Source of the DNA: a virus
Strand: one strand, 5' to 3'
Virus record (IMG/VR): IMGVR_UViG_3300030580_000016
Length of the DNA: 48,115 nucleotides
In this document: positions 1 to 48,115 of the stretch, one piece after another
How the letters are laid out: each line of letters starts with the position of its first letter
Position numbering within the stretch: position 1 is the first letter of the stretch
The notes under the pieces: generated by a model
Seen by the model: only the letters and a program-made list of their open reading frames with translations
Databases searched by the model: none
Told to the model about the DNA's origin: nothing
Program-made: the position numbers and the translations under genes

Positions 1-127
1 CTACCGAGCCATAAGTCTGAATCGCGCCCGGAGGCCCGATCTGACTAAATGCTCCCGGTGCTCCTGCACCACTAGTACCAAGATTCTGGCTATAGTTAAG
101 AGCAAATCCAGCAATGGAATTAGTAAG
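1..127. repeat. Terminal direct repeat, copy 1 (identical to 47989..48115)
   Basis: Base-by-base comparison: the 127 nt ctaccgagccataag...caatggaattagtaag occur at both window ends. Unique genome length is 47,988 bp. Confidence 0.95.
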
Positions 128-295
128 AGTAGTACCATCCCATGCACGGATAAACCCGGCGTTAAGTTGAAGCGGAGTTCCAATCTTATAAGTCTGCCCA
201 GATTGTTCAGGCTGGCTATTCGTGAAAGGAGTCAGCCCAGTAGTCGTCTCAACAACTCCAATTGGAATGTGAGTAGTAAGATTCGGACCTGCCAT
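1..295 (-). CDS. 5' part of a junction-spanning head-module gene (218 aa in total; possible capsid decoration/accessory protein). Continues at 47627..48115.
   Basis: ATG at 295 with AGAAGGA 7 nt upstream. My translation MAGPNLTTHIPIGVVETTTGLTPFTNSQPEQSGQTYKIGTPLQLNAGFIRAWDGTTLTNS... stays open to base 1. Through the repeat it is in frame with ...ATYDNSTGTVAANWTPTQ...QIFTA* ending at 47627. It lies directly upstream of the capsid gene. Confidence 0.7.
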   Translation of the reverse strand, partial: MAGPNLTTHIPIGVVETTTGLTPFTNSQPEQSGQTYKIGTPLQLNAGFIRAWDGTTLTNSIAGFALNYSQNLGTSGAGAPGAFSQIGPPGAIQTYGSV

Positions 296-318
296 TTTTT
301 AATCCTTCTTTCTATTTA

Positions 319-1050
319 TTAAACTTCAACACCGGGATCGTAGAACGTCATTTTCTTCATTGCTGAAGCGTCACGAAAGTCACTACCTACCCCAGATTCC
401 TGTGTCATATATTGATTTGCCATAGATGCGGCACGAGTACGGCTACTAGCTTGATCGGTAGTTCTAACCGCACGTTCGTGAGCTGCACGAAGAGCACGAT
501 AGTAAGTTGCTTTGTCGATCTTCATTGCAACTACGTCGTTGAAGCAGTAGTGGCCGTCTGCGTCTAAGGAGGTCTGAATAGCATCAGCACTTACTAAATC
601 ATTAGGCTCGATATAAGTAAATCCCTTACCGATCTTATCTCCAAGATTCTGCGGGTTCTTATTAACCCATCGTGCTTCGTAGTTCGAGTCCCGCAATTTA
701 ATAGCAAGTACATCAGCATCCATGAACGCCTTAGCTTCGATCGGCACGCTAAGATCGTAAACATCGTCCATAGTAAGTTTGGAGAAGTCTGTGATATTAA
801 CAGCAGCCTTTGGTAGCACTTGTCCCGGCATGTTGGGATTGAATTTAGAAGAAGCAATAGCCTTGCGTGTCTGCTCTTCTACGATCTTAGCAACTGCAAT
901 CATCTGTGCGGCAGTAAGCGGGACTTCGGTGCTCACGGCTGGCGCATCTACTTTCACGGCTGGTTTTACGAAGGGCTTAGCCGCAACTGGCGCGTCTTCT
1001 CGCAAGTCCTTGAACATATCCAATGGGTCGATCTCGTTTTCGTTAGACAT
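319..1050 (-). CDS. Hypothetical head-module protein (243 aa)
   Basis: Long ORF with AGAAGG RBS. Its start overlaps the end of the upstream scaffold-like gene by 8 nt. It lies between the scaffold-like and capsid genes. No motif recognised. Confidence 0.8.
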   Translation of the reverse strand: MSNENEIDPLDMFKDLREDAPVAAKPFVKPAVKVDAPAVSTEVPLTAAQMIAVAKIVEEQTRKAIASSKFNPNMPGQVLPKAAVNITDFSKLTMDDVYDLSVPIEAKAFMDADVLAIKLRDSNYEARWVNKNPQNLGDKIGKGFTYIEPNDLVSADAIQTSLDADGHYCFNDVVAMKIDKATYYRALRAAHERAVRTTDQASSRTRAASMANQYMTQESGVGSDFRDASAMKKMTFYDPGVEV

Positions 1051-1729
1051 ACTCTAGTTGCCTTCTGGAAGTAATCCAGTCTTTCTCTGAGATTCCCATA
1101 CGTTTTGCTACCAGCTTTTCGTCAGCATTAAGAGTCTCGGACTCGCCTTCGCTCTTGCCGCTATTGCCACTTGAGGAGTTAGAATCAAACACATTCGCAC
1201 TGTTACGCGATTTGATCTTACCCTCTTGTATATCTTTCATGTGGTCGAACATTACTAGTTTGTAGCAATTCTCAACCACATCCGCACGGCACTGAGCATC
1301 AAGTGTCTGCTGCGAAATCATAGCATCTACCTTGGACTTAATATCTCCGTGATAGTATTCCTTATCCGCAAGCGCATCCTGCTTATTCATCTTCGCCGCC
1401 AGCATCTTTACCGCGGTATTAGTACCACGATTCATTCTGCTAACAGCATCCGCTGGATCAAGCATGAAATCTTCTGCTGTAACTTCTGGTCCCTTATTCT
1501 CGTTTGCCTTCGCAACTCGCGCCGCCTCTGCTCTATCAGCGCGCTCTTGCGCCATAGCCGCAGCCATTTCAAGAATCGGGCGCATCTTCTCATCTTGTGC
1601 GGCCTGCATTTCTGTTAGGGATGTTTTGAAAGAAGTAGTAAGTTCCTCTTTCAATTTCTCCGGTTTGAACTCTACATCGTCGAGCTTTTCACCTTCTACT
1701 AACTGCCCATCTCTTCGATACCACGGCAT
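1043..1729 (-). CDS. Scaffolding-like protein (228 aa, charged, helical)
   Basis: AAGGAG RBS 7 nt upstream. E/K/A-rich helical composition (..MQAAQDEKMRPILEMAAAMAQERADRAEAARVAKANE..). Position between portal and capsid genes. Function assigned by synteny and composition only. Confidence 0.6.
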   Translation of the reverse strand: MPWYRRDGQLVEGEKLDDVEFKPEKLKEELTTSFKTSLTEMQAAQDEKMRPILEMAAAMAQERADRAEAARVAKANENKGPEVTAEDFMLDPADAVSRMNRGTNTAVKMLAAKMNKQDALADKEYYHGDIKSKVDAMISQQTLDAQCRADVVENCYKLVMFDHMKDIQEGKIKSRNSANVFDSNSSSGNSGKSEGESETLNADEKLVAKRMGISEKDWITSRRQLEYV

Positions 1730-1740
1730 AAGCCATCTCC

Positions 1741-1887
1741 TTATACTTTATTGCTTTTGAAGTTCTTTACTATATAACCAATCCCAACTACCTCGTTATA
1801 AGCATCGAGTTGTCCTTTCAGATAACCCTTGCCATAATCTGTGATCCCTTCTTTACTATCAAAGAAATCATCTTTAACTCTGTCCAT
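1741..1887 (-). CDS. Possible small ORF (48 aa, MDRVKDDFFDSKEG...)
   Basis: Internal ATG of track ORF 1741..2046. The upstream part of that ORF overlaps the portal C-terminus. No clear RBS. Confidence 0.3.
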   Translation of the reverse strand: MDRVKDDFFDSKEGITDYGKGYLKGQLDAYNEVVGIGYIVKNFKSNKV

Positions 1888-3844
1888 TAGTGCTAGTAGG
1901 TACTCCACCAGCAATTGCCCCGCCGCCGACTGGTACAGCTCCAGGATTATTACCCTCGCTTGCATCAGGTTGTCCAGCGCCACTTGGCTGTCCAGATTGC
2001 GGACTTGGCTGTTGACCTCCAACGCTTGACTGTGGGCTAAGTTCATTAGGGCGTCCTTTATCTAATAGTGCGGGTCGTGGTACTAGCCGCTCGTAATCGT
2101 CGTGACCGAAGTTCTGTACTATTTGCTTGTACAGCGATTGCTTCGCTCGGAGTACATCGGTGTAGTATTCTATCAAGTCAGGGGGAGCGCCTTGCATTCC
2201 CATAGCTTGAATCATCTGAGCATCGCCCTGATAGAGGCCACTTAGAGTTTGAGATAGCATTATATCATTCTGCTTCTCTAGTTCCTTATTCATACTAGCG
2301 GTGCTACTGCGAATACTCAGTCCTAATTTTCCAGACTTAATGTTCTCAAAAGCAGCTTTCAGGGCTTCTGCGTTATCACCGTACTGTCGTAACTTCTTAC
2401 CAATTCCGAAGTGAGCATACATCTTAGCGAACTTCGAGCCGGCTCTAGAATGTGCGGATCGCATATCTGACATGCGTAGGCCGGTTCTAGAATTTTGTTG
2501 CTGAAGTACGGCGAAGGTGCCTTGGCTAGAATAGATTCCACGTTTGCTGTTGACAATACCGCCACCAGTACCTCCTGTTGCAGGATCTATTCCTGTGCGT
2601 TCTTTTACTAGGGCTAACGATAAATTCTCCCCGTCAAGCGAATCAGCTTGGGGATTGTTAAGTTCAAGTCTTTCGATCTCACCTGGATCAGCAGGCACGA
2701 GAACACCAGGATAAAACTGTAGAATCGAATGAAGCTTCGAATTCTTATTAACGCGAAACGCTGTTGTATTGGAAAGTGTTTTAGCATTGATTCGTTGGCG
2801 ATGCATCTCGCCAATTTCATCTTGCAGTGCTTTGAGCATTTCTGCAAAACCGTATCCATAATACTGGTCATCATCATATGCCAACTTTGCGTCTTCGAAG
2901 ATATCCATGTTCTCTGGATAGTAGTTGAAGAAAGATACTAACCGAGTCTTGCTTCGTGGATGGTGAGTGCATTGCAAACGGTAGTTCTGTCCGTTGTGCT
3001 GATAACGAAACCAGCACTCATAAAGATCGTACTCGTCGCTGAGCGATCCCGAACTAGTAGCCCCTAATCCCTGCTTCTCTTCAATGTAGTTCTGAAGAAC
3101 ATCTGACTGACTACGATCAGGCTGGGCAATAATAGCATCAATATCTTCATCTTTGAAAAACTTCAGAGCTTTCTTGTCTTCGAGTGTCTTTCTAGAGACA
3201 GTCATTATGTGGCATTTGAATTTTGAATCTTCGAGCTTCTGTGTACTGATATCTGTCAGGAACTTATTAAGCGGAATGTTCTCAGGACGAGGACCATCGA
3301 GTCGGATTACTTCTTTCGTCTCGTACTTGTAATCCTCACCGCTCATTCCATCCGTAGATACTATCTGATTCTCTACGTGATAGAGCCAAGGGAACTTAAT
3401 AATACCAGTACCATTCCTAATAGTACCAGCGAACCACGCTTCCTCTACTCGGTAGAAGTCCAGTTCCGAAGGCTCCAGCGCCATATTACTAAGGAACTTC
3501 TCGATAGCAGAACGCTGGTCGTCACCTTCGCCGGTCTTAATATCACCGTAAATCTTAGCCGTCCACAGAGGATCAGTCATGTACATAGCCATGACTCTAG
3601 CTAGTAGATTATCGCTATTCGAAGCAATAATCTGAATCTCTATATTAGAAGCCCCCGGCCAAGGAGTATCACGGGAGTCGTTCTTGGGAGTACCTTTGTA
3701 AAGTCGAGCGTACTCTTTCAGTTTATCTTCTCTGAAATTCCGAGTACGCTCGTACCAGTAAGCCGTGGATTCCTCCACAAATTTCCACATCTCTTCAGTA
3801 GCATCTTTTCCGAAATTAGTTTTGACCGGTCGTATCGCTGGCAT
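1874..3844 (-). CDS. Portal protein (656 aa)
   Basis: Largest ORF of the head module, downstream of terL and upstream of the scaffold-like and capsid genes. AAGGTAG RBS. Low-complexity G/Q/P/S C-terminal tail. Assigned by size and synteny. Confidence 0.7.
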   Translation of the reverse strand: MPAIRPVKTNFGKDATEEMWKFVEESTAYWYERTRNFREDKLKEYARLYKGTPKNDSRDTPWPGASNIEIQIIASNSDNLLARVMAMYMTDPLWTAKIYGDIKTGEGDDQRSAIEKFLSNMALEPSELDFYRVEEAWFAGTIRNGTGIIKFPWLYHVENQIVSTDGMSGEDYKYETKEVIRLDGPRPENIPLNKFLTDISTQKLEDSKFKCHIMTVSRKTLEDKKALKFFKDEDIDAIIAQPDRSQSDVLQNYIEEKQGLGATSSGSLSDEYDLYECWFRYQHNGQNYRLQCTHHPRSKTRLVSFFNYYPENMDIFEDAKLAYDDDQYYGYGFAEMLKALQDEIGEMHRQRINAKTLSNTTAFRVNKNSKLHSILQFYPGVLVPADPGEIERLELNNPQADSLDGENLSLALVKERTGIDPATGGTGGGIVNSKRGIYSSQGTFAVLQQQNSRTGLRMSDMRSAHSRAGSKFAKMYAHFGIGKKLRQYGDNAEALKAAFENIKSGKLGLSIRSSTASMNKELEKQNDIMLSQTLSGLYQGDAQMIQAMGMQGAPPDLIEYYTDVLRAKQSLYKQIVQNFGHDDYERLVPRPALLDKGRPNELSPQSSVGGQQPSPQSGQPSGAGQPDASEGNNPGAVPVGGGAIAGGVPTSTNGQS

Positions 3845-4061
3845 TTGATTCTACCTTAACTTCGGGATTAGATGATACAGTTGTTACTTGATTTGGGGAG
3901 GGCTGCATGTGACTTATACCGCACAGGGTACTACCTACTCCAGCGAAGTAATAACCAAGCTGGAGATTGTACTTCGCCGCGAGATACATGGAAGTGAAAA
4001 GTACGAGAATCCCCCAGAATGTTAGTGGAAGATTCCCGATTGCTTTTATGATCGAAACCAT
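3816..4061 (-). CDS. Small membrane protein, two predicted TM helices (81 aa); holin-like candidate
   Basis: GAGGA RBS 7 nt upstream. Hydrophobic segments LPLTFWGILVLFTSMYLAA and LGYYFAGVGSTLCGI, followed by a polar C-terminal tail. Confidence 0.65.
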   Translation of the reverse strand: MVSIIKAIGNLPLTFWGILVLFTSMYLAAKYNLQLGYYFAGVGSTLCGISHMQPSPNQVTTVSSNPEVKVESNASDTTGQN

Positions 4062-4075
4062 TTCTTAATCCTCAG

Positions 4076-4525
4076 TCATGCAGGAGTTTGAACAGCGGCA
4101 CCAGTTACGGGAGCGGCTACAGATGCGGCGACGGCGGGTGTAGTAGTTGCAGCGGGCTGCGTAGTAATAAATGCATTCGACGCAGCTACGAGGCTGTTTA
4201 CGAAAGTCGTATACTGTGCGGTGGTGACAGTGGCAGGATTAACTCCAAGCGCAGTAAGAGTCGGCCCGAGGGAAGTAGCAAGTGAAGATACAACAGATGC
4301 AAGCTTTACAGCATTACTCCCGGTCGTATTCCCAGCCGCAACTCCAAGAGCTTCTGCGTTTCCGATTGCAGTAATACCAGTCTGGATCAGAGTAGAAAGA
4401 CCCGGCATGTACGCATTCTCAAAAGGAGTAGCGATCGTCTGAACTTCCTGCACAATCGGCGCAGCTTTCTTAAAAATACTGGCAATATCTTCGCCAGCTT
4501 TTTCAAGTACAGTAAGGAATGACAT
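4076..4525 (-). CDS. Ala/Thr/Val-rich hypothetical protein (149 aa)
   Basis: AGGGAG RBS. Fills the gap between neighbouring genes. Low-complexity C-terminus (PAATTTPAVAASVAAPVTGAAVQTPA). Confidence 0.7.
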   Translation of the reverse strand: MSFLTVLEKAGEDIASIFKKAAPIVQEVQTIATPFENAYMPGLSTLIQTGITAIGNAEALGVAAGNTTGSNAVKLASVVSSLATSLGPTLTALGVNPATVTTAQYTTFVNSLVAASNAFITTQPAATTTPAVAASVAAPVTGAAVQTPA

Positions 4526-4538
4526 AATATAAATCTCC

Positions 4539-4796
4539 CTATTTCCAGAAATGATCTAGTATTCTAAGAATCACAGCGGTGATAACTCCACCCGCCGCAC
4601 TATATGATGCAAGCTTGATCTTAAGTGTAAGTATATCCGTAGATACCTTGGTTACTTTTTGCTCAAGACTGTGTAAATCTTTTCTGTTCTGTGAATGTTT
4701 CTCAGTTGTGTCGATCTTTAGATTACTCAGTTTCTCATTAAGTACTGCTTGGCCTATAGCAAGATCGACTAAGCTCACTTCGCCGCTCTCGCCCAT
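4539..4796 (-). CDS. Coiled-coil protein with C-terminal TM anchor (85 aa)
   Basis: ATG at 4796 lies 1 nt after the terL stop (TAGTATG). MGESGEVSLVDL...LKIKLASYSAAGGVITAVILRILDHFWK. The longer track ORF (to 5102) overlaps terL and is rejected. Confidence 0.6.
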   Translation of the reverse strand: MGESGEVSLVDLAIGQAVLNEKLSNLKIDTTEKHSQNRKDLHSLEQKVTKVSTDILTLKIKLASYSAAGGVITAVILRILDHFWK

Positions 4797-4797
4797 A

Positions 4798-6636
4798 CTA
4801 ATACCCCGAGATACTATTTCGTATATTTCGCTTGTACTGATTCTTTCTTCGAAGAATTTCCATTTCAATCTCGTCAGTGTTAGTATCAAAATCCCATACT
4901 TGCGGCCCATAGCCCAAAGTATCGAGTACGTCAACGAGTTTCCCGGCGGGATAGGTTTCAAATTCCTCGTGGAACTCTTCCATTCCCTTGCTATTAAGCC
5001 AAAATTCTCCGCGTTCAAAAATAGGTCCGAGACCATCAATACGCATTTTCTTAGCATTCTTGGTCTTGGGAGTAATAAGCTCCTTGATGGTAAGGTTGCC
5101 ATATCTAGGATCTCGTCTTCGTTCTTCTTTTATTTTGTACTCTAAGTGGTACTTGAGGTATTTTTGAGCGGCGATTGTTTCCATGTATATACAATCAAGT
5201 TTCCACACCTCGACTGCGAGATATAACATTGTGTCGATGAACTCGTCTGTACCACAGGATTTAGCCCATACATCGAGTAAGTACACCCGTCTTGGATTCT
5301 CGGCCACTCCGGTAATAGTAATAGCATGTCTGCACCTACCCTCATTGCCGCTATGATTAGGGTCTACGATCATGTAGCGTTTTAGATTACGTGGGGCGAT
5401 ATCTTCTTCTACGTCGCCTTCGTGAACCTTGTGCCGTATTAGAACTTTCTGCCGAACCTTAGTAGCACCATTCTTAGTCATTGGCGCGGCGTCGGTGTAA
5501 GTGAAATTGGAGTCTTTAATAAACTCATAATACCTAAGACTACGCTTATCAAACTTTACCTCGGCCGGATTAATAGGTACATTAAGATACTGGCAGCTAA
5601 ATAGATAAGAGCCGAGACGCTGCTTGTAACGAGCAAGCTTCTCCAAGTTGAATGCTTCTGGAAAAATTGGCACGCCGAAAGGGTGTAAAGAACAGCAGCC
5701 ACCAAGGGCGCTATGAGTAGTAAAATTAAAATACTGCTCATTACTGCGAATGTAGCTATTAAGATCCTTGTAGCTCCATCGGTTCCCGACAATAATCTCA
5801 TCATTATCCCTACCACCATCATCTATTGCGGCGTCAAAGGCGCCCACGAGTAGTTGATGATACTCGATAGTTTTCTGCATCGTGGTGTCGGATTCAAATG
5901 CCGCTCTACCAACAAGATCATCTTGGATAACCATATCGTAATGGCGAGATTGTAGGGCAGATCCCACACCGATAAAATCAAATGTTCCTTCACCTTGAAT
6001 TCTACCAGCTTTAGTACGCATTTGATGTAGACTTTCATCATTTTGCGTACAGCTAGAATCAGGTAGTATTTCCGGGAAAAGATATTTGAACAGAGCATTA
6101 TCTCTGTAATGTCCATAAAATCGCACACCAAGCTTCTTCGCATTGTTAATAACCTCGCTAACTAGTAGAATGCGAATATCTTGATTATGTACATACCTCA
6201 TCCACTGGATGTATCTATCACCATGCCCCATAGCACGCATGTACAACTCATCCTCATAACTAAAAGGAAGCGCGCGCCACATTGGGTAGCATTCTGAGTA
6301 GACGGTAGATTTGAAATGGTCACGAGGTATCTCGATTACTTCTTTCAGGCCATCTTTCTCTACTACTTGGCACATCTGAAAGTGCATGTTTCTATCAGGA
6401 TCGGGGTTCTTCTGGAACTTATTCTTGCCGAGAATTACTGTTGCGAAGTAGAACAAAGACCCAAGAGCATTCAACCTATGAATAACCCGCATCGTTTTTT
6501 CATCGGGATGCGTAGGAGGTATTACTTTATACGACCTCGTAACACTCGCCGGGAGATATAACCCACCCGTCTCGCTATACTCATACTCCGCGTTTTTGTC
6601 TAGGACGGCTTCTAAATCCTTCTGAGTATAGCTCAT
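4798..6636 (-). CDS. terL: Terminase large subunit (612 aa)
   Basis: Walker-A-like PRDHFKST, Walker-B-like YDMVIQDD, and C-terminal nuclease-like acidic motifs (MIVDPNHSG, VDVLDTLGY). Size and position match the packaging module. Confidence 0.85.
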   Translation of the reverse strand: MSYTQKDLEAVLDKNAEYEYSETGGLYLPASVTRSYKVIPPTHPDEKTMRVIHRLNALGSLFYFATVILGKNKFQKNPDPDRNMHFQMCQVVEKDGLKEVIEIPRDHFKSTVYSECYPMWRALPFSYEDELYMRAMGHGDRYIQWMRYVHNQDIRILLVSEVINNAKKLGVRFYGHYRDNALFKYLFPEILPDSSCTQNDESLHQMRTKAGRIQGEGTFDFIGVGSALQSRHYDMVIQDDLVGRAAFESDTTMQKTIEYHQLLVGAFDAAIDDGGRDNDEIIVGNRWSYKDLNSYIRSNEQYFNFTTHSALGGCCSLHPFGVPIFPEAFNLEKLARYKQRLGSYLFSCQYLNVPINPAEVKFDKRSLRYYEFIKDSNFTYTDAAPMTKNGATKVRQKVLIRHKVHEGDVEEDIAPRNLKRYMIVDPNHSGNEGRCRHAITITGVAENPRRVYLLDVWAKSCGTDEFIDTMLYLAVEVWKLDCIYMETIAAQKYLKYHLEYKIKEERRRDPRYGNLTIKELITPKTKNAKKMRIDGLGPIFERGEFWLNSKGMEEFHEEFETYPAGKLVDVLDTLGYGPQVWDFDTNTDEIEMEILRRKNQYKRNIRNSISGY

Positions 6637-6775
6637 AGATCCACAGTTTCTGTTTTAGGATTTTTAACTCGGCATTCGCAGAAGCTAGTTGGGTTTGGAA
6701 GGTCATTATATCTACCGCTGCGCGTCGAAGTAGAGCGCATAGGCCGAGGTAGTTATACGTTCTCATTCGCGCCAT
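6581..6775 (-). CDS. Possible small ORF (64 aa) overlapping the terL start
   Basis: AGGA 9 nt upstream of the ATG. Overlaps terL by 56 nt. No recognisable motif. Confidence 0.3.
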   Translation of the reverse strand: MARMRTYNYLGLCALLRRAAVDIMTFQTQLASANAELKILKQKLWIYELYSEGFRSRPRQKRGV

Positions 6776-6985
6776 TGGTCATCGTCCTAATAACTCGGCA
6801 CCACCGCTTCGCGGCGGATGCCTCGCGGACTGTTTTTTAGCCTGCCGAAGGTCCGACGCAATAATTGTTTGTTACTAATACAGAGACCTAACTAGTAAGG
6901 TGGCGCTTCGCATCTTCGGCTGGGCTACCTAGCGCAGTGTCCGAGGCCGCAACTAGGATTTAATGAGTATGCGTACGGTTGATTA

Positions 6986-7624
6986 CTAGTTAGGCTTCTG
7001 TAAACTTAGATCGAGTTCTTCGAGGGTTTTCTCAGTGTTCTCTTCGCTCATCCCGCGCATCTGTTCGCCAGCGGCCCCGGCACTAACAGTGAATCCGCCA
7101 GCGGCCTCGTTCATACTAGTAGACTTCGGCGCGCCCGCGAGCAGGGCCATGAGGTTATTAGCAACGCTCTGGTCCACTGCCATGTTAGGCTTGGTCTCAA
7201 CAGTCACACTGCTCTTACTAACCTTCGCTAGAGTACCTTCGCGGTCCATTACTTCCAGCGCGGCTTTGAAGCGCAGGTTCGGCCCATACTTGCCGAGGAT
7301 GCTGTCTCGAATGACCATCATGCTACTTGGGATCATGCTGCGAAGCTCCTCGCGGGAGTTATCAATATCCTGACGTAGTTGCTGGTCGTACGCGCTTACT
7401 ACCCCACTCGCCAACTCTATCATCTTCGCATGGTACTCAGGAAGCTGGCGCACTAGCACTACAGTCTGCTTATTAATCCCAAGGTGATTAGCAATCTGCT
7501 CGTTCGAGTACCCCGCCGGGTCTAGACTCAGCCGCGCAATCCGCTCGATTTTAAGCGCACGCTTCCACGTCATCTTCAACGTGGGGTGCAACGCGCTCGG
7601 GTTATTAGGATTCGCGGGAGCCAT
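6986..7624 (-). CDS. terS: Terminase small subunit candidate (212 aa, HTH)
   Basis: GAGGA RBS. HTH-like segment YSNEQIANHLGINKQTVVLV. Among the first genes of the minus-strand operon, upstream of terL. Confidence 0.6.
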   Translation of the reverse strand: MAPANPNNPSALHPTLKMTWKRALKIERIARLSLDPAGYSNEQIANHLGINKQTVVLVRQLPEYHAKMIELASGVVSAYDQQLRQDIDNSREELRSMIPSSMMVIRDSILGKYGPNLRFKAALEVMDREGTLAKVSKSSVTVETKPNMAVDQSVANNLMALLAGAPKSTSMNEAAGGFTVSAGAAGEQMRGMSEENTEKTLEELDLSLQKPN

Positions 7625-7778
7625 TTATAAAATCCTCTATACTCGTATTACTATGCTCACTACTAATCAGGCACAGGCCGGGTTCGGAGGAGTTAGTGGC
7701 TGGAACTATCAGGGACTTATCCCAAGCATAATCGCGACTGAATTTCTCCAGCGCCTCTATTATTTTCGATTCCGCCAT
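7605..7778 (-). CDS. Small hypothetical protein (57 aa, MAESKIIEALEKF...)
   Basis: Internal ATG of track ORF 7605..7913 with GGGAG 8 nt upstream. Overlaps the terS start by 20 nt. Confidence 0.5.
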   Translation of the reverse strand: MAESKIIEALEKFSRDYAWDKSLIVPATNSSEPGLCLISSEHSNTSIEDFINGSRES

Positions 7779-7986
7779 ATATTTAACTCCCAGCACGAAC
7801 ACCGGCTCGGTGCTCTGATACCCCTTACTATATATAGATAGGGGGAAAATAAAAAGACCGCTATACACGGTGCATACTCCCGCATACCCCACTTGCGCCC
7901 TCCGGGCCACCACGCCCCTTCGCGCACCTCTTTAATACTTGCTTCGCAACTCGGAATAAGAACTTATTATTACTTTCTAAAGTGCG

Positions 7987-8002
7987 AATTTTTTAAAAAA
8001 TT
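7987..8002. repeat. Perfect 16-bp all-A/T palindrome AATTTTTTAAAAAATT
   Basis: Read directly. Located in the divergent control region. Confidence 0.9.
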
Positions 8003-8095
8003 GTTTTGGTACACCCCGGCCTGTTGAGTTACATTTCGATTTTTTGGAGGTGGGTGCTAATAGGAATGCTTTAGCAGTAGCGCGGCGCGAAGCGC

Positions 8096-8107
8096 ATTGT
8101 ATACAAT
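8096..8107. repeat. Perfect 12-bp palindrome ATTGTATACAAT (operator-like)
   Basis: Read directly. Flanked by GC-rich sequence, about 90 bp upstream of the first early promoter. Confidence 0.85.
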
Positions 8108-8173
8108 AGTGGATACATAGTAGTACGCAGCCATGTATGCGCGCTGTTATATACTTAGTAACTAAAGAGATAG

Positions 8174-8215
8174 TTCGCACGCGCGAGTAGGACGTGTATA
8201 ATTACGACAGCAGCA
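8174..8215 (+). promoter_or_regulatory. Early promoter candidate E1 (TTCGCA-17-TATAAT) with conserved downstream box
   Basis: -35 TTCGCA at 8174-8179 and -10 TATAAT at 8197-8202. The core GTGTATAAT-N4-ACAGCAGCA recurs at 8305-8326. Confidence 0.5.
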
Positions 8216-8284
8216 GTTATAACTAACAGGCTGGCGGAGTAATCTGTAAGAGAAAAAAGATTTTCGAAATAAAGTTTTACGAAA

Positions 8285-8326
8285 CGCGCATAGAGCTACA
8301 AAGTGTGTATAATAGATACAGCAGCA
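8285..8326 (+). promoter_or_regulatory. Early promoter candidate E2 (weak -35, TATAAT) with the same downstream box
   Basis: -10 TATAAT at 8308-8313. Identical GTGTATAAT-N4-ACAGCAGCA core with the same spacing as E1. About 55 nt upstream of the first early gene. Confidence 0.45.
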
Positions 8327-8379
8327 ACGATGCGGTAACAGAGACTAGCTGATACTAGTCCATAGCAAAGGAGATTACC

Positions 8380-8643
8380 ATGAACGTTACGATTATGTTG
8401 AATGACCACCAAGTAGAAGCGCTGGCCAAACTGGGATTGGCTGATGATGTTGAGACGCTTGCGTCTAACGCGGTCGCAACGGCACTCAAAGGCAAGTTCA
8501 AGTATTACGCGGATAAAGCGGAGAGCGATACGGCGAAGTCGTATGATTGGGCGATTCGGAGTGGCGCGAAGTTTGATAAGGATAAGGGCGCGTTTGTCAG
8601 CGGGTACATGTTCCAGCTTCGGGAGATACTGAAGAATCTCTAG
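8380..8643 (+). CDS. Hypothetical early protein (87 aa)
   Basis: AAAGGAG RBS 7 nt upstream. First ORF of the plus-strand arm. Confidence 0.7.
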   Translation: MNVTIMLNDHQVEALAKLGLADDVETLASNAVATALKGKFKYYADKAESDTAKSYDWAIRSGAKFDKDKGAFVSGYMFQLREILKNL

Positions 8644-8730
8644 TAGTAGCACAAGCCGAAATAGGGGGAAGGGCTAGGCAGTGCTGAGCGCCCCTTATAT
8701 GCACGTAACGCGTGCACTGACGAGGCTTTT

Positions 8731-8862
8731 ATGACACTTGAGACGTACGATATTGGATTCATGCGACGGATGTTAGAATGCGCCGTGAGGGCTGGTGATG
8801 TAAAAGCCGCGGAGTTCTGGCGCGCGCATATTGAACGGGAGCTATTAGATGCCAAAGAATAA
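8731..8862 (+). CDS. Possible small ORF (43 aa, MTLETYDIGFMRRMLECAV...)
   Basis: GAGG 5 nt upstream. Its stop overlaps the start of the next ORF. Translated manually; below the track cut-off. Confidence 0.4.
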   Translation: MTLETYDIGFMRRMLECAVRAGDVKAAEFWRAHIERELLDAKE

Positions 8863-9097
8863 CCCAATCCGCTCGCTAGTACACCCCGACGTGGCGCACT
8901 ACTTGGCGATCGCGGAGTCTAATAAACGCGAGTGCGATGCTATTGACGCGCTGCATGAGAAAATGGACGCGCGACGTTCTACCACCGGGATTGGCGCGGA
9001 TCGTAGGGATAAAAAGAAGTATATAGCGCCTACGCTACATGATTTAGCTGCTAATAATCCACTACTCCGTGATATGCTGCGAATGGCACAGAAATAG
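8849..9097 (+). CDS. Hypothetical early protein (82 aa)
   Basis: ORF in the track, co-directional with its neighbours. No motif recognised. Confidence 0.6.
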   Translation: MPKNNPIRSLVHPDVAHYLAIAESNKRECDAIDALHEKMDARRSTTGIGADRRDKKKYIAPTLHDLAANNPLLRDMLRMAQK

Positions 9098-9508
9098 CTA
9101 ATAATAACCCGCTAGCAATAGCGGCCCTGCGGACGGTCATGTGTCTCTTCGGGACCGAAAGCGGATTCGTTTCAAACCAAACCGTTGAAAACAAAGGGGA
9201 TGGATCGATCGGGACACACTGCCGCATGACGGCACATATAGGTGTGCGTACGATTCGATCCGTCGATCAATTACTATTAGTCTCTTAGTAGTAGTTGCTT
9301 CCTTTCTTATTAGAAAAAAAAAAAAATTAATAATAATAGAACAACAAGTAATAATAAGAGCTTAGAGCTATTAGCAAGTTAGTAGAATCGAAGTCAGCAT
9401 CGATCACCCTCCCCACCGTGGAGCGTTGACATGCGGCACGATGGACGTTTCGATCTATGTGTGACATTCTAAAGGACTTAGGTTGATCGGGCACCCGCCT
9501 TTGATCCC
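9098..9508. other. Non-coding AT-rich core flanked by GATC/TCGATC clusters; putative replication origin or regulatory hub
   Basis: 8 GATC sites lie between 9203 and 9506; 5 of them are TCGATC (9205, 9255, 9263, 9400, 9450). A13 run at 9314-9326 inside a ~100-bp A/T-rich core. GGGGATGG (9196) is mirrored by CCATCCCC (9518 and 9524). Confidence 0.45.
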
Positions 9509-9537
9509 TTGACAATCCCATCCCCATCCCCTATACT
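9509..9537 (+). promoter_or_regulatory. Sigma70-type promoter TTGACA-17-TATACT
   Basis: TTGACA at 9509-9514, exact 17-nt spacer, TATACT at 9532-9537. Lies 45 nt upstream of ATG 9582. Confidence 0.65.
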
Positions 9538-9581
9538 CTCTTTATAAGGCGTTGACGCTCCGCGCATGGAGATTATTAGTT

Positions 9582-10328
9582 ATGAAACAGGTTATTAAAG
9601 ATCGAATTGCACGTATTGATAAAGAGATTGACGAGCTTGTTGTGCAGTGTAATGCTGCGTTAGAGCGCGAGCGTGAGATGGAAGGGAAAATCTTCTTTGC
9701 TAATGCTAGTGGCTCTAAGGGATTACTTGCGCGTATACAAGCTCTTACTGAGAAAAAAGAAGAGATTACTGATAAAGCTTTGTATGGTTCAATGGCTAAG
9801 ACTAAGTTTGAGCGTGGTATGGAAGATAGACAGACTAATCTTGCTGCTGCTCAGGCTGAGGCATTGGATATTGCTAGGCAATTCGGTGAAGCTGCACTAG
9901 CTGGTGATACTGAACTAGCGAAAGAATTAAAACACAAGCTTGGGAATGCTAATAGGATTGTAGCGATCTATGAGAACTCGCTTGATAATTGGAAGAATAA
10001 AGAAGACAAGATAGTATTCAAGAAAGAAGCTGTACGGAAAACTATTCTTGAACCAACTACTGAGCGTGCGATATATCAAGTAGATAATCCACGACCTGCT
10101 GATCCTGAAGTATTGAGAGCTATTGAATTACTAAAGAATAAAGGCAAAGAATTAAAACCTGAAGCGAATAAAACAAATATCGCTATGATTACTCCTACTG
10201 AGGCTGATAAAATCAATGGGCCTACAGACGAGCATGATAAGTACAGACCAAAAGAAGATATCGCATATGATAACTCTATCTTCGAAAAGGTAGACAAACC
10301 AAAAGTAGTTATAGACTTCGGAGAATAA
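9582..10328 (+). CDS. Coiled-coil K/E-rich hypothetical protein (248 aa)
   Basis: ATG at 9582 with GGAG upstream. The track's TTG start at 9552 lies too close to the promoter. Confidence 0.75.
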   Translation: MKQVIKDRIARIDKEIDELVVQCNAALEREREMEGKIFFANASGSKGLLARIQALTEKKEEITDKALYGSMAKTKFERGMEDRQTNLAAAQAEALDIARQFGEAALAGDTELAKELKHKLGNANRIVAIYENSLDNWKNKEDKIVFKKEAVRKTILEPTTERAIYQVDNPRPADPEVLRAIELLKNKGKELKPEANKTNIAMITPTEADKINGPTDEHDKYRPKEDIAYDNSIFEKVDKPKVVIDFGE

Positions 10329-10330
10329 CA

Positions 10331-10462
10331 ATGGACCTGTTTATATTCGTAATCAAATTCGTAGTACTCGGTTGTATGTATATCAGCGCGTATATTCTAT
10401 GGTGCGTTGTAGCTAGCCTGTTCGTGGGGAAGAAGGATAATCATACCAATATACTCGGCTAA
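10331..10462 (+). CDS. Possible 43-aa single-TM peptide (MDLFIFVIKFVVLGCMYISAYILWCVVASLFVGKK...)
   Basis: GGAG 8 nt upstream. Translated manually. Confidence 0.45.
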   Translation: MDLFIFVIKFVVLGCMYISAYILWCVVASLFVGKKDNHTNILG

Positions 10463-10644
10463 TAACATGGGCGCTGTATGCCCATTCGGGGGCTTTCATA
10501 TAACAGGTGCGATTTGATCAATCGGTAATAACGCGCTGAAATACGCTGCGACCTCTATAGTCAGCCCCCTAATGGTTGTATAATACCAGCATGTGAACTC
10601 GCGCATGGCAACAAGCCTGTTACACAGTTAAAAAAGGAGATAGT

Positions 10645-11016
10645 ATGATAAAAGGAGGTTTTGTATTTCCGCTCACCTATAACGAATACTGGCGTATGGT
10701 CCAACATAATCCACGATTTTGGTATACGCAAGAGGATTATTGGGCCGAGCAACTATGGGATTCAGATTGTAATAACTGTAAACACGTAAAAAGAATTGAA
10801 TTTGACCGTAAACAAGAACAGCCCCATGTATTTGGATCGCCAGCCATTTGTGGTTTACATAATAAATATATTCGATGTTACCATCCTGGAATTCATAGTG
10901 CATTCACATGTTTTGTACATATCCGAACTGGGGAAGTAAGTCCGCATACTAACACAGCAGCCGAACAGGTAAAATTTAGACCCTTTAAAGGAGTAATAAA
11001 CCATGAGCGCGATTGA
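10645..11016 (+). CDS. Cys/His/Trp-rich hypothetical protein (123 aa)
   Basis: AAGGAG RBS. CNNC...ICGLH...CYHPGIH...CFVH suggests metal binding. Confidence 0.7.
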   Translation: MIKGGFVFPLTYNEYWRMVQHNPRFWYTQEDYWAEQLWDSDCNNCKHVKRIEFDRKQEQPHVFGSPAICGLHNKYIRCYHPGIHSAFTCFVHIRTGEVSPHTNTAAEQVKFRPFKGVINHERD

Positions 11017-11197
11017 GATTAACGACGATATCGAGCAGCTTTCTAACTTCATCCAAGCTGTTACACTACTTGCTAAAGTATTAAACCACGGCAGCGCATT
11101 TACAGATAATATAATGCCAACCAACACGGAGCAATTCTTAGAGGATGCTTCTTTAAGTCTAACCGCAGTTATGGAAATGATTACAAAAGAAATCTAA
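11003..11197 (+). CDS. Hypothetical protein (64 aa)
   Basis: Its start overlaps the end of the upstream gene. Co-directional. Confidence 0.55.
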   Translation: MSAIEINDDIEQLSNFIQAVTLLAKVLNHGSAFTDNIMPTNTEQFLEDASLSLTAVMEMITKEI

Positions 11198-11249
11198 CCA
11201 CGACCGAAGGTCTGCCTCACAAGTAGCTATTAACATAATGGAGATTGAT

Positions 11250-11375
11250 ATGAAAATAAAATCAGATAAAAACACAGCAAGATATTGCTTAGAAATAAGC
11301 TGGTTTGAGACAGCAGCGTATTTTATGGTAAAAGCGTATCTAGGGGGAGAATTAAAATGCTCCACGAATGCTTAG
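11250..11375 (+). CDS. Possible small ORF (41 aa)
   Basis: GGAG upstream of ATG 11250. Overlaps the next start. Translated manually. Confidence 0.3.
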   Translation: MKIKSDKNTARYCLEISWFETAAYFMVKAYLGGELKCSTNA

Positions 11376-11629
11376 CATGTGAGCGCGTATTCACTATGGG
11401 ACGCGATGGTAATACAGGCGTGCCTATTGATTACGCTTCAACTTATTGCACTCCAGAGTGCTATGAGCAATTTGAAGCCCAACTAAAAGCAGAAGTAGAA
11501 CGCGCTAACGCGAGCGAGCTAAATCCACACCTCGATGGCTCTGATTCTAATAGCCAATCCTCACTCGATATAAACAAAAACACAATCCGCGCGATTGTAA
11601 ACGGATTCAATTTCAAGGTGAAGCCATGA
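11357..11629 (+). CDS. Zinc-binding-like hypothetical protein (90 aa)
   Basis: GGGGGAG RBS. CLAC...YCTPEC cysteine pairs. Confidence 0.65.
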   Translation: MLHECLACERVFTMGRDGNTGVPIDYASTYCTPECYEQFEAQLKAEVERANASELNPHLDGSDSNSQSSLDINKNTIRAIVNGFNFKVKP

Positions 11630-11731
11630 CAAAACTAGAAATACTCCAAGCCTTCCGCGCATTCCCATATAAAAACCAACCAATTGCTACGAAGTATCTA
11701 CTATCTAAGAAGTAACATGGCAGATGTTTTG

Positions 11732-11798
11732 CCATCCGCACTTATAGACAAAATAGGTAATCATCAGGTTGAGATACCTGCGTGATAAGTGCGGATGG
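11732..11798. repeat. Perfect 14-bp inverted repeat (CCATCCGCACTTAT / ATAAGTGCGGATGG) with 39-nt spacer
   Basis: Arms at 11732-11745 and 11785-11798, read directly. The loop has an inner AGGTA/TACCT pair. Confidence 0.85.
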
Positions 11799-11812
11799 GA
11801 ACACAAACTAAC

Positions 11813-11968
11813 ATGGAGCAGTACATGATAATACTTCTAAATAAAGAAGGAAAAATAAATCATATATCTTGGGATAGAGAATGTAGACTACCACCTTGGG
11901 TGCTTCAAAATCGTCTAAGAGAATTTCATCGCCACTGGGTACTTTGGTGTCAAGAGGTGTTGCAATGA
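11813..11968 (+). CDS. Possible small ORF (51 aa)
   Basis: Manual translation MEQYMIILLNKEGKINHISWDRECRLPPW.... Weak RBS. Its stop overlaps the next ATG (ATGA). Confidence 0.3.
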   Translation: MEQYMIILLNKEGKINHISWDRECRLPPWVLQNRLREFHRHWVLWCQEVLQ

Positions 11969-12087
11969 ATCTCGAACGAGCACGCGCACAACTCGATTCA
12001 CTGTGCAGAACTGAACCGAAGGTTCCTACACAGCTAACCGGGATACAAAAGCAAGCAGCAGCCAATTCGAAACAAAAGGGAGAATAA
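11965..12087 (+). CDS. Possible small ORF (40 aa, MNLERARAQLDSLC...)
   Basis: In-frame internal ATG of track ORF 11896..12087, coupled to the upstream stop. Confidence 0.3.
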   Translation: MNLERARAQLDSLCRTEPKVPTQLTGIQKQAAANSKQKGE

Positions 12088-12088
12088 T

Positions 12089-12283
12089 ATGTTTAAAGTA
12101 GAAAAAGTAATAACCTACAACGTGATGAACTATAAAACCTATTCGCGAGTATCTGAGGGGCATACGGATGAGAATACCGCGCTCAAGATAGTAGATGCTT
12201 TAAATGCTTTGGAGCTTTCTACCGACGAGAAAATCAAACGCCTTGAAGCAGAACTTGAAGAGGCAAAGAAAGTCACATTCTAG
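12089..12283 (+). CDS. Hypothetical protein (64 aa)
   Basis: GGGAG RBS. C-terminal coiled-coil-like KIKRLEAELEEAKK. Confidence 0.65.
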   Translation: MFKVEKVITYNVMNYKTYSRVSEGHTDENTALKIVDALNALELSTDEKIKRLEAELEEAKKVTF

Positions 12284-12295
12284 CATAAAAATGCC

Positions 12296-12324
12296 TTGAC
12301 AACTGCCCCTTGGTTTGGTACACT
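12296..12324 (+). promoter_or_regulatory. Sigma70-type promoter TTGACA-17-TACACT
   Basis: TTGACA at 12296-12301, 17-nt spacer, TACACT at 12319-12324. A hairpin CGATACA...TGTATCG follows at 12338-12362 in the predicted 5' UTR. Confidence 0.7.
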
Positions 12325-12444
12325 AAGGGTCGGTCGTCGATACATTACATGCATGTGTATCGGTTACTAGAATCAAAAACACTAACTCGTAGCTATGCTA
12401 CCATAACAATATACTAGCTACTTGCTAGTAGGGAGATCAACTAA

Positions 12445-12969
12445 ATGTCTACTACTGCCGTTATTCCTTCGCCTAATTCCGTCGCCGCCCTTCCTGTCAA
12501 GAACGAGAATGTTAACTTCGCCGTCGTGGTAAAGTTGGATGAGCAGAGCAAGATTACTGCCGTGCGTCATACTTCCAGCGAGAAGGACATTGCAACTCTC
12601 GAATCTCCCGAGTACAAGGGCACGGAGACTATTGCGTTCAAGCAGACAGTAATCAAGCCGTCCGCTGGCACTCTCGAAGGCTTCGAGCAGCTTATTCCTG
12701 ATGCGGATGAGCGCCTGTCTATTATCAACAAGGGACTCAGCGCGAAGTTCAATCAGAAGATTCGCACAACGCTGATCGAGCAGGATGAGGCGGGTAATCT
12801 TGCATTCCAGCCAGTAGAGCCAACGTACGATGGTACTCCGCTAGTTCAGGCTGCTAGCGAGCGCGTTTCCGCATCTCCTACGGACAAGGCTATCAAGATG
12901 CTTGGTTCGCTTTCGCCCGAAATGCTCCAGCAGATTCTTGCACAGTTCGCTGCTATCAATCAGGGATAA
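12445..12969 (+). CDS. Hypothetical protein (174 aa) in a stand-alone promoter-to-terminator unit
   Basis: GGGAG RBS. Flanked by consensus promoter 12296 and terminator 13042. No motif recognised. Confidence 0.85.
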   Translation: MSTTAVIPSPNSVAALPVKNENVNFAVVVKLDEQSKITAVRHTSSEKDIATLESPEYKGTETIAFKQTVIKPSAGTLEGFEQLIPDADERLSIINKGLSAKFNQKIRTTLIEQDEAGNLAFQPVEPTYDGTPLVQAASERVSASPTDKAIKMLGSLSPEMLQQILAQFAAINQG

Positions 12970-13041
12970 CTTGCCCGAAGGGCTGTTACACAATTAACGT
13001 TTTACGCATGAGCTACTTGATCCAATTCGGTTAATACCCCC

Positions 13042-13077
13042 GGCCACACTTGCTAGTAAAGAGGTGTGGCCTTTTTT
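13042..13077 (+). terminator. Rho-independent terminator
   Basis: GGCCACAC (13042-13049) pairs with GTGTGGCC (13064-13071), followed by TTTTTT (13072-13077). Confidence 0.8.
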
Positions 13078-13103
13078 AGCTCTACGGTTGTAGGAGATTA
13101 TGC

Positions 13104-13775
13104 ATGATAACATACGAATGTCCTAATTGTCGCAAGATGGCTGGAATATCTTTAGACTTAATATATTCAGAAAGATTCAAGAATTGGTCCTGCGATAATT
13201 GTTGGAAGTCTTATTCGGACAAATATCTGCGAGACCAGAGAAAGGGTGAGATGAAAGAAGTAATTGTTAATACGACCGCGAACGGAACAATTTACGAACT
13301 GAAATTCAAAACCCTCCCGCGTAAGGGATACTTCGCGGAGAATATTCAACCGATCATTAACCTAATAAAGGCAATGATCCCAGCAACCGCACGGGAATAT
13401 AACCCAAGCACATATACCTGGGGGCTTGGTGCTGAGTATTGGCCGCCGCTAAAAACCAGCATGGAGGCGCTTGGGTTTAAGATTACATTCTTAGATAAGC
13501 AACCCGCTAGTGGTCCGAAAGTGCATGTACCAACGGATTATGCTGAGAATTTCTACTACACTGCACCAACTAGCACGAAGGAGTCTACACAATCAATTGC
13601 TGCTCAACTTAGTAGTTACTTGGGTGTAGAAATAACCACCCAAGACTTATCAGACCTGAAGAAACTCTACCGCGCCAAAGCCCGCGAATATCACCCGGAT
13701 ATGGGTGGGGACGCCAAGAAGATGAGCGAGCTTAATAGACTCTGGACGCTCTACTCTAACAAGGAGGTAATGTAA
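13104..13775 (+). CDS. J-domain protein with N-terminal zinc ribbon (223 aa)
   Basis: AGGAG RBS 7 nt upstream. N-terminal CPNC...CDNC. C-terminal LKKLYRAKAREYHPDMGGDAKKMSELNRLWTLY carries the HPD tripeptide in a helix II/III J-domain context. Confidence 0.8.
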   Translation: MITYECPNCRKMAGISLDLIYSERFKNWSCDNCWKSYSDKYLRDQRKGEMKEVIVNTTANGTIYELKFKTLPRKGYFAENIQPIINLIKAMIPATAREYNPSTYTWGLGAEYWPPLKTSMEALGFKITFLDKQPASGPKVHVPTDYAENFYYTAPTSTKESTQSIAAQLSSYLGVEITTQDLSDLKKLYRAKAREYHPDMGGDAKKMSELNRLWTLYSNKEVM

Positions 13776-14017
13776 TGCGAGCACGATTTAAAAGCTACGA
13801 AGAGATGCCGGAAGTTTATAAATGCTGTACACCTCGAATAGAAGGCATACACAAACAAGCAGGGAGGGAAATAGATATAACTCCCTGCGATCGTCCTATT
13901 CGGATTGAATGTACTATTTGCGGCCTAGAAAGTATTGGCCCCGGTTATCACATAACTGGAAGAAATATCGGAATACTTCCAAACATGGTAGATATAGACG
14001 AAGGAGCAACTAACTAG
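13775..14017 (+). CDS. Hypothetical Cys-containing protein (80 aa)
   Basis: TAATG coupling to the upstream gene. CC...C...CTIC. Confidence 0.65.
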   Translation: MRARFKSYEEMPEVYKCCTPRIEGIHKQAGREIDITPCDRPIRIECTICGLESIGPGYHITGRNIGILPNMVDIDEGATN

Positions 14018-14019
14018 CC

Positions 14020-14163
14020 ATGAAACTAGGATTCGCAATAATCGCCGGTTCGATTCAGCCATACTTCATTGAAAATGGCGAGGCTGTAAAGGTAGAACTA
14101 ACCCCGATGGAAGTATTCGAGCTAGGGAGGTACGCGCGTGAAGGCACTAATAAGAAAAGATAA
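14020..14163 (+). CDS. Possible small ORF (47 aa)
   Basis: Manual translation MKLGFAIIAGSIQPYFIENGEAVKVELTPMEVFELGRYAREGTNKKR. Fills an otherwise empty gap. Confidence 0.4.
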   Translation: MKLGFAIIAGSIQPYFIENGEAVKVELTPMEVFELGRYAREGTNKKR

Positions 14164-14431
14164 AAACGGCTATTGGAAAGCGCGATTCGACGGTTATAAC
14201 GAATGGTTTATGACTTTCGAGGCCGCTGATATCTGGGTCCGTAAAACCATGAAACGCTACTATAAAGAATCAGTAGCGTTCTCGATACTCGGTGATATCG
14301 GAGTAAATCTACTAAGCTGCCGCGAGCGTGAGCTTGTTGATAAGCTTATTAAGAATAGGTGCAAAGGTATTACTAAAAAGCAGTATGGCTGGTTAAGGGG
14401 GATACATGAGCGACAGCAAAGGGAGTGGTAA
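14138..14431 (+). CDS. Hypothetical protein (97 aa, GTG start)
   Basis: GGGAGG 7 nt upstream of the GTG. Confidence 0.6.
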   Translation: MKALIRKDKNGYWKARFDGYNEWFMTFEAADIWVRKTMKRYYKESVAFSILGDIGVNLLSCRERELVDKLIKNRCKGITKKQYGWLRGIHERQQREW

Positions 14432-14609
14432 ACCTATTTACTATATTTATTATTGGTCAAAAGCCGGTTATTGGTATAAAAGTACAAGCACTTTTAATAA
14501 AGATATGGTCGAATGTTTGCGTGATAGCTATAGACGTTGTGGCTGGGCTACAGCAGTAGAAAGAGGAATATGGACATCGACCGTGAATGCAGCGTATGCA
14601 AAGAGTTAG
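14406..14609 (+). CDS. Hypothetical Tyr/Trp-rich protein (67 aa)
   Basis: GGGGGA upstream of the ATG. Overlaps its neighbours. Confidence 0.5.
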   Translation: MSDSKGSGKPIYYIYYWSKAGYWYKSTSTFNKDMVECLRDSYRRCGWATAVERGIWTSTVNAAYAKS

Positions 14610-15118
14610 CATCTTATTTCTGTCGCATGTGCTCCGCTCATTACTGCGCGGAGCATTTGTGCTTGCATCTATCAGTAGCGTGGGAATCTAATACATGGAC
14701 GAATCGTAATAAAGGAGAATGGGATGAGAGTACAGATGTACGAGAAAATGAACGAAGTGATAGCCCCACAGTATATTCACAAGAGAAGGCAGTACGAGAT
14801 TTATTACCGCATACTCCAAAACTTGTGGGCACGTATACTGAAACGCAGTTACAAGCATCGTACCAGTTTTATCTGTCTCAAGCTAGAAGAGTGCGAACTG
14901 AGTTGGAGCGGCGTGCGGTACTTATTGAGGGTGCTTTACCACGCGAATCGAAGTCTGTTATATCATTTTCAAGGGGGAATGGAAGTAGAAGTCGTAGAAA
15001 GACTTTTCCAGCATCTGCCAGTAAACACATTCAAGTATTGCAAGATAACATCAGGACAGGTACAATATCCCTCGAACAAGTAACAGCCCGCATCCGCGCT
15101 GCTAGTGCTACTAAATAG
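14570..15118 (+). CDS. Zinc-finger protein (182 aa)
   Basis: AGAGGA RBS at ATG 14570. CSVC-x9-CRMC-x3-HYC-x2-H-x2-C-x-H pattern at the N-terminus. Confidence 0.7.
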   Translation: MDIDRECSVCKELASYFCRMCSAHYCAEHLCLHLSVAWESNTWTNRNKGEWDESTDVRENERSDSPTVYSQEKAVRDLLPHTPKLVGTYTETQLQASYQFYLSQARRVRTELERRAVLIEGALPRESKSVISFSRGNGSRSRRKTFPASASKHIQVLQDNIRTGTISLEQVTARIRAASATK

Positions 15119-15160
15119 TAGTAGCAGCGTCAATGTGCGCTTTTGCGTGCAGGAAAGAGA

Positions 15161-15838
15161 ATGAATATGAACGATTTGATTAAAAAACCCGCAACATTCC
15201 GAGTAGGCGCGAAGCCTCTATCAGGACTCGCCGCGCGTAAACAAGCGGCCGCGCTTGCTACTAACGAACCAATAGAAATCCCCGCGCACGAAATGGAACA
15301 TCGCATCGGGATAGTATTTGATGATTCAGGTTCTATGGGCTCCGCGCAGATTGCAGATGCAAAAGCGGGAGTGGAGGAATTTCTTCGCAGCTGCGAAAAA
15401 GACAAAACCGCAGTAGCAATCTACCCAATGAACATGGAAGGAATCCCGCTTTGCAGTAATCTCCCAGCGGTCGCAGTATACGCACAGGGAATCTCAGCAA
15501 CAGGCGGCACACCACTAGTGCGAACTGCTAATAACATGCTGAACCAGAACAAGCTCACCCGCGCTATTATCTTCAGCGACGGCTCACCAACTGGCGATCG
15601 GGATATTGAGAAGTTGATCGCACACGGAGTACCGATTGATTGCGTATACATCCCGGATATGTATGTAGATGCAAGCGCAGAACAATTCATGCAAGAGCTT
15701 GCACGTAAGACCGACGGAATCTACTTACGATTCGAGCGTGGTAAATCTAACTTCCGTGCAGCTTTTAAGTACCTCAGTCCTGGACTCCGGTACATGCTTG
15801 CGGACAAAAGCTTCGTGAGTAAACTAGAAGGGCGTTAG
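15161..15838 (+). CDS. von Willebrand factor A (vWA) domain protein (225 aa)
   Basis: MIDAS-type DDSGSMG, then ATGGTP and FSDG motifs in the canonical order. Confidence 0.8.
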   Translation: MNMNDLIKKPATFRVGAKPLSGLAARKQAAALATNEPIEIPAHEMEHRIGIVFDDSGSMGSAQIADAKAGVEEFLRSCEKDKTAVAIYPMNMEGIPLCSNLPAVAVYAQGISATGGTPLVRTANNMLNQNKLTRAIIFSDGSPTGDRDIEKLIAHGVPIDCVYIPDMYVDASAEQFMQELARKTDGIYLRFERGKSNFRAAFKYLSPGLRYMLADKSFVSKLEGR

Positions 15839-15839
15839 T

Positions 15840-16010
15840 ATGAAACCCAACCTAATACCGGGGATGCGCACTAGAGGAATCAAGCGCGCCTCTAAAGCCG
15901 AGCATCTTAAAAAGCAGGACCGCTCGTTCTATAAAGAGCAAGCGGCGGTTAAGAAGGCCAAGCTCGAAGAAGCAAGAAGGATTAAGGCTAATAAGGAGTA
16001 TATGATATGA
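15840..16010 (+). CDS. Possible basic small protein (56 aa)
   Basis: Manual translation MKPNLIPGMRTRGIKRASKAEHLKKQDRSFYKEQAAVKKAKLEEARRIKANKEYMI. Tightly coupled to both neighbours. Confidence 0.5.
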   Translation: MKPNLIPGMRTRGIKRASKAEHLKKQDRSFYKEQAAVKKAKLEEARRIKANKEYMI

Positions 16011-16201
16011 CAACACATGATAGAACTATAGCGCTATGCGACGAACTTTCGAAGATTTGTGATATTCTCATAGACCTAATTGGCCATGTAGAAAAGCTCA
16101 AATCCGAACAAGAAGAACTCCAAAAGCAAGCAGCCGAGCACGAGCAAGCAATTGTAGCTTTGAAAGAGAAGTTATTCTACGCCGGGATTGGTGATGATTA
16201 A
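16007..16201 (+). CDS. Hypothetical coiled-coil protein (64 aa)
   Basis: AAGGAG RBS. ATGA-type overlaps with both neighbours. Confidence 0.6.
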   Translation: MTTHDRTIALCDELSKICDILIDLIGHVEKLKSEQEELQKQAAEHEQAIVALKEKLFYAGIGDD

Positions 16202-17283
16202 TGAGCGCCCTAACAACCGAACAATCCCAAACCGTACTTCACCTTTGCATGAAACTCTCCGCGCTCAAAATAAGCGGCGAGTTCAAGCAAGTAGAAGCCG
16301 GGCCGATAGTATCAACCTACTACTTCACACTTGGCGCGGATATTCCGATTGCTAAGATAATGAAATCTGAGGAGGACTTGGCGCTCGCAGTAGGGGCGCC
16401 GTCTGTACTTATAACCAGACTGGGGGCACAAATTGCGATTGCGATTCCTAACAAGACAAAAGAAACAGTTAGTTACGATAAATGCCTGCACGCTCTTATG
16501 CAAAGCTCTGGACAAGGGCTTCCTATTATGCTCGGAGTTGATACTAAAGGTACTCCAAACACAATTGACCTGCGAGAATCTCCACACATTCTCGCAGCGG
16601 GTTCTACAGGCTCAGGTAAAAGTGTACTCCTTGCAGCTATCATTAGCGGTCTTGCGACTAAACTCTCTTCGAGAGAAATGAAACTAATGCTAGTTGATAC
16701 TAAGCAATTAGACCTGCCGCTATTCGCATCCCTACCACACACCGTAGAAGTCGCGGATGATATAGAGAAAATCTATGTTCTATTCGAACGCCTCATGCAA
16801 ATAGTCCGACAGCGCACGGAAAAAATGAAAGGAGTAGCACGAAACATAACCGAGTACAACCGCATAACCGGCGCGGCACTACCATACTACGTAGTAGTAA
16901 TCGACGAGTACGCAGATATCGTAGGCGCGGATAGTAGCATCGCGCTCAAGTTACAGAAGCTCGTCCAAATCTGCCGAGCCGCTGGAATCCATGTAATCCT
17001 TGCAACACAGCGGCCCTCAGTTAAAATCATAACCGGCGATATCAAAGCGAACTTCGGTACTCGCATCGCACTAAAACTACCAACCGGCTACGATAGCAAA
17101 ACAATCATTGATGAATATGGAGCCGAGCAGCTGCTAGGAAAAGGAGATATGCTATGCAAATTGAGTTCCGACGAACAAGTTACACGGTATCATGGTCCTA
17201 TGCTAAGTATGGATCATATTTCAAACGTACTCGCTAATTGTGATGCGATTCGAGATAGTTACAAGCATTTGAAACTTAATTGA
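16201..17283 (+). CDS. FtsK/SpoIIIE-family DNA-translocase-like ATPase, soluble motor domain only (360 aa)
   Basis: GPIVSTYYF alpha/beta-domain motif, Walker A GSTGSGKS, Walker B YVVVIDEYAD, and ILATQRPS. No TM segments and no gamma domain seen. Confidence 0.85.
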   Translation: MSALTTEQSQTVLHLCMKLSALKISGEFKQVEAGPIVSTYYFTLGADIPIAKIMKSEEDLALAVGAPSVLITRLGAQIAIAIPNKTKETVSYDKCLHALMQSSGQGLPIMLGVDTKGTPNTIDLRESPHILAAGSTGSGKSVLLAAIISGLATKLSSREMKLMLVDTKQLDLPLFASLPHTVEVADDIEKIYVLFERLMQIVRQRTEKMKGVARNITEYNRITGAALPYYVVVIDEYADIVGADSSIALKLQKLVQICRAAGIHVILATQRPSVKIITGDIKANFGTRIALKLPTGYDSKTIIDEYGAEQLLGKGDMLCKLSSDEQVTRYHGPMLSMDHISNVLANCDAIRDSYKHLKLN

Positions 17284-17304
17284 AGACTTAATAGTATCGA
17301 AATC

Positions 17305-17340
17305 TGGCCTTGGCCCCCTGTATGGGGTCAGGGCCATTTT
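17305..17340 (+). terminator. Rho-independent terminator
   Basis: 13-bp stem TGGCCTTGGCCCC / GGGGTCAGGGCCA (two G-U pairs), 6-nt loop, then TTTT. Confidence 0.7.
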
Positions 17341-17375
17341 CAGGTAAAGGGCTGATCCTAAAGGGGATGCAGGGC

Positions 17376-17404
17376 TTGACGACCCTGTATGCAGGGTGTA
17401 TGCT
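17376..17404 (+). promoter_or_regulatory. Sigma70-type promoter TTGACG-17-TATGCT with a 16-bp palindrome in the spacer
   Basis: TTGACG at 17376-17381 and TATGCT at 17399-17404. The spacer holds ACCCTG-TATG-CAGGGT (17382-17397). The predicted +1 coincides with ATG 17411. Confidence 0.6.
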
Positions 17405-17491
17405 CTCTATATGGAACCCCTTGAGGACAGTAAAAGTCAGACTGCTCGAACATTCGATGGCTTCTATCGAACAACGGGCAAGAAGACGAAA

Positions 17492-17647
17492 ATGGCAGGA
17501 TTTAGGATTTATCAAGAACAAGCTGATAAACTTAAATCAGACTACGAGGGTAATACATCGGTACTTGTAAGATTGCTACTTGAAAAGTATTTTAATGGTG
17601 AATTACCCGAAGTAGAAACGAAGTATAAACAGTTAGTTGGGGAGTAA
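17492..17647 (+). CDS. Ribbon-helix-helix (Arc/CopG-like) DNA-binding protein, 51 aa core (alternative leaderless start at 17411 gives 78 aa)
   Basis: MAGFRIYQEQADKLKSDYEGNTSVLVRLLLEKYF fits a beta-strand/helix/helix pattern and the typical RHH length. It lies just downstream of a palindrome-bearing promoter. Confidence 0.55.
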   Translation: MAGFRIYQEQADKLKSDYEGNTSVLVRLLLEKYFNGELPEVETKYKQLVGE

Positions 17648-17652
17648 TCCTT

Positions 17653-18264
17653 ATGGCTTCTGAGAAATACGGCGGAGATGTAATACCTTGCTGTGCGGCC
17701 TGTGACATAATACCAGACGGTACGAAAATTTGCACTAAGTGTGCGGTCGTATTTTGCAAACACTTTGCGTCATCAACAGATGTGCGGTACTGCGCGAATT
17801 GCATAAGCGACTTCACCATAAAGGAGACTATTATGGAGAAGATTGTAGAGCATGAAAGGCCTGATGGAACTGTTACATTCTCCCGGAAGTACCAAGCAAG
17901 GCATATTACTTTGCAGGGAACAGATTGGTTATTTGCCGCACATAAGATAGAGGAGATGACGGATGCGGAGATTGAAGCGTCGATAGAATATCATCGCGCT
18001 AATGTTGGACTGATGTTACAAGAGCGAGAGAGTAGGAAGCTGGAGAGATTTAAGAAGCTTTCTGGAATCAAACTCGTGCATGAGAAGCATGAATCTCAGT
18101 TTGATAGAGAGAAGCGCGAGTCAAAAAGTAGCGGGAAGAAAACGCGCACTAAGGTTAAAGAGAAAGAAGTAACTGGCGAGCAGCTACTACAGATGCTTCA
18201 GACTTTAGCTAAGAGCGGATTGAGTATGGAGCAAATTACTGGAATACTAGGAGGGAAGAAGTAA
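17653..18264 (+). CDS. Zinc-ribbon protein (203 aa)
   Basis: CCAAC...CTKC...FCKH...YCANC at the N-terminus, with a basic K/E-rich C-terminal half. Confidence 0.75.
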   Translation: MASEKYGGDVIPCCAACDIIPDGTKICTKCAVVFCKHFASSTDVRYCANCISDFTIKETIMEKIVEHERPDGTVTFSRKYQARHITLQGTDWLFAAHKIEEMTDAEIEASIEYHRANVGLMLQERESRKLERFKKLSGIKLVHEKHESQFDREKRESKSSGKKTRTKVKEKEVTGEQLLQMLQTLAKSGLSMEQITGILGGKK

Positions 18265-18265
18265 T

Positions 18266-18634
18266 ATGGGGATTCTTACTGATTACGAGAAGGTTAGAGC
18301 GGCGGCCGGGAGTTATCTAACCGGGGACCAGTACAAAGAACAGCAAGCAGCTAAACAGCAGGAAGAAATTAGACGTGCGGTGCCGAAGTTCGAAGCAGAT
18401 GGGCAATATATAGGAATGTTAGCTGGCAAGAATGACCCAGTTAATAGCCCATCGCACTACACAAGCGGTGGAATTGAAACAATTGATTTTATTGAAGCAA
18501 AGAAGCTTAATTATAATTTGGGTAATACTGTGAAATATATTACGAGAGCAGGGAAGAAAGATAACACGATACAAGACCTAGAAAAAGCAGCATGGTATTT
18601 AGCACGAGAGATAAAAACCCTAAAGGGAAACTAA
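18266..18634 (+). CDS. DUF3310-like phage protein (122 aa)
   Basis: SPSHYTSGGIETIDFIE...GNTVKYITRAGKK...DLEKAAWYL matches the pattern I recall for DUF3310. Confidence 0.65.
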   Translation: MGILTDYEKVRAAAGSYLTGDQYKEQQAAKQQEEIRRAVPKFEADGQYIGMLAGKNDPVNSPSHYTSGGIETIDFIEAKKLNYNLGNTVKYITRAGKKDNTIQDLEKAAWYLAREIKTLKGN

Positions 18635-18638
18635 AACT

Positions 18639-19685
18639 ATGAACATAGCAGATGCAGTGAGCAAGTTCCATTGGATGCAGCTTGGAGAAGATGGCGTTGT
18701 TGAGATGTTCCTCGACCATCACTCACTCGCAACCTTCCGTAGTTGCGAGGCCAGCTTTGAGCTTTCCATGATGGCTAATATCAAAGGAAAGCATAAAAGC
18801 TGGAACCTTGAGTTCGGTATTGTGTTTCATAAGATGGTTGAGTTGTTCTACATTGGCAAACGCGATGAAACATTTGAGTTCAATGATTGGCTGAGCAAGG
18901 CTTGCTACTACTGGCATCTGTATAATATTGATAGCCAGTTCGAAGAGCATAAGATGTACAAAACTCTTGGAGGCTTGCACGGATTCCTAGCAATGCTTGG
19001 CCAGTACGCAACTCATTTCGCAGCGGAAGTAGATCGGCTCCGGGTTATTGGAATCGAGATTACTTTTGGTAAGAAGCGGGAGGTTCCACTGGGGGAATTT
19101 CAGGTAAGTGAGTATTATACTCAGGGGAATGTTAAAGGATTCCAGTTCGGAAGTAAGGAAGTACGCTGCTACCTAACCGGGCGCATCGACTTTTTAATGG
19201 ACTCCGGGAATGCAATCGGGCCATTAGATCACAAGACCACTGCATTTTTTAAGGGTTCCCCAAGTGCAAGCTACGACCCGCAAGAGGGGATGACCGGATA
19301 CGTTTACGCGACTAACTATATTCTAAAAAGTCGATTCCCTGAGCTATTAGCTGGGCGCAAAGTAGATCGTATCTGGATGAACTTCGCACAAATAACCCCG
19401 CAAGCTGATCCGATGCAGCGTTTTAAAAGAGTCCCACTATTCAAAACGGAGTGGCAACTTGAAGAATACAGAAAACGACAACTCAGAACTTTTCATAAAA
19501 TATACGATATGGTCGTGCTTGGCGAAAGACCGGATTGGAATACAAGTGTATGCAACAATATGTTCCACTCCGAATGCCAGTACAGGAATTTACACAGGCA
19601 AAATAGTAGCAGTAACATGCTCAACATCTTGAACCAAGACTTCGTAGTAGCAGAACCTTGGAACCCAGAAGAAATGGAGGATTAA
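18639..19685 (+). CDS. PD-(D/E)XK nuclease, Cas4/RecB-like (348 aa)
   Basis: N-terminal HSLATFRSCEASFEL, core GRIDFLMD...PLDHKTT (D...D-x-K), and C-terminal Cys pair VCNNMFHSEC. Confidence 0.7.
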   Translation: MNIADAVSKFHWMQLGEDGVVEMFLDHHSLATFRSCEASFELSMMANIKGKHKSWNLEFGIVFHKMVELFYIGKRDETFEFNDWLSKACYYWHLYNIDSQFEEHKMYKTLGGLHGFLAMLGQYATHFAAEVDRLRVIGIEITFGKKREVPLGEFQVSEYYTQGNVKGFQFGSKEVRCYLTGRIDFLMDSGNAIGPLDHKTTAFFKGSPSASYDPQEGMTGYVYATNYILKSRFPELLAGRKVDRIWMNFAQITPQADPMQRFKRVPLFKTEWQLEEYRKRQLRTFHKIYDMVVLGERPDWNTSVCNNMFHSECQYRNLHRQNSSSNMLNILNQDFVVAEPWNPEEMED

Positions 19686-19972
19686 TGCATTCTATATCTC
19701 CAGTTTATAACGAGGAGTGCGTACCAGCAGAACAAGTAATAGCTCTAGATCAGCCTGAATATCTGCCACTAGTAACTCTGCGAGTACCTGAATTCGGAGA
19801 TATTTGCCTAGCTCGTTACGAATTCACAGACGAAGAGAGAAAGCTAATAGCAGATGGAGCGGACTTAGTAGTTTCTGAAATGTTATTCGGGGGGAGTTAT
19901 ACGCCGATGGCGCTTGAGGTTACTCCTAAGAATACAAAACCAACAATGATTGACATAGAAATGAGAGGATAA
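19685..19972 (+). CDS. Hypothetical protein (95 aa)
   Basis: GGAGG RBS. TAATG coupling to the nuclease gene. Confidence 0.65.
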   Translation: MHSISPVYNEECVPAEQVIALDQPEYLPLVTLRVPEFGDICLARYEFTDEERKLIADGADLVVSEMLFGGSYTPMALEVTPKNTKPTMIDIEMRG

Positions 19973-19976
19973 TCAA

Positions 19977-20108
19977 TTGAACCTCGGACCCCGTTGCCAG
20001 GAAGTATTAGAAAACCGTTGCCAGTGCCCGAACACAGTAGTAGAGGGCAAGCAGTTCTGCAAGTTGCACTTGAAAGCGTCAGTTGTAACATCAACTTCAA
20101 CCAAATAA
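19977..20108 (+). CDS. Possible Cys-rich micro-protein (43 aa, TTG start)
   Basis: AGAGGA 7 nt upstream of the TTG. MNLGPRCQEVLENRCQCPNTVVEGKQFCKLH.... Translated manually. Confidence 0.35.
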   Translation: MNLGPRCQEVLENRCQCPNTVVEGKQFCKLHLKASVVTSTSTK

Positions 20109-20120
20109 GCGAGAGCTAAA

Positions 20121-20903
20121 ATGCCATACGAAAACATAAGCGGATTAATAGATATCGAAGCAGAGCCGAGACTAAAGATCGCGGTAGTAGGAGTTCCAAA
20201 GGTGGGTAAAAGCTGGTTTGCTTATACCTCGCCGGCGCCGGTATGGAGTTTTGATTTCGATACTAGAAGCGAGAGTTTGAAGGAGTTTTGCTCTAAGTAT
20301 AAGCGTACAGACGTAGAAGGAAAGTCTTACTGGGACAAAGACCCAAACATCCCAACAGCTATGCAGGCAGTTGAAACAGATATCAGCATGTTCGAGTATC
20401 TAAAGCAGCAAGGAAAAACAACCCCTGCTACTTATATACTCGATAGCATGACTTTTATGAGAGCGGTGATGGAGCATGAACTCATCAAACAGCAACCGTC
20501 TTTTTGTAGAAAAGTTAAAATTAACTCCACAGAAATTAAGATCCCGGCTGGTTGGGATGTCATTAATGGAGTTCGTGCATACATGGAGTATATCATCGGA
20601 CGGCTATCTGAACTCGGTCATGTCATCGCAGTATTTCACGAAGCCGATGAGACAGATAAACAGAAATCTACCAAAGAGCAAAAAGCTTACACGGGATTAA
20701 AAACAGTACAACCTCCGTACCTAGCGACCGTGCTTAGTTTATTTAATGACGTATTCCGAATAACGGTTGACTACTCCGGCGCACGTATCGTTCAGTGCCA
20801 GCCTAATTCAGATTTCACAGCTTCTACCAGCATGAAACTTGATGCTACAGAAGCTCCCGATATTATGCAGATGCTCGCTAAACACAAGCAACGCTCGGCA
20901 TAG
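20121..20903 (+). CDS. RecA-like P-loop ATPase of the AAA_24/Sak4-like type (260 aa)
   Basis: KIAVVGVPKVGKSWFA Walker A near the N-terminus and YILDSMTF Walker-B-like motif. Adjacent to the SSB-like and nuclease genes. Confidence 0.65.
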   Translation: MPYENISGLIDIEAEPRLKIAVVGVPKVGKSWFAYTSPAPVWSFDFDTRSESLKEFCSKYKRTDVEGKSYWDKDPNIPTAMQAVETDISMFEYLKQQGKTTPATYILDSMTFMRAVMEHELIKQQPSFCRKVKINSTEIKIPAGWDVINGVRAYMEYIIGRLSELGHVIAVFHEADETDKQKSTKEQKAYTGLKTVQPPYLATVLSLFNDVFRITVDYSGARIVQCQPNSDFTASTSMKLDATEAPDIMQMLAKHKQRSA

Positions 20904-20967
20904 TTACCACCGTAGTAAATGATTCATAGATTCTAAAAACTAACTAAATCGAAAAGAGGATACAAAG

Positions 20968-21468
20968 ATGGGTTTTCAAATGAAGGTCTCCAATGAGAAG
21001 CTCGAAGGTATGGATGTTTTTCCGGCTGGCCAGTACGATGTAAAGCTAGTAGGTTTTAAGCCCAACAAAGCTAAGACCGGTTCTACTAACTTGAACGCGA
21101 TGATGGTAGTTCATGGGCATCCAGATTTTGCGAATCGGAAGTTGTATGATTCGTTGAATGTGGGCGGCGCGTTTACTTATCCTGATTTCTCGCACTGCTT
21201 CGGCTTGCCAATGGAGACGGACGGAAAAGATAGCTGGTTGCCGGGAGAGTGGAATGGCGATCCTGCTAAGTTTAAGGAAGATGATCCTACTACTTGGGTC
21301 TATAAAGGGCCGCTGGTTGGCAGGATTGGTAAAGTGGAAGTAGCAGTTGATAACTACAACGGCAAGGACAATAACAAAATCCGTCGGTACTTCTGCGCGG
21401 TTCCTGATTGCGCTACGAAGTTCCCGAAGATTCGGCATATTGCGGATTTGCTGAAGAAGAGCAGCTAA
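20968..21468 (+). CDS. DUF669-like single-stranded DNA-binding protein candidate (166 aa)
   Basis: AGAGGA RBS. FPAGQYDVKLVGFKPNKAKTGSTNLNAMMVVHG...RKLYDSLN resembles the DUF669 N-terminal pattern. Typical neighbour of AAA_24 genes. Confidence 0.5.
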   Translation: MGFQMKVSNEKLEGMDVFPAGQYDVKLVGFKPNKAKTGSTNLNAMMVVHGHPDFANRKLYDSLNVGGAFTYPDFSHCFGLPMETDGKDSWLPGEWNGDPAKFKEDDPTTWVYKGPLVGRIGKVEVAVDNYNGKDNNKIRRYFCAVPDCATKFPKIRHIADLLKKSS

Positions 21469-21478
21469 TTACTAACAA

Positions 21479-21500
21479 GGGGCGGCTAGTACAGCGCCCC
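21479..21500 (+). terminator. GC hairpin after the SSB-like gene (weak terminator candidate)
   Basis: GGGGCG / CGCCCC 6-bp stem with a 10-nt loop. No strong T-run. Confidence 0.3.
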
Positions 21501-21535
21501 ATTAACTCTTTCTAAAGGAAAAGGAGAATTAGCAA

Positions 21536-21667
21536 ATGGTATTCGAAAACGACGAGGAAATTCTAGACGCAGACTTCCAGGATATTTATGACGAAGATGA
21601 AGATGAAAGCGAAGAAGACGAGGACGAAGATGCCGACGACGAATCCGAATACGAAGACGAAGATTAA
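21536..21667 (+). CDS. Hyper-acidic 43-aa peptide
   Basis: AAGGAG 8 nt upstream of ATG 21536. MVFENDEEILDADFQDIYDEDEDESEEDEDEDADDESEYEDED has 28 of 43 residues Asp/Glu and no basic residue. Confidence 0.6.
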   Translation: MVFENDEEILDADFQDIYDEDEDESEEDEDEDADDESEYEDED

Positions 21668-21707
21668 ACTTAACAAAGTAGGAATTAACGCGCTGGAGTA
21701 TCGGGGC

Positions 21708-21857
21708 ATGTCAGATAATACTATGCTGATGATCCTAAACCAAGACGGCGACCAGCCAATTGTAACTCGGCGCGCTATTAGGTGGCTCTGCATTCAAGTA
21801 CTAGGACAGTATGGTTATGAGTTTGAGGTAGATGATAATGCCACTTCTAGGAAGTAA
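21708..21857 (+). CDS. Possible small ORF (49 aa, MSDNTMLMILNQDGDQPIV...)
   Basis: GGAG 10 nt upstream. It is the C-terminal part of track ORF 21588..21857. Confidence 0.45.
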   Translation: MSDNTMLMILNQDGDQPIVTRRAIRWLCIQVLGQYGYEFEVDDNATSRK

Positions 21858-22965
21858 AGGCAATCCGACAAGTCCGGTGTGGGTGCTGGTAGATAGACCA
21901 TTGTCAGGTGACGAGGACAAGGGATATCTATTTAGTGCCCCCACCGGATACGTCTGGGACAAGATGATGCAAGAGGCGGGGATTAAAGATTACTATGTTA
22001 CTGGCTATCGCCGGGACACAGATAACCTCAAAGGCTGGTCCAACGTAGCAGGAGACTTAGAGCACTACCGACCGCCTATTATTATCCCACTCGGACATAC
22101 TGGTAAGAACCTGCTAAACCAGATGAACCCGAAGTATTTGAAGAAAAAAGGCTCCTTCGACACCGCGAACGAAGAATCAGAGATTAGCAAGTACGCCGGC
22201 TCAATCCTAACAAGCACTCACCTCAACTATTCCCACTACATAATCCCAACCGAGCATCCCGTAGATGTAATCAAGCAGTGGAAGATGCGGGATATTGTTA
22301 TTAACTGTGACCTAGCAAAAGCCGCTAGTGAACTTGAATACTGGAAAAGCCATGCATGTACTCTTCAGCCACTTCCAGAACGGACTCATAAAATACAGTT
22401 TGATTGCTTTGAAGAACTTCTTTGTGATATTGACAATATGCTCAATTGTCCTATTGTTAGTAACGATATCGAAACTATTTACCCAAAAGCGCCAACTAAA
22501 ACGCAGCCATCTCAATTCTACAAAATCCTACCCGGCTATCCTATTACCGCTTCTTTCGCTAGTAGTGCAAGCTTTAGCATTAGTTTTGACTTTTTTCGTG
22601 AAAGTACTATTGAGACACGAGAGCTTTGGAAGCACCTTGCAAAACTCATGTGGGAAGTCCCTAGTCTCGGTCAGAATTTCTTCAACTTCGACGCCAACTT
22701 CTACGAAGCCTTGGGTTTTAGAATCGACCTTAGTAGATGTAGAGATACTTTGATTAATCATCATTTGCTCTGGGCGGAGCTAAAGCATACGTTGCAGTTC
22801 CAGACGCGGCAGTATACTAGGGAGCCGTACTATAAAGACGAAGGGCATGGGTGGAACATTAAAGATATGCGGCAGCTAAAGATTTACAACTGCAAAGATA
22901 CTATGGTTACTTATGAGATTTATGAGTGCCAACTATTAGAATTAGCAGAGAGAGGATTACTATAA
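21832..22965 (+). CDS. DNA polymerase A, N-terminal gene: UDG-fold domain plus 3'-5' exonuclease domain (377 aa)
   Basis: UDG-family-4-like layout VWVLVDRPLSGDEDKGYLFSAPTGYVWDKMM with a degenerate GE(A/G)PG motif. Exo I VSNDIET, Exo II NFFNFDANF, Exo III YNCKDTMVTYEIY. Confidence 0.8.
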   Translation: MIMPLLGSKGNPTSPVWVLVDRPLSGDEDKGYLFSAPTGYVWDKMMQEAGIKDYYVTGYRRDTDNLKGWSNVAGDLEHYRPPIIIPLGHTGKNLLNQMNPKYLKKKGSFDTANEESEISKYAGSILTSTHLNYSHYIIPTEHPVDVIKQWKMRDIVINCDLAKAASELEYWKSHACTLQPLPERTHKIQFDCFEELLCDIDNMLNCPIVSNDIETIYPKAPTKTQPSQFYKILPGYPITASFASSASFSISFDFFRESTIETRELWKHLAKLMWEVPSLGQNFFNFDANFYEALGFRIDLSRCRDTLINHHLLWAELKHTLQFQTRQYTREPYYKDEGHGWNIKDMRQLKIYNCKDTMVTYEIYECQLLELAERGLL

Positions 22966-23480
22966 TGTTTGATCTTTATGATGATTTTAATACGGTAGAG
23001 CCTGCCGCCCCTGTTGTCCAACACGAGCCACCTGACGCCGGGTATACGTTTGATCACAAACAGGGATGCCCATGCGGATCGTGGCACCATGAATGCGGCA
23101 GTGACTGCCCGCATTGCAATTGTGTACCGTCGCAGCCTACCCCACTCCCTAGCGATGACGCGCTCTGTAGTCTTTGCGGAGAGGGTACAGATCACTGGGC
23201 AGGGAATCCCGGTAAATGGCCGATGAAACTCCCTTACAAAGGTGGAAATGGAAAAACTCGTATCTATCACCGCAGTTGTGTGATCGAAGCTATCGATAAG
23301 ATGCAGAATATCGCCGCACTCCCTGTAGGGCAGATGGAGACGTTTGAGGGATGGTGGAAAGGTGGCGAAGTCACTGAACTTGTATCACATCTTGAAGGCC
23401 AAGACGATCCAATGGAGTGCTACAAATCTTTATCTAAAGCCGCATGGAACGCAGCAAAGGGACAGAAGGAGACGAAGTAA
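22965..23480 (+). CDS. Cys/His-rich hypothetical protein (171 aa)
   Basis: GAGAGGA RBS, TAATG coupling. GCPCGSWHHECGSDCPHCNC...CSLCGEGTDH...YHRSC. Confidence 0.65.
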   Translation: MFDLYDDFNTVEPAAPVVQHEPPDAGYTFDHKQGCPCGSWHHECGSDCPHCNCVPSQPTPLPSDDALCSLCGEGTDHWAGNPGKWPMKLPYKGGNGKTRIYHRSCVIEAIDKMQNIAALPVGQMETFEGWWKGGEVTELVSHLEGQDDPMECYKSLSKAAWNAAKGQKETK

Positions 23481-23674
23481 TGGAAATCACACAAGATTCG
23501 CAAGAGCAACTAGCAGCGGAAATCAACCTAGAATTCGCGAAGCTCGCGCAGCTAGTGGAGGAAAATCCTCCTGCTTACCGACTTTTATACCACATTAATA
23601 AGCGAGTTGTACAATTCATCGACAACGCTCGCTTATTGCAAACGCCAAAACCTAAAGAAATGGTGGAACTCTAA
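23480..23674 (+). CDS. Hypothetical protein (64 aa)
   Basis: TAATG coupling. Internal ATG of the track ORF. Confidence 0.6.
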   Translation: MEITQDSQEQLAAEINLEFAKLAQLVEENPPAYRLLYHINKRVVQFIDNARLLQTPKPKEMVEL

Positions 23675-23691
23675 AGGAAAGGAGCACTAGA

Positions 23692-23877
23692 ATGCAGCTA
23701 GATAGATACGAGCCACACGAAACCAGAACTAAATGCGAGTGTCCTAGTTGTGTAGCTGATAGATTCGAAGCGGGTTTGTGGGATTATGGGTACTCGCTTA
23801 CTAATACCTTCAGCCCGGTAGCGTTAAAAGCGGCGCTTACTATGCTCTATAGAAATCAACCCCCGCAATATAACTAG
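23692..23877 (+). CDS. Hypothetical protein (61 aa)
   Basis: AGGAG RBS. CECPSC motif. Confidence 0.6.
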   Translation: MQLDRYEPHETRTKCECPSCVADRFEAGLWDYGYSLTNTFSPVALKAALTMLYRNQPPQYN

Positions 23878-23893
23878 AAAAGAGGACTCTAAA

Positions 23894-24448
23894 TTGACCC
23901 ACGCATTTCAACTTATTTTCAATTGCACTCCAGCACAATTCGCTACTGCTACTGCAACCACACTCCCAGCAGTCGGCGCAACAGTTATTCAAAACCCTAT
24001 TCCTGCTCAAGGGCTTATTATCTCTGAGCCTTTTACCTTCACAGCCACTACTGCTATTGGTACAGCACTTACTGCTATTTCGTCTATCGTAGGATTGTAT
24101 TCGGGACTCCCTGTTAGCGCCGCTAATTTCACGCCTGGAACTCTTACTCTCGGCGCGGTGGGAGCGGTAAATACAGCAACACTTGCGGGGGGCGCTGCTA
24201 CTTCAATAGCCACTGAAACTATCACCGCAACTCCCGGACTCGGGCAGATTGATTTTTCCTACGATGGTCAGTATTTTCTCCGATTCTTTGGGGCTAATCC
24301 AGCACCTATCAGCCAGCAATCGAATGCGGGTGTGACTGAGAATCAGATGACTACTAATCTAGTGGCATTCCTTACTAGTACTTTCGCGGCTACTCTCGGT
24401 GTGCCTGTACCAAGTAATATCGCTGTTCCTCCCCCGTTCGTGCCGTAG
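23894..24448 (+). CDS. Ala/Thr/Gly-rich hypothetical protein (184 aa, TTG start)
   Basis: AGAGGA 7 nt upstream of the TTG. Fills the gap exactly. Composition resembles the virion low-complexity proteins. Confidence 0.45.
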   Translation: MTHAFQLIFNCTPAQFATATATTLPAVGATVIQNPIPAQGLIISEPFTFTATTAIGTALTAISSIVGLYSGLPVSAANFTPGTLTLGAVGAVNTATLAGGAATSIATETITATPGLGQIDFSYDGQYFLRFFGANPAPISQQSNAGVTENQMTTNLVAFLTSTFAATLGVPVPSNIAVPPPFVP

Positions 24449-24517
24449 TAGCAACTAACAATTAAAACTACCCACACCCCACAGAACATCGTGGGGTTAA
24501 GTAGGCACTGAGGGCTT

Positions 24518-26071
24518 ATGCAGAAGAACAGAATAAGCATGGAATACTTGCACGCGCTACAAGCGGTATACTACCAAATAGATCGACGCGGTATAGTAGT
24601 AGACAAGCAGAGGCTACGAGATGCATCACACTATATTGATACAGACATTAATCGTCAATGCGCTATTGTCAGTAGTATCTGGAACATACCTTGCTACATC
24701 GGAGCCGCAAACAAACCGGAAGCTAAACTTGGGAGTAGTATTAATCTTAACAGCAGCAGCGGTGATAATACCCCTCTCGCACACTTAAAGCGGATGGGAT
24801 TTACAATACCAAAGACAAGTGGGAGGGATGAGGATGGAAACTACATATCAAAAGAATCTCTTGCGGAACTTACCCTGCAAAAGATATATGCAACAAATCA
24901 ATTTAACGTCCCGGGAGGAGATCCAGCAATTAGGGCGCTTCTTAGAATACGTGAACTTGGAACTCTCCGAGCGCGCTACATTAATGCAAACCTCTATCGT
25001 TCAGGAGGGTTCGAGTTATTTCTTACAAATTATAATTGCGCAGGAACAGTTACAGGACGCAGGGGAAGCCGCAAACATTCTTTCGGTTTTGGGGGGAATG
25101 CACAAAATTTTCCAAAGCATGGAGAGCTTGCTAAGATATTTCGTAGATGCTTAGTAGCCCGCCCCGGTAAAATCCTACTAATGGTAGACCAGATGCAAGC
25201 CGAGGACTGGCCTACTAGCGCACTAGCTAATAACACGGAGGCACTTGATGACTTACGTTCTGGTATTGATAGGCATAGGAAGTTGGGTTGCCTTATATTT
25301 GATATCCCCTGGGACCACTATACAGACTCTCAGTGGAAAGAATCTATTGAGCGATTCCTTGGCAAGAAAACTAGACACGCTAATAACTATGGTATGCGTG
25401 GCGGTACTATGTCTGACTCACTTGCTAAGGAAGGCTATTCACTAACTCCCCAACAATGCACCAACATCCTCACGAAAGTAAACCAAGTTGACCCCTCCGT
25501 AGACGGAGTATTTCACAAATACATAAAGGACTGCTTATATGCGAATCGAACGCTCCGGACACCGTTTGGACGTGAACGTATCTTCTTCGGCCTCCGAGGT
25601 GGTGAAACAGGCTCGAATAATAAAATCTTCAACGAAGCTTACAGCTACATTCCTCAATCTACAGTTGGCGATAATAACGGATTTGCAGTCTATGAACTTG
25701 AAACCGGAAATGACTCCACACGAGGTAAAATTATTCAAGAATGCCATGACTCAATCGTTCAGGAGATTGACGATTCTGTTGAATCTATCTGGAACTTTAT
25801 GCAAGTCACAAAAGCGGCGTATTCTCGTAGAATCGTATTCCACAATGGGATTGAAGTTGAAATCCCAGTCGAAGGAGAAATTGCCTTTGACTTCTACAAC
25901 ACAGTAACTATTAAAGCTAGGAATGGCTCCAAAAAGCTGGAAGACATTACCTATCAAGATGTGCAAGCGGCTTACTACAAGTTAAAAGAGAATCAAGAAA
26001 AGGAGCGCCAGTCAGATGCCGCCACGCAAACTCAGCATGAACTGGATCAGCAGCTATGCGGCGGCGCTTGA
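24518..26071 (+). CDS. DNA polymerase A, polymerase-domain gene (517 aa)
   Basis: Starts at the exo/pol boundary (EYLHALQAVYYQIDRRGIVVDKQRL). Motif A LLMVDQMQAED, motif B KKTRHANNYGMRGG, motif C QECHDSIVQE. Confidence 0.85.
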   Translation: MQKNRISMEYLHALQAVYYQIDRRGIVVDKQRLRDASHYIDTDINRQCAIVSSIWNIPCYIGAANKPEAKLGSSINLNSSSGDNTPLAHLKRMGFTIPKTSGRDEDGNYISKESLAELTLQKIYATNQFNVPGGDPAIRALLRIRELGTLRARYINANLYRSGGFELFLTNYNCAGTVTGRRGSRKHSFGFGGNAQNFPKHGELAKIFRRCLVARPGKILLMVDQMQAEDWPTSALANNTEALDDLRSGIDRHRKLGCLIFDIPWDHYTDSQWKESIERFLGKKTRHANNYGMRGGTMSDSLAKEGYSLTPQQCTNILTKVNQVDPSVDGVFHKYIKDCLYANRTLRTPFGRERIFFGLRGGETGSNNKIFNEAYSYIPQSTVGDNNGFAVYELETGNDSTRGKIIQECHDSIVQEIDDSVESIWNFMQVTKAAYSRRIVFHNGIEVEIPVEGEIAFDFYNTVTIKARNGSKKLEDITYQDVQAAYYKLKENQEKERQSDAATQTQHELDQQLCGGA

Positions 26072-27248
26072 TCCAATAACCGAAGCGCCATCTGCGTATG
26101 TAATTTGGAGTGCAATCTCAGTAATAAGTGCAGTTCTAAAAAAGAAAGTATGGGTACGTCGTGGAACCTACAAAGTATACCCAAATCAGTACATTGTTCT
26201 CGTTGGACCGCCCGGCGTTGGGAAGGGAACAGCAATCCATCCAGCTCATTCGTTCATTAAGGACTACAAACCTGCTCTCAGCAACTACCTTTCCGATCGT
26301 ATTACGGCGCCTAAAATCATTGAAAAGCTTGCAAACGGATTCCAAACCAACGCAGTAGTAAATGGTATGGTAACAACCGCTACTGAAAGCACTGCGGTAC
26401 TAATGGCAACGGAGCTTAGTACTTTCCTTGGTTCCTCAGATTGGATGACAAGTTTCCTATGTGACACATGGGATAGAAATGAGTTTGAATATGACACTAA
26501 GAATAAGGGCAGCAGCCACATTAAGGACATGTGCGTTAGCCTTATTGGTGCTTGCGTACCAGATTTTATTAGGAAAATCAACGGGAATAAAAACGCTGCA
26601 GAAGCTATTAACGGTGGGTTTACCGCTAGAACGATGTTTGTATTTGCTAATGAGAAGTCCAAGAAGCTGGCTTGGCCAGTCGCACTTGAAGATACTACTG
26701 GCGGAAAGGAAATAATTGCAAACCTCCGCCACGATCTTGAACAAATCGCGCACGTACATGGCGAATTTACATTCGACAATGAGGCTTATCACGAATGGAT
26801 TGCATTTTATAAAACTATCAATGCTACAGATTCTGATTCGGATGTTGTAAGATACTTCAAATCAAGGCAGGATATTCATGTCCTTAAAGTCGCAATGTGT
26901 CTTAGTGCAGCTAGTGACAATCTCCTTGTTATTAACCGATGGTGTTTGACGACAGCTATAGCTCTAGTTCAGGGGGTGTTAGATACACTTGACATTACCT
27001 TTAGAGGAGTAGGGGAATCATCACTATCAGAGGCAACGGCAAAATTGCAGACGTACATTGAGAGAAAGGGCCTTTGTTCGAGACGGGAACTTATTCGGGA
27101 TTGTCATAGACACGCTACGGTTGAAGATATAGATAGAATTATAAATACATTATTACAGATAGGACTAATTACTAACAAGATCGTAGGTGGCACTCAGTTC
27201 TATGAGTACGTACACACGACTAAAAAGAAAGTGGTACAAATGCCATGA
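26016..27248 (+). CDS. P-loop NTPase, putative replicative helicase (410 aa)
   Basis: AAGGAG 11 nt upstream. Walker A LVGPPGVGKGT. Positioned immediately after the polymerase gene. Family not resolved (DUF3987/SF3-like impression only). Confidence 0.55.
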   Translation: MPPRKLSMNWISSYAAALDPITEAPSAYVIWSAISVISAVLKKKVWVRRGTYKVYPNQYIVLVGPPGVGKGTAIHPAHSFIKDYKPALSNYLSDRITAPKIIEKLANGFQTNAVVNGMVTTATESTAVLMATELSTFLGSSDWMTSFLCDTWDRNEFEYDTKNKGSSHIKDMCVSLIGACVPDFIRKINGNKNAAEAINGGFTARTMFVFANEKSKKLAWPVALEDTTGGKEIIANLRHDLEQIAHVHGEFTFDNEAYHEWIAFYKTINATDSDSDVVRYFKSRQDIHVLKVAMCLSAASDNLLVINRWCLTTAIALVQGVLDTLDITFRGVGESSLSEATAKLQTYIERKGLCSRRELIRDCHRHATVEDIDRIINTLLQIGLITNKIVGGTQFYEYVHTTKKKVVQMP

Positions 27249-27667
27249 GGATGCGGAGAGGAAGCCCATTAGAGAATTACTGGATAGTACTTGAAAATAG
27301 TTGTTGGGAGTGGCAAGGCTCTAAGTGCAAACGTGGCTATGGTAGATATCGAGTTGGCAGTACCATAAAACAAGCGCACAGAGTTGTGTATGAAAAATAC
27401 AAGAAGAAGAAGATAGAATCTGGGCTGGAACTAGACCACAAATGTAGAAACCGCGCTTGTGTGAACCCTGACCATGTAGAAGAATTGACACATCTAGAAA
27501 ATGTTTTAGTTGGTGAAACTACAAAGTTAAAAGAATTTGAAGTAAAACTTATTAGGGATCTATGGGAACATGGTAAAGTTTCTCAGGGAGAACTGGCTAT
27601 TAAGTTTAAAGTAAGTCAATCAAATATCTCTGATATTATAACCAGAAAGACTTGGAGAAATATATAA
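27245..27667 (+). CDS. HNH homing-type endonuclease (140 aa)
   Basis: CWEWQGSK...GYGRY...AHRVVYE...LDHKCRNRACVNPDHVE...HLEN is the classic phage HNH_3 pattern. C-terminal HTH-like tail. Confidence 0.85.
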   Translation: MRMRRGSPLENYWIVLENSCWEWQGSKCKRGYGRYRVGSTIKQAHRVVYEKYKKKKIESGLELDHKCRNRACVNPDHVEELTHLENVLVGETTKLKEFEVKLIRDLWEHGKVSQGELAIKFKVSQSNISDIITRKTWRNI

Positions 27668-28248
27668 TGAGTTTCAATGAGCAAGGCCCAGAGCTAGTAG
27701 ACCGTCCGTCCAAACCCCTTGAAGTATCACTGGAAGTTGAAAACGTAATCTTCGTAGTCGGTGGTAAATTCGGACTCGAAGCAGTTGAGGATAAAATTCT
27801 TATTCTTATTGACAAATACAAGAGCGGCTACGAGTGCCATGATTGTGATGGTACTGGAGTTTTCAATAGCTGCGACTGCACAAAGAAAGGAACCTTCGGG
27901 ATTAAAGAAAATGGAAAAACCTGCACCTTCCGAGAAGCTTGCGCCAAACAAACCGTCGGCACAAAATGCCTACGATGCAATGGTACAGGATCAACGCTTA
28001 TTGTGCCAGAGAATACGCGAGCAATCCCTACGTCTGGAGTTATCGTTAGCTGCGGCCCGAAAGTCAAGACGAGAAGAATTGGAGAGCGTGTGCTCTTTGG
28101 TGCTCACACAGGCTATTACCTTCCCTTCAAGGGAAACGCTAAAATTAGATGTATGAGAGAGGACGAGCCACTCTGCAAAATCCTAGCAGTAGAAACCGGC
28201 CCGGTTAGTTTGGACGACTTTCTTAGTATCGAGGAGATGCAATCGTGA
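27667..28248 (+). CDS. GroES (Cpn10)-like co-chaperonin with inserted DnaJ-type zinc finger (193 aa)
   Basis: GGAG 9 nt upstream. GroES-like ends (AVEDKILILIDKYK ... GVIVSCGPKV..IGERVLFGAHTGYYLPF...IRCMREDEPLCKI) bracket CHDCDGTG...CDC...C..REAC...CLRCNGTG. Confidence 0.65.
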   Translation: MSFNEQGPELVDRPSKPLEVSLEVENVIFVVGGKFGLEAVEDKILILIDKYKSGYECHDCDGTGVFNSCDCTKKGTFGIKENGKTCTFREACAKQTVGTKCLRCNGTGSTLIVPENTRAIPTSGVIVSCGPKVKTRRIGERVLFGAHTGYYLPFKGNAKIRCMREDEPLCKILAVETGPVSLDDFLSIEEMQS

Positions 28249-28463
28249 CCGCGCGGGAACTCAGTGAGCAATTGGTAGACGAACTTTTATTTAAAACTAA
28301 TCTATCATTCTGCGGCGATGAGAGAACAATCTGCGAAACAGATATAGCTAGCATGATTGAGAAATACGAACCAGATGTTGTAGCAGAACTAAGACTTGAA
28401 ATAGATGAACTAGAAACTGATATAAAAGAACTAGAAGATAAACTATCAGCACTTGGACAGTAA
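28245..28463 (+). CDS. Hypothetical acidic coiled-coil protein (72 aa, GTG start)
   Basis: Last ORF of the plus arm. Ends just before the bidirectional terminator. Confidence 0.55.
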   Translation: MTARELSEQLVDELLFKTNLSFCGDERTICETDIASMIEKYEPDVVAELRLEIDELETDIKELEDKLSALGQ

Positions 28464-28503
28464 AAAGACCCCACTACGATGTTATGTAGTGGGGTATATT
28501 TTT
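28462..28503. terminator. Bidirectional rho-independent terminator between the convergent arms
   Basis: CCCCACTAC (28469-28477) pairs with GTAGTGGGG (28486-28494). AAAAAGA lies 5' and TATATTTTT lies 3', so each strand sees a U-run. Confidence 0.8.
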
Positions 28504-28518
28504 GTCTTGGGTTAAGTG

Positions 28519-31500
28519 CTAGTTAATCTGCCAACATACATTGCTAGTATCTACCGCGAGCGCCGCAAGTGCCGTGTAGGAGTTAATCACGAATGATGTT
28601 CCCACCGAAATTGTACCTACTGACAATGTGCCGATTGCTGTACTAGCGTTCAGGCCGCAGTTAGTAAGTTTATATCTACACGCCGTTCCCGGAGTACAAG
28701 CAGCCGCTGTAGATACAGTAACAGTCCCCGCAGCGAGAGTTGCCACCCCACCTACTCCAGCACTAGTAGCAGTAGCCGCATTACCTCCGATACTAAGATT
28801 AGCAACCGGAGTCGTAGAAGTAACAGCAAACGGAGCAGTACCAGTTGCGACGGTCGATGTAAAGATAAACGGAGTAGTAGCCCCAGTCGGATTAATAACC
28901 AGCGGTGTCACATATGTAGTAGCCCCGCCCCCAGTATTAACTTGGAACTGTAAACTACCAGCCGAACCTGAGCCAGTAAGAGATACACCGCATGTCCGTC
29001 CGTAAGACGAGTTATACGCGCCCACTCCTGAAGCTAATAGAAAATCATACCTAGTACAAGGCCCAGTATTAATACCACCAAACCGCAAACCAGCCAACAT
29101 TACATCTTGGTTTGCAGAACTTGCTGTTGTGTAAGCCATAATAATAGGAGCAGTCCATGCAATGCCACTACCAACTCCTAGTATCCCGGTAGTTGGATCG
29201 TTGAACAGCGAAGTAATTATCCCATTAGTACCTGGAGTGCTTTTAAAGATGTTATATCTAAACTGCAATCCATGCACACACGGAGGGTCAATAGTAGTAG
29301 AACTCAGTGATTCAATACCACAATTTACTGTTATAATATTACCACCAGCTAGCGCATTATTGGTTGGTATAATAGGAGGAGAAGCTAGATTTAGTGCAGT
29401 ACTTACCTGACCTACTACATCTCTCCAGATTGGGGGGATTACTAAGTAATCAGTAGGAAGTATTCTGTTATAGTTATTAGCAAAACTACCATAATAGTGT
29501 GAGGTTGGTTCCTCGTTCTGAGTAGATTTAATAGCCGCTCCAGAGCCTACCCCCATTGTTCTCTCCGCTATCATAGGCCCAGTTCTACCATCCAACGAGT
29601 GCAGCGCGTTGCCAAAGTAGTTATACTGCCCACTTACTCCTTGCCCATTCCACCAATCAGGAATCATTACATTATCTGTAGTGCTCCATGCAGATGTATT
29701 AAACGGCATCGCAGTGAATTTACCATCTGATACTGTACCTACAGGCTGTGATGGGTCTTCGCTCTTATAAACCATCGCTACTGGATAAATCCCAAATGGT
29801 GTAGGAAAGAATGAAGCCACATTAAACGTAGGAGTCGCCGGACAACCAGAACCTCCTGATACTATCGTAGCTGTGTAAGGATCAAGTGAACTACTAGCTA
29901 CAGCAGTTCCAACTGCTTGAATAACAGGAGCTACAGTACATCCAGATACAGTAATAATAGGAGCCGGGAGTTTAAACGGATGGCCACTGCCAGAAGTACT
30001 AGTGTTGGATGAGTAATCATTCGCATTAGTAGTTATACTAGTCAGTACTCCACTTGTCACTACTGGAGCACTAATAACAAGCGCAATCTTGGGAGTATTA
30101 ACCGCAGGTAATAGAGTTCTGAGATTATTATTACTAGACCCCTCCGGATTTGTATATACATTCACCAGATCCCCAGCAAGGCTTTGTACAATAGGATAGC
30201 ACAATCGTTGCTGCGCGGTTTGGTTACTAACACCATTTGAATTAGTTCCAATCGGAATGATATCAATATCAGCCCCGATGCAATACCCCACTGCGCCGCC
30301 GAAATTAACAGTAGCTCCTACAGCATGGGCACTCCTAAAGAAAGCTGTGAAGTGAGTCCCATCTACAACCGAAATCACTTGCGTATACTCTATCTGATAA
30401 TCCCCAGCGGCGATAAATAAAATAGTCCCGGCTGACATACCAGCCGTACTCGCTACTGTAGCGCAGAATCCTTGCAAAGCTCCTGTAGTAGTATTGTAGT
30501 TAGTATTCTCGCCCGGTATTCCTACCCCTTGGTAAGTGGTCATAAAACCATCAACACCACCAGCATTCGGACCGGTTATTGGGAATAAAGAAGCAGTTCT
30601 AGTCTGAGAACCGCAACTTCCGGTATAGACATTATTATCAACAGCAGCAGTCAGAGTAGTCTGTGTGGATACTCCGAACTGTGTCGTGATCCCAGCACTT
30701 CCATCCCCCTGAAAAAACGAAAACAAAGGATTGGTAGCCGTGCCAATAGATGCAATGTTACCGGGAGATACGAATTTCTTCGTAACATCCATTACGAAGG
30801 CTTTTTCATAGAACGCTAACGAGTTCCCAGTCCCCGCTGTTACAGTAAGAGGTATCCCACCTTGAGTATCCGGCGCGCCAATTACAGTCAGTGTTCCGCC
30901 AGCTACGTCATTGTTATTGGATACAAAATGCCTCGGCCACTCATTACCCTCGTCCTCATTCCTAGAAACCCCACGACCTACAATAGTCATGGTCTCTCCT
31001 ACGCAATCCCCAACACCTCCACAATTACCGTTGATTGCAAACATCCCACCGCCCTGTTCGGGAGCGAGAGTTTTAGCGGTTAATCCAAGCACGCCAAAAT
31101 TGCCGAGTACCGTATTTGTATTATCAGTGCCGCTATTAAGATTAAGCAGCAGTGACATACCGCTGTATGTTCCAGAACCTCCAAGTCTTCTATTGATTGC
31201 CTGCGTAACATTCCAAGGAATCTGCACCGGCTGAGGCGGGTTACTAGTTCTAGACATACCACTCACAACTGCTGTGGCACCACCAGTGCTGAGGGTAATA
31301 GCGGGAGGCGCATTGTATAACCCGCCTCCTTGGTTAGTAAGTGTGACTGAGACTACAGCAGTGCCACCTGCATTTAGCACAGCCACCCCAGTAGCGGTTG
31401 TGCCGTTAGAAGGAGCCGCGGAGAAGGTAACAGTAGGCGGTGTGCCGGTATAAGTCCCGCCATTAGTAACAGTAACAGACTGTACAGCACCAGAGGTAGC

Positions 31501-32238
31501 GAAATGCTGTGCGAAGTCAACATTAGTAGCAGTCGCTGCTGTTAGTCCAAGAGCTAGTATCGCATTATTTGGCTTAACACTAACCGCAGTTTCATTCCCA
31601 GCGCCATCAGTAGTTGCAGCCGTATCACCAGATACAGAAGCTACAACACCCGGAGTTTGGTAGTATGTTTTCTGGAATTGTGGAGCCGCTACAATAGTAC
31701 CGCCACCACTCTGAGGTACTGTCCAGATAGTACCATTCCAAGTATGCGTCAATCCATCGGTTACGTTAAAATACGCGCTGCCTATTCCAGCAATGGGGAT
31801 AACCTCAACATCCAGATAACCATAAGCTGCGGGGCCGCTATTAAACCGAGGTGCGGTTATAGAAGCATTTATCACAGTATTAAACTGACTCGAACTAGTA
31901 ACCGGGATAATAAACGAATTACAAGCAGCGATAGTATGCGAACAAACACTCACCGAGTACATAGCTCCCGAAGGAGTAATAGTAGCGGTATTAAAGAAGT
32001 GAGTAGTATCAGTAAGCACTCCGCTCGCGCTAAGCGACCCCCCAAAACTAGCAGTAGGAACAGGCGTTCCATTAAAGAACGCCTGACCACTAGGTGCGAA
32101 TAAACTAGCACTCCAAGTCCCGTTATTCCAAGCCTGCCCATCCGAATCTACTACCGTAGCTGTTACACTAGTAACTTGTGCCTCGGTATTCACAACCCCG
32201 AGGCATAGGATAAATCCAAGTAGCACTTTTTTAAACAT
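28519..32238 (-). CDS. Tail-fibre-like giant protein with Sec-type N-terminal signal peptide (1239 aa)
   Basis: AGGTGA RBS. N-terminus MFKKVLLGFILCLGVVNTEA/QV. Contains the fibre-type repeat VTVTNGGTYTGTPPTVTFS...VTLTNQGGGLYNAPPAITLS. Cys-containing C-terminal ~70 aa. Confidence 0.8.
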   Translation of the reverse strand: MFKKVLLGFILCLGVVNTEAQVTSVTATVVDSDGQAWNNGTWSASLFAPSGQAFFNGTPVPTASFGGSLSASGVLTDTTHFFNTATITPSGAMYSVSVCSHTIAACNSFIIPVTSSSQFNTVINASITAPRFNSGPAAYGYLDVEVIPIAGIGSAYFNVTDGLTHTWNGTIWTVPQSGGGTIVAAPQFQKTYYQTPGVVASVSGDTAATTDGAGNETAVSVKPNNAILALGLTAATATNVDFAQHFATSGAVQSVTVTNGGTYTGTPPTVTFSAAPSNGTTATGVAVLNAGGTAVVSVTLTNQGGGLYNAPPAITLSTGGATAVVSGMSRTSNPPQPVQIPWNVTQAINRRLGGSGTYSGMSLLLNLNSGTDNTNTVLGNFGVLGLTAKTLAPEQGGGMFAINGNCGGVGDCVGETMTIVGRGVSRNEDEGNEWPRHFVSNNNDVAGGTLTVIGAPDTQGGIPLTVTAGTGNSLAFYEKAFVMDVTKKFVSPGNIASIGTATNPLFSFFQGDGSAGITTQFGVSTQTTLTAAVDNNVYTGSCGSQTRTASLFPITGPNAGGVDGFMTTYQGVGIPGENTNYNTTTGALQGFCATVASTAGMSAGTILFIAAGDYQIEYTQVISVVDGTHFTAFFRSAHAVGATVNFGGAVGYCIGADIDIIPIGTNSNGVSNQTAQQRLCYPIVQSLAGDLVNVYTNPEGSSNNNLRTLLPAVNTPKIALVISAPVVTSGVLTSITTNANDYSSNTSTSGSGHPFKLPAPIITVSGCTVAPVIQAVGTAVASSSLDPYTATIVSGGSGCPATPTFNVASFFPTPFGIYPVAMVYKSEDPSQPVGTVSDGKFTAMPFNTSAWSTTDNVMIPDWWNGQGVSGQYNYFGNALHSLDGRTGPMIAERTMGVGSGAAIKSTQNEEPTSHYYGSFANNYNRILPTDYLVIPPIWRDVVGQVSTALNLASPPIIPTNNALAGGNIITVNCGIESLSSTTIDPPCVHGLQFRYNIFKSTPGTNGIITSLFNDPTTGILGVGSGIAWTAPIIMAYTTASSANQDVMLAGLRFGGINTGPCTRYDFLLASGVGAYNSSYGRTCGVSLTGSGSAGSLQFQVNTGGGATTYVTPLVINPTGATTPFIFTSTVATGTAPFAVTSTTPVANLSIGGNAATATSAGVGGVATLAAGTVTVSTAAACTPGTACRYKLTNCGLNASTAIGTLSVGTISVGTSFVINSYTALAALAVDTSNVCWQIN

Positions 32239-32265
32239 TATAAATTCACCTATTATCTGAAGTAA

Positions 32266-34446
32266 CTAGTTAACAGAACAAGAAACTCCGTAAGTAGCTC
32301 CAGCCACTGCGCCGTGGCTAATAGCAACACCGCCAGTGCTTACAGTGTAGAACGTGAATGCCGCATCAATTGAGTTGGCCCGAGTGACTGAGCAAGTACT
32401 AATAGGTGTGACAAAAGAACAAGAAAGCGCATCCATAGCTGCCGTTGTAGTTGTTATAGTTCCACAACTCTTCATCACTAGTGGGCCATCACTTAGGGCT
32501 AACGTGGTGATCTGAACCCCGCCAATGGCATAAGGCCCATGTCCAATATTAAACATACTATTATCATCGAAATCAACAGTAGCTCCGGCACTTGATAGAA
32601 AATGTAGTCCAGTTCCACCAACAGTTGAAGCCGCCCAAGTAGAACCTGCGCCTTGGCCAATCCATTCTATCTCTCCTCCGCCTCCTGTCGTTCCAACAAT
32701 TATTCCACTAGTGAATAATGCTGTAGTTGCTGTGACAGTAAGTCCGTTGAATGCACTAGCATTAAGTAGAGTATTGTTTATATCTCCCTGACTGTCCGGT
32801 CCGGGAGTACTTGTTGCCATATTTGTGGGTGAGACAGTCCAGTTATTACTAGAGAATGGCATTACTGTTACATCGATCAATGTACCCTGCAAATTTACAG
32901 AATAAGAAGTTGTGCCAAGTCCGTTCATCGTTCCGCCGCCGATGTAGACGTTATTCAGCCCATTGGTGGCTGTAATGTCAGCATAGCCGGCTGGGGCTAT
33001 GAGCATGTTATCGGTAAACGTCAGCCATGGCCATGCATTCGTTATGTAGATCGGCTCTTTGGAGGTCGTCTCGATGTTATTTAGACTGTATTGACCCTGC
33101 ACCGATCCAGAGAGATTCAGCACTAATCCATGCTCGAAATTTCCGCCGCCGTTTGAATTAACCTTATTGGATATCCACTTCCCTCCGCCAGAACTATCTT
33201 GATAGACTGCGGCACTGCCGACTGCTTCAGTTCGAGCACCAGCGGCAAATTCATTGCCGGACACAGTCCAATCTCCAGCATCGGAATCCACCGTATTCTG
33301 AATCCATAAGGCGCGCCGAACGGGATTATCCAGTTCGGAATCCTTCATCGTCCAACGTGACCCGACACCCACATGAATATCGTCGTAGAACCCATTTACC
33401 TGAACGTTCTGGAGATTTATTCGTTGGATATCAAGCGTCGAGTTAGTGAATACTGCCGCACCCGCAGTGGGCGTGGTCGATGCTGTGTTCGTCAGGGAGA
33501 TATTCTGGAATAATCCCGAGTTGGAGGTCACCGTGAAAAGAACAGCCGTTGAGCTACCGCAAACAACATTGGAACTAAAGGTTCCGAGTGTTTGATCTGT
33601 AACACCATCTCCCTCTAAAATAACAGGAACTCCAATAATGAACCCGCAATTAGCAGAAAAATAATTTCCAACGGGAAAATAGAGTCTACCAGCCCCTGCT
33701 GCGTCAAGAGCTACGATAGCTTTATTAATAGCCGCCGAATCATCAGTAACCCCATCCCCTACTGCCCCATAATATTTAACATTAAACGACTGCATTGTAG
33801 AAACAGGTTGGCCGTTTACTTCTAGAAAAGAACCTAGAGGTTGGATTATATTCTGAGTCCCGGCGGGGTTTGTAATAATAGGCAAACCACCTACCGTAGC
33901 AAAAGGTTCCCAACCTCCCGCAGTAAATACTAGCATTTCCTGTGAGGTAGTATCATACAACATACCACCCTGATTCTGTGGAGGTGCAGCGACTTGGTTT
34001 GTATTATAAACCTTCGAGATAGTAGTAGGTTGCGCAGGAAGTGGAGGCCACGCATTTGCTCCGGTGATAATAGGAACAATATTAAGAGTAGTGCCACTCA
34101 CCGCGACATTAACAACCGCGCATTGCAGGGAAGCATTAGGGCATACGCTAAAAAGCCAGGTACTGCCAACCGGCGAGATAGAGGTATTCGATGGAAGGAT
34201 GAGACTAAAATTTCCACCCGAATCAGAAGTCACAGTAGCAGGTAACTGGTTAAAAGCACCACCAGTCCATACGAAAGGAGGAGATTTACCGGGAGTATTT
34301 TGAAACACCGCAGTGATAGTAGCCGCACTCCAAGTATTTCCAAGCGGGTCTACAAGTGTCCCGCTGACTGTGGTAGATTGGGCGCTCGCGGTAATAGCAC
34401 CGAGGCCGAGGATAAGATACCAAATGTACTTCAACATGAGGGCCAC
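32266..34446 (-). CDS. Tailspike-like beta-helix (pectate-lyase-superfamily) protein with Sec-type signal peptide (726 aa; ATG at 34437 more likely than GTG at 34446)
   Basis: N-terminus MLKYIWYLILGLGAITASA/QS. FNVKYYGAVGDGVTDDSAAINKAIVALDAAGAGRLYFPVGNYF is the hallmark start of Pectate_lyase_3-type depolymerase domains. Confidence 0.8.
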   Translation of the reverse strand: MALMLKYIWYLILGLGAITASAQSTTVSGTLVDPLGNTWSAATITAVFQNTPGKSPPFVWTGGAFNQLPATVTSDSGGNFSLILPSNTSISPVGSTWLFSVCPNASLQCAVVNVAVSGTTLNIVPIITGANAWPPLPAQPTTISKVYNTNQVAAPPQNQGGMLYDTTSQEMLVFTAGGWEPFATVGGLPIITNPAGTQNIIQPLGSFLEVNGQPVSTMQSFNVKYYGAVGDGVTDDSAAINKAIVALDAAGAGRLYFPVGNYFSANCGFIIGVPVILEGDGVTDQTLGTFSSNVVCGSSTAVLFTVTSNSGLFQNISLTNTASTTPTAGAAVFTNSTLDIQRINLQNVQVNGFYDDIHVGVGSRWTMKDSELDNPVRRALWIQNTVDSDAGDWTVSGNEFAAGARTEAVGSAAVYQDSSGGGKWISNKVNSNGGGNFEHGLVLNLSGSVQGQYSLNNIETTSKEPIYITNAWPWLTFTDNMLIAPAGYADITATNGLNNVYIGGGTMNGLGTTSYSVNLQGTLIDVTVMPFSSNNWTVSPTNMATSTPGPDSQGDINNTLLNASAFNGLTVTATTALFTSGIIVGTTGGGGEIEWIGQGAGSTWAASTVGGTGLHFLSSAGATVDFDDNSMFNIGHGPYAIGGVQITTLALSDGPLVMKSCGTITTTTAAMDALSCSFVTPISTCSVTRANSIDAAFTFYTVSTGGVAISHGAVAGATYGVSCSVN

Positions 34447-34531
34447 CAGTAAGCGTCGTTATTAAATCCAAGGAAGTTATAGTCTAGGAACCAATGGGTC
34501 TCTATGCAGTGAAGGTCTTCATTCCCGTCTT

Positions 34532-35806
34532 TCATAGCAGTCCCATTCTACTAAGTTCATAGTATCTCTGAGTCGTGGTCTTCTGTAGGTCAGTGCGGAT
34601 TTGCATATTAGGGAGCTTGATATCCTCGATCTTTGCGTCTACTATCTCCCACGCATCTCCAATGCTATTTCCGTAGCCAAGTGGAACCGCGATAAATCCA
34701 CTATGCCCTGCTGTTACTAGCTCGCCCTTCTCCAACATAACATCATACATATAAGTAGAACCATACTGCCCAGGCCCTATTCCTTTTACCGGCACTCCCT
34801 GCGGATGCTTGCCCTTAATCTCGGTAGGATACGGCGGAATACTAAGACGAGTCCCGGCTCCGAACTCGCCACGCCAACTCTCATCCGGCACTTGCCCAGT
34901 TGCTACTTTCTGAAGCATCTCGCCAAAGTTTCCGCCGTACATATTAATAAGAGTCGCACTTGCATCATACCCAAAACGCGGAGTCCACTCTAGCCCGTAG
35001 AGTCCAGAATCAGTTGCAATAGTATTAAGATCAATCATTCCACAATAGCCGACGCTCTTTAGATAGTCCTTCATCTTGCCAAGACCATTCTTGAATAGCT
35101 CGCTGGACTCCCGCAAGTAGAACACCAGATTCCCGGCACAACCAGTATTCGGTCCGTGATTCCCGTTCATAAACTTCTTTTCTTCTAGGGTCACATTTAC
35201 TAAGTAGAAGTTATCCCCATTAAAATACCCCTCTACTGATACCTCGGTGCCCTTAATAAACTCCTGCAATACAAACGGAGCGCCCTTAGTTTTAGCATAA
35301 AGCTTATCAATACAAGCCAGCATATCTTCAGGACTACTGGCTACATAAGTAGTATCAGTATCATTCTCCTGCCCGCCATCTGGTTTGTATACGAACCTCT
35401 TATTCGTCTTCTTAATATGCGCCTTAGCAGCACCTAGCTCGGAAAATCTTTCATATGGCGGCACTTGTATTCCGCACTCCTCCATAGCTTCCAGACCAAA
35501 CATTCTATCATCTTCAACAGCACAATTAAAAGCGCCATCGCCAATAGTAGGACAGAGCGTTGCGCTATACTCTGCTTGACGCTCGCGCCCAGTGAGATCG
35601 AAGATACTAAGATCGTATTTCCCATAATTAGGATACCCTTTACTACCGCGCGCCCGGATATAAGGAGAAGGGACTATGCCTTTGAGAATGTTCTCGTAAT
35701 CTGGTTCTGTGAGGAATGTATCTACTTTGTGCCCTTCTTCGAGCAGCCGCAAAGCAAACCAAAACCCATAGCCAGTGTAACTATTAAGTGCAATCCTCAA
35801 TGCCAT
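34532..35806 (-). CDS. PurD-fold ATP-grasp ligase, diverged (424 aa)
   Basis: GGAG RBS. Collinear with GAR synthetase motifs: VYKPDG, LQEFIKGTEVS, GPNTGCAG, LEWTPRFGYDA. The PurD N-terminal GNGGREHA is replaced by NSYTGYGF. Confidence 0.75.
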   Translation of the reverse strand: MALRIALNSYTGYGFWFALRLLEEGHKVDTFLTEPDYENILKGIVPSPYIRARGSKGYPNYGKYDLSIFDLTGRERQAEYSATLCPTIGDGAFNCAVEDDRMFGLEAMEECGIQVPPYERFSELGAAKAHIKKTNKRFVYKPDGGQENDTDTTYVASSPEDMLACIDKLYAKTKGAPFVLQEFIKGTEVSVEGYFNGDNFYLVNVTLEEKKFMNGNHGPNTGCAGNLVFYLRESSELFKNGLGKMKDYLKSVGYCGMIDLNTIATDSGLYGLEWTPRFGYDASATLINMYGGNFGEMLQKVATGQVPDESWRGEFGAGTRLSIPPYPTEIKGKHPQGVPVKGIGPGQYGSTYMYDVMLEKGELVTAGHSGFIAVPLGYGNSIGDAWEIVDAKIEDIKLPNMQIRTDLQKTTTQRYYELSRMGLL

Positions 35807-35827
35807 AATCCCATCTCCCTTGGTTAA

Positions 35828-35953
35828 TTACTGCTTGCTAGTAGTCTTCATTGACAACTTCGGCGCTTTGGAGGTATTGCTCTTGTTGCACTCCACGCTC
35901 TTAATACATGCACGTACTGATTCCCGGCTCTTAGTTGCTTCCTGTCCAGCCAT
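35828..35953 (-). CDS. 41-aa Lys/Ser/Thr-rich micro-ORF upstream of the ATP-grasp gene
   Basis: AAGGAG 8 nt upstream of ATG 35953. Manual translation MAGQEATKSRESVRACIKSVECNKSNTSKAPKLSMKTTSKQ. Its stop lies 21 nt before the ligase ATG. Confidence 0.5.
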   Translation of the reverse strand: MAGQEATKSRESVRACIKSVECNKSNTSKAPKLSMKTTSKQ

Positions 35954-35964
35954 TTTATATCTCC

Positions 35965-37740
35965 TTAGTAGTTAAAGTCGTTGGCGTTTAGTGGATTGTT
36001 ACTATCAGGCTTTGGTCTAGTACGCCTGAATCTTTTTGGCTTGCCGCTTGCGCTATCGGCTTTGGTTGGCAGTATCTGATGAGAAGCAACACCACCAATC
36101 CCATACGGAGTAGTATCAGCCATCGCATCTCTAGCAAGCGGCTTCCACGCATCTGGATGCCTGTTATCAGTGTGCGCTGCTTTATATGCATCCTGCGCGC
36201 CCTGAATTAGCATGTTGGCATTCGGCCCCATAATCTGGCCTGCTAGGTTATTACGTGCCGCGCCTCTAGTATATCCAGTCGCTACTCCGAAACTTGCAAG
36301 ATGGCTCAGACTATCAATTGTATTCAGAGCTATTCGTGCGGCACTTGCAGCATTTTGTCTTCCAGCGAGCGCGTCATAAACAACACCTGCTGGAGTTGCT
36401 TCAACTCTATTAGCAAGATGCTTACCCGGATCATCCCAGTCGTGGCCTATTAGTAGCCGCTCTGCTTCGTAGAGCGTAGCCCCTAGTACTGGAAACGCCA
36501 TACTCATAAGCCCGATGTTCCTAGCTATTCCTACAAAGTCCCCTTGCTGGTACTGACGCTTGAATACATTCTGGATAAACCGTGCCTGATTAGCGGTGTA
36601 TGAATGGAATGCGCCCATTACTCTAAATATAGGACTGCTTTGTCCAAGTGCGGTACGTCCTTCTCCTTGATTCAAGAATGCCCGTACATTCGTCCCGTGG
36701 TAATAAGCCTTCTGTATATCACTAGCATCAAGCTGAAACTTCTGCGCTTGTATCTTCATAGGATCAAGCCCGAGTTCTCTTAGTACCGGGAGCGCCTTTT
36801 TACCATTCCCTCGTGCCAGATTCTGCACCGCCTCATCCGCTGCTAACTTACTCGCGTGCGCGCTCATCAGAAGAGTATTATATCTAACAGAAGACATTCC
36901 AGGTATGTACATGTTCTTGTGAATAAACTCACCAACACTACCGGGCATGTATTGCGAGATCTTACCAGCCTTAAAAGCCTCATGCTCCCTATATCCATTC
37001 ATTGTTAGTTCGCTAATAGCGTTCGTTGCAAGTACAGTAGCCTCGGCTCCCTTGCGTGTACTGGGGTTGAAAGTCTGGTCCAGTACTTTTGCGTAGGTCT
37101 GAAATCCGTCACTCATCAGTATATTCAGATTAGAAGTAAGATGCGGAATAGCGGCCTTGTACGCAAGTATCGACTGATGTACTCGCCCAGCCTTCTCGAT
37201 AAGATTAGGGTCACGATACTTAGAAGGCGGGGTCTGAAACCTAGTATCCTCGTTCCCCTTCCTCATATCTCGGTCGAACTTAGAAAGCCCCTCTGCATCC
37301 GGTGATTCCTTGAACAGAATATTAAGATGGTCCGCTAGAATATCCGCCCGATTCTTACCAACAGTCTTCTCAACATGCTTAAGCACCGCTTGTATTCCAG
37401 AACGATTCGGCCCAAATACATTCTCCGATGCTTGCTTCTGCGCTTCTTTAGTAATATCAGCCGCAGGCTTTGTACCGCCTGCTAGTTTAGCTTGCTCCAC
37501 GCCCTTAGAAGTAAGCTGGTTTACCTGCTCTTTATACGGCCCTTGGTAAGTATCCCACAGGTGCTTAGCAGCAGGGATATCTTGGAATGCGGCTTCCGGC
37601 CTAAACATACCATGATACAGTCCAGTCTCAACTCCCTCGGCTACTCTATTAACAGCCACTGGATTAGCAGCAACCTTACTTCCGATCTTTTCAACAGCAC
37701 CCTTAGCAAGATCCGCAACCGCGTTATAAAATCCGCCCAT
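35965..37740 (-). CDS. Large virion protein, internal/ejection-protein-like (591 aa)
   Basis: Long ORF in the tail/internal-protein block. No enzymatic motif recognised. Confidence 0.8.
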   Translation of the reverse strand: MGGFYNAVADLAKGAVEKIGSKVAANPVAVNRVAEGVETGLYHGMFRPEAAFQDIPAAKHLWDTYQGPYKEQVNQLTSKGVEQAKLAGGTKPAADITKEAQKQASENVFGPNRSGIQAVLKHVEKTVGKNRADILADHLNILFKESPDAEGLSKFDRDMRKGNEDTRFQTPPSKYRDPNLIEKAGRVHQSILAYKAAIPHLTSNLNILMSDGFQTYAKVLDQTFNPSTRKGAEATVLATNAISELTMNGYREHEAFKAGKISQYMPGSVGEFIHKNMYIPGMSSVRYNTLLMSAHASKLAADEAVQNLARGNGKKALPVLRELGLDPMKIQAQKFQLDASDIQKAYYHGTNVRAFLNQGEGRTALGQSSPIFRVMGAFHSYTANQARFIQNVFKRQYQQGDFVGIARNIGLMSMAFPVLGATLYEAERLLIGHDWDDPGKHLANRVEATPAGVVYDALAGRQNAASAARIALNTIDSLSHLASFGVATGYTRGAARNNLAGQIMGPNANMLIQGAQDAYKAAHTDNRHPDAWKPLARDAMADTTPYGIGGVASHQILPTKADSASGKPKRFRRTRPKPDSNNPLNANDFNY

Positions 37741-37750
37741 CGTATTACTC

Positions 37751-40144
37751 CTATTGGATTATTCCGCCGAGCTTCTTGTCTGCTACGTGCAGAAGGATAT
37801 TGTGAGAGGACTCAGCTAGTGTGCGCTTGAAAGTGATGTACTCATCAGGGGTTGTGATATTAGCAGAAGCCGCTTGTATTGCCTTCACAGTGGCATCAAA
37901 CCCCTTCAGTGCATGTGGATGTTGCTTCAACGCCGCTCTAGCAGGAGCCAACATAGCAGCATCCGTTTCCTCACTTAATTGATGCTGCCACTTTGTCCAA
38001 CTAAACGGTGCAGTAAGTTTCGAGCTTCGGAACATATTACCTTCAGAAGCCAGCCGTCCAGAGCCAGCAAGATTAGAAAGATGCACATGGAGCCAATCTG
38101 CTTCTTTCTGGATATCTTTAGTAGAGGCATTCTCGTAGCCTTTCAGTTGTTTGATTCTATATACGAGCGAGTTTGCCAAGCCCTCGGGGAGTTGTTTGCG
38201 GTTGCCGTAGTGATAGAGGAATTCGTGCGCGGCATTTTCAAAGTGAAGTCTATTACCGCCAGCGTCTCGAAGAAGTTTCTTGAACTTAATAAGACCTTCC
38301 TTCGATCTATCACTAATAGCTTCTGCTACTTGAATCCGATTGCGAGGCGCTCTTAGGTATGCATTGGTATCTACCTTGTGCTGAGCGAATTGCTCAGGAC
38401 TAATACTAGTCCCCTTAGTCCGCTTCTCAGCTTTGTTCAGCTTCTTAGTAGCTCCCTCTACATTGGATATCCCGGTTTCTTTAGCGATAGCAGAGATGTT
38501 ATTCTCTGTAACCGCGCCGGGAATATCAACGCCGAGCTTCTCCAGACCCGCTGCGAAGTTATTGAATGCTGGACTAGCAATACGCGCCTTAGCAATATTC
38601 TGTGTGACTTCATCTTTGTGGAGTTCAGGAAGATGCACAGGTGCTTCTAGTGCGGCCTGATTTATCTGCTGCCAACGCTCTGCTAGTACCTCAAGCTTAT
38701 CCTTATCTTCCAGCCCCACTAGTGGCTTGCCGTACTTAGCCATAGCGATTGAGTTCTGAGATACCTTCTCGGCTTCGTGAAGTTTAGCCATTACTGGATC
38801 CATCTCATTACGCTTAGCTTCTGCGCGTCGTGCTAACTCCTCATACCCCTTCTGCTGCGTTTCACGGCTGCCATACGAATACACATTCATATCCGCATCT
38901 GTGAAATGTCCAGTAGTATCAGTCGCAGGGTGTACTATAATCCCATGTGTTAGTTCATGGTCCTTGCCAATAGTAAGGTCAGTTAGATTCCCCGGCTTCA
39001 TAAACCAATCATCAGCATGGTTCATTTCCGCGTGCGCGCTTTGTGCTACATCCTGCGCGAATGGAATCCCGCCCATCGCGATAGTATTAGCGGTCCACTT
39101 CTTAATCAGCGGCGCACTAGCTATCTTCTGAATTAGCTTCTGGCCAGTTTCGCTCTTAGCAAACTCCCCACCTACAGCACTAGCATACTTCCCTCCAATA
39201 GCCGCCGCTCCCTCAAACTCCGCAACTCCCTTAGCTTCATTAGCCGCTGTAGTTTTATTCCCGCCACTCTCACTAAGACTCGCCAAGTAGAAATCGCTCG
39301 CACTAATAATCCGCTTCGCTACGAACTTCCCCACCGGAGTAGAAGCAAGACGAGCGGTAAGAGGTAATACCTTCGCAGCAGCTTCCCCAGCGCGCGCCAC
39401 AGGAGCAACAGCGCCGATTGCTTCATAGAGTGGCAAAGTTGCAATAAGCTCTCCAGTAAGACCAGCAAGGCTCCCGATAACAGTATCCCGAGGATGAGTT
39501 TGAATCCAAAAGTCATCACTCTGGATTTTCGCACGCTGAGCATCTTCGTAGTTAGATACATTTCGCTGAATGCTCTTTTCTATGTTTGCACTCTTAGCAA
39601 GCAAGCCAGTATCATCTTTATGAGAGAAGTAACTATCCAATCCATGCATAGATGAAAAGGCTTTGTTAGTAACCTTAGCGCCAAATAGCGCAATTCCGTC
39701 CCACGCTTTCGAGGCGCCTACTACTAAGTCCTTCCCCATCTGGTCTTGACGATCTGTACTATAAGACTCACTCAGCTTCTGCTGCTTGCCAGCCGTGTGG
39801 ATATTATAATCCCTAATACTAGTATCACGGCCGGTAGCACCAACCCAAGTATTTTTATCCGGTACAGGAAGATGAAAGCCTGCATACGACTTAGGAACGT
39901 ATTTATCATAAATACTAGCCCTCACTTTCGCCTTATGCTCTTCAGGGAGCGCCTGATACTTAGGGTCGGCTTTTACATCCTCCAACCGCTTAGCAATAGC
40001 CGCTCCCCTACTTGCAAACGAAGGTAATGATAGAATCTTATTAGTGTCCGTAGTTGGCTTCGTCGTCGTCGCCGCCGGATTCGTCTGAGTCGTCGGAACC
40101 GACTGATTCGAGGTCGGCATCTCCAGCGGATTTATCGTTGCCAT
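37751..40144 (-). CDS. Large virion protein, internal/ejection-protein-like (797 aa)
   Basis: GGAG 7 nt upstream of ATG 40144 (MATINPLEMPTSNQ...). Overlaps the 3' end of the upstream gene by 104 nt. Confidence 0.8.
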   Translation of the reverse strand: MATINPLEMPTSNQSVPTTQTNPAATTTKPTTDTNKILSLPSFASRGAAIAKRLEDVKADPKYQALPEEHKAKVRASIYDKYVPKSYAGFHLPVPDKNTWVGATGRDTSIRDYNIHTAGKQQKLSESYSTDRQDQMGKDLVVGASKAWDGIALFGAKVTNKAFSSMHGLDSYFSHKDDTGLLAKSANIEKSIQRNVSNYEDAQRAKIQSDDFWIQTHPRDTVIGSLAGLTGELIATLPLYEAIGAVAPVARAGEAAAKVLPLTARLASTPVGKFVAKRIISASDFYLASLSESGGNKTTAANEAKGVAEFEGAAAIGGKYASAVGGEFAKSETGQKLIQKIASAPLIKKWTANTIAMGGIPFAQDVAQSAHAEMNHADDWFMKPGNLTDLTIGKDHELTHGIIVHPATDTTGHFTDADMNVYSYGSRETQQKGYEELARRAEAKRNEMDPVMAKLHEAEKVSQNSIAMAKYGKPLVGLEDKDKLEVLAERWQQINQAALEAPVHLPELHKDEVTQNIAKARIASPAFNNFAAGLEKLGVDIPGAVTENNISAIAKETGISNVEGATKKLNKAEKRTKGTSISPEQFAQHKVDTNAYLRAPRNRIQVAEAISDRSKEGLIKFKKLLRDAGGNRLHFENAAHEFLYHYGNRKQLPEGLANSLVYRIKQLKGYENASTKDIQKEADWLHVHLSNLAGSGRLASEGNMFRSSKLTAPFSWTKWQHQLSEETDAAMLAPARAALKQHPHALKGFDATVKAIQAASANITTPDEYITFKRTLAESSHNILLHVADKKLGGIIQ

Positions 40145-41591
40145 TAGAATCTCCAAGGAGTGCAGTCGGTAATTGGGTCATAAAATTAGCAATCCCACTG
40201 CCAACCCCGGAACCCGAGCTAGGTGTTTCTTTCGTTTCAGGTGGTGCATTTGGATCAAGATTAAACTTAGAAGCCCGCATCTTCTGCAATTGCATCAAGT
40301 AATCAGTGTCCATCTTCTTCTGGAGTTCTACTTGTTTTAGCTGTTCCTGCTTTTGCTGCGGGTTTGCGGCGGAAGCATTAATATCTAATACTTTCTTCCC
40401 GGCAGCTAGGATAGATTGATTGACAGTATTTATATCCTTATCAACAGCACCCAATGCATCAGTCTTTATCTTTGTCTGATTCTCTTTCCCGAGTCTATTA
40501 TCATCCGCGATCTTCAATGAAGCATTAACCTTCATTGTAGTCTCAGCAAGCGAGTTAGCATTCCGCATCGCAACTCTACGCATTGCCGCCGCGTTATTAG
40601 CATCCGCTAGTGCAGCTTTCGCTATATCACCTTGGTACTGTTTCTGTAAATCAGTAGCCGCTTTATACTCAGCCCGCGCGTTAGTATTACCTTCTTTAAT
40701 CGCCTGCATCTGAGCCGCGGATTCTGCTTGGATCATTTTTGGTATTACATACTGCGTTAGCTGCTTCTGTGCCGCTTGTTTCTGTGCGAGAGCCGCAGCG
40801 TACTGCGGGTTGTTCTCGATAGTTTTCTGGTCCTTAGCAAGTGCTGCATCAGCGTATGGAGTTGCGCTTCTTGCTGCTGGCTGCGCTTGTGCAGGCTGTT
40901 GCGGTTGAGCTTGCGGTTGCGCTACTGGCTTCGGCGCATTACCATCACTCGCTCCCTTAGATGCAAGCTGTGCTACTTGATGCTCAGCAGGATTGTCACT
41001 ATTAAAGGCACCTGCCGCTTTATGTTCCTTTACAGCTTCCTGAAATGCTTTAATCTCAGGAGTTTTATTCTTATCCATGTCCGTGAAACTAATATCCATA
41101 GCCTTCTGAATCTGCTTAGCCTTCTTCGGGTCAGTAAGAATAGCCTCTAATTGCTTCTTATTCGCTGCGAGTACTCCCTGCGCGATCTTATTATTAGGAT
41201 CTTGCTGAAGTACCTGCTGAGCATTAGCAACATTCTGCTTCGCGCTCATTACATTCTTGATATCATCCTTAAGTCGGTCCTGCTTGTTCTGTTCGATCTT
41301 ATTAACCGCGCCACCAACCAAACTCAGCAGCGACCCAATTCCATTATTCTTTTTAGTCTGCTGCTGTTGTGGATTAGTGCCAGTAGGTCTAACAGGAGTC
41401 CCAGTAGTAAATTGCGGCACATTAGGAACACTACGTGGCTGAGCTAACTGCGTGCCCTGCGAATAAGGAGACGGTAGTGGCGCATTAGCCTGTGCAGCTA
41501 TTTGGCCAATAACATCAGCAGCCCCCGACTGACTAACAGGAGCAACTTGCGGTGCTTGGATACTCGGTACTGTAGGTACATTATCAGCCAT
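40041..41591 (-). CDS. Q/A/K-rich coiled-coil virion protein with acidic C-terminal tail (516 aa)
   Basis: Low-complexity AQPQAQPQQPAQAQPAA segment and long helical Q/K/A regions. C-terminus DADLESVGSDDSDESGGDDDEANYGH. Confidence 0.8.
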   Translation of the reverse strand: MADNVPTVPSIQAPQVAPVSQSGAADVIGQIAAQANAPLPSPYSQGTQLAQPRSVPNVPQFTTGTPVRPTGTNPQQQQTKKNNGIGSLLSLVGGAVNKIEQNKQDRLKDDIKNVMSAKQNVANAQQVLQQDPNNKIAQGVLAANKKQLEAILTDPKKAKQIQKAMDISFTDMDKNKTPEIKAFQEAVKEHKAAGAFNSDNPAEHQVAQLASKGASDGNAPKPVAQPQAQPQQPAQAQPAARSATPYADAALAKDQKTIENNPQYAAALAQKQAAQKQLTQYVIPKMIQAESAAQMQAIKEGNTNARAEYKAATDLQKQYQGDIAKAALADANNAAAMRRVAMRNANSLAETTMKVNASLKIADDNRLGKENQTKIKTDALGAVDKDINTVNQSILAAGKKVLDINASAANPQQKQEQLKQVELQKKMDTDYLMQLQKMRASKFNLDPNAPPETKETPSSGSGVGSGIANFMTQLPTALLGDSNGNDKSAGDADLESVGSDDSDESGGDDDEANYGH

Positions 41592-42304
41592 TACAATTCT
41601 CCCAGAGCACTTAGAATATCACTAAACCCGCCAGTGCCACTTGCCGCAGTGTTATTAAGAGCATTTGCGCCGCCACTAACCAATGACGAAATACCACTCC
41701 CAGCACTACCAAGAACATCCCCAAGTGAACTCAAGAATGAACTATCACCACCATGCGCGGAACCCTCACTAGTCAGCGCACTTAGTAATGTCCCTTCCTC
41801 GTTAAGTTCCATACTGGAATCAGTAGCTTGTTCCGAGGTATTAACTTGCGATGCAAAATCTCCTTGCGCTAGTGCGGCGGTACTACTATTAGGACTAATA
41901 CCAGAAGCTGCTTCCTGAGCACTGATATTAGCTGATTGTATTCCTGCCTGCTGCTGTATCTGAGCATTCTCCGCAGTAATAGCCGAATCGGTACTAGTAC
42001 CAAGCCCCGACAGCACACTAGTAATAGCCCCACCAGCAGAGCCATATGTGGCATTAAAATCTCCACCGACTGTGTTAGCTGCGGTCCCGGTAAAATTAAT
42101 CCCATCTGTACCTTGTACTGTGCTTGTAGGCACGCTGCCCGGAGCGGCGTAAGTATTACTACCAGCAACTCCAGCTGATGGTTGCGATGGGTTAGTAATA
42201 GGAATCCCACCATCTACTAACTGCCCATTACTAGCTCCACCCATCCCCGGCATTGGTACTTGTGGCCCCCCGGCAGTTCCAACCGCTGTACTCTGAATAG
42301 CCAT
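41591..42304 (-). CDS. Gly/Ser/Ala/Thr-rich virion protein (237 aa)
   Basis: Single-base overlap with the downstream gene. Composition typical of internal virion proteins. Confidence 0.75.
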   Translation of the reverse strand: MAIQSTAVGTAGGPQVPMPGMGGASNGQLVDGGIPITNPSQPSAGVAGSNTYAAPGSVPTSTVQGTDGINFTGTAANTVGGDFNATYGSAGGAITSVLSGLGTSTDSAITAENAQIQQQAGIQSANISAQEAASGISPNSSTAALAQGDFASQVNTSEQATDSSMELNEEGTLLSALTSEGSAHGGDSSFLSSLGDVLGSAGSGISSLVSGGANALNNTAASGTGGFSDILSALGEL

Positions 42305-43087
42305 TTACCATCTCCTTGTGCCGACTGGTCGGATTTGTTTCATCCCTTGGTTAGATACTGTGTCGTTTTCCATCTGGGAAACGCGGGCGGTTAATAGCCC
42401 AACATCGCCTTTTTTCTTCGGGTCGCCAAATAGTGTATTGCGATAAGCACTAGCGTAGTCCAGCATTCTAAGATTCCCGGCCCCTCTAAGAGCCGCACCG
42501 TATTCAATAAGCTCCCGCCAGTCGTCGTCCAGCAGAATGATATCAGTAAGAGCCGCTGGTTGTGAGAAAGGATGCTGTATCTGATAGCGCATGTATGAGT
42601 AATAAGTATTAATCGGCTGTGGCGCAATGAATACTTGATTCTGATACCGCGACCAGTAAGCGGGAGTTCCTGGAGTACTGAACATAAGTTCTAAGGAATC
42701 TATGCTCTTATATGTAAGTCCAATGCCGGGATTATACTGAGGCACTCCAGCTAACGGCACATTGTAGAACATGAAGAAGCTTGGGATTAACTTCGGGTTC
42801 GAGTTATACTGGTTCTGCGGAGTCGGAATATCTCCAGCATTAACCCAAGTACTGAACGGATACTGAAACTGCCCAGTAGTCATTTGCACCGGAGTGGTAG
42901 TAGTCCGTTGCAGTCCGGTAAAAGGATAACTCTGACTATACTCCAGCACCGTATCCGCAATCCACTGCGCGCCGAGAGTAAGCACATCCCCTCTATTAGA
43001 AAGCTTCGCAGCCACACCACCAATAGGCGGCCCGCTAGTCCAGCCAATCCCCATCAATAAATCCTGCACTGTATACGGATACGCCAT
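42305..43087 (-). CDS. Structural-module protein (260 aa)
   Basis: Compactly arranged in the tail module. No motif recognised. Confidence 0.75.
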   Translation of the reverse strand: MAYPYTVQDLLMGIGWTSGPPIGGVAAKLSNRGDVLTLGAQWIADTVLEYSQSYPFTGLQRTTTTPVQMTTGQFQYPFSTWVNAGDIPTPQNQYNSNPKLIPSFFMFYNVPLAGVPQYNPGIGLTYKSIDSLELMFSTPGTPAYWSRYQNQVFIAPQPINTYYSYMRYQIQHPFSQPAALTDIILLDDDWRELIEYGAALRGAGNLRMLDYASAYRNTLFGDPKKKGDVGLLTARVSQMENDTVSNQGMKQIRPVGTRRW

Positions 43088-43094
43088 AGTTCAC

Positions 43095-43484
43095 CTATAT
43101 TAAGATCCAGATAGTTATATCCGTTGTGTTGTTAGAGGTTTGTAGAGTGATATTAGTCGCTGTAGCTGCTATAGTCCCGTACCAAACATCCGCTGCTGCG
43201 TACTTAGCTATCACTATGAATCCAGTGGGCACCGAATTAAGATTATGCGCTATGGTCAAATTAGCATTAGCCGCTGGCCAACTCGCAGGCAACGCGTTCG
43301 GATTTGCCGTGCTCCCAATCCTAATACAAACCCCGACCATATTATCAGTACTGAAAGTAAGCGGCTGGCCATTAGCATCAAATGTGAGTCCATTTCCCGG
43401 ACTCACATTTCCACTTAGCACCTGATTGAACGACTTATTAAGCTGATCTTGGTCGGAAGAACCAGAAGGTGTGCGTGCTTGCAT
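43095..43484 (-). CDS. Structural-module protein (129 aa)
   Basis: Single-base overlap with the upstream gene. Confidence 0.7.
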   Translation of the reverse strand: MQARTPSGSSDQDQLNKSFNQVLSGNVSPGNGLTFDANGQPLTFSTDNMVGVCIRIGSTANPNALPASWPAANANLTIAHNLNSVPTGFIVIAKYAAADVWYGTIAATATNITLQTSNNTTDITIWILI

Positions 43485-45118
43485 TAGTCGATATCTCCAT
43501 CTGCGTAAGTTCCGCTCATCATGGCTTTGATAATAACGCCTTTGAAGGCAGTAGAAGTAATGCTGAGTTGCGGGTCTTCTCCGGTGTAGATGCCTTGATT
43601 GGAGTAGTAGGTCTTCGGAGTGGTAGTGCCGTCCAGCACGATAGTACCGAAGGCTGTCCCAGAAACACTAAGCGTTAGAGTTCCATTCCCGTATGCTTTT
43701 ACTAGTACTCGACGAATCGTAGGCTCACGCCCGAGTTTAATCTCTTCTTTCCTGAATGTGAGATTCAAAGGCCCGGCGGTATTAGTCGTGGAATCAGTAG
43801 TATTAGCTTTGTACAAGTACGGAGTCATTACTACTGTCACGGGAGTCGCATACTGCACGACCATATAAACAAGTGTCAGAGGATTCGAGAACTGAGCATC
43901 TGCGAATATGGAGGGGTCAAAGTCGAAAGTATTAATCTTCAACTGAGTAACAAGCCCGCCTGTCTGCGAAGTACCATGCTGTGCGTTTACAAGATCATCG
44001 ACATTGTACTTGATGTAACTCCAAATACCGGTTTTCACATCCATCAGCCATACATTAAATACTTGCTGCGAGGCTCCATTCTCAAGTATCGCGCAGACCA
44101 TGTAAAACGGAGTAGGATAGTTCGCATTGAAAGCGTACAGTAATACATTCCCCGCTACTGGCCTAATAAAATCAGCCGAAGTATTCATAGGTTGGAATGA
44201 GTCTAAGATAGCGGTTCTAGCGGAGCCGGAGATATCATTGAATCCCGCTCCGGTACTTATAGAATACACTCCACTATCAGTGACTCCATAACCAATCTGG
44301 CCGTACTGTATTAGGGAGTCCGGGAAAATAATACCCTGCCCTACCTCAGAAGTCCAGAGCACTGTGAAACTAAACGGCCCGATAGCTACTCCAGTAGGAC
44401 TCATTTCCACAAGTCCCTTTTCAGTAACTGCCAGCCCAACACTAGCGAAGGACAAAAATCCAGTAATCTGGTCCTCAATGGCTGCTAGTGTGTTAAAACC
44501 AGCAGTCCTGTTACTAGCTGGATCCCATGTGGTAAATTCCCCCGGCCCGCTCCAATTAACTCGATTCGGCTGCACACCATCTGTATTCTGGTTTACGTTC
44601 ATCTGGAGTAAGTAATCATCAAGCACGCCGAATACTTTACCACCGACATAGTTAGAACCGAGTGCATAAGTAGTACCGTCGAAGGTATAAATACTCTGCC
44701 GAGAATAGACTGCGATATATGCAACTCCATTAACAATCTGCACAGCAGTTGGGATATTTCCAGAACCAGCCCAGGGAGCATCTGAAGTTTGATGCTGTTC
44801 GTTGAATGAGAACGGGCTAATAATAACCTGATACCCATAGATATACCCAAACTGATCCACAGCCCAGAGTGCCCCATTTAACTCAAAGATCTGATAGATT
44901 TGCGAAGTCGGGAGGAATGGGACAAAGGTAAACTTAGTAGGATCAGCTACTAGATTTATCTGACATAGTACATTATCAACCGGCACTACCCCTTGCTGCT
45001 GTACTAATTGATTAGGGGCAATATCCACCGGGTCAGAATCCGAAGCCACCCCGCCCCAAGGCTTTTCGTAATATATCTCGAAATGATTATTAGAAGTCTC
45101 ACGAAGTCCAGAGGGCAT
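43484..45118 (-). CDS. Large structural-module protein (544 aa; tail/nozzle/adaptor candidate)
   Basis: Long ORF between the head-completion-size genes and the internal-protein block. Function inferred from position only. Confidence 0.75.
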   Translation of the reverse strand: MPSGLRETSNNHFEIYYEKPWGGVASDSDPVDIAPNQLVQQQGVVPVDNVLCQINLVADPTKFTFVPFLPTSQIYQIFELNGALWAVDQFGYIYGYQVIISPFSFNEQHQTSDAPWAGSGNIPTAVQIVNGVAYIAVYSRQSIYTFDGTTYALGSNYVGGKVFGVLDDYLLQMNVNQNTDGVQPNRVNWSGPGEFTTWDPASNRTAGFNTLAAIEDQITGFLSFASVGLAVTEKGLVEMSPTGVAIGPFSFTVLWTSEVGQGIIFPDSLIQYGQIGYGVTDSGVYSISTGAGFNDISGSARTAILDSFQPMNTSADFIRPVAGNVLLYAFNANYPTPFYMVCAILENGASQQVFNVWLMDVKTGIWSYIKYNVDDLVNAQHGTSQTGGLVTQLKINTFDFDPSIFADAQFSNPLTLVYMVVQYATPVTVVMTPYLYKANTTDSTTNTAGPLNLTFRKEEIKLGREPTIRRVLVKAYGNGTLTLSVSGTAFGTIVLDGTTTPKTYYSNQGIYTGEDPQLSITSTAFKGVIIKAMMSGTYADGDID

Positions 45119-45126
45119 GGTTTATC

Positions 45127-45399
45127 CTATTTGGTTATGAAGATACTAAGTGTTCCGCTGCCGAGTACAGTTACCGCGAGACCGTTAACCCAACTAAGAG
45201 TCCCAAAGGAGAACATAGGATCAGCGGTATTAGCTAGTGTGTTGATAATCGTATTACCATTCTGATCCAGAATAATAAGCGCAGCACCTGCCGCTGGTTG
45301 ATTCCAAAGAATATCCTTGATATATACTTTCCCATACCAGATAAGAGTAGTACCGGGAGTATCTATGAACCAAGGATTTGCTGTGATGTTATTAGCCAT
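45127..45399 (-). CDS. Structural-module protein (90 aa)
   Basis: Compactly arranged and co-directional. Confidence 0.65.
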   Translation of the reverse strand: MANNITANPWFIDTPGTTLIWYGKVYIKDILWNQPAAGAALIILDQNGNTIINTLANTADPMFSFGTLSWVNGLAVTVLGSGTLSIFITK

Positions 45400-45409
45400 T
45401 TATTACTCC

Positions 45410-45679
45410 CTATATAAAGATATCGTCGTTCTGCCCATCAAGAGTCGGCATTGTTAGTTTCGGATCGGGTTGGAGATCGGGGGCTTCGATGATAATAGCA
45501 AGCGCGTCCGCAATACCCTTGTCGATCTGCCCAATAAGAATCTGGTCATAACAACGCTGGTCTAGTAATTTCCCGCGCTGCCACTGCATGTCTTTTACTG
45601 AGTTGCGAGTCCCGCACCTACCACAGAAGGCCCATGCGCCTTGTTGCCATGTGTGCTCATTAGCTTGTCCACGCGCCAT
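45410..45679 (-). CDS. Structural-module protein with CGRCG zinc-ribbon-like motif (89 aa)
   Basis: Compactly arranged. FCGRCGTRN...QRC. Confidence 0.65.
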   Translation of the reverse strand: MARGQANEHTWQQGAWAFCGRCGTRNSVKDMQWQRGKLLDQRCYDQILIGQIDKGIADALAIIIEAPDLQPDPKLTMPTLDGQNDDIFI

Positions 45680-45681
45680 AA

Positions 45682-46164
45682 TTACTCCTTGCTATAAGTA
45701 CATTCCCCATAAAACTCAGGCATGTGCAAAGGACTTAGATGCAGTGTCTCCGGAGTTATTAATTGCATGTAACCGGGCTGGCAATTGAGCATGTAAATAG
45801 CTCCCTCGTATGCCTTAGAACACACCCACTGACTACAAATCTCCCGGCCTTGTGTATCTAACTTGCGGTTCTTAAACATCAATCCAAGAATATCTAAGTA
45901 ATTATAACCAGTCCCAACATCCTTGAATGCTGAAGCCAAAATAGTATCTATCTGCTTCTGGCTACAAGCAAGTGAGTATCTGCGCTCTCGTGTTGGTACG
46001 CAATAGTCGTATGGTCTATTCTGTATTCCCGTACCAGCATGTGCACCGATCCAGCCAGTTCCAGAATCAATCTCAACATGATCCCAAAGGCTATTAGTAA
46101 CCCAGTTGATCCCAACTGCGATTATGCCTGTACCATTTACATAGCGAATCTTAAATGCACTCAT
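45682..46164 (-). CDS. Permuted papain-fold (NlpC/P60 superfamily, YiiX/C92-like) amidase candidate (160 aa)
   Basis: His-first, Cys-later order: LWDHVEID ... REICSQWVCSKAY, as in circularly permuted NlpC/P60 enzymes. Confidence 0.45.
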   Translation of the reverse strand: MSAFKIRYVNGTGIIAVGINWVTNSLWDHVEIDSGTGWIGAHAGTGIQNRPYDYCVPTRERRYSLACSQKQIDTILASAFKDVGTGYNYLDILGLMFKNRKLDTQGREICSQWVCSKAYEGAIYMLNCQPGYMQLITPETLHLSPLHMPEFYGECTYSKE

Positions 46165-46538
46165 ACTGTCTCCAACAGCACGTCAATAATAGTAGTCGGT
46201 TGGCATCCAACCCACGCACAGACATTAGCTTCGTATGCGCTAGTATCATTATGGTCAGCAGGCGGTGCGTAGCGGCATAGTGCTTGTCGCACGTTTAGTC
46301 CTTTATAACTTGGTGTTTGGAACAAAGCTTTCATAGCTGCAAACCCAGTAGCAGTATCGGGGAAGTAAGCGAATCTCGCAACCTCATTATAACCATCAGG
46401 AATAACTTCTAATCTCGTAGCCCCATGCGCTTGTGCGAATGCTCCCCAGTTAATATCTCCTGGATTATTATTCCTAGTCGCACGACCATTAGGAATCCCA
46501 AATCCTTCTTCTCTCGCAATAGCTTGCAGTAAATTCAT
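46161..46538 (-). CDS. Conserved-looking phage protein with REEGF...NNPGDI motif (125 aa); possible cell-wall-related function
   Basis: GGAGGG RBS. ATGA overlap with the amidase-like gene. I recall the motif pattern from phage proteins but cannot name the family. Confidence 0.6.
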   Translation of the reverse strand: MNLLQAIAREEGFGIPNGRATRNNNPGDINWGAFAQAHGATRLEVIPDGYNEVARFAYFPDTATGFAAMKALFQTPSYKGLNVRQALCRYAPPADHNDTSAYEANVCAWVGCQPTTIIDVLLETV

Positions 46539-46556
46539 AAACCCTCCTATTATAAA

Positions 46557-46624
46557 CCCACTAGGGTTGGGGAGATGGCCGCCCTAGTGGGCCGAGGCTT
46601 GCATTCACCCATCATGCAAGCCTC
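46557..46624 (-). terminator. Two perfect hairpins just downstream of the capsid gene (attenuator/partial terminator)
   Basis: GAGGCTTGCAT/ATGCAAGCCTC (11 bp, 46594-46624) and CCCACTAGGG/CCCTAGTGGG (10 bp, 46557-46591). On the transcribed strand an A/U-rich stretch and the next RBS follow. Confidence 0.5.
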
Positions 46625-46641
46625 TACCTTGTTGCTTAGTA

Positions 46642-47601
46642 CTAGGCGCCGTTGCTGCCCCAAGTACCAAGCCAATCCGTAGCACCCGCAGACATACGCA
46701 TGGTAGTCTTCTGTTTTAGCGCGCCCGTATCGAAATCATCATCGAATTCGTCTTGCGGGTTCTGGCGCATAAATACAGTGAGGTAATGATTCTTCTTATC
46801 CGTGACCATAAACCAAGGCCCGGCGCTGGTGAAATAATGACATACCATGTACGAAAGATCTTCGCCCAAGAGCGAGTTCACGTCATTGGTATCTGTTGCA
46901 GGCTTACCACTTGAAGCGAAGAGTTCACGAGCAAGGAACCGATTTTCAGGAGCAATCAGTACCATCTTCGGCTTCAGGTTAATAGGCAAGCCCTGTGAAT
47001 CTACGAGCCGCTCGAACTGCGTGGTAGCCAACTGCACACCAGTAAAGCTGAGGTCGATATCAGTAGCAGGACGGTTAGGAAAAGTACCGGCGGCGCTAAT
47101 GAGATTTGGAAGAGCCGACCAAGTACTAGTCGCAGAAGGTCCACCAAGCAGAGGATGCTGGTTATTAAACAGAGAAACTCCGTCCGTAGTCGTGACATTG
47201 GCGGAAAACCCCTGATTAAAGATATTAAAAGCAACGATCTCTTTCGTGTAGCGGATCGAGCGCGCGAGAGCTTTAGGAGCCTGATTAATAACCCCGTACT
47301 TCGCATCATCCCACAGTTCCTTGGAAGTACGAACCGCCAAGGCGTAAGTAAGATGAATGTACCGCTTATCGCCACCCTGAATCATGTTAGTATACGCAAC
47401 GGGCGTATTTTCCGGCTTTTCCTGTAGTGGCCCGAAACCAGCCATTTTCAAGTCCTGCTCGTACTCATTCTCCGAGGTTTTTACATTAAAGATCGCCTGA
47501 TGCTCTTCTGCACGCTGTTCCGTGTCAAGTGCATCAACGTATACTTTATGCAACCCCGGAGCCATAAGTTTTGCAAATGCTCCACGTACTTGTGTCGCCA
47601 T
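46642..47601 (-). CDS. Major capsid protein, HK97-fold type (319 aa)
   Basis: Size, position after the scaffold-like and decoration-like genes, the hairpins downstream, and a by-eye resemblance to Mu gpT/lambda gpE-like capsid proteins (..TSENEYEQDLKMAGFGPLQEKPEN..). Confidence 0.7.
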   Translation of the reverse strand: MATQVRGAFAKLMAPGLHKVYVDALDTEQRAEEHQAIFNVKTSENEYEQDLKMAGFGPLQEKPENTPVAYTNMIQGGDKRYIHLTYALAVRTSKELWDDAKYGVINQAPKALARSIRYTKEIVAFNIFNQGFSANVTTTDGVSLFNNQHPLLGGPSATSTWSALPNLISAAGTFPNRPATDIDLSFTGVQLATTQFERLVDSQGLPINLKPKMVLIAPENRFLARELFASSGKPATDTNDVNSLLGEDLSYMVCHYFTSAGPWFMVTDKKNHYLTVFMRQNPQDEFDDDFDTGALKQKTTMRMSAGATDWLGTWGSNGA

Positions 47602-47626
47602 TTTATTATTCCTTTATACGAAGATA

Positions 47627-48115
47627 TTAAGCAGTGAAGATTTGACGAGCAGCCTGTAGAACCTGGAAACGAACGCGAGCGTTGATAATATAAGTACCCG
47701 CCGCACCCGGAACTTGGTCGATAGGGTTAATACCAACCATTACAACTACTGTGTTTGTCCCCGCAGTAGCTTTACCGCCGTCCACATACCACTGGCCGTT
47801 TGCATCAATCGTAAGCCCGAACTGTGTACCAATCTGCGCCTGTGTAGGAGTCCAGTTTGCGGCCACAGTTCCGGTGCTGTTGTCGTAGGTTGCCTCGAAG
47901 ATGTTATTATCAACAGAGCTTTCAAACAGCGCACGGCCATCAGCAATAGGTGCACCGACTGCGATATTAACAGCCGCGGGCTGGAATACTACCGAGCCAT
48001 AAGTCTGAATCGCGCCCGGAGGCCCGATCTGACTAAATGCTCCCGGTGCTCCTGCACCACTAGTACCAAGATTCTGGCTATAGTTAAGAGCAAATCCAGC
48101 AATGGAATTAGTAAG
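47627..48115 (-). CDS. 3' part of the junction-spanning head-module gene (see 1..295)
   Basis: The frame of track ORF 47627..47866 stays open upstream to 48115 (…GSVVFQPAAVNIAVGAPIADGRALFESSVDNNIFEATYDNSTGTVAANW…). It is in phase with the 1..295 segment through the repeat. Confidence 0.7.
   Translation of the reverse strand, partial: LTNSIAGFALNYSQNLGTSGAGAPGAFSQIGPPGAIQTYGSVVFQPAAVNIAVGAPIADGRALFESSVDNNIFEATYDNSTGTVAANWTPTQAQIGTQFGLTIDANGQWYVDGGKATAGTNTVVVMVGINPIDQVPGAAGTYIINARVRFQVLQAARQIFTA
47989..48115. repeat. Terminal direct repeat, copy 2 (identical to 1..127)
   Basis: Base-by-base identity with 1..127. Confidence 0.95.

What the first reader, a model, noticed from the sequence alone, without database searches (positions are those of the whole stretch)
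28519..34446. Both terminal fibre/tailspike genes begin with Sec-type signal peptides and share Cys-paired N- and C-terminal domains
Seen: both proteins start with a signal-peptide-like segment.
- The 726-aa beta-helix protein starts MLKYIWYLILGLGAITASA/QSTT.
- The 1239-aa fibre starts MFKKVLLGFILCLGVVNTEA/QVTS.
- Each has a basic n-region, a 12-residue hydrophobic core and a small-x-small cleavage-like site.
After that both have a homologous ~100-aa domain (VSGTLVDPLGNTW... / VTATVVDSDGQAW...) that resembles carboxypeptidase-regulatory-like beta-sandwiches. This domain contains a conserved Cys pair (CPNASLQC / CSHTIAAC).
Both proteins end in a related ~70-aa domain with four Cys (…SCGT…SCSF…STCS…VSCSVN / …AACTPGTACRY…NCGL…NVCWQIN).
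Established: tailed-phage virions assemble in the cytoplasm, and tail fibres normally lack export signals and disulfides.
Inference, three options:
1. They are exported, disulfide-bonded depolymerase/adhesin proteins that are not part of the virion and act on the host surface or on superinfection.
2. Fibres are added to particles outside the cytoplasm.
3. The hydrophobic N-termini are uncleaved anchors or docking helices.
Any of the three would be unusual. The central modules differ (pectate-lyase-type helix versus GGTYTGTPPTVTF-type repeats), which suggests module swapping between constant ends.
Basis: partly seen in the sequence, partly recalled or inferred. Interest (0 to 1): 0.7.

Follow-up and report, generated by a model that had tools for sequence, protein, structure and literature searches.

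The report
Phage tail fibres carrying secretion signals
Both host-recognition proteins of this uncultured soil phage, and thousands of their relatives, start with a typical bacterial export signal and hold paired cysteines, which suggests that the fibres fold outside the cytoplasm and join the virus late, a route not described for tailed phages.

Summary
The last two genes of the late operon are a 723-aa pectate-lyase-type tailspike and a 1239-aa fibre. Both begin with a canonical type-I signal peptide followed by Gln at +1.

- **Family size:** a profile of the shared N-terminal domain, built without the signal peptide, finds 2881 protein clusters.
- **Signal peptide in the best 150:** all 136 members with an intact start have a signal-like presequence, and 133 have Gln at +1. 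The presequence itself is hypervariable.
- **Cysteine pair:** the pair in this domain is either fully present (142) or fully absent (11), never single.
- **Cysteine contrast:** the other virion proteins of the phage have no or almost no cysteine. The two fibres have 8 and 18.
- **Natural control:** a syntenic phage has both fibres starting exactly at the predicted mature N-terminus, with no signal peptide and almost no cysteine.
- **Cultured phages:** Acidobacteriota phages Tunturi_1 and Tunturi_5 show the same feature. Tunturi_4 does not.

Best reading: these are real Sec substrates that fold oxidatively in the periplasm and attach to particles at lysis. This is inferred, not shown.

The claimed homology of the two C-terminal domains is not supported. 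No report of the phenomenon was found.

The parts
28519..32238 (-). Fibre gene (1239 aa), last gene of the late operon
   Evidence: ORF. AGGTGA ribosome-binding site 8 nt upstream. Homologues P0070-P0076 are 52-58% identical over 66-76% of its length. Tunturi_5 gp337, annotated 'tail fiber protein', is 34% identical over residues 341-1020.
32179..32238 (-). Fibre signal peptide, residues 1-20: MFKKVLLGFILCLGVVNTEA, then Gln at +1
   Evidence: Basic n-region, 12-residue hydrophobic core, T-E-A at -3 to -1. All 10 fibre homologues have an equivalent presequence; my rule placed Gln at +1 in 9 of them, and P0074 has GQ/CGQ sites.
31843..32178 (-). Fibre N-terminal beta-sandwich domain, residues 21-132; Cys99-Cys106 lie at 31921-31944
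   Evidence: Aligns with the spike N-domain. Family of 2881 clusters. Cys-pair covariation.
31240..31548 (-). Ig-like repeat region, residues 231-333 (GGTYTGTPPTVTFS-type)
   Evidence: PHROG 460 hit at 231-333, E 1.8e-5. Weak Pfam PF22544 Ig-like hit, E 0.033.
28849..31236 (-). Conserved fibre core, residues 335-1130, fold unknown; five invariant Cys pairs (406/412, 542/592, 767/799, 973/987, 1061/1083)
   Evidence: Alignment A2 invariant columns. Cys positions. The AlphaFold2 model failed, pLDDT 28.
28525..28749 (-). Fibre C-terminal domain, residues 1164-1238, four Cys
   Evidence: PF24146 K1-lyase_C, E 3.7e-9, 37.4 bits against a cut-off of 27.
32266..34437 (-). Tailspike gene (723 aa from ATG 34437; an upstream in-frame GTG at 34446 would give 726 aa)
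   Evidence: ORF. The identical 723-aa product is called on 23 contigs. Its start overlaps the stop of the upstream 34-aa ORF as ATGTTGA.
34381..34437 (-). Spike signal peptide, residues 1-19: MLKYIWYLILGLGAITASA, then Gln at +1
   Evidence: In alignment A1 this segment is hypervariable, while Ala19-Gln20 are invariant. AlphaFold2 models residues 3-12 as a helix ahead of the beta-sandwich that starts at residue 21 (low confidence).
34045..34380 (-). Spike N-terminal beta-sandwich domain, residues 20-131; Cys99-Cys106 lie at 34120-34143
   Evidence: Sub-threshold CarboxypepD_reg hit.
33793..34044 (-). Conserved neck, residues 132-215, shared with P0006, P0008 and P0010-P0012, which carry different distal modules
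   Evidence: Alignment A1, 55-64% identity across the six full-length relatives. Distal parts differ.
33256..33786 (-). Start of the right-handed beta-helix (pectate-lyase / rhamnogalacturonase-like)
   Evidence: PF12708, E 2.8e-11. PHROG tail-spike families. PDB sequence hits to the AlgE4 epimerase and to beta-helix glycanases.
32269..32523 (-). Spike C-terminal domain, residues 639-723, four Cys
   Evidence: No Pfam hit. Related to the C-termini of P0075, P0076 and P0209. Not demonstrably related to the fibre C-terminus.
34431..34535 (-). Conserved 34-aa ORF, translationally coupled between the ATP-grasp gene and the spike gene
   Evidence: Counterpart in L013 (35 aa, same C-terminal 19 residues).
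34532..35806 (-). ATP-grasp (PurD/GARS_A-like) gene, always found just upstream of the fibre genes in this lineage
   Evidence: PF01071, E 6.9e-13. Same position in L010, L013, L018 and L021.

Best explanation
The two genes encode the phage's receptor-binding proteins: a depolymerase-type tailspike and a long fibre that share one tail-anchoring N-terminal domain. Their N-termini are genuine, cleavable Sec / signal-peptidase-I signal peptides.

Proposed mechanism:
1. Late in infection the proteins are exported to the periplasm.
2. The signal peptide is removed and exposes Gln at +1, which probably cyclises to pyroglutamate.
3. The proteins fold with disulfide bonds in the oxidising periplasm.
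4. They meet fibreless particles only when the inner membrane is breached at lysis, and dock through the N-domain.
5. A periplasmic or free fraction may also degrade the host's exopolysaccharide.

Shown here: the sequence features, their conservation, the link between signal peptide and cysteines, and the gene positions. Inferred: export, cleavage, disulfide formation and late attachment.
For: 1. **Canonical signal-peptide anatomy in both proteins.** No other large ORF of the window has it.

2. **Selection acts on the signal function, not on the sequence.**
   - A profile built without the presequence finds 2881 clusters.
   - In the best 150, all 136 members with at least 14 residues before the domain have a signal-like presequence.
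   - The presequence has a median length of 20 aa and a range of 16-53.
   - Position -1 is A/G/S/C in 134 of 136. Position +1 is Gln in 133 of 136.
   - The h-region itself is hypervariable.

3. **Gln at +1 goes with the cleavage site, not with one domain.** It follows the presequence in many unrelated mature N-termini: P0002-5, P0007, P0013, P0070-76, the L012 and L022 proteins, and the Tunturi gene products.

4. **A natural deletion marks the cleavage site.** In the syntenic phage L018 both fibres begin MATTHVTGTL / MPNTTVTAQL, exactly at the predicted mature N-terminus. The hydrophobic segment is therefore dispensable for docking.

5. **Cysteine evidence.**
   - The N-domain pair is gained or lost only together: 142 both, 11 neither, 0 single.
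   - The fibre core has five invariant Cys pairs.
   - The mature Cys count is even in about 19 of 24 relatives.
   - Other virion proteins of the window (591, 801, 516, 237 and 260 aa) have 0 Cys, and portal and capsid have under 0.5%.
   - The same contrast holds in L021, L022 and Tunturi_1.
   - The signal-less fibres of L018 have 2 Cys in 655 aa and lack the N-domain pair.

6. **Receptor-binding role.**
   - They are the last genes of the tail module, after the SU10-type portal and adaptor genes.
   - The N-domain is conserved while the distal modules are swapped.
   - In L016 the homologue directly follows the adaptor gene. In the sipho-like L012 it follows the large distal tail gene.
   - No other receptor-binding candidate turned up among the window proteins searched.

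7. **Cultured phages show the same feature.** In Tunturi_1 (podovirus) and Tunturi_5 (myovirus), which infect Acidobacteriota, the tail fibre / tail spike / virion structural genes carry the same signal peptide plus Gln and are Cys-rich.

8. **A cellular relative is a secreted enzyme.** P0014, a homologue of the spike, carries a signal peptide and sits inside a Wzx/Wzy exopolysaccharide locus.
Against: - No experiment exists. No virion proteome, N-terminal sequence or export assay is available for any of these phages.
- SignalP and DeepTMHMM could not be run. The signal-peptide call rests on my own rule-based scan.
- No tailed phage is known to attach fibres outside the cytoplasm. Assembly after dilution at lysis could be inefficient.
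- Disulfides could form by air oxidation after release, so paired cysteines do not prove periplasmic folding.
- Tunturi_4, which infects the same host genus, has no signal peptide on its distal tail proteins. Export is therefore not imposed by the host.
- Only 2-3 signal-less members were found among the 150 examined, so the link between signal peptide and cysteines is qualitative.
- 8 members with a signal peptide also lack the N-domain Cys pair.
- The host of this particular phage is not identified. Its 46% GC is well below the 51-58% of the Tunturi phages.
Confidence: 0.5

Rival explanations
1. The proteins are exported but are not virion parts. They would be free or surface-bound depolymerases and adhesins. 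Possible roles are stripping exopolysaccharide from the infected cell and its neighbours, blocking superinfection, or stopping progeny from sticking to debris.
For: - The signal peptide looks genuine.
- The spike has a glycanase-type beta-helix.
- Its cellular homologue P0014 sits in an exopolysaccharide locus.
- P0072 is a fibre homologue in a 463-kb cellular contig with no phage tail genes next to it.
- P. gingivalis prophages encode non-structural proteins with a signal peptide and Gln at +1 (PMC10367356).
Against: - The phage would then have no receptor-binding protein.
- The genes occupy the canonical fibre positions in three different genome types.
- A conserved N-domain with swapped distal modules, shared by two or more adjacent genes, is the hallmark of tail-anchored proteins.
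- The signal-less versions in the syntenic phage L018 sit at the same position and cannot be secreted enzymes.
Confidence: 0.2
2. The hydrophobic N-terminus is not cleaved. It would act as a structural docking helix inside the tail, or as a temporary inner-membrane tether during cytoplasmic assembly.
For: - Tailed-phage assembly is cytoplasmic in every studied case (established knowledge).
- AlphaFold2 draws residues 3-12 as a helix (low confidence).
Against: - A docking helix should conserve its sequence and length. Here the segment is hypervariable and 16-53 aa long, while -3/-1/+1 are conserved.
- The same domain works without it in the syntenic phage L018, starting exactly at the predicted cleavage site.
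- An N-in signal anchor with a basic n-region would still put the bulk of the protein outside the cytoplasm.
- Near-universal Gln at +1 across unrelated mature domains has no rationale if there is no cleavage.
Confidence: 0.12
3. The signal peptides are inert relics that came along with enzyme modules captured from secreted host proteins, or they are gene-calling artefacts.
For: - The spike's beta-helix has a secreted cellular homologue.
- Remote beta-helix homologues in other phages lack signal peptides.
Against: - The signal peptide is attached to the phage-specific anchor domains, not to the enzyme modules. It persists across 2881 clusters and many unrelated N-terminal domains.
- Ribosome-binding sites and translational coupling support the annotated starts.
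- No in-frame alternative start follows the presequence.
Confidence: 0.03

Closest known systems
Podovirus tailspikes and fibres with a conserved N-terminal anchor and swapped distal modules (for example P22 tailspike, T7 gp17, the dual receptor-binding proteins of K1-5/G7C-type phages, SU10 fibres)
   Same: - Gene position at the end of the tail module.
- Beta-helix depolymerase domain (PF12708).
- A shared N-terminal anchor on two adjacent genes.
- Extensive module exchange.
   Different: The known examples have no export signal and are made and attached in the cytoplasm (established knowledge). Here there is a cleavable-looking signal peptide, Gln at +1 and many conserved Cys pairs.
Bacteroidetes Q-rule for signal-peptidase-I substrates (Bochtler et al. 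2018, PMC5837995), and Q-rule proteins of P. gingivalis prophages (Matrishin et al. 2023, PMC10367356)
   Same: Gln immediately after the predicted cleavage site in nearly all members.
   Different: - Strong Shine-Dalgarno use argues against a Bacteroidota host. This argument rests on my own knowledge.
- The only cultured relatives infect Acidobacteriota, a phylum not analysed in that paper.
- The P. gingivalis phage proteins are of unknown function and were not described as fibres.
Phage proteins already known to use Sec: secreted and SAR endolysins, spanin lipoproteins, superinfection-exclusion lipoproteins, and the coat proteins of filamentous phages
   Same: A phage-encoded N-terminal signal uses the host Sec machinery.
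   Different: Those proteins are lysis or exclusion factors, or belong to viruses that assemble at the membrane. None is a tail fibre of a tailed phage (established knowledge; nothing was found in literature).
Tunturi phages of Tunturiibacter (Demina et al. 2025, PMC11924767)
   Same: - Tunturi_5 gp337 shares the fibre core at 34% identity.
- Tunturi_1 gp12, 13, 14, 16, 17 and Tunturi_5 gp337-341 carry a signal peptide, almost all with Gln at +1. The larger ones are Cys-rich: 10-32 Cys in Tunturi_1, 19 in gp337.
   Different: - Different genomes and morphotypes.
- The window's N-domain is absent from all 50,697 deposited phage records.
- The paper never mentions signal peptides.
- Tunturi_4 lacks the feature.
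K1 capsule lyase C-terminal domain (PF24146)
   Same: The fibre C-terminus matches above the curated threshold.
   Different: The spike C-terminus does not match, and the two C-termini are not demonstrably related.

Membership tests
Sec / signal-peptidase-I (type I) signal peptide | Positively charged n-region, a hydrophobic h-region of 7-15 residues, and a polar c-region with small residues at -3 and -1 | tested here: met
   Fibre: MFKK / VLLGFILCLGVV / NTEA|Q. Spike: MLK / YIWYLILGLGAIT / ASA|Q. In the family, 136 of 136 are signal-like and -1 is A/G/S/C in 134 of 136.
Sec / signal-peptidase-I (type I) signal peptide | Not a lipoprotein signal (no Cys at +1) and not a Tat signal (no twin arginine) | tested here: met
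   Position +1 is Gln, and there is no RR motif in either n-region.
Sec / signal-peptidase-I (type I) signal peptide | Positive call by a trained predictor (SignalP, DeepTMHMM) | not testable with these tools
   No such predictor was available. Only my own rule-based scan was run.
Sec / signal-peptidase-I (type I) signal peptide | Export and cleavage shown experimentally | not testable with these tools
   Needs fusions, N-terminal sequencing or virion mass spectrometry.
Phage receptor-binding protein (tailspike / tail fibre) | Encoded in the tail module next to the adaptor and nozzle genes | tested here: met
   SU10_portal and SU10_adaptor hits, with the two genes last in the late operon. Same synteny in L010, L013, L018 and L021.
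Phage receptor-binding protein (tailspike / tail fibre) | Conserved N-terminal anchor joined to variable distal receptor-binding or depolymerase modules | tested here: met
   A1 and A3 alignments against divergent distal parts. PF12708 beta-helix in the spike.
Phage receptor-binding protein (tailspike / tail fibre) | Physically present in the virion | not testable with these tools
   No proteome exists. The Tunturi annotations come from prediction software, not from proteomics.
Bacteroidetes Q-rule substrates | Gln at +1 of the signal-peptidase-I site | tested here: met
   133 of 136, plus many unrelated mature N-termini.
Bacteroidetes Q-rule substrates | Host belongs to Bacteroidota | tested here: inconclusive
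   Most window genes have AGGAG-type ribosome-binding sites. The only cultured-phage relative infects Acidobacteriota. Two scans of species-representative genomes found nothing.
Type IX secretion cargo (signal peptide plus C-terminal sorting domain) | Recognisable C-terminal sorting domain | tested here: not met
   No Pfam or NCBIfam sorting-domain family matched either protein.
K1-lyase_C (PF24146) | Score above the curated threshold | tested here: met
   Fibre residues 1164-1238, 37.4 bits against 27. The spike has no hit, so this feature is not met for the spike.
CarboxypepD_reg (PF13620) | Score above the curated threshold | tested here: not met
   Spike N-domain scores 17.5 bits against a cut-off of 32.3, E 0.0055. 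The fold comparison was uninformative because the model had pLDDT 58.

The most novel reading that the evidence does not exclude
A large, uncultured lineage of SU10-like soil podophages, together with unrelated phages of Acidobacteriota, routes its receptor-binding proteins through the host Sec system. The fibres would fold oxidatively in the periplasm, gaining disulfides and an N-terminal pyroglutamate. They would be added to otherwise complete particles only at or after inner-membrane disruption. That would be a two-compartment assembly pathway not known for tailed phages. The periplasmic depolymerase might also dismantle the host's exopolysaccharide from within.
Probability: 0.45. Interest if true: 0.9.

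Novelty: new variant of a known kind. Interest (0 to 1): 0.8.

Why it matters
Tail fibres decide host range, and textbook assembly of tailed phages is entirely cytoplasmic. If thousands of soil-phage fibres are Sec substrates, several things follow:

- **Assembly:** virion assembly can span two cell compartments.
- **Host dependence:** the host's Sec, signal-peptidase and Dsb systems become host factors for infectivity.
- **Annotation:** signal-peptide filters used to separate 'secreted' from 'structural' viral proteins, or to call auxiliary genes, would misclassify fibres in soil viromes.
- **Expression:** recombinant production of such depolymerases would need periplasmic or oxidising conditions.
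- **Evolution:** exported fibres could swap modules freely with the host's secreted glycanases.

The idea is directly testable, because cultured phage-host pairs with the same feature exist (Tunturi_1 and Tunturi_5 on Tunturiibacter).

Tried and rejected
- **Near-identical DNA in deposited phages:** none.
- **Tblastn of the N-domain against phage records:** none.
- **Two scans of species-representative genomes** (N-domain profile, fibre profile) to find prophages and so a host: no relatives.
- **tRNA scan** for host clues: none.
- **Cluster look-up** for source names: no names.
- **AlphaFold2 of spike residues 1-209:** pLDDT 58. The Foldseek search against PDB gave only generic Ig-like noise.
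- **AlphaFold2 of the fibre core (796 aa):** pLDDT 28, unusable, so the core fold stays unknown. Disulfide distances could not be measured because coordinates are not returned.
- **PDB sequence search of the fibre:** nothing.
- **Alternative-start hypothesis** (a signal-less isoform from an internal start): rejected. There is no in-frame ATG/GTG/TTG just after either presequence.
- **Type IX cargo hypothesis:** rejected. No sorting-domain hit.
- **Bacteroidota host:** disfavoured by Shine-Dalgarno use.
- **'Signal peptide imposed by the host':** rejected. Tunturi_4 infects the same genus without it.
- **Homology of the two C-terminal domains:** not supported.
- **Six literature searches** found no report of signal peptides on tail fibres. 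The phiCbK, phiB124-14, rumen-phage and Caulobacter N4-like papers that surfaced were irrelevant.

Full report
**1. What is in the window**

The 48-kb window is a complete or nearly complete genome of an uncultured podovirus-like phage.
- The plus-strand block holds replication genes: family-A DNA polymerase at 24518-26071, a DUF3987 primase/helicase-like gene, an FtsK-like ATPase and a PD-(D/E)XK nuclease.
- The minus-strand late operon holds the large terminase, an SU10-type portal, the major capsid protein, an SU10-type adaptor and several large proteins with no known family.
- It has no near DNA match among 50,697 deposited phage records.
- The late operon ends with an ATP-grasp gene, a 34-aa ORF, and the two genes of the finding.
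- The identical spike protein occurs on 23 metagenomic contigs of up to 49.5 kb.

**2. Checking the observation**

Both ORFs are as described.
- The fibre starts MFKKVLLGFILCLGVVNTEA|QVTS and has an AGGTGA ribosome-binding site.
- The spike most likely starts at ATG 34437, giving MLKYIWYLILGLGAITASA|QSTT. This start overlaps the stop of the upstream small ORF.
- Among 33 large ORFs only these two have a basic / hydrophobic / small-x-small N-terminus.
- Their first ~115 residues are homologous: 29% identity, E 2e-5.
- The Cys pair sits at residues 99/106 in both proteins.
- The spike has a PF12708 beta-helix. The fibre has a PF24146 C-terminal domain.

The claim that the two C-terminal domains are related fails. 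BLAST gives E 0.5, there is no Pfam hit for the spike C-terminus, and hhalign gives probability 0.1. The 'carboxypeptidase-regulatory-like' resemblance is only a sub-threshold hit.

**3. The feature is general and under selection**

All close, full-length homologues of the spike (P0002-P0014) begin with a signal-like presequence followed by Gln, and so do all ten homologues of the fibre apart from an ambiguous cleavage site in P0074. Remote beta-helix homologues from other phages (P0015-P0053) mostly do not, which serves as an internal control.

In the alignment of spike-type N-termini the mature domain is 66% identical per column. The presequence is unalignable apart from an invariant Ala-Gln junction.

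I then built a profile of the N-domain that excludes the presequence and searched 1.84 billion representative proteins.
- It found 2881 clusters at E <= 1e-3 and 1631 at E <= 1e-10.
- In the best 150 the domain starts at residue 17-30 almost without exception.
- All 136 members with at least 14 preceding residues are signal-like.
- Position -1 is A/G/S/C in 134 of them and +1 is Gln in 133.
- Most of the other 14 are visibly truncated or start at alternative start codons.

Gln at +1 also follows the presequence on many unrelated mature N-termini. It therefore belongs to the cleavage site, not to one domain.

**4. The natural control**

Two representatives (P0206, P0195) start MATTHVTGTL / MAMTHVTGTL. 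That is exactly the predicted mature N-terminus, with no presequence.
- P0206 lies in a 47-kb contig (L018) that is syntenic with the window: ATP-grasp, small gene, fibre 1, fibre 2.
- Its second fibre also lacks a presequence.
- The hydrophobic segment is therefore not needed for the domain's structural role. This argues against a docking helix.
- These signal-less fibres have lost the N-domain Cys pair and hold only 2 Cys in 655 aa.

**5. Cysteines**

- Across 153 family members the two N-domain cysteines are both present (142) or both absent (11), and never single.
- The fibre core has five invariant Cys pairs across eight sequences that are about 50% identical.
- Mature Cys counts are even in about 19 of 24 relatives.
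- The other virion proteins of the window have 0 Cys (591, 801, 516, 237 and 260 aa) or under 0.5% (portal, capsid). The spike and fibre have 8 and 18.
- The same split holds in L021, L022 and Tunturi_1.
- This is the pattern expected if only the signal-bearing proteins fold in an oxidising compartment. It does not prove that they do.

**6. Are they virion proteins?**

- They are the last genes of the tail module.
- The conserved N-domain and neck carry many different distal modules.
- Two to four adjacent genes share the N-domain.
- In a 70-kb relative the fibre homologue follows the adaptor directly.
- In a siphovirus-like contig a signal-bearing spike follows the large distal tail gene.
- No other receptor-binding candidate turned up among the window proteins searched.
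- Cellular homologues do exist. P0014 is a signal-bearing beta-helix protein inside a Wzi/Wza/Wzz/Wzx/Wzy exopolysaccharide locus. P0072 is a fibre-core protein next to a PEP-CTERM protein. Both point to module exchange with the host secretome.

**7. Host and cultured relatives**

- Most window genes have AGGAG-type ribosome-binding sites. This argues against a Bacteroidota host despite the Q-rule-like Gln. The Q-rule was defined for Bacteroidetes, and Acidobacteria were not analysed there (PMC5837995).
- The only deposited phage with a homologue is Tunturiibacter phage Tunturi_5, whose host is an Acidobacteriota. Its gp337 'tail fiber protein' is 34% identical to the fibre core.
- Tunturi_5 gp337-341 all begin with a signal peptide followed by Gln.
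- In the podovirus Tunturi_1, gp12, 13, 14, 16 and 17 also carry signal peptides, four of them followed by Gln, and the four large ones hold 10-32 Cys. Portal, capsid and the other structural proteins do not.
- The siphovirus Tunturi_4 lacks the feature. It is therefore a phage strategy, not a host requirement.
- The paper describing these isolates never mentions signal peptides or tail fibres (PMC11924767).
- The host of the window phage itself remains unassigned. Relatives range from 38% to 54% GC.

**8. Explanation and rivals**

The best-supported reading is that the presequences are functional Sec / signal-peptidase-I signals on true receptor-binding proteins. This implies periplasmic, disulfide-assisted folding and attachment to particles at lysis. 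It is physically plausible, because tailspikes and fibres of model phages can be added to particles in vitro (established knowledge). I rate it 0.5.

Rivals:
- Exported, non-virion depolymerases or adhesins: 0.2.
- Uncleaved anchor or docking helix: 0.12.
- Inert relic or artefact: 0.03.

**9. Novelty**

Six full-text searches found no description of signal peptides on tail fibres. The nearest report is of P. gingivalis prophage proteins of unknown function that obey the Q-rule (PMC10367356).

The established part is a new variant of a known kind: receptor-binding proteins with export signals. If the inferred pathway is confirmed, it would be a new mode of tailed-phage assembly.

Noticed in passing
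window 34431-34535 (-): A 34-aa ORF (MKDGNEDLHCIETHWFLDYNFLGFNNDAYWWPSC) overlaps the ATP-grasp stop (ATGA) and the spike start (ATGTTGA). A 35-aa counterpart with the same last 19 residues sits at the same place in L013. Its function is unknown.
   Followed up: partly
window 34532-35806 (-); also L010, L013, L018, L021: A PurD/GARS_A-like ATP-grasp gene sits immediately upstream of the fibre genes in every syntenic phage, including the signal-less L018. Its role there is unexplained; it could modify or help assemble the fibres.
   Followed up: partly
window 35965-43087 (-): Five consecutive virion-module proteins (591, 801, 516, 237 and 260 aa) hold no cysteine at all. The same is true of the equivalent proteins in L018 and L021.
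   Followed up: yes
window 27652-28248 (+): A 198-aa ORF with 11 Cys includes two C-x-x-C-x-G-x-G motifs (CHDCDGTG, CLRCNGTG) of the kind found in DnaJ-type zinc fingers. It is convergent with the fibre gene and has no Pfam or PHROG hit.
   Followed up: partly
window 16201-17283 (+): An FtsK/SpoIIIE-family ATPase (PF01580, E 2e-30) lies in the early/replication block of a podovirus-like genome.
   Followed up: no
window 46161-46538 (-): A 125-aa protein matching an endolysin-domain PHROG (E 2e-14) lies right after the major capsid gene, inside the structural block.
   Followed up: no
L001 10001-12316 (840-kb cellular contig): P0014, a cellular homologue of the spike (39% identity), carries a signal peptide and lies between the flippase-like gene and the Wzy polymerase gene of an exopolysaccharide locus. 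Two neighbouring exported proteins (Wzi, Wza) also have Gln after a likely cleavage site.
   Followed up: partly
L015 10001-13276 (463-kb cellular contig): P0072, a fibre-core homologue, stands alone in a cellular contig next to a PEP-CTERM protein, with an integrase 9 kb away. It may be a captured or remnant fibre gene.
   Followed up: no
C-termini of P0002-5, P0007, P0011, P0072-74: A recurrent ~25-aa C-terminal module ends in ...G(L/I)(V/I)TGC, with a second Cys 14-19 residues upstream. It is found on fibres with different cores and looks like a mobile, disulfide-closed terminal hairpin.
   Followed up: no
L012 17276-19762 and 20106-21944: A siphovirus-like contig encodes, besides the signal-bearing spike P0005, a signal-bearing 828-aa GDSL-lipase protein and a 1229-aa protein. 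These two share yet another N-terminal domain.
   Followed up: partly
L020 (Tunturi_4, PP885687) 15159-22480: The distal tail proteins of this Acidobacteriota siphovirus have no signal peptide and few cysteines, unlike those of Tunturi_1 and Tunturi_5, which infect the same host genus.
   Followed up: yes

Follow-up and report, generated by a model that had tools for sequence, protein, structure and literature searches.

The window, a stretch of 48,115 nucleotides of viral DNA (IMG/VR record IMGVR_UViG_3300030580_000016), carries a 41-codon micro-ORF and, directly behind it, the gene for an ATP-grasp ligase (Table 1). Both ORFs lie where an earlier note, made from the letters alone, had put them; the strand is minus, and the 21 nt that the note counted between the micro-ORF and the ATG of the ligase is correct. 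The note had also placed the ligase inside the tail operon, between internal-virion-like genes and two fibre genes; it does lie in a late virion operon, with ejection-like genes on one side and tail-fibre genes on the other. To judge by its position, the gene ahead of the micro-ORF (family F2) may encode an ejection protein or an internal protein of the virion. The tailspike behind the ligase has a conserved N-terminal anchor domain, and related phages have this domain in the genes behind their ligases.

Table 1. Features of the ligase locus, in positions of the window.
Feature	Position	Strand	Evidence
Terminator, bidirectional, closing the late operon that includes the ligase	28468..28495	.	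terminator scan
Downstream tailspike, pectate-lyase-like beta-helix	32266..34446	-	Pfam, PHROGs, synteny
Ligase CDS, 424 aa, PurD-fold ATP-grasp carboxylate-amine ligase (phage family 1), not GAR synthetase	34532..35806	-	Pfam, TIGR00877, AF2, Foldseek
Ligase C domain, residues 311-424, GARS_C-like	34535..34876	-	Pfam, Foldseek, residue mapping
Ligase B and A (ATP-grasp) domains, residues 96-310	34877..35521	-	Pfam, alignment, AF2
LEWTPRFGYDA catalytic motif, ligase residues 272-282	34961..34993	-	sequence, residue mapping
GPNTGCAGN phosphate-loop motif, ligase residues 218-226	35129..35155	-	alignment
Ligase N domain, residues 1-95; S-Y-T-G-Y-G-F-W in place of the PurD GGREHA loop	35522..35806	-	alignments
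Ligase Shine-Dalgarno AAGGGAG, 8 nt ahead of ATG	35815..35821	-	read from sequence
Micro-ORF CDS, 41 aa, type A micro-protein	35828..35953	-	homologues, dN/dS, Shine-Dalgarno
Micro-ORF Shine-Dalgarno AAGGAG, overlapping the TAA stop of the 591-aa gene	35961..35966	-	read from sequence
Upstream 591-aa late gene (family F2)	35965..37740	-	ORF call, Pfam, PHROGs, synteny

The ligase is co-transcribed with the virion genes. Scanning the window revealed neither a terminator nor a credible promoter that would isolate the micro-ORF or the ligase. One terminator-like match (34870-34846) falls within the coding sequence of the ligase, lacks a T-run and was dismissed for both reasons. Neither Rfam nor tRNA scanning yielded anything in the window, and there was no integrase among the window ORFs scanned. 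Nor did these ORFs include any pur gene or other gene of nucleotide metabolism, just as the note had said. With 20 kb of the window as query, megablast matched no phage in GenBank.

The ligase matches Pfam GARS_A with E=6.9e-13 (49 bits, cutoff 27), and the best PDB matches in a phmmer search were all PurD (3e-15). Every motif that the earlier note had quoted in favour of a PurD-fold ATP-grasp enzyme is present (VYKPDG, LQEFIKGTEVS, GPNTGCAG, LEWTPRFGYDA and VTAGHSGFIAVPLGYG, as well as NSYTGYGF), and the structural check that it called for bears the fold out. The AF2 model has a pLDDT of 91.2 and a pTM of 0.89, and its top fifteen PDB matches in Foldseek are all GAR synthetases, aligned over their full length (TM 0.71-0.78). 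Together, model and matches describe a complete four-domain N-B-A-C PurD fold; further fold neighbours are BC, PurK and PylC. In the ligase Pfam detects GARS_A and GARS_C, with no RimK-type domain. Against TIGR00877, the purD equivalog model, it reaches 63.4 bits, compared with a curated cutoff of 288. The enzyme is an ATP-grasp ligase of PurD fold but not PurD. The earlier note knew of no described role for such an enzyme, which agrees with our searches: PHROGs holds no counterpart of the ligase, of the micro-ORF or of the genes upstream, BFVD no close viral structure for the ligase, and the literature searched neither a description of the family nor a reported role. PADLOC likewise gave no match for any of these genes, and no anti-defence match was found.

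Set beside GAR synthetase (EC 6.3.4.13; TIGR00877; PDB 1GSO, 2QK4, 2YW2), the ligase has a similar length, the same fold, the ATP-grasp nucleotide and acyl-phosphate residues, the GPNTG loop, the E..R.G block and the C-terminal RxD, the last within a QxRTD motif common to both. Its B and A domains contain K141, the hinge Q181-E182, E188, E208-x-K210-K211, GPNTGCAGN, D259-x-N261 and LEWTPRFGYDA. What differs is the GGREHA loop, the Asp and Glu of GDPE, the C-domain Arg (Arg385, here F371) and the GLAAGK lid loop, all of which are replaced in the ligase, the lid by the acidic loop DGGQENDTD. Also unlike PurD, the ligase falls far under the equivalog cutoff, has no pur operon, appears restricted to phages and stands in a virion module.

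To map the substrate pocket we took residue roles, in human numbering, from two published studies (PMC2978367, PMC8449271). In PurD, phosphoribosylamine (PRA) is bound by R13, E14, D295 and R385, and glycine by D217, R292, D295 and E297 (PMC2978367, PMC8449271). None of the four PRA residues is kept in the ligase (R13 is replaced by Y13, E14 by G14, D295 by Y280 and R385 by F371). One of the four glycine residues is identical (R292, here R277); D217 is conservatively changed from Asp to Glu (E208), and D295 and E297 become Y280 and A282. The ATP site is intact (K141, E182, E188, K210, K211, N220, E273). Across the aligned family K141, K210, K211, E273 and R277 are invariant, and E182, E188 and N220 vary little or not at all. 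Residue mapping assigns the role of Mg ligand to E273 and that of acyl-phosphate Arg to R277. In the Mg motif E273-W-T275, Thr replaces the Asn of the canonical E-x-N; the lost Asn may be substituted by D259-x-N261, an invariant motif on the adjacent strand at the position of PurT Glu267 (PMC2978367), which PurD does not have.

The residues that replace those of PurD are themselves conserved. Y10, G14, C223, D259, N261, W274, T275, P276, Y280 and D281 are invariant or nearly so in the close clade, with conservative variants in its two most distant members; Y10 and G14 are invariant in that clade and nearly invariant overall, and Cys223 is kept in 33 of 34 aligned members. Because these replacements are (near-)invariant, the alignment indicates an acceptor pocket remodelled under strong conservation. 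Thus the earlier description of an intact ATP scaffold with a changed PRA/glycine pocket stands, while the word 'degenerate' does not fit.

A search with the ligase returned 947 matches, of which the best 120 share at least 52% identity with it and lie on contigs of 46-50 kb. At E<=1e-30 its family (family 1) comprises 283 clusters at 50% identity, with 314 matches in IMG/VR. Among 185,579 species genomes there were ten family 1 loci, all in MAGs and mostly from Acidobacteriota. An Acidobacteriota contig of 1.59 Mb carries one homologue, which may belong to a prophage. Phages carrying the ligase family are abundant in soil and peat, and the hosts of these phages are probably Acidobacteriota.

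Family 1 has a sister, family 2, with 514 clusters that are invisible to Pfam. The two are homologous (hhalign 99%, E=7e-18), family 2 also has the PurD fold, and among the loci examined they are mutually exclusive; the window holds no family 2 homologue. We define the superfamily by GPxTGCxGN, DxN, LE[FW]TPRFGYD, IPPYP and QYRTD, a length of about 420-440 aa and a place in a phage virion module. The ligase of the window carries all of these motifs, the last as QIRTD, and its context also fits. The superfamily looks essentially phage-restricted.

Some homologues are interrupted by inteins. In P0145 the intein sits at GPxTG|C, with Cys223 as the +1 extein residue, and in P0196 it lies within the equivalent of LEWTPRFGYDA, at LEFTPR|CGY. 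That the inteins sit exactly in catalytic motifs points to the importance of the enzyme. Ligases of both families are also found fused to HAD-like modules, in three architectures. These fusions occur in nineteen family 1 loci, and a stand-alone copy lies downstream of the ligase in locus L172; in family 2 the modules are N- and C-terminal. The four HAD motifs (DxDx[TV]; S/T; K; DD/ED) can be picked out by eye, in order, in the fused modules. The best PDB match is the phosphatase domain of T4 Pnkp, a weak match (E=0.05) in which motif I is aligned. Searches of the modules against Pfam gave no significant match, and homology between those of family 1 and family 2 was not detected. The window contains no HAD module, and no stand-alone HAD or F16 homologue either, so that this phage would have to borrow any phosphatase step from its host or do without one.

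Ligase genes of the superfamily always lie within virion modules, and within morphogenesis modules in at least five genome architectures. Their slots include the junction of ejection-like and tail-fibre genes, the place after the endolysin slot and before the tail genes, the place after a giant 1700-aa protein, and the place directly after the portal gene. The last is the place of family 2. In class III the ligase stands between endolysin and tail genes, and cell-wall hydrolases fill the neighbouring slot. Glycosyltransferase and epimerase genes lie near the family 2 ligase of locus L218. In L201, which was found by a DUF3987 anchor search (a 544-aa anchor gave one locus only), family 2 takes the slot of family 1 and is followed by a GNAT gene.

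Judged by its homologues, the micro-ORF is a genuine, conserved gene for a small basic protein and is predicted to be translated. Its family has 43 unique homologues in the loci examined and 153 clusters in the database, dN/dS is about 0.2-0.4, and a Shine-Dalgarno-like motif precedes 41 of the 43. The sequence and composition given in the earlier note are exact (7 Lys, 7 Ser, 4 Thr, 3 Glu, 2 Cys), and so is its AAGGAG motif, though this ends 7 nt rather than 8 before the ATG. The protein consists of a conserved N-terminal segment of 21 residues (M[AS]GQ[SA]A.L[ST].KE[AV]...) and a basic, low-complexity tail rich in Lys, Ser and Thr that is probably disordered. No column of the tail is conserved, whether Thr/Ser/Lys or acid, and that of the window copy has no Asp or Glu. 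The C-terminal residue is Lys in 20 of 43 homologues, Gln in six, Gly in five, Cys in three and another residue in nine. An antisense ORF on the plus strand (35820-35975) was rejected, the antisense frame being open in 15 of the 43 homologous loci and the sense frame in all 43.

Graspetide (microviridin-type) RiPPs show the same arrangement: a small ORF directly upstream of an ATP-grasp ligase, encoding a peptide that is conserved in its N-terminal helix and variable towards its C-terminus. Precursors of that kind are recognized by a Phhx(1,2)h leader and by a core in which Thr/Ser/Lys and their Asp/Glu partners are conserved (PMC8939145). The micro-protein has neither of these, nor a GG cleavage site, and the tail of the window copy is free of acid; the locus lacks the peptidase or exporter genes of graspetide systems, and the graspetide ligases are of RimK/MdnC type, whereas that of the window is PurD-type. 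RimK acting on S6 and LysX acting on LysW are examples of an ATP-grasp enzyme working on a small protein or an unstructured protein tail, which would be chemically plausible here too. Their substrates end in conserved acidic C-termini (...EE in S6, ...EDWGE in LysW), in contrast to the variable, mostly Lys ends of the micro-protein, and the enzymes belong to a different ATP-grasp clade. Thus, of the interpretation offered in the earlier note, an ATP-grasp ligase with an intact ATP site and a new acceptor pocket holds up, while graspetide or RimK-type chemistry on the peptide lacks support in the form proposed: the enzyme is of another type, and the peptide has no leader motif, conserved core or conserved C-terminus.

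This leaves a looser form of the pairing, in which the ligase would bind the conserved N-terminal helix of the micro-protein and modify the tail (acylation of Lys epsilon-amines, or extension or amidation of the C-terminus, would be examples) to give a small virion or effector peptide. The genes adjoin and are tightly packed, and the fold neighbours of the ligase include PylC, which acylates the epsilon-amine of a Lys. The N-terminus of the micro-protein is leader-like and conserved, and the tail hypervariable, yet the tail offers no conserved residue, no acid in the window copy and no fixed C-terminus as a target. The note had proposed that linkage between the two genes be checked in related phages, and the answer is mixed. 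The type A micro-protein accompanies a superfamily ligase in every sampled genome of the clade, including a 7/7 set and L201, but it is absent beside most other ligase lineages: it is present in class I, no such peptide is found in class III, L001, L010 or P22-type contexts, and in classes II and IV the same slot is filled by unrelated small hydrophilic proteins, types A, B and F38 not being homologous. Within the clade it is the upstream F2 gene that the micro-ORF tracks (32 nt or less in 36 of 36 cases), while inserted genes split it from the ligase in six of 43. In L201 the micro-protein is still about 70% identical over the N-terminal helix, yet the ligase has been swapped for a homologue beyond tblastn detection. 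A more acidic lid loop in classes with a small upstream protein was discarded as evidence, since this trend is confounded by phylogeny and the type B protein is not basic (its net charge is zero by our residue count). These observations weaken the idea of an enzyme/peptide pair, which we now regard as unlikely, and the micro-protein is probably not a general substrate of the ligase family. The micro-ORF belongs to the preceding block of virion-protein genes; if its product partners the ligase at all, it would do so only in particular lineages, as a docking factor, carrier or acceptor.

Other readings differ in whether the ligase is active and where it would act. As an auxiliary metabolic gene (AMG) it would be a divergent yet functional PurD that raises purine synthesis; the fold, the name given by JGI annotation pipelines and published reports of purD as a phage AMG point this way. 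The equivalog score (63 bits against 288), the loss of all PRA-binding residues with only one of four glycine-binding residues retained, the late virion operon without another pur gene in the window and the near absence of the family from cellular genomes make this reading strongly disfavoured, and we find it hardly credible. A structural or assembly protein that merely retains the fold is highly improbable: although T275 stands where the Mg-binding Asn would normally be, the lid loop is not that of PurD and the neighbours are structural genes, K141, E182, K210, K211, E273 and R277 are (near-)invariant across the aligned family, inteins target exactly the catalytic motifs, and partner enzymes are fused to the ligase. 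The ligase might instead tailor a surface glycan or the cell wall, amidating a uronic acid or aminoacylating an amino sugar or peptidoglycan precursor, in the manner of the Campylobacter amidoligase Cj1438, and so alter a receptor (superinfection exclusion) or decorate a glycan of the virion. It adjoins a pectate-lyase-type tailspike, HAD-like and GNAT partners are typical of glycan tailoring, and an ATP-grasp amidoligase is documented in capsule modification; the hydrolases of class III, the glycosyltransferase and epimerase genes of L218 and the homologue on the long Acidobacteriota contig, perhaps a prophage, fit as well. However, the ligase behaves as a core, vertically inherited late gene rather than a sporadic moron, with no promoter or terminator of its own and no integrase among the window ORFs scanned, and we consider this reading very unlikely. 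Somewhat less so, if still distinctly unlikely, is a packaged effector: the capsid would take up the ligase along with the ejection proteins, perhaps together with HAD and GNAT partners, and the delivered enzyme would modify a host target or metabolite early in infection, for takeover or anti-defence. The enzyme is conserved and intein-invaded, and in the window its gene is in one row with those of large unannotated proteins, which is where ejection-protein genes lie in podoviruses. Family 2 directly follows the portal gene, the classic place for packaged minor head proteins (MuF-type). Against this, PADLOC and anti-defence searches gave no match, no N-terminal targeting signal was identified, and in class III the ligase lies between endolysin and tail genes, not among ejection genes. 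A packaged effector would be compatible with the explanation that we prefer and does not exclude it.

That explanation, to which we give slightly better than even credence as a whole, is a predicted active PurD-related ligase that does not form GAR and likely has a phosphate-bearing substrate or product, with the micro-protein as at most a lineage-specific partner. The ligase would descend from PurD or be its sister and would no longer make glycinamide ribonucleotide. Its mechanism is expected to be the standard one, in which a carboxylate and ATP give an acyl-phosphate that is attacked by an amine. Most likely, one substrate or the product carries a phosphate ester, as suggested by the HAD-like fusions in both families (three architectures and one separate neighbour) and by the GNAT in L201. 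The logic of PurD, a small acid joined to a phospho-amine, would then be retained; alternatively, the enzyme could transfer such a group to a macromolecule of the virion or the host, either late in infection or once it has been delivered with the virion. A more specific proposal, which we put forward tentatively and with low confidence, is that phages of several lineages use a dedicated PurD-fold ligase, with an optional HAD-like phosphatase and GNAT, to decorate a virion component covalently (here the micro-protein, or ejection or tail-fibre proteins) with a small phosphate-derived amine or acyl group.

A cellular system works in a similar way. In Campylobacter jejuni the ATP-grasp amidoligase Cj1438 works with the HAD phosphatase Cj1435 on the glucuronamide of the capsule: the ligase joins a carboxylate and a phospho-amine, and the phosphatase strips the phosphate. 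The pairing of ligase and HAD-like modules fits this scheme. The likeness is one of working logic, Cj1438 belonging to a capsule locus with known substrates and the ligases described here to phage virion modules. Among phages, the nearest parallel is the LUZ24-like/phiRIO-1-type cluster of amidoligase, GATase, ATP-grasp enzyme (291 aa) and GGCT, which likewise gives a podovirus an ATP-grasp ligase whose target is not known. That cluster lies in an early-gene region and has a GS-like amidoligase and an amidotransferase as partners (PMC3890496); its ATP-grasp enzyme is of a different, shorter family, is not PurD-fold and is not in virion modules.

JGI product names call members of the ligase family 'phosphoribosylamine-glycine ligase', and in viromics papers purD appears among viral auxiliary metabolic genes (PMC11097641, PMC12043954), which may or may not belong to this family. 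As applied to this family, the label is almost certainly mistaken, and conclusions about purine AMGs drawn from such genes therefore need re-examination. What it covers looks essentially like a large, previously uncharacterised, phage-only family with a rebuilt substrate pocket. Conservation, inteins, more than 280 divergent clusters and a sister family of 514, the virion-gene context and the HAD-like fusions mark an important enzymatic step in virion production or delivery. The ligase, the micro-protein and the HAD or GNAT partners of its relatives make up a concrete two- or three-protein system for expression and assay. If decoration of a virion component proved true, it would be a new ATP-dependent pathway of post-translational modification within virion morphogenesis, or one delivered with the virion.

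The ORF at issue encodes a predicted-active ATP-grasp ligase that, judging from sequence and a structural model, has the PurD fold (PurD being glycinamide ribonucleotide, or GAR, synthetase) and a new specificity. Both this ligase and the Lys/Ser/Thr-rich micro-ORF upstream of it exist where the earlier note placed them, on the minus strand and separated by the 21 nt it gave. Every ligase motif it cited is found in the ORF, and its composition for the micro-peptide (7 K, 7 S, 4 T, 3 E, and 2 C) is exact. The micro-ORF does have an AAGGAG SD, which overlaps the TAA of the preceding 591-aa gene, but its spacing to the ATG is 7 nt and not the 8 nt reported. The ligase has an SD of its own (AAGGGAG, 8 nt 5' of the ATG), and both sites are strong.

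The window is apparently a complete, circularly permuted phage genome. Products of the early/replication block, which occupies the plus strand from ~9.5 to 28.2 kb, include an FtsK-like ATPase, a PD-(D/E)XK nuclease, AAA_24, DNA polymerase A, a DUF3987 protein, and HNH; oddities of the early region are given in the table. In the late operon are genes for an SU10-type portal, the major capsid protein, and large proteins lacking annotation; the operon also includes the micro-ORF, the ligase, a tailspike of pectate-lyase type, and a 1239-aa protein. A scan of the window found no terminator or credible promoter separating the micro-ORF or ligase from this operon, and no Rfam families or tRNAs. Within the head module is a 125-aa cell-wall-hydrolase-like protein (phrog_873), whose domain is also embedded in the ~1700-aa proteins preceding the ligase in class IV phages (described below). 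A ClpP/crotonase-like protein carries the PHROGs label 'enoyl-CoA hydratase'. Since its gene lies downstream of the capsid gene, at a distance of a few hundred bases, a metabolic role is less likely than one as a prohead protease or scaffold. The 801-aa ORF, called from a TTG, shares 116 nt with the 516-aa ORF before it and probably starts farther downstream than this TTG. At its N-terminus, the tailspike has a hydrophobic segment resembling a signal peptide (ending ASA/QSTTVSGT) that is shared with a fiber of the related locus L201 (CLA/QSTTVSAT), a feature that is conserved and unusual for a tail fiber.

Coordinates of features in the window and in homologous loci
Feature	Sequence	Position	Strand	Remarks
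Ligase CDS	window	34532-35806	-	424 aa, ATG start
Micro-ORF CDS	window	35828-35953	-	41 aa, ATG start
Bidirectional terminator	window	28468-28495		perfect hairpin between convergent plus-strand early and minus-strand late operons
DnaJ-domain protein, FtsK/SpoIIIE-type ATPase, HNH endonuclease fused to MarR-like domain	window	13104-13775, 16201-17283, 27245-27667	+	early region
Tailspike	window	32266-34446	-	
801-aa ORF	window	37751-40156	-	
516-aa ORF	window	40041-41591	-	
ClpP/crotonase-like protein	window	45682-46164	-	
phrog_873 protein	window	46161-46538	-	
Family 2 ligase + GNAT	L201	11753-13654	-	replaces family 1 ligase in close relative
Fiber	L201	7528-11694	-	
F16	L106	5156-5545		
Glycosyltransferase family 2 + sugar epimerase/dehydratase genes	L218	6711-8425	-	2-4 kb from family 2 ligase

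Pfam matched the ligase to GARS_A (E = 6.9e-13, over the gathering score), ATP-grasp_3 and, weakly, GARS_C, and the top matches of a PDB sequence search were all PurD (3e-15 and weaker). Against the NCBIfam purD equivalog, the ligase scored 63 bits versus a cutoff of 288. An AlphaFold2 model with 32 homologues as input (pLDDT 91.2, pTM 0.89) agreed with the fold first recognized by eye: each of its fifteen closest PDB neighbors was a GAR synthetase matching along the full length (TM 0.71–0.78), and biotin carboxylase (up to 0.68) and PylC (0.59) ranked lower.

We mapped the pocket by aligning the ligase explicitly with PurD of E. coli, Acinetobacter, and Staphylococcus, taking residue roles from work on human and Cryptococcus GARS (PMC2978367, PMC8449271). 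The ATP side is retained: the PurD Lys of IKADG corresponds to K141, and human E191 (hinge), E197 (ribose), and K219, R220, and N229 (phosphates) correspond to E182, E188, K210, K211, and N220. The Mg-site E288 is E273 in the ligase and the acyl-phosphate/glycine R292 is R277. All four residues that bind phosphoribosylamine (PRA) are changed (human R13 to Y13, E14 to G14, R385 to F371, and D295, which also serves glycine, to Y280), and only the Arg is identical among the four glycine-binding residues (D217 is E208 and E297 is A282). The canonical ExN asparagine is Thr275, and the adjacent strand carries a new invariant D259-x-N261, where PurD has Gly and PurT has the Mg ligand Glu267; this motif may compensate for the lost Asn. 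Invariant or nearly so in the phage family of the ligase (family 1) are Y10, G14, C223, D259, N261, W274, T275, P276, Y280, D281, and an IPPYP motif. Since the replaced pocket residues are themselves (nearly) invariant, the pocket appears to have been remodeled under selection and not decayed. The earlier note was thus right about an intact ATP scaffold and an altered PRA/glycine pocket, but 'degenerate' does not describe it. By alignment and model, the ligase is predicted to be PurD-fold, yet not PurD.

Inteins characteristically sit in active-site motifs of indispensable enzymes. Two homologues contain one (Hint plus LAGLIDADG), exactly within the two best-conserved catalytic motifs: at GPSSG/CAGN in P0145, where C223, the Cys conserved in the family, takes the +1 extein position, and at LEFTPR/CGY in P0196. 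This placement is evidence for an enzyme predicted to be active and important.

A search of 5.8 billion proteins gave 947 matches to the ligase, the best 120 of which have at least 52% identity, many on 46–50 kb contigs. An exhaustive search of 50%-identity representatives gave 283 clusters at E ≤ 1e-30, links far stronger than that of the ligase to true PurD. The family signature LE[FWL][TS][PA]R[FLM]GY matches 314 IMG/VR stretches; with one extra position, it found ten confirmed loci in 185,579 bacterial and archaeal species (one genome each), all ten on MAG contigs, mostly Acidobacteriota. The family is apparently phage-restricted. On one Acidobacteriota MAG contig (L174, CAVYJF010000007.1, 1.59 Mb), the ligase is paired with F16, a neighbor-gene family; the position of the pair inside a long bacterial contig suggests that it belongs to a prophage and that this phage group infects Acidobacteriota. 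Bins of Terracidiphilus and Acidobacteriaceae contributed other matches. The ligase has neither a PHROGs family nor a similar viral structure in BFVD (best TM 0.45), and GenBank phages include only one full-length homologue, unannotated and also downstream of virion genes (MW202796, our locus L001). The JGI pipeline names the family proteins 'phosphoribosylamine-glycine ligase', a consistent mis-annotation. By name, purD has been reported as a viral AMG in viromics papers, one of the genomes being that of a 46.6 kb phage (PMC11097641, PMC12043954).

Genes were called in 180 loci and their proteins clustered. The ligase always lies in late/virion modules, in several architectures. Class I, the window type, runs ~800 aa, ~590 aa (F2, the family of the upstream 591-aa gene), micro-protein, ligase, an optional ~125-aa F16, and tail fibers. 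Class II begins with an SU10-adaptor-like gene and continues, after others, with ~600-aa, ~500-aa, and ~80-aa (type B) proteins, the ligase, and tail fibers. In class III, the major capsid gene is followed, after others, by a slot for cell-wall enzymes of various kinds (an M15 peptidase or a Tlde1-like protein, among others), the ligase, a ~240-aa protein, and a ~530-aa virion protein, with no small hydrophilic ORF beside the ligase. Class IV consists of a ~1700-aa protein, F16, a 55–72-aa hydrophilic protein (F38), and the ligase at the operon end. Of 155 unique loci, 101 have a tail-fiber-like gene at most four genes after the ligase; such genes have variable C-termini, and N-terminal anchor domains that form two clusters. 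F16 has a conserved, enzyme-like pattern (H..RY..GDW..HE..E..C..D..PG..APY..H..E..W); neither Pfam nor PHROGs gave a match. It is missing from the window and occurs at L106 and thirty other loci. The settings in which it neighbors the ligase vary greatly, with L010 (30% ligase identity) and L174 among them.

Using the DUF3987 gene as an anchor, we fetched relatives regardless of ligase presence. Among those with enough flank, seven have a family 1 ligase, L197 has an unrelated virion module, and L201 has a 438-aa protein missed by tblastn, followed by a GNAT acetyltransferase (Pfam, 4e-12). L201 retains the neighbor family F3, F2 (37% identity), and the tail-fiber anchor. Pfam and PDB sequence searches of the 438-aa protein found nothing significant, and none of the 514 clusters in its family (family 2) has a precomputed Pfam match. 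Profile–profile comparison identified family 2 as homologous to family 1 (probability 99%, E = 7e-18, 368 columns), and the first structural matches of its AlphaFold2 model (pLDDT 91.6) are PurD (TM 0.56–0.70). In P22-type-portal phages, family 2 lies between the portal and capsid genes; one of these (L218) also has sugar-related genes near it (table). The two families never occur together among the collected loci. A GNAT is present in the virion module of MW202796 as well.

The micro-ORF is a genuine gene, and is present in related genomes. Its family (type A) includes forty-three unique peptides of 41–62 aa among the collected loci, with a conserved 21-residue N-terminus (M[AS]GQ[SA]A.L[ST].KE[AV].A.Q.R[VI][QE]) and a variable, basic tail (median net charge +4; K 13%, S 12%, G 12%). 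The frame is open in 43/43 loci in sense versus 15/43 in antisense, an SD-like motif precedes 41/43, and dN/dS is about 0.2–0.4 (N-terminal 22 codons, unsaturated pairs). A profile search found 153 clusters, all unannotated, and hhalign identified two longer homologous variants (84% and 75%). Type A shows no relationship to type B or F38.

It had been proposed that the micro-protein is a substrate of the ligase; that it is the general substrate we consider improbable. The two co-occur perfectly within the clade, the ligase follows directly in 7/7 sampled places, and in classes II and IV the slot of the micro-ORF is again filled by a small hydrophilic protein. However, the micro-ORF is missing from class III, L001, L010, and P22-type contexts, and it tracks the upstream gene, whose stop is at most 32 nt away in 36/36 cases, while inserted genes part it from the ligase in 6/43. 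In L201, the micro-protein N-terminus is still ~70% identical to that of the window (our own count) despite exchange of the neighboring ligase for the homologue undetected by tblastn. Nor did the chemistries suggested for the pair find support. Graspetides have a Phh leader motif and conserved donor/acceptor residues (PMC8939145), whereas the type A micro-protein has neither and the tail in the window is without an acidic residue. RimK/LysX-type addition appears unlikely because the micro-protein C-terminus is not conserved. We regard the micro-protein as a genuine small protein of the virion block and as no more than a candidate for a lineage-specific ligase partner.

The strongest available clue to ligase chemistry is its association with HAD-like modules. 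Nineteen family 1 ligases have a C-terminal extension of ~105 aa with the four HAD motifs in order (GVDLDGTLA, LTARG, KD, YDDR), and at L172 the module is a separate gene directly downstream of the ligase; the window phage has none. Pfam found nothing significant for this module, and its top PDB match, the phosphatase domain of T4 polynucleotide kinase, is weak (E = 0.05) with motif I aligned. Longer family 2 members contain HAD-like modules (DFDGV, ITGR, [ED]DT) at the N-terminus (P0476, P0499) or C-terminus (P0433), with no detectable homology to those of family 1. Given three fusion architectures across both families and an adjacent stand-alone copy, one substrate of the ligase, or its product, probably bears a phosphate ester. 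The most likely chemistry would be carboxylate–amine ligation with a phosphate-bearing partner, and the target may be a metabolite, a virion protein, or a host molecule. The ligase is a member of a large, uncharacterized phage superfamily tied to virion modules, and its interest lies in the breadth of that superfamily, its consistent naming as purD, and the clear experiments it makes possible.
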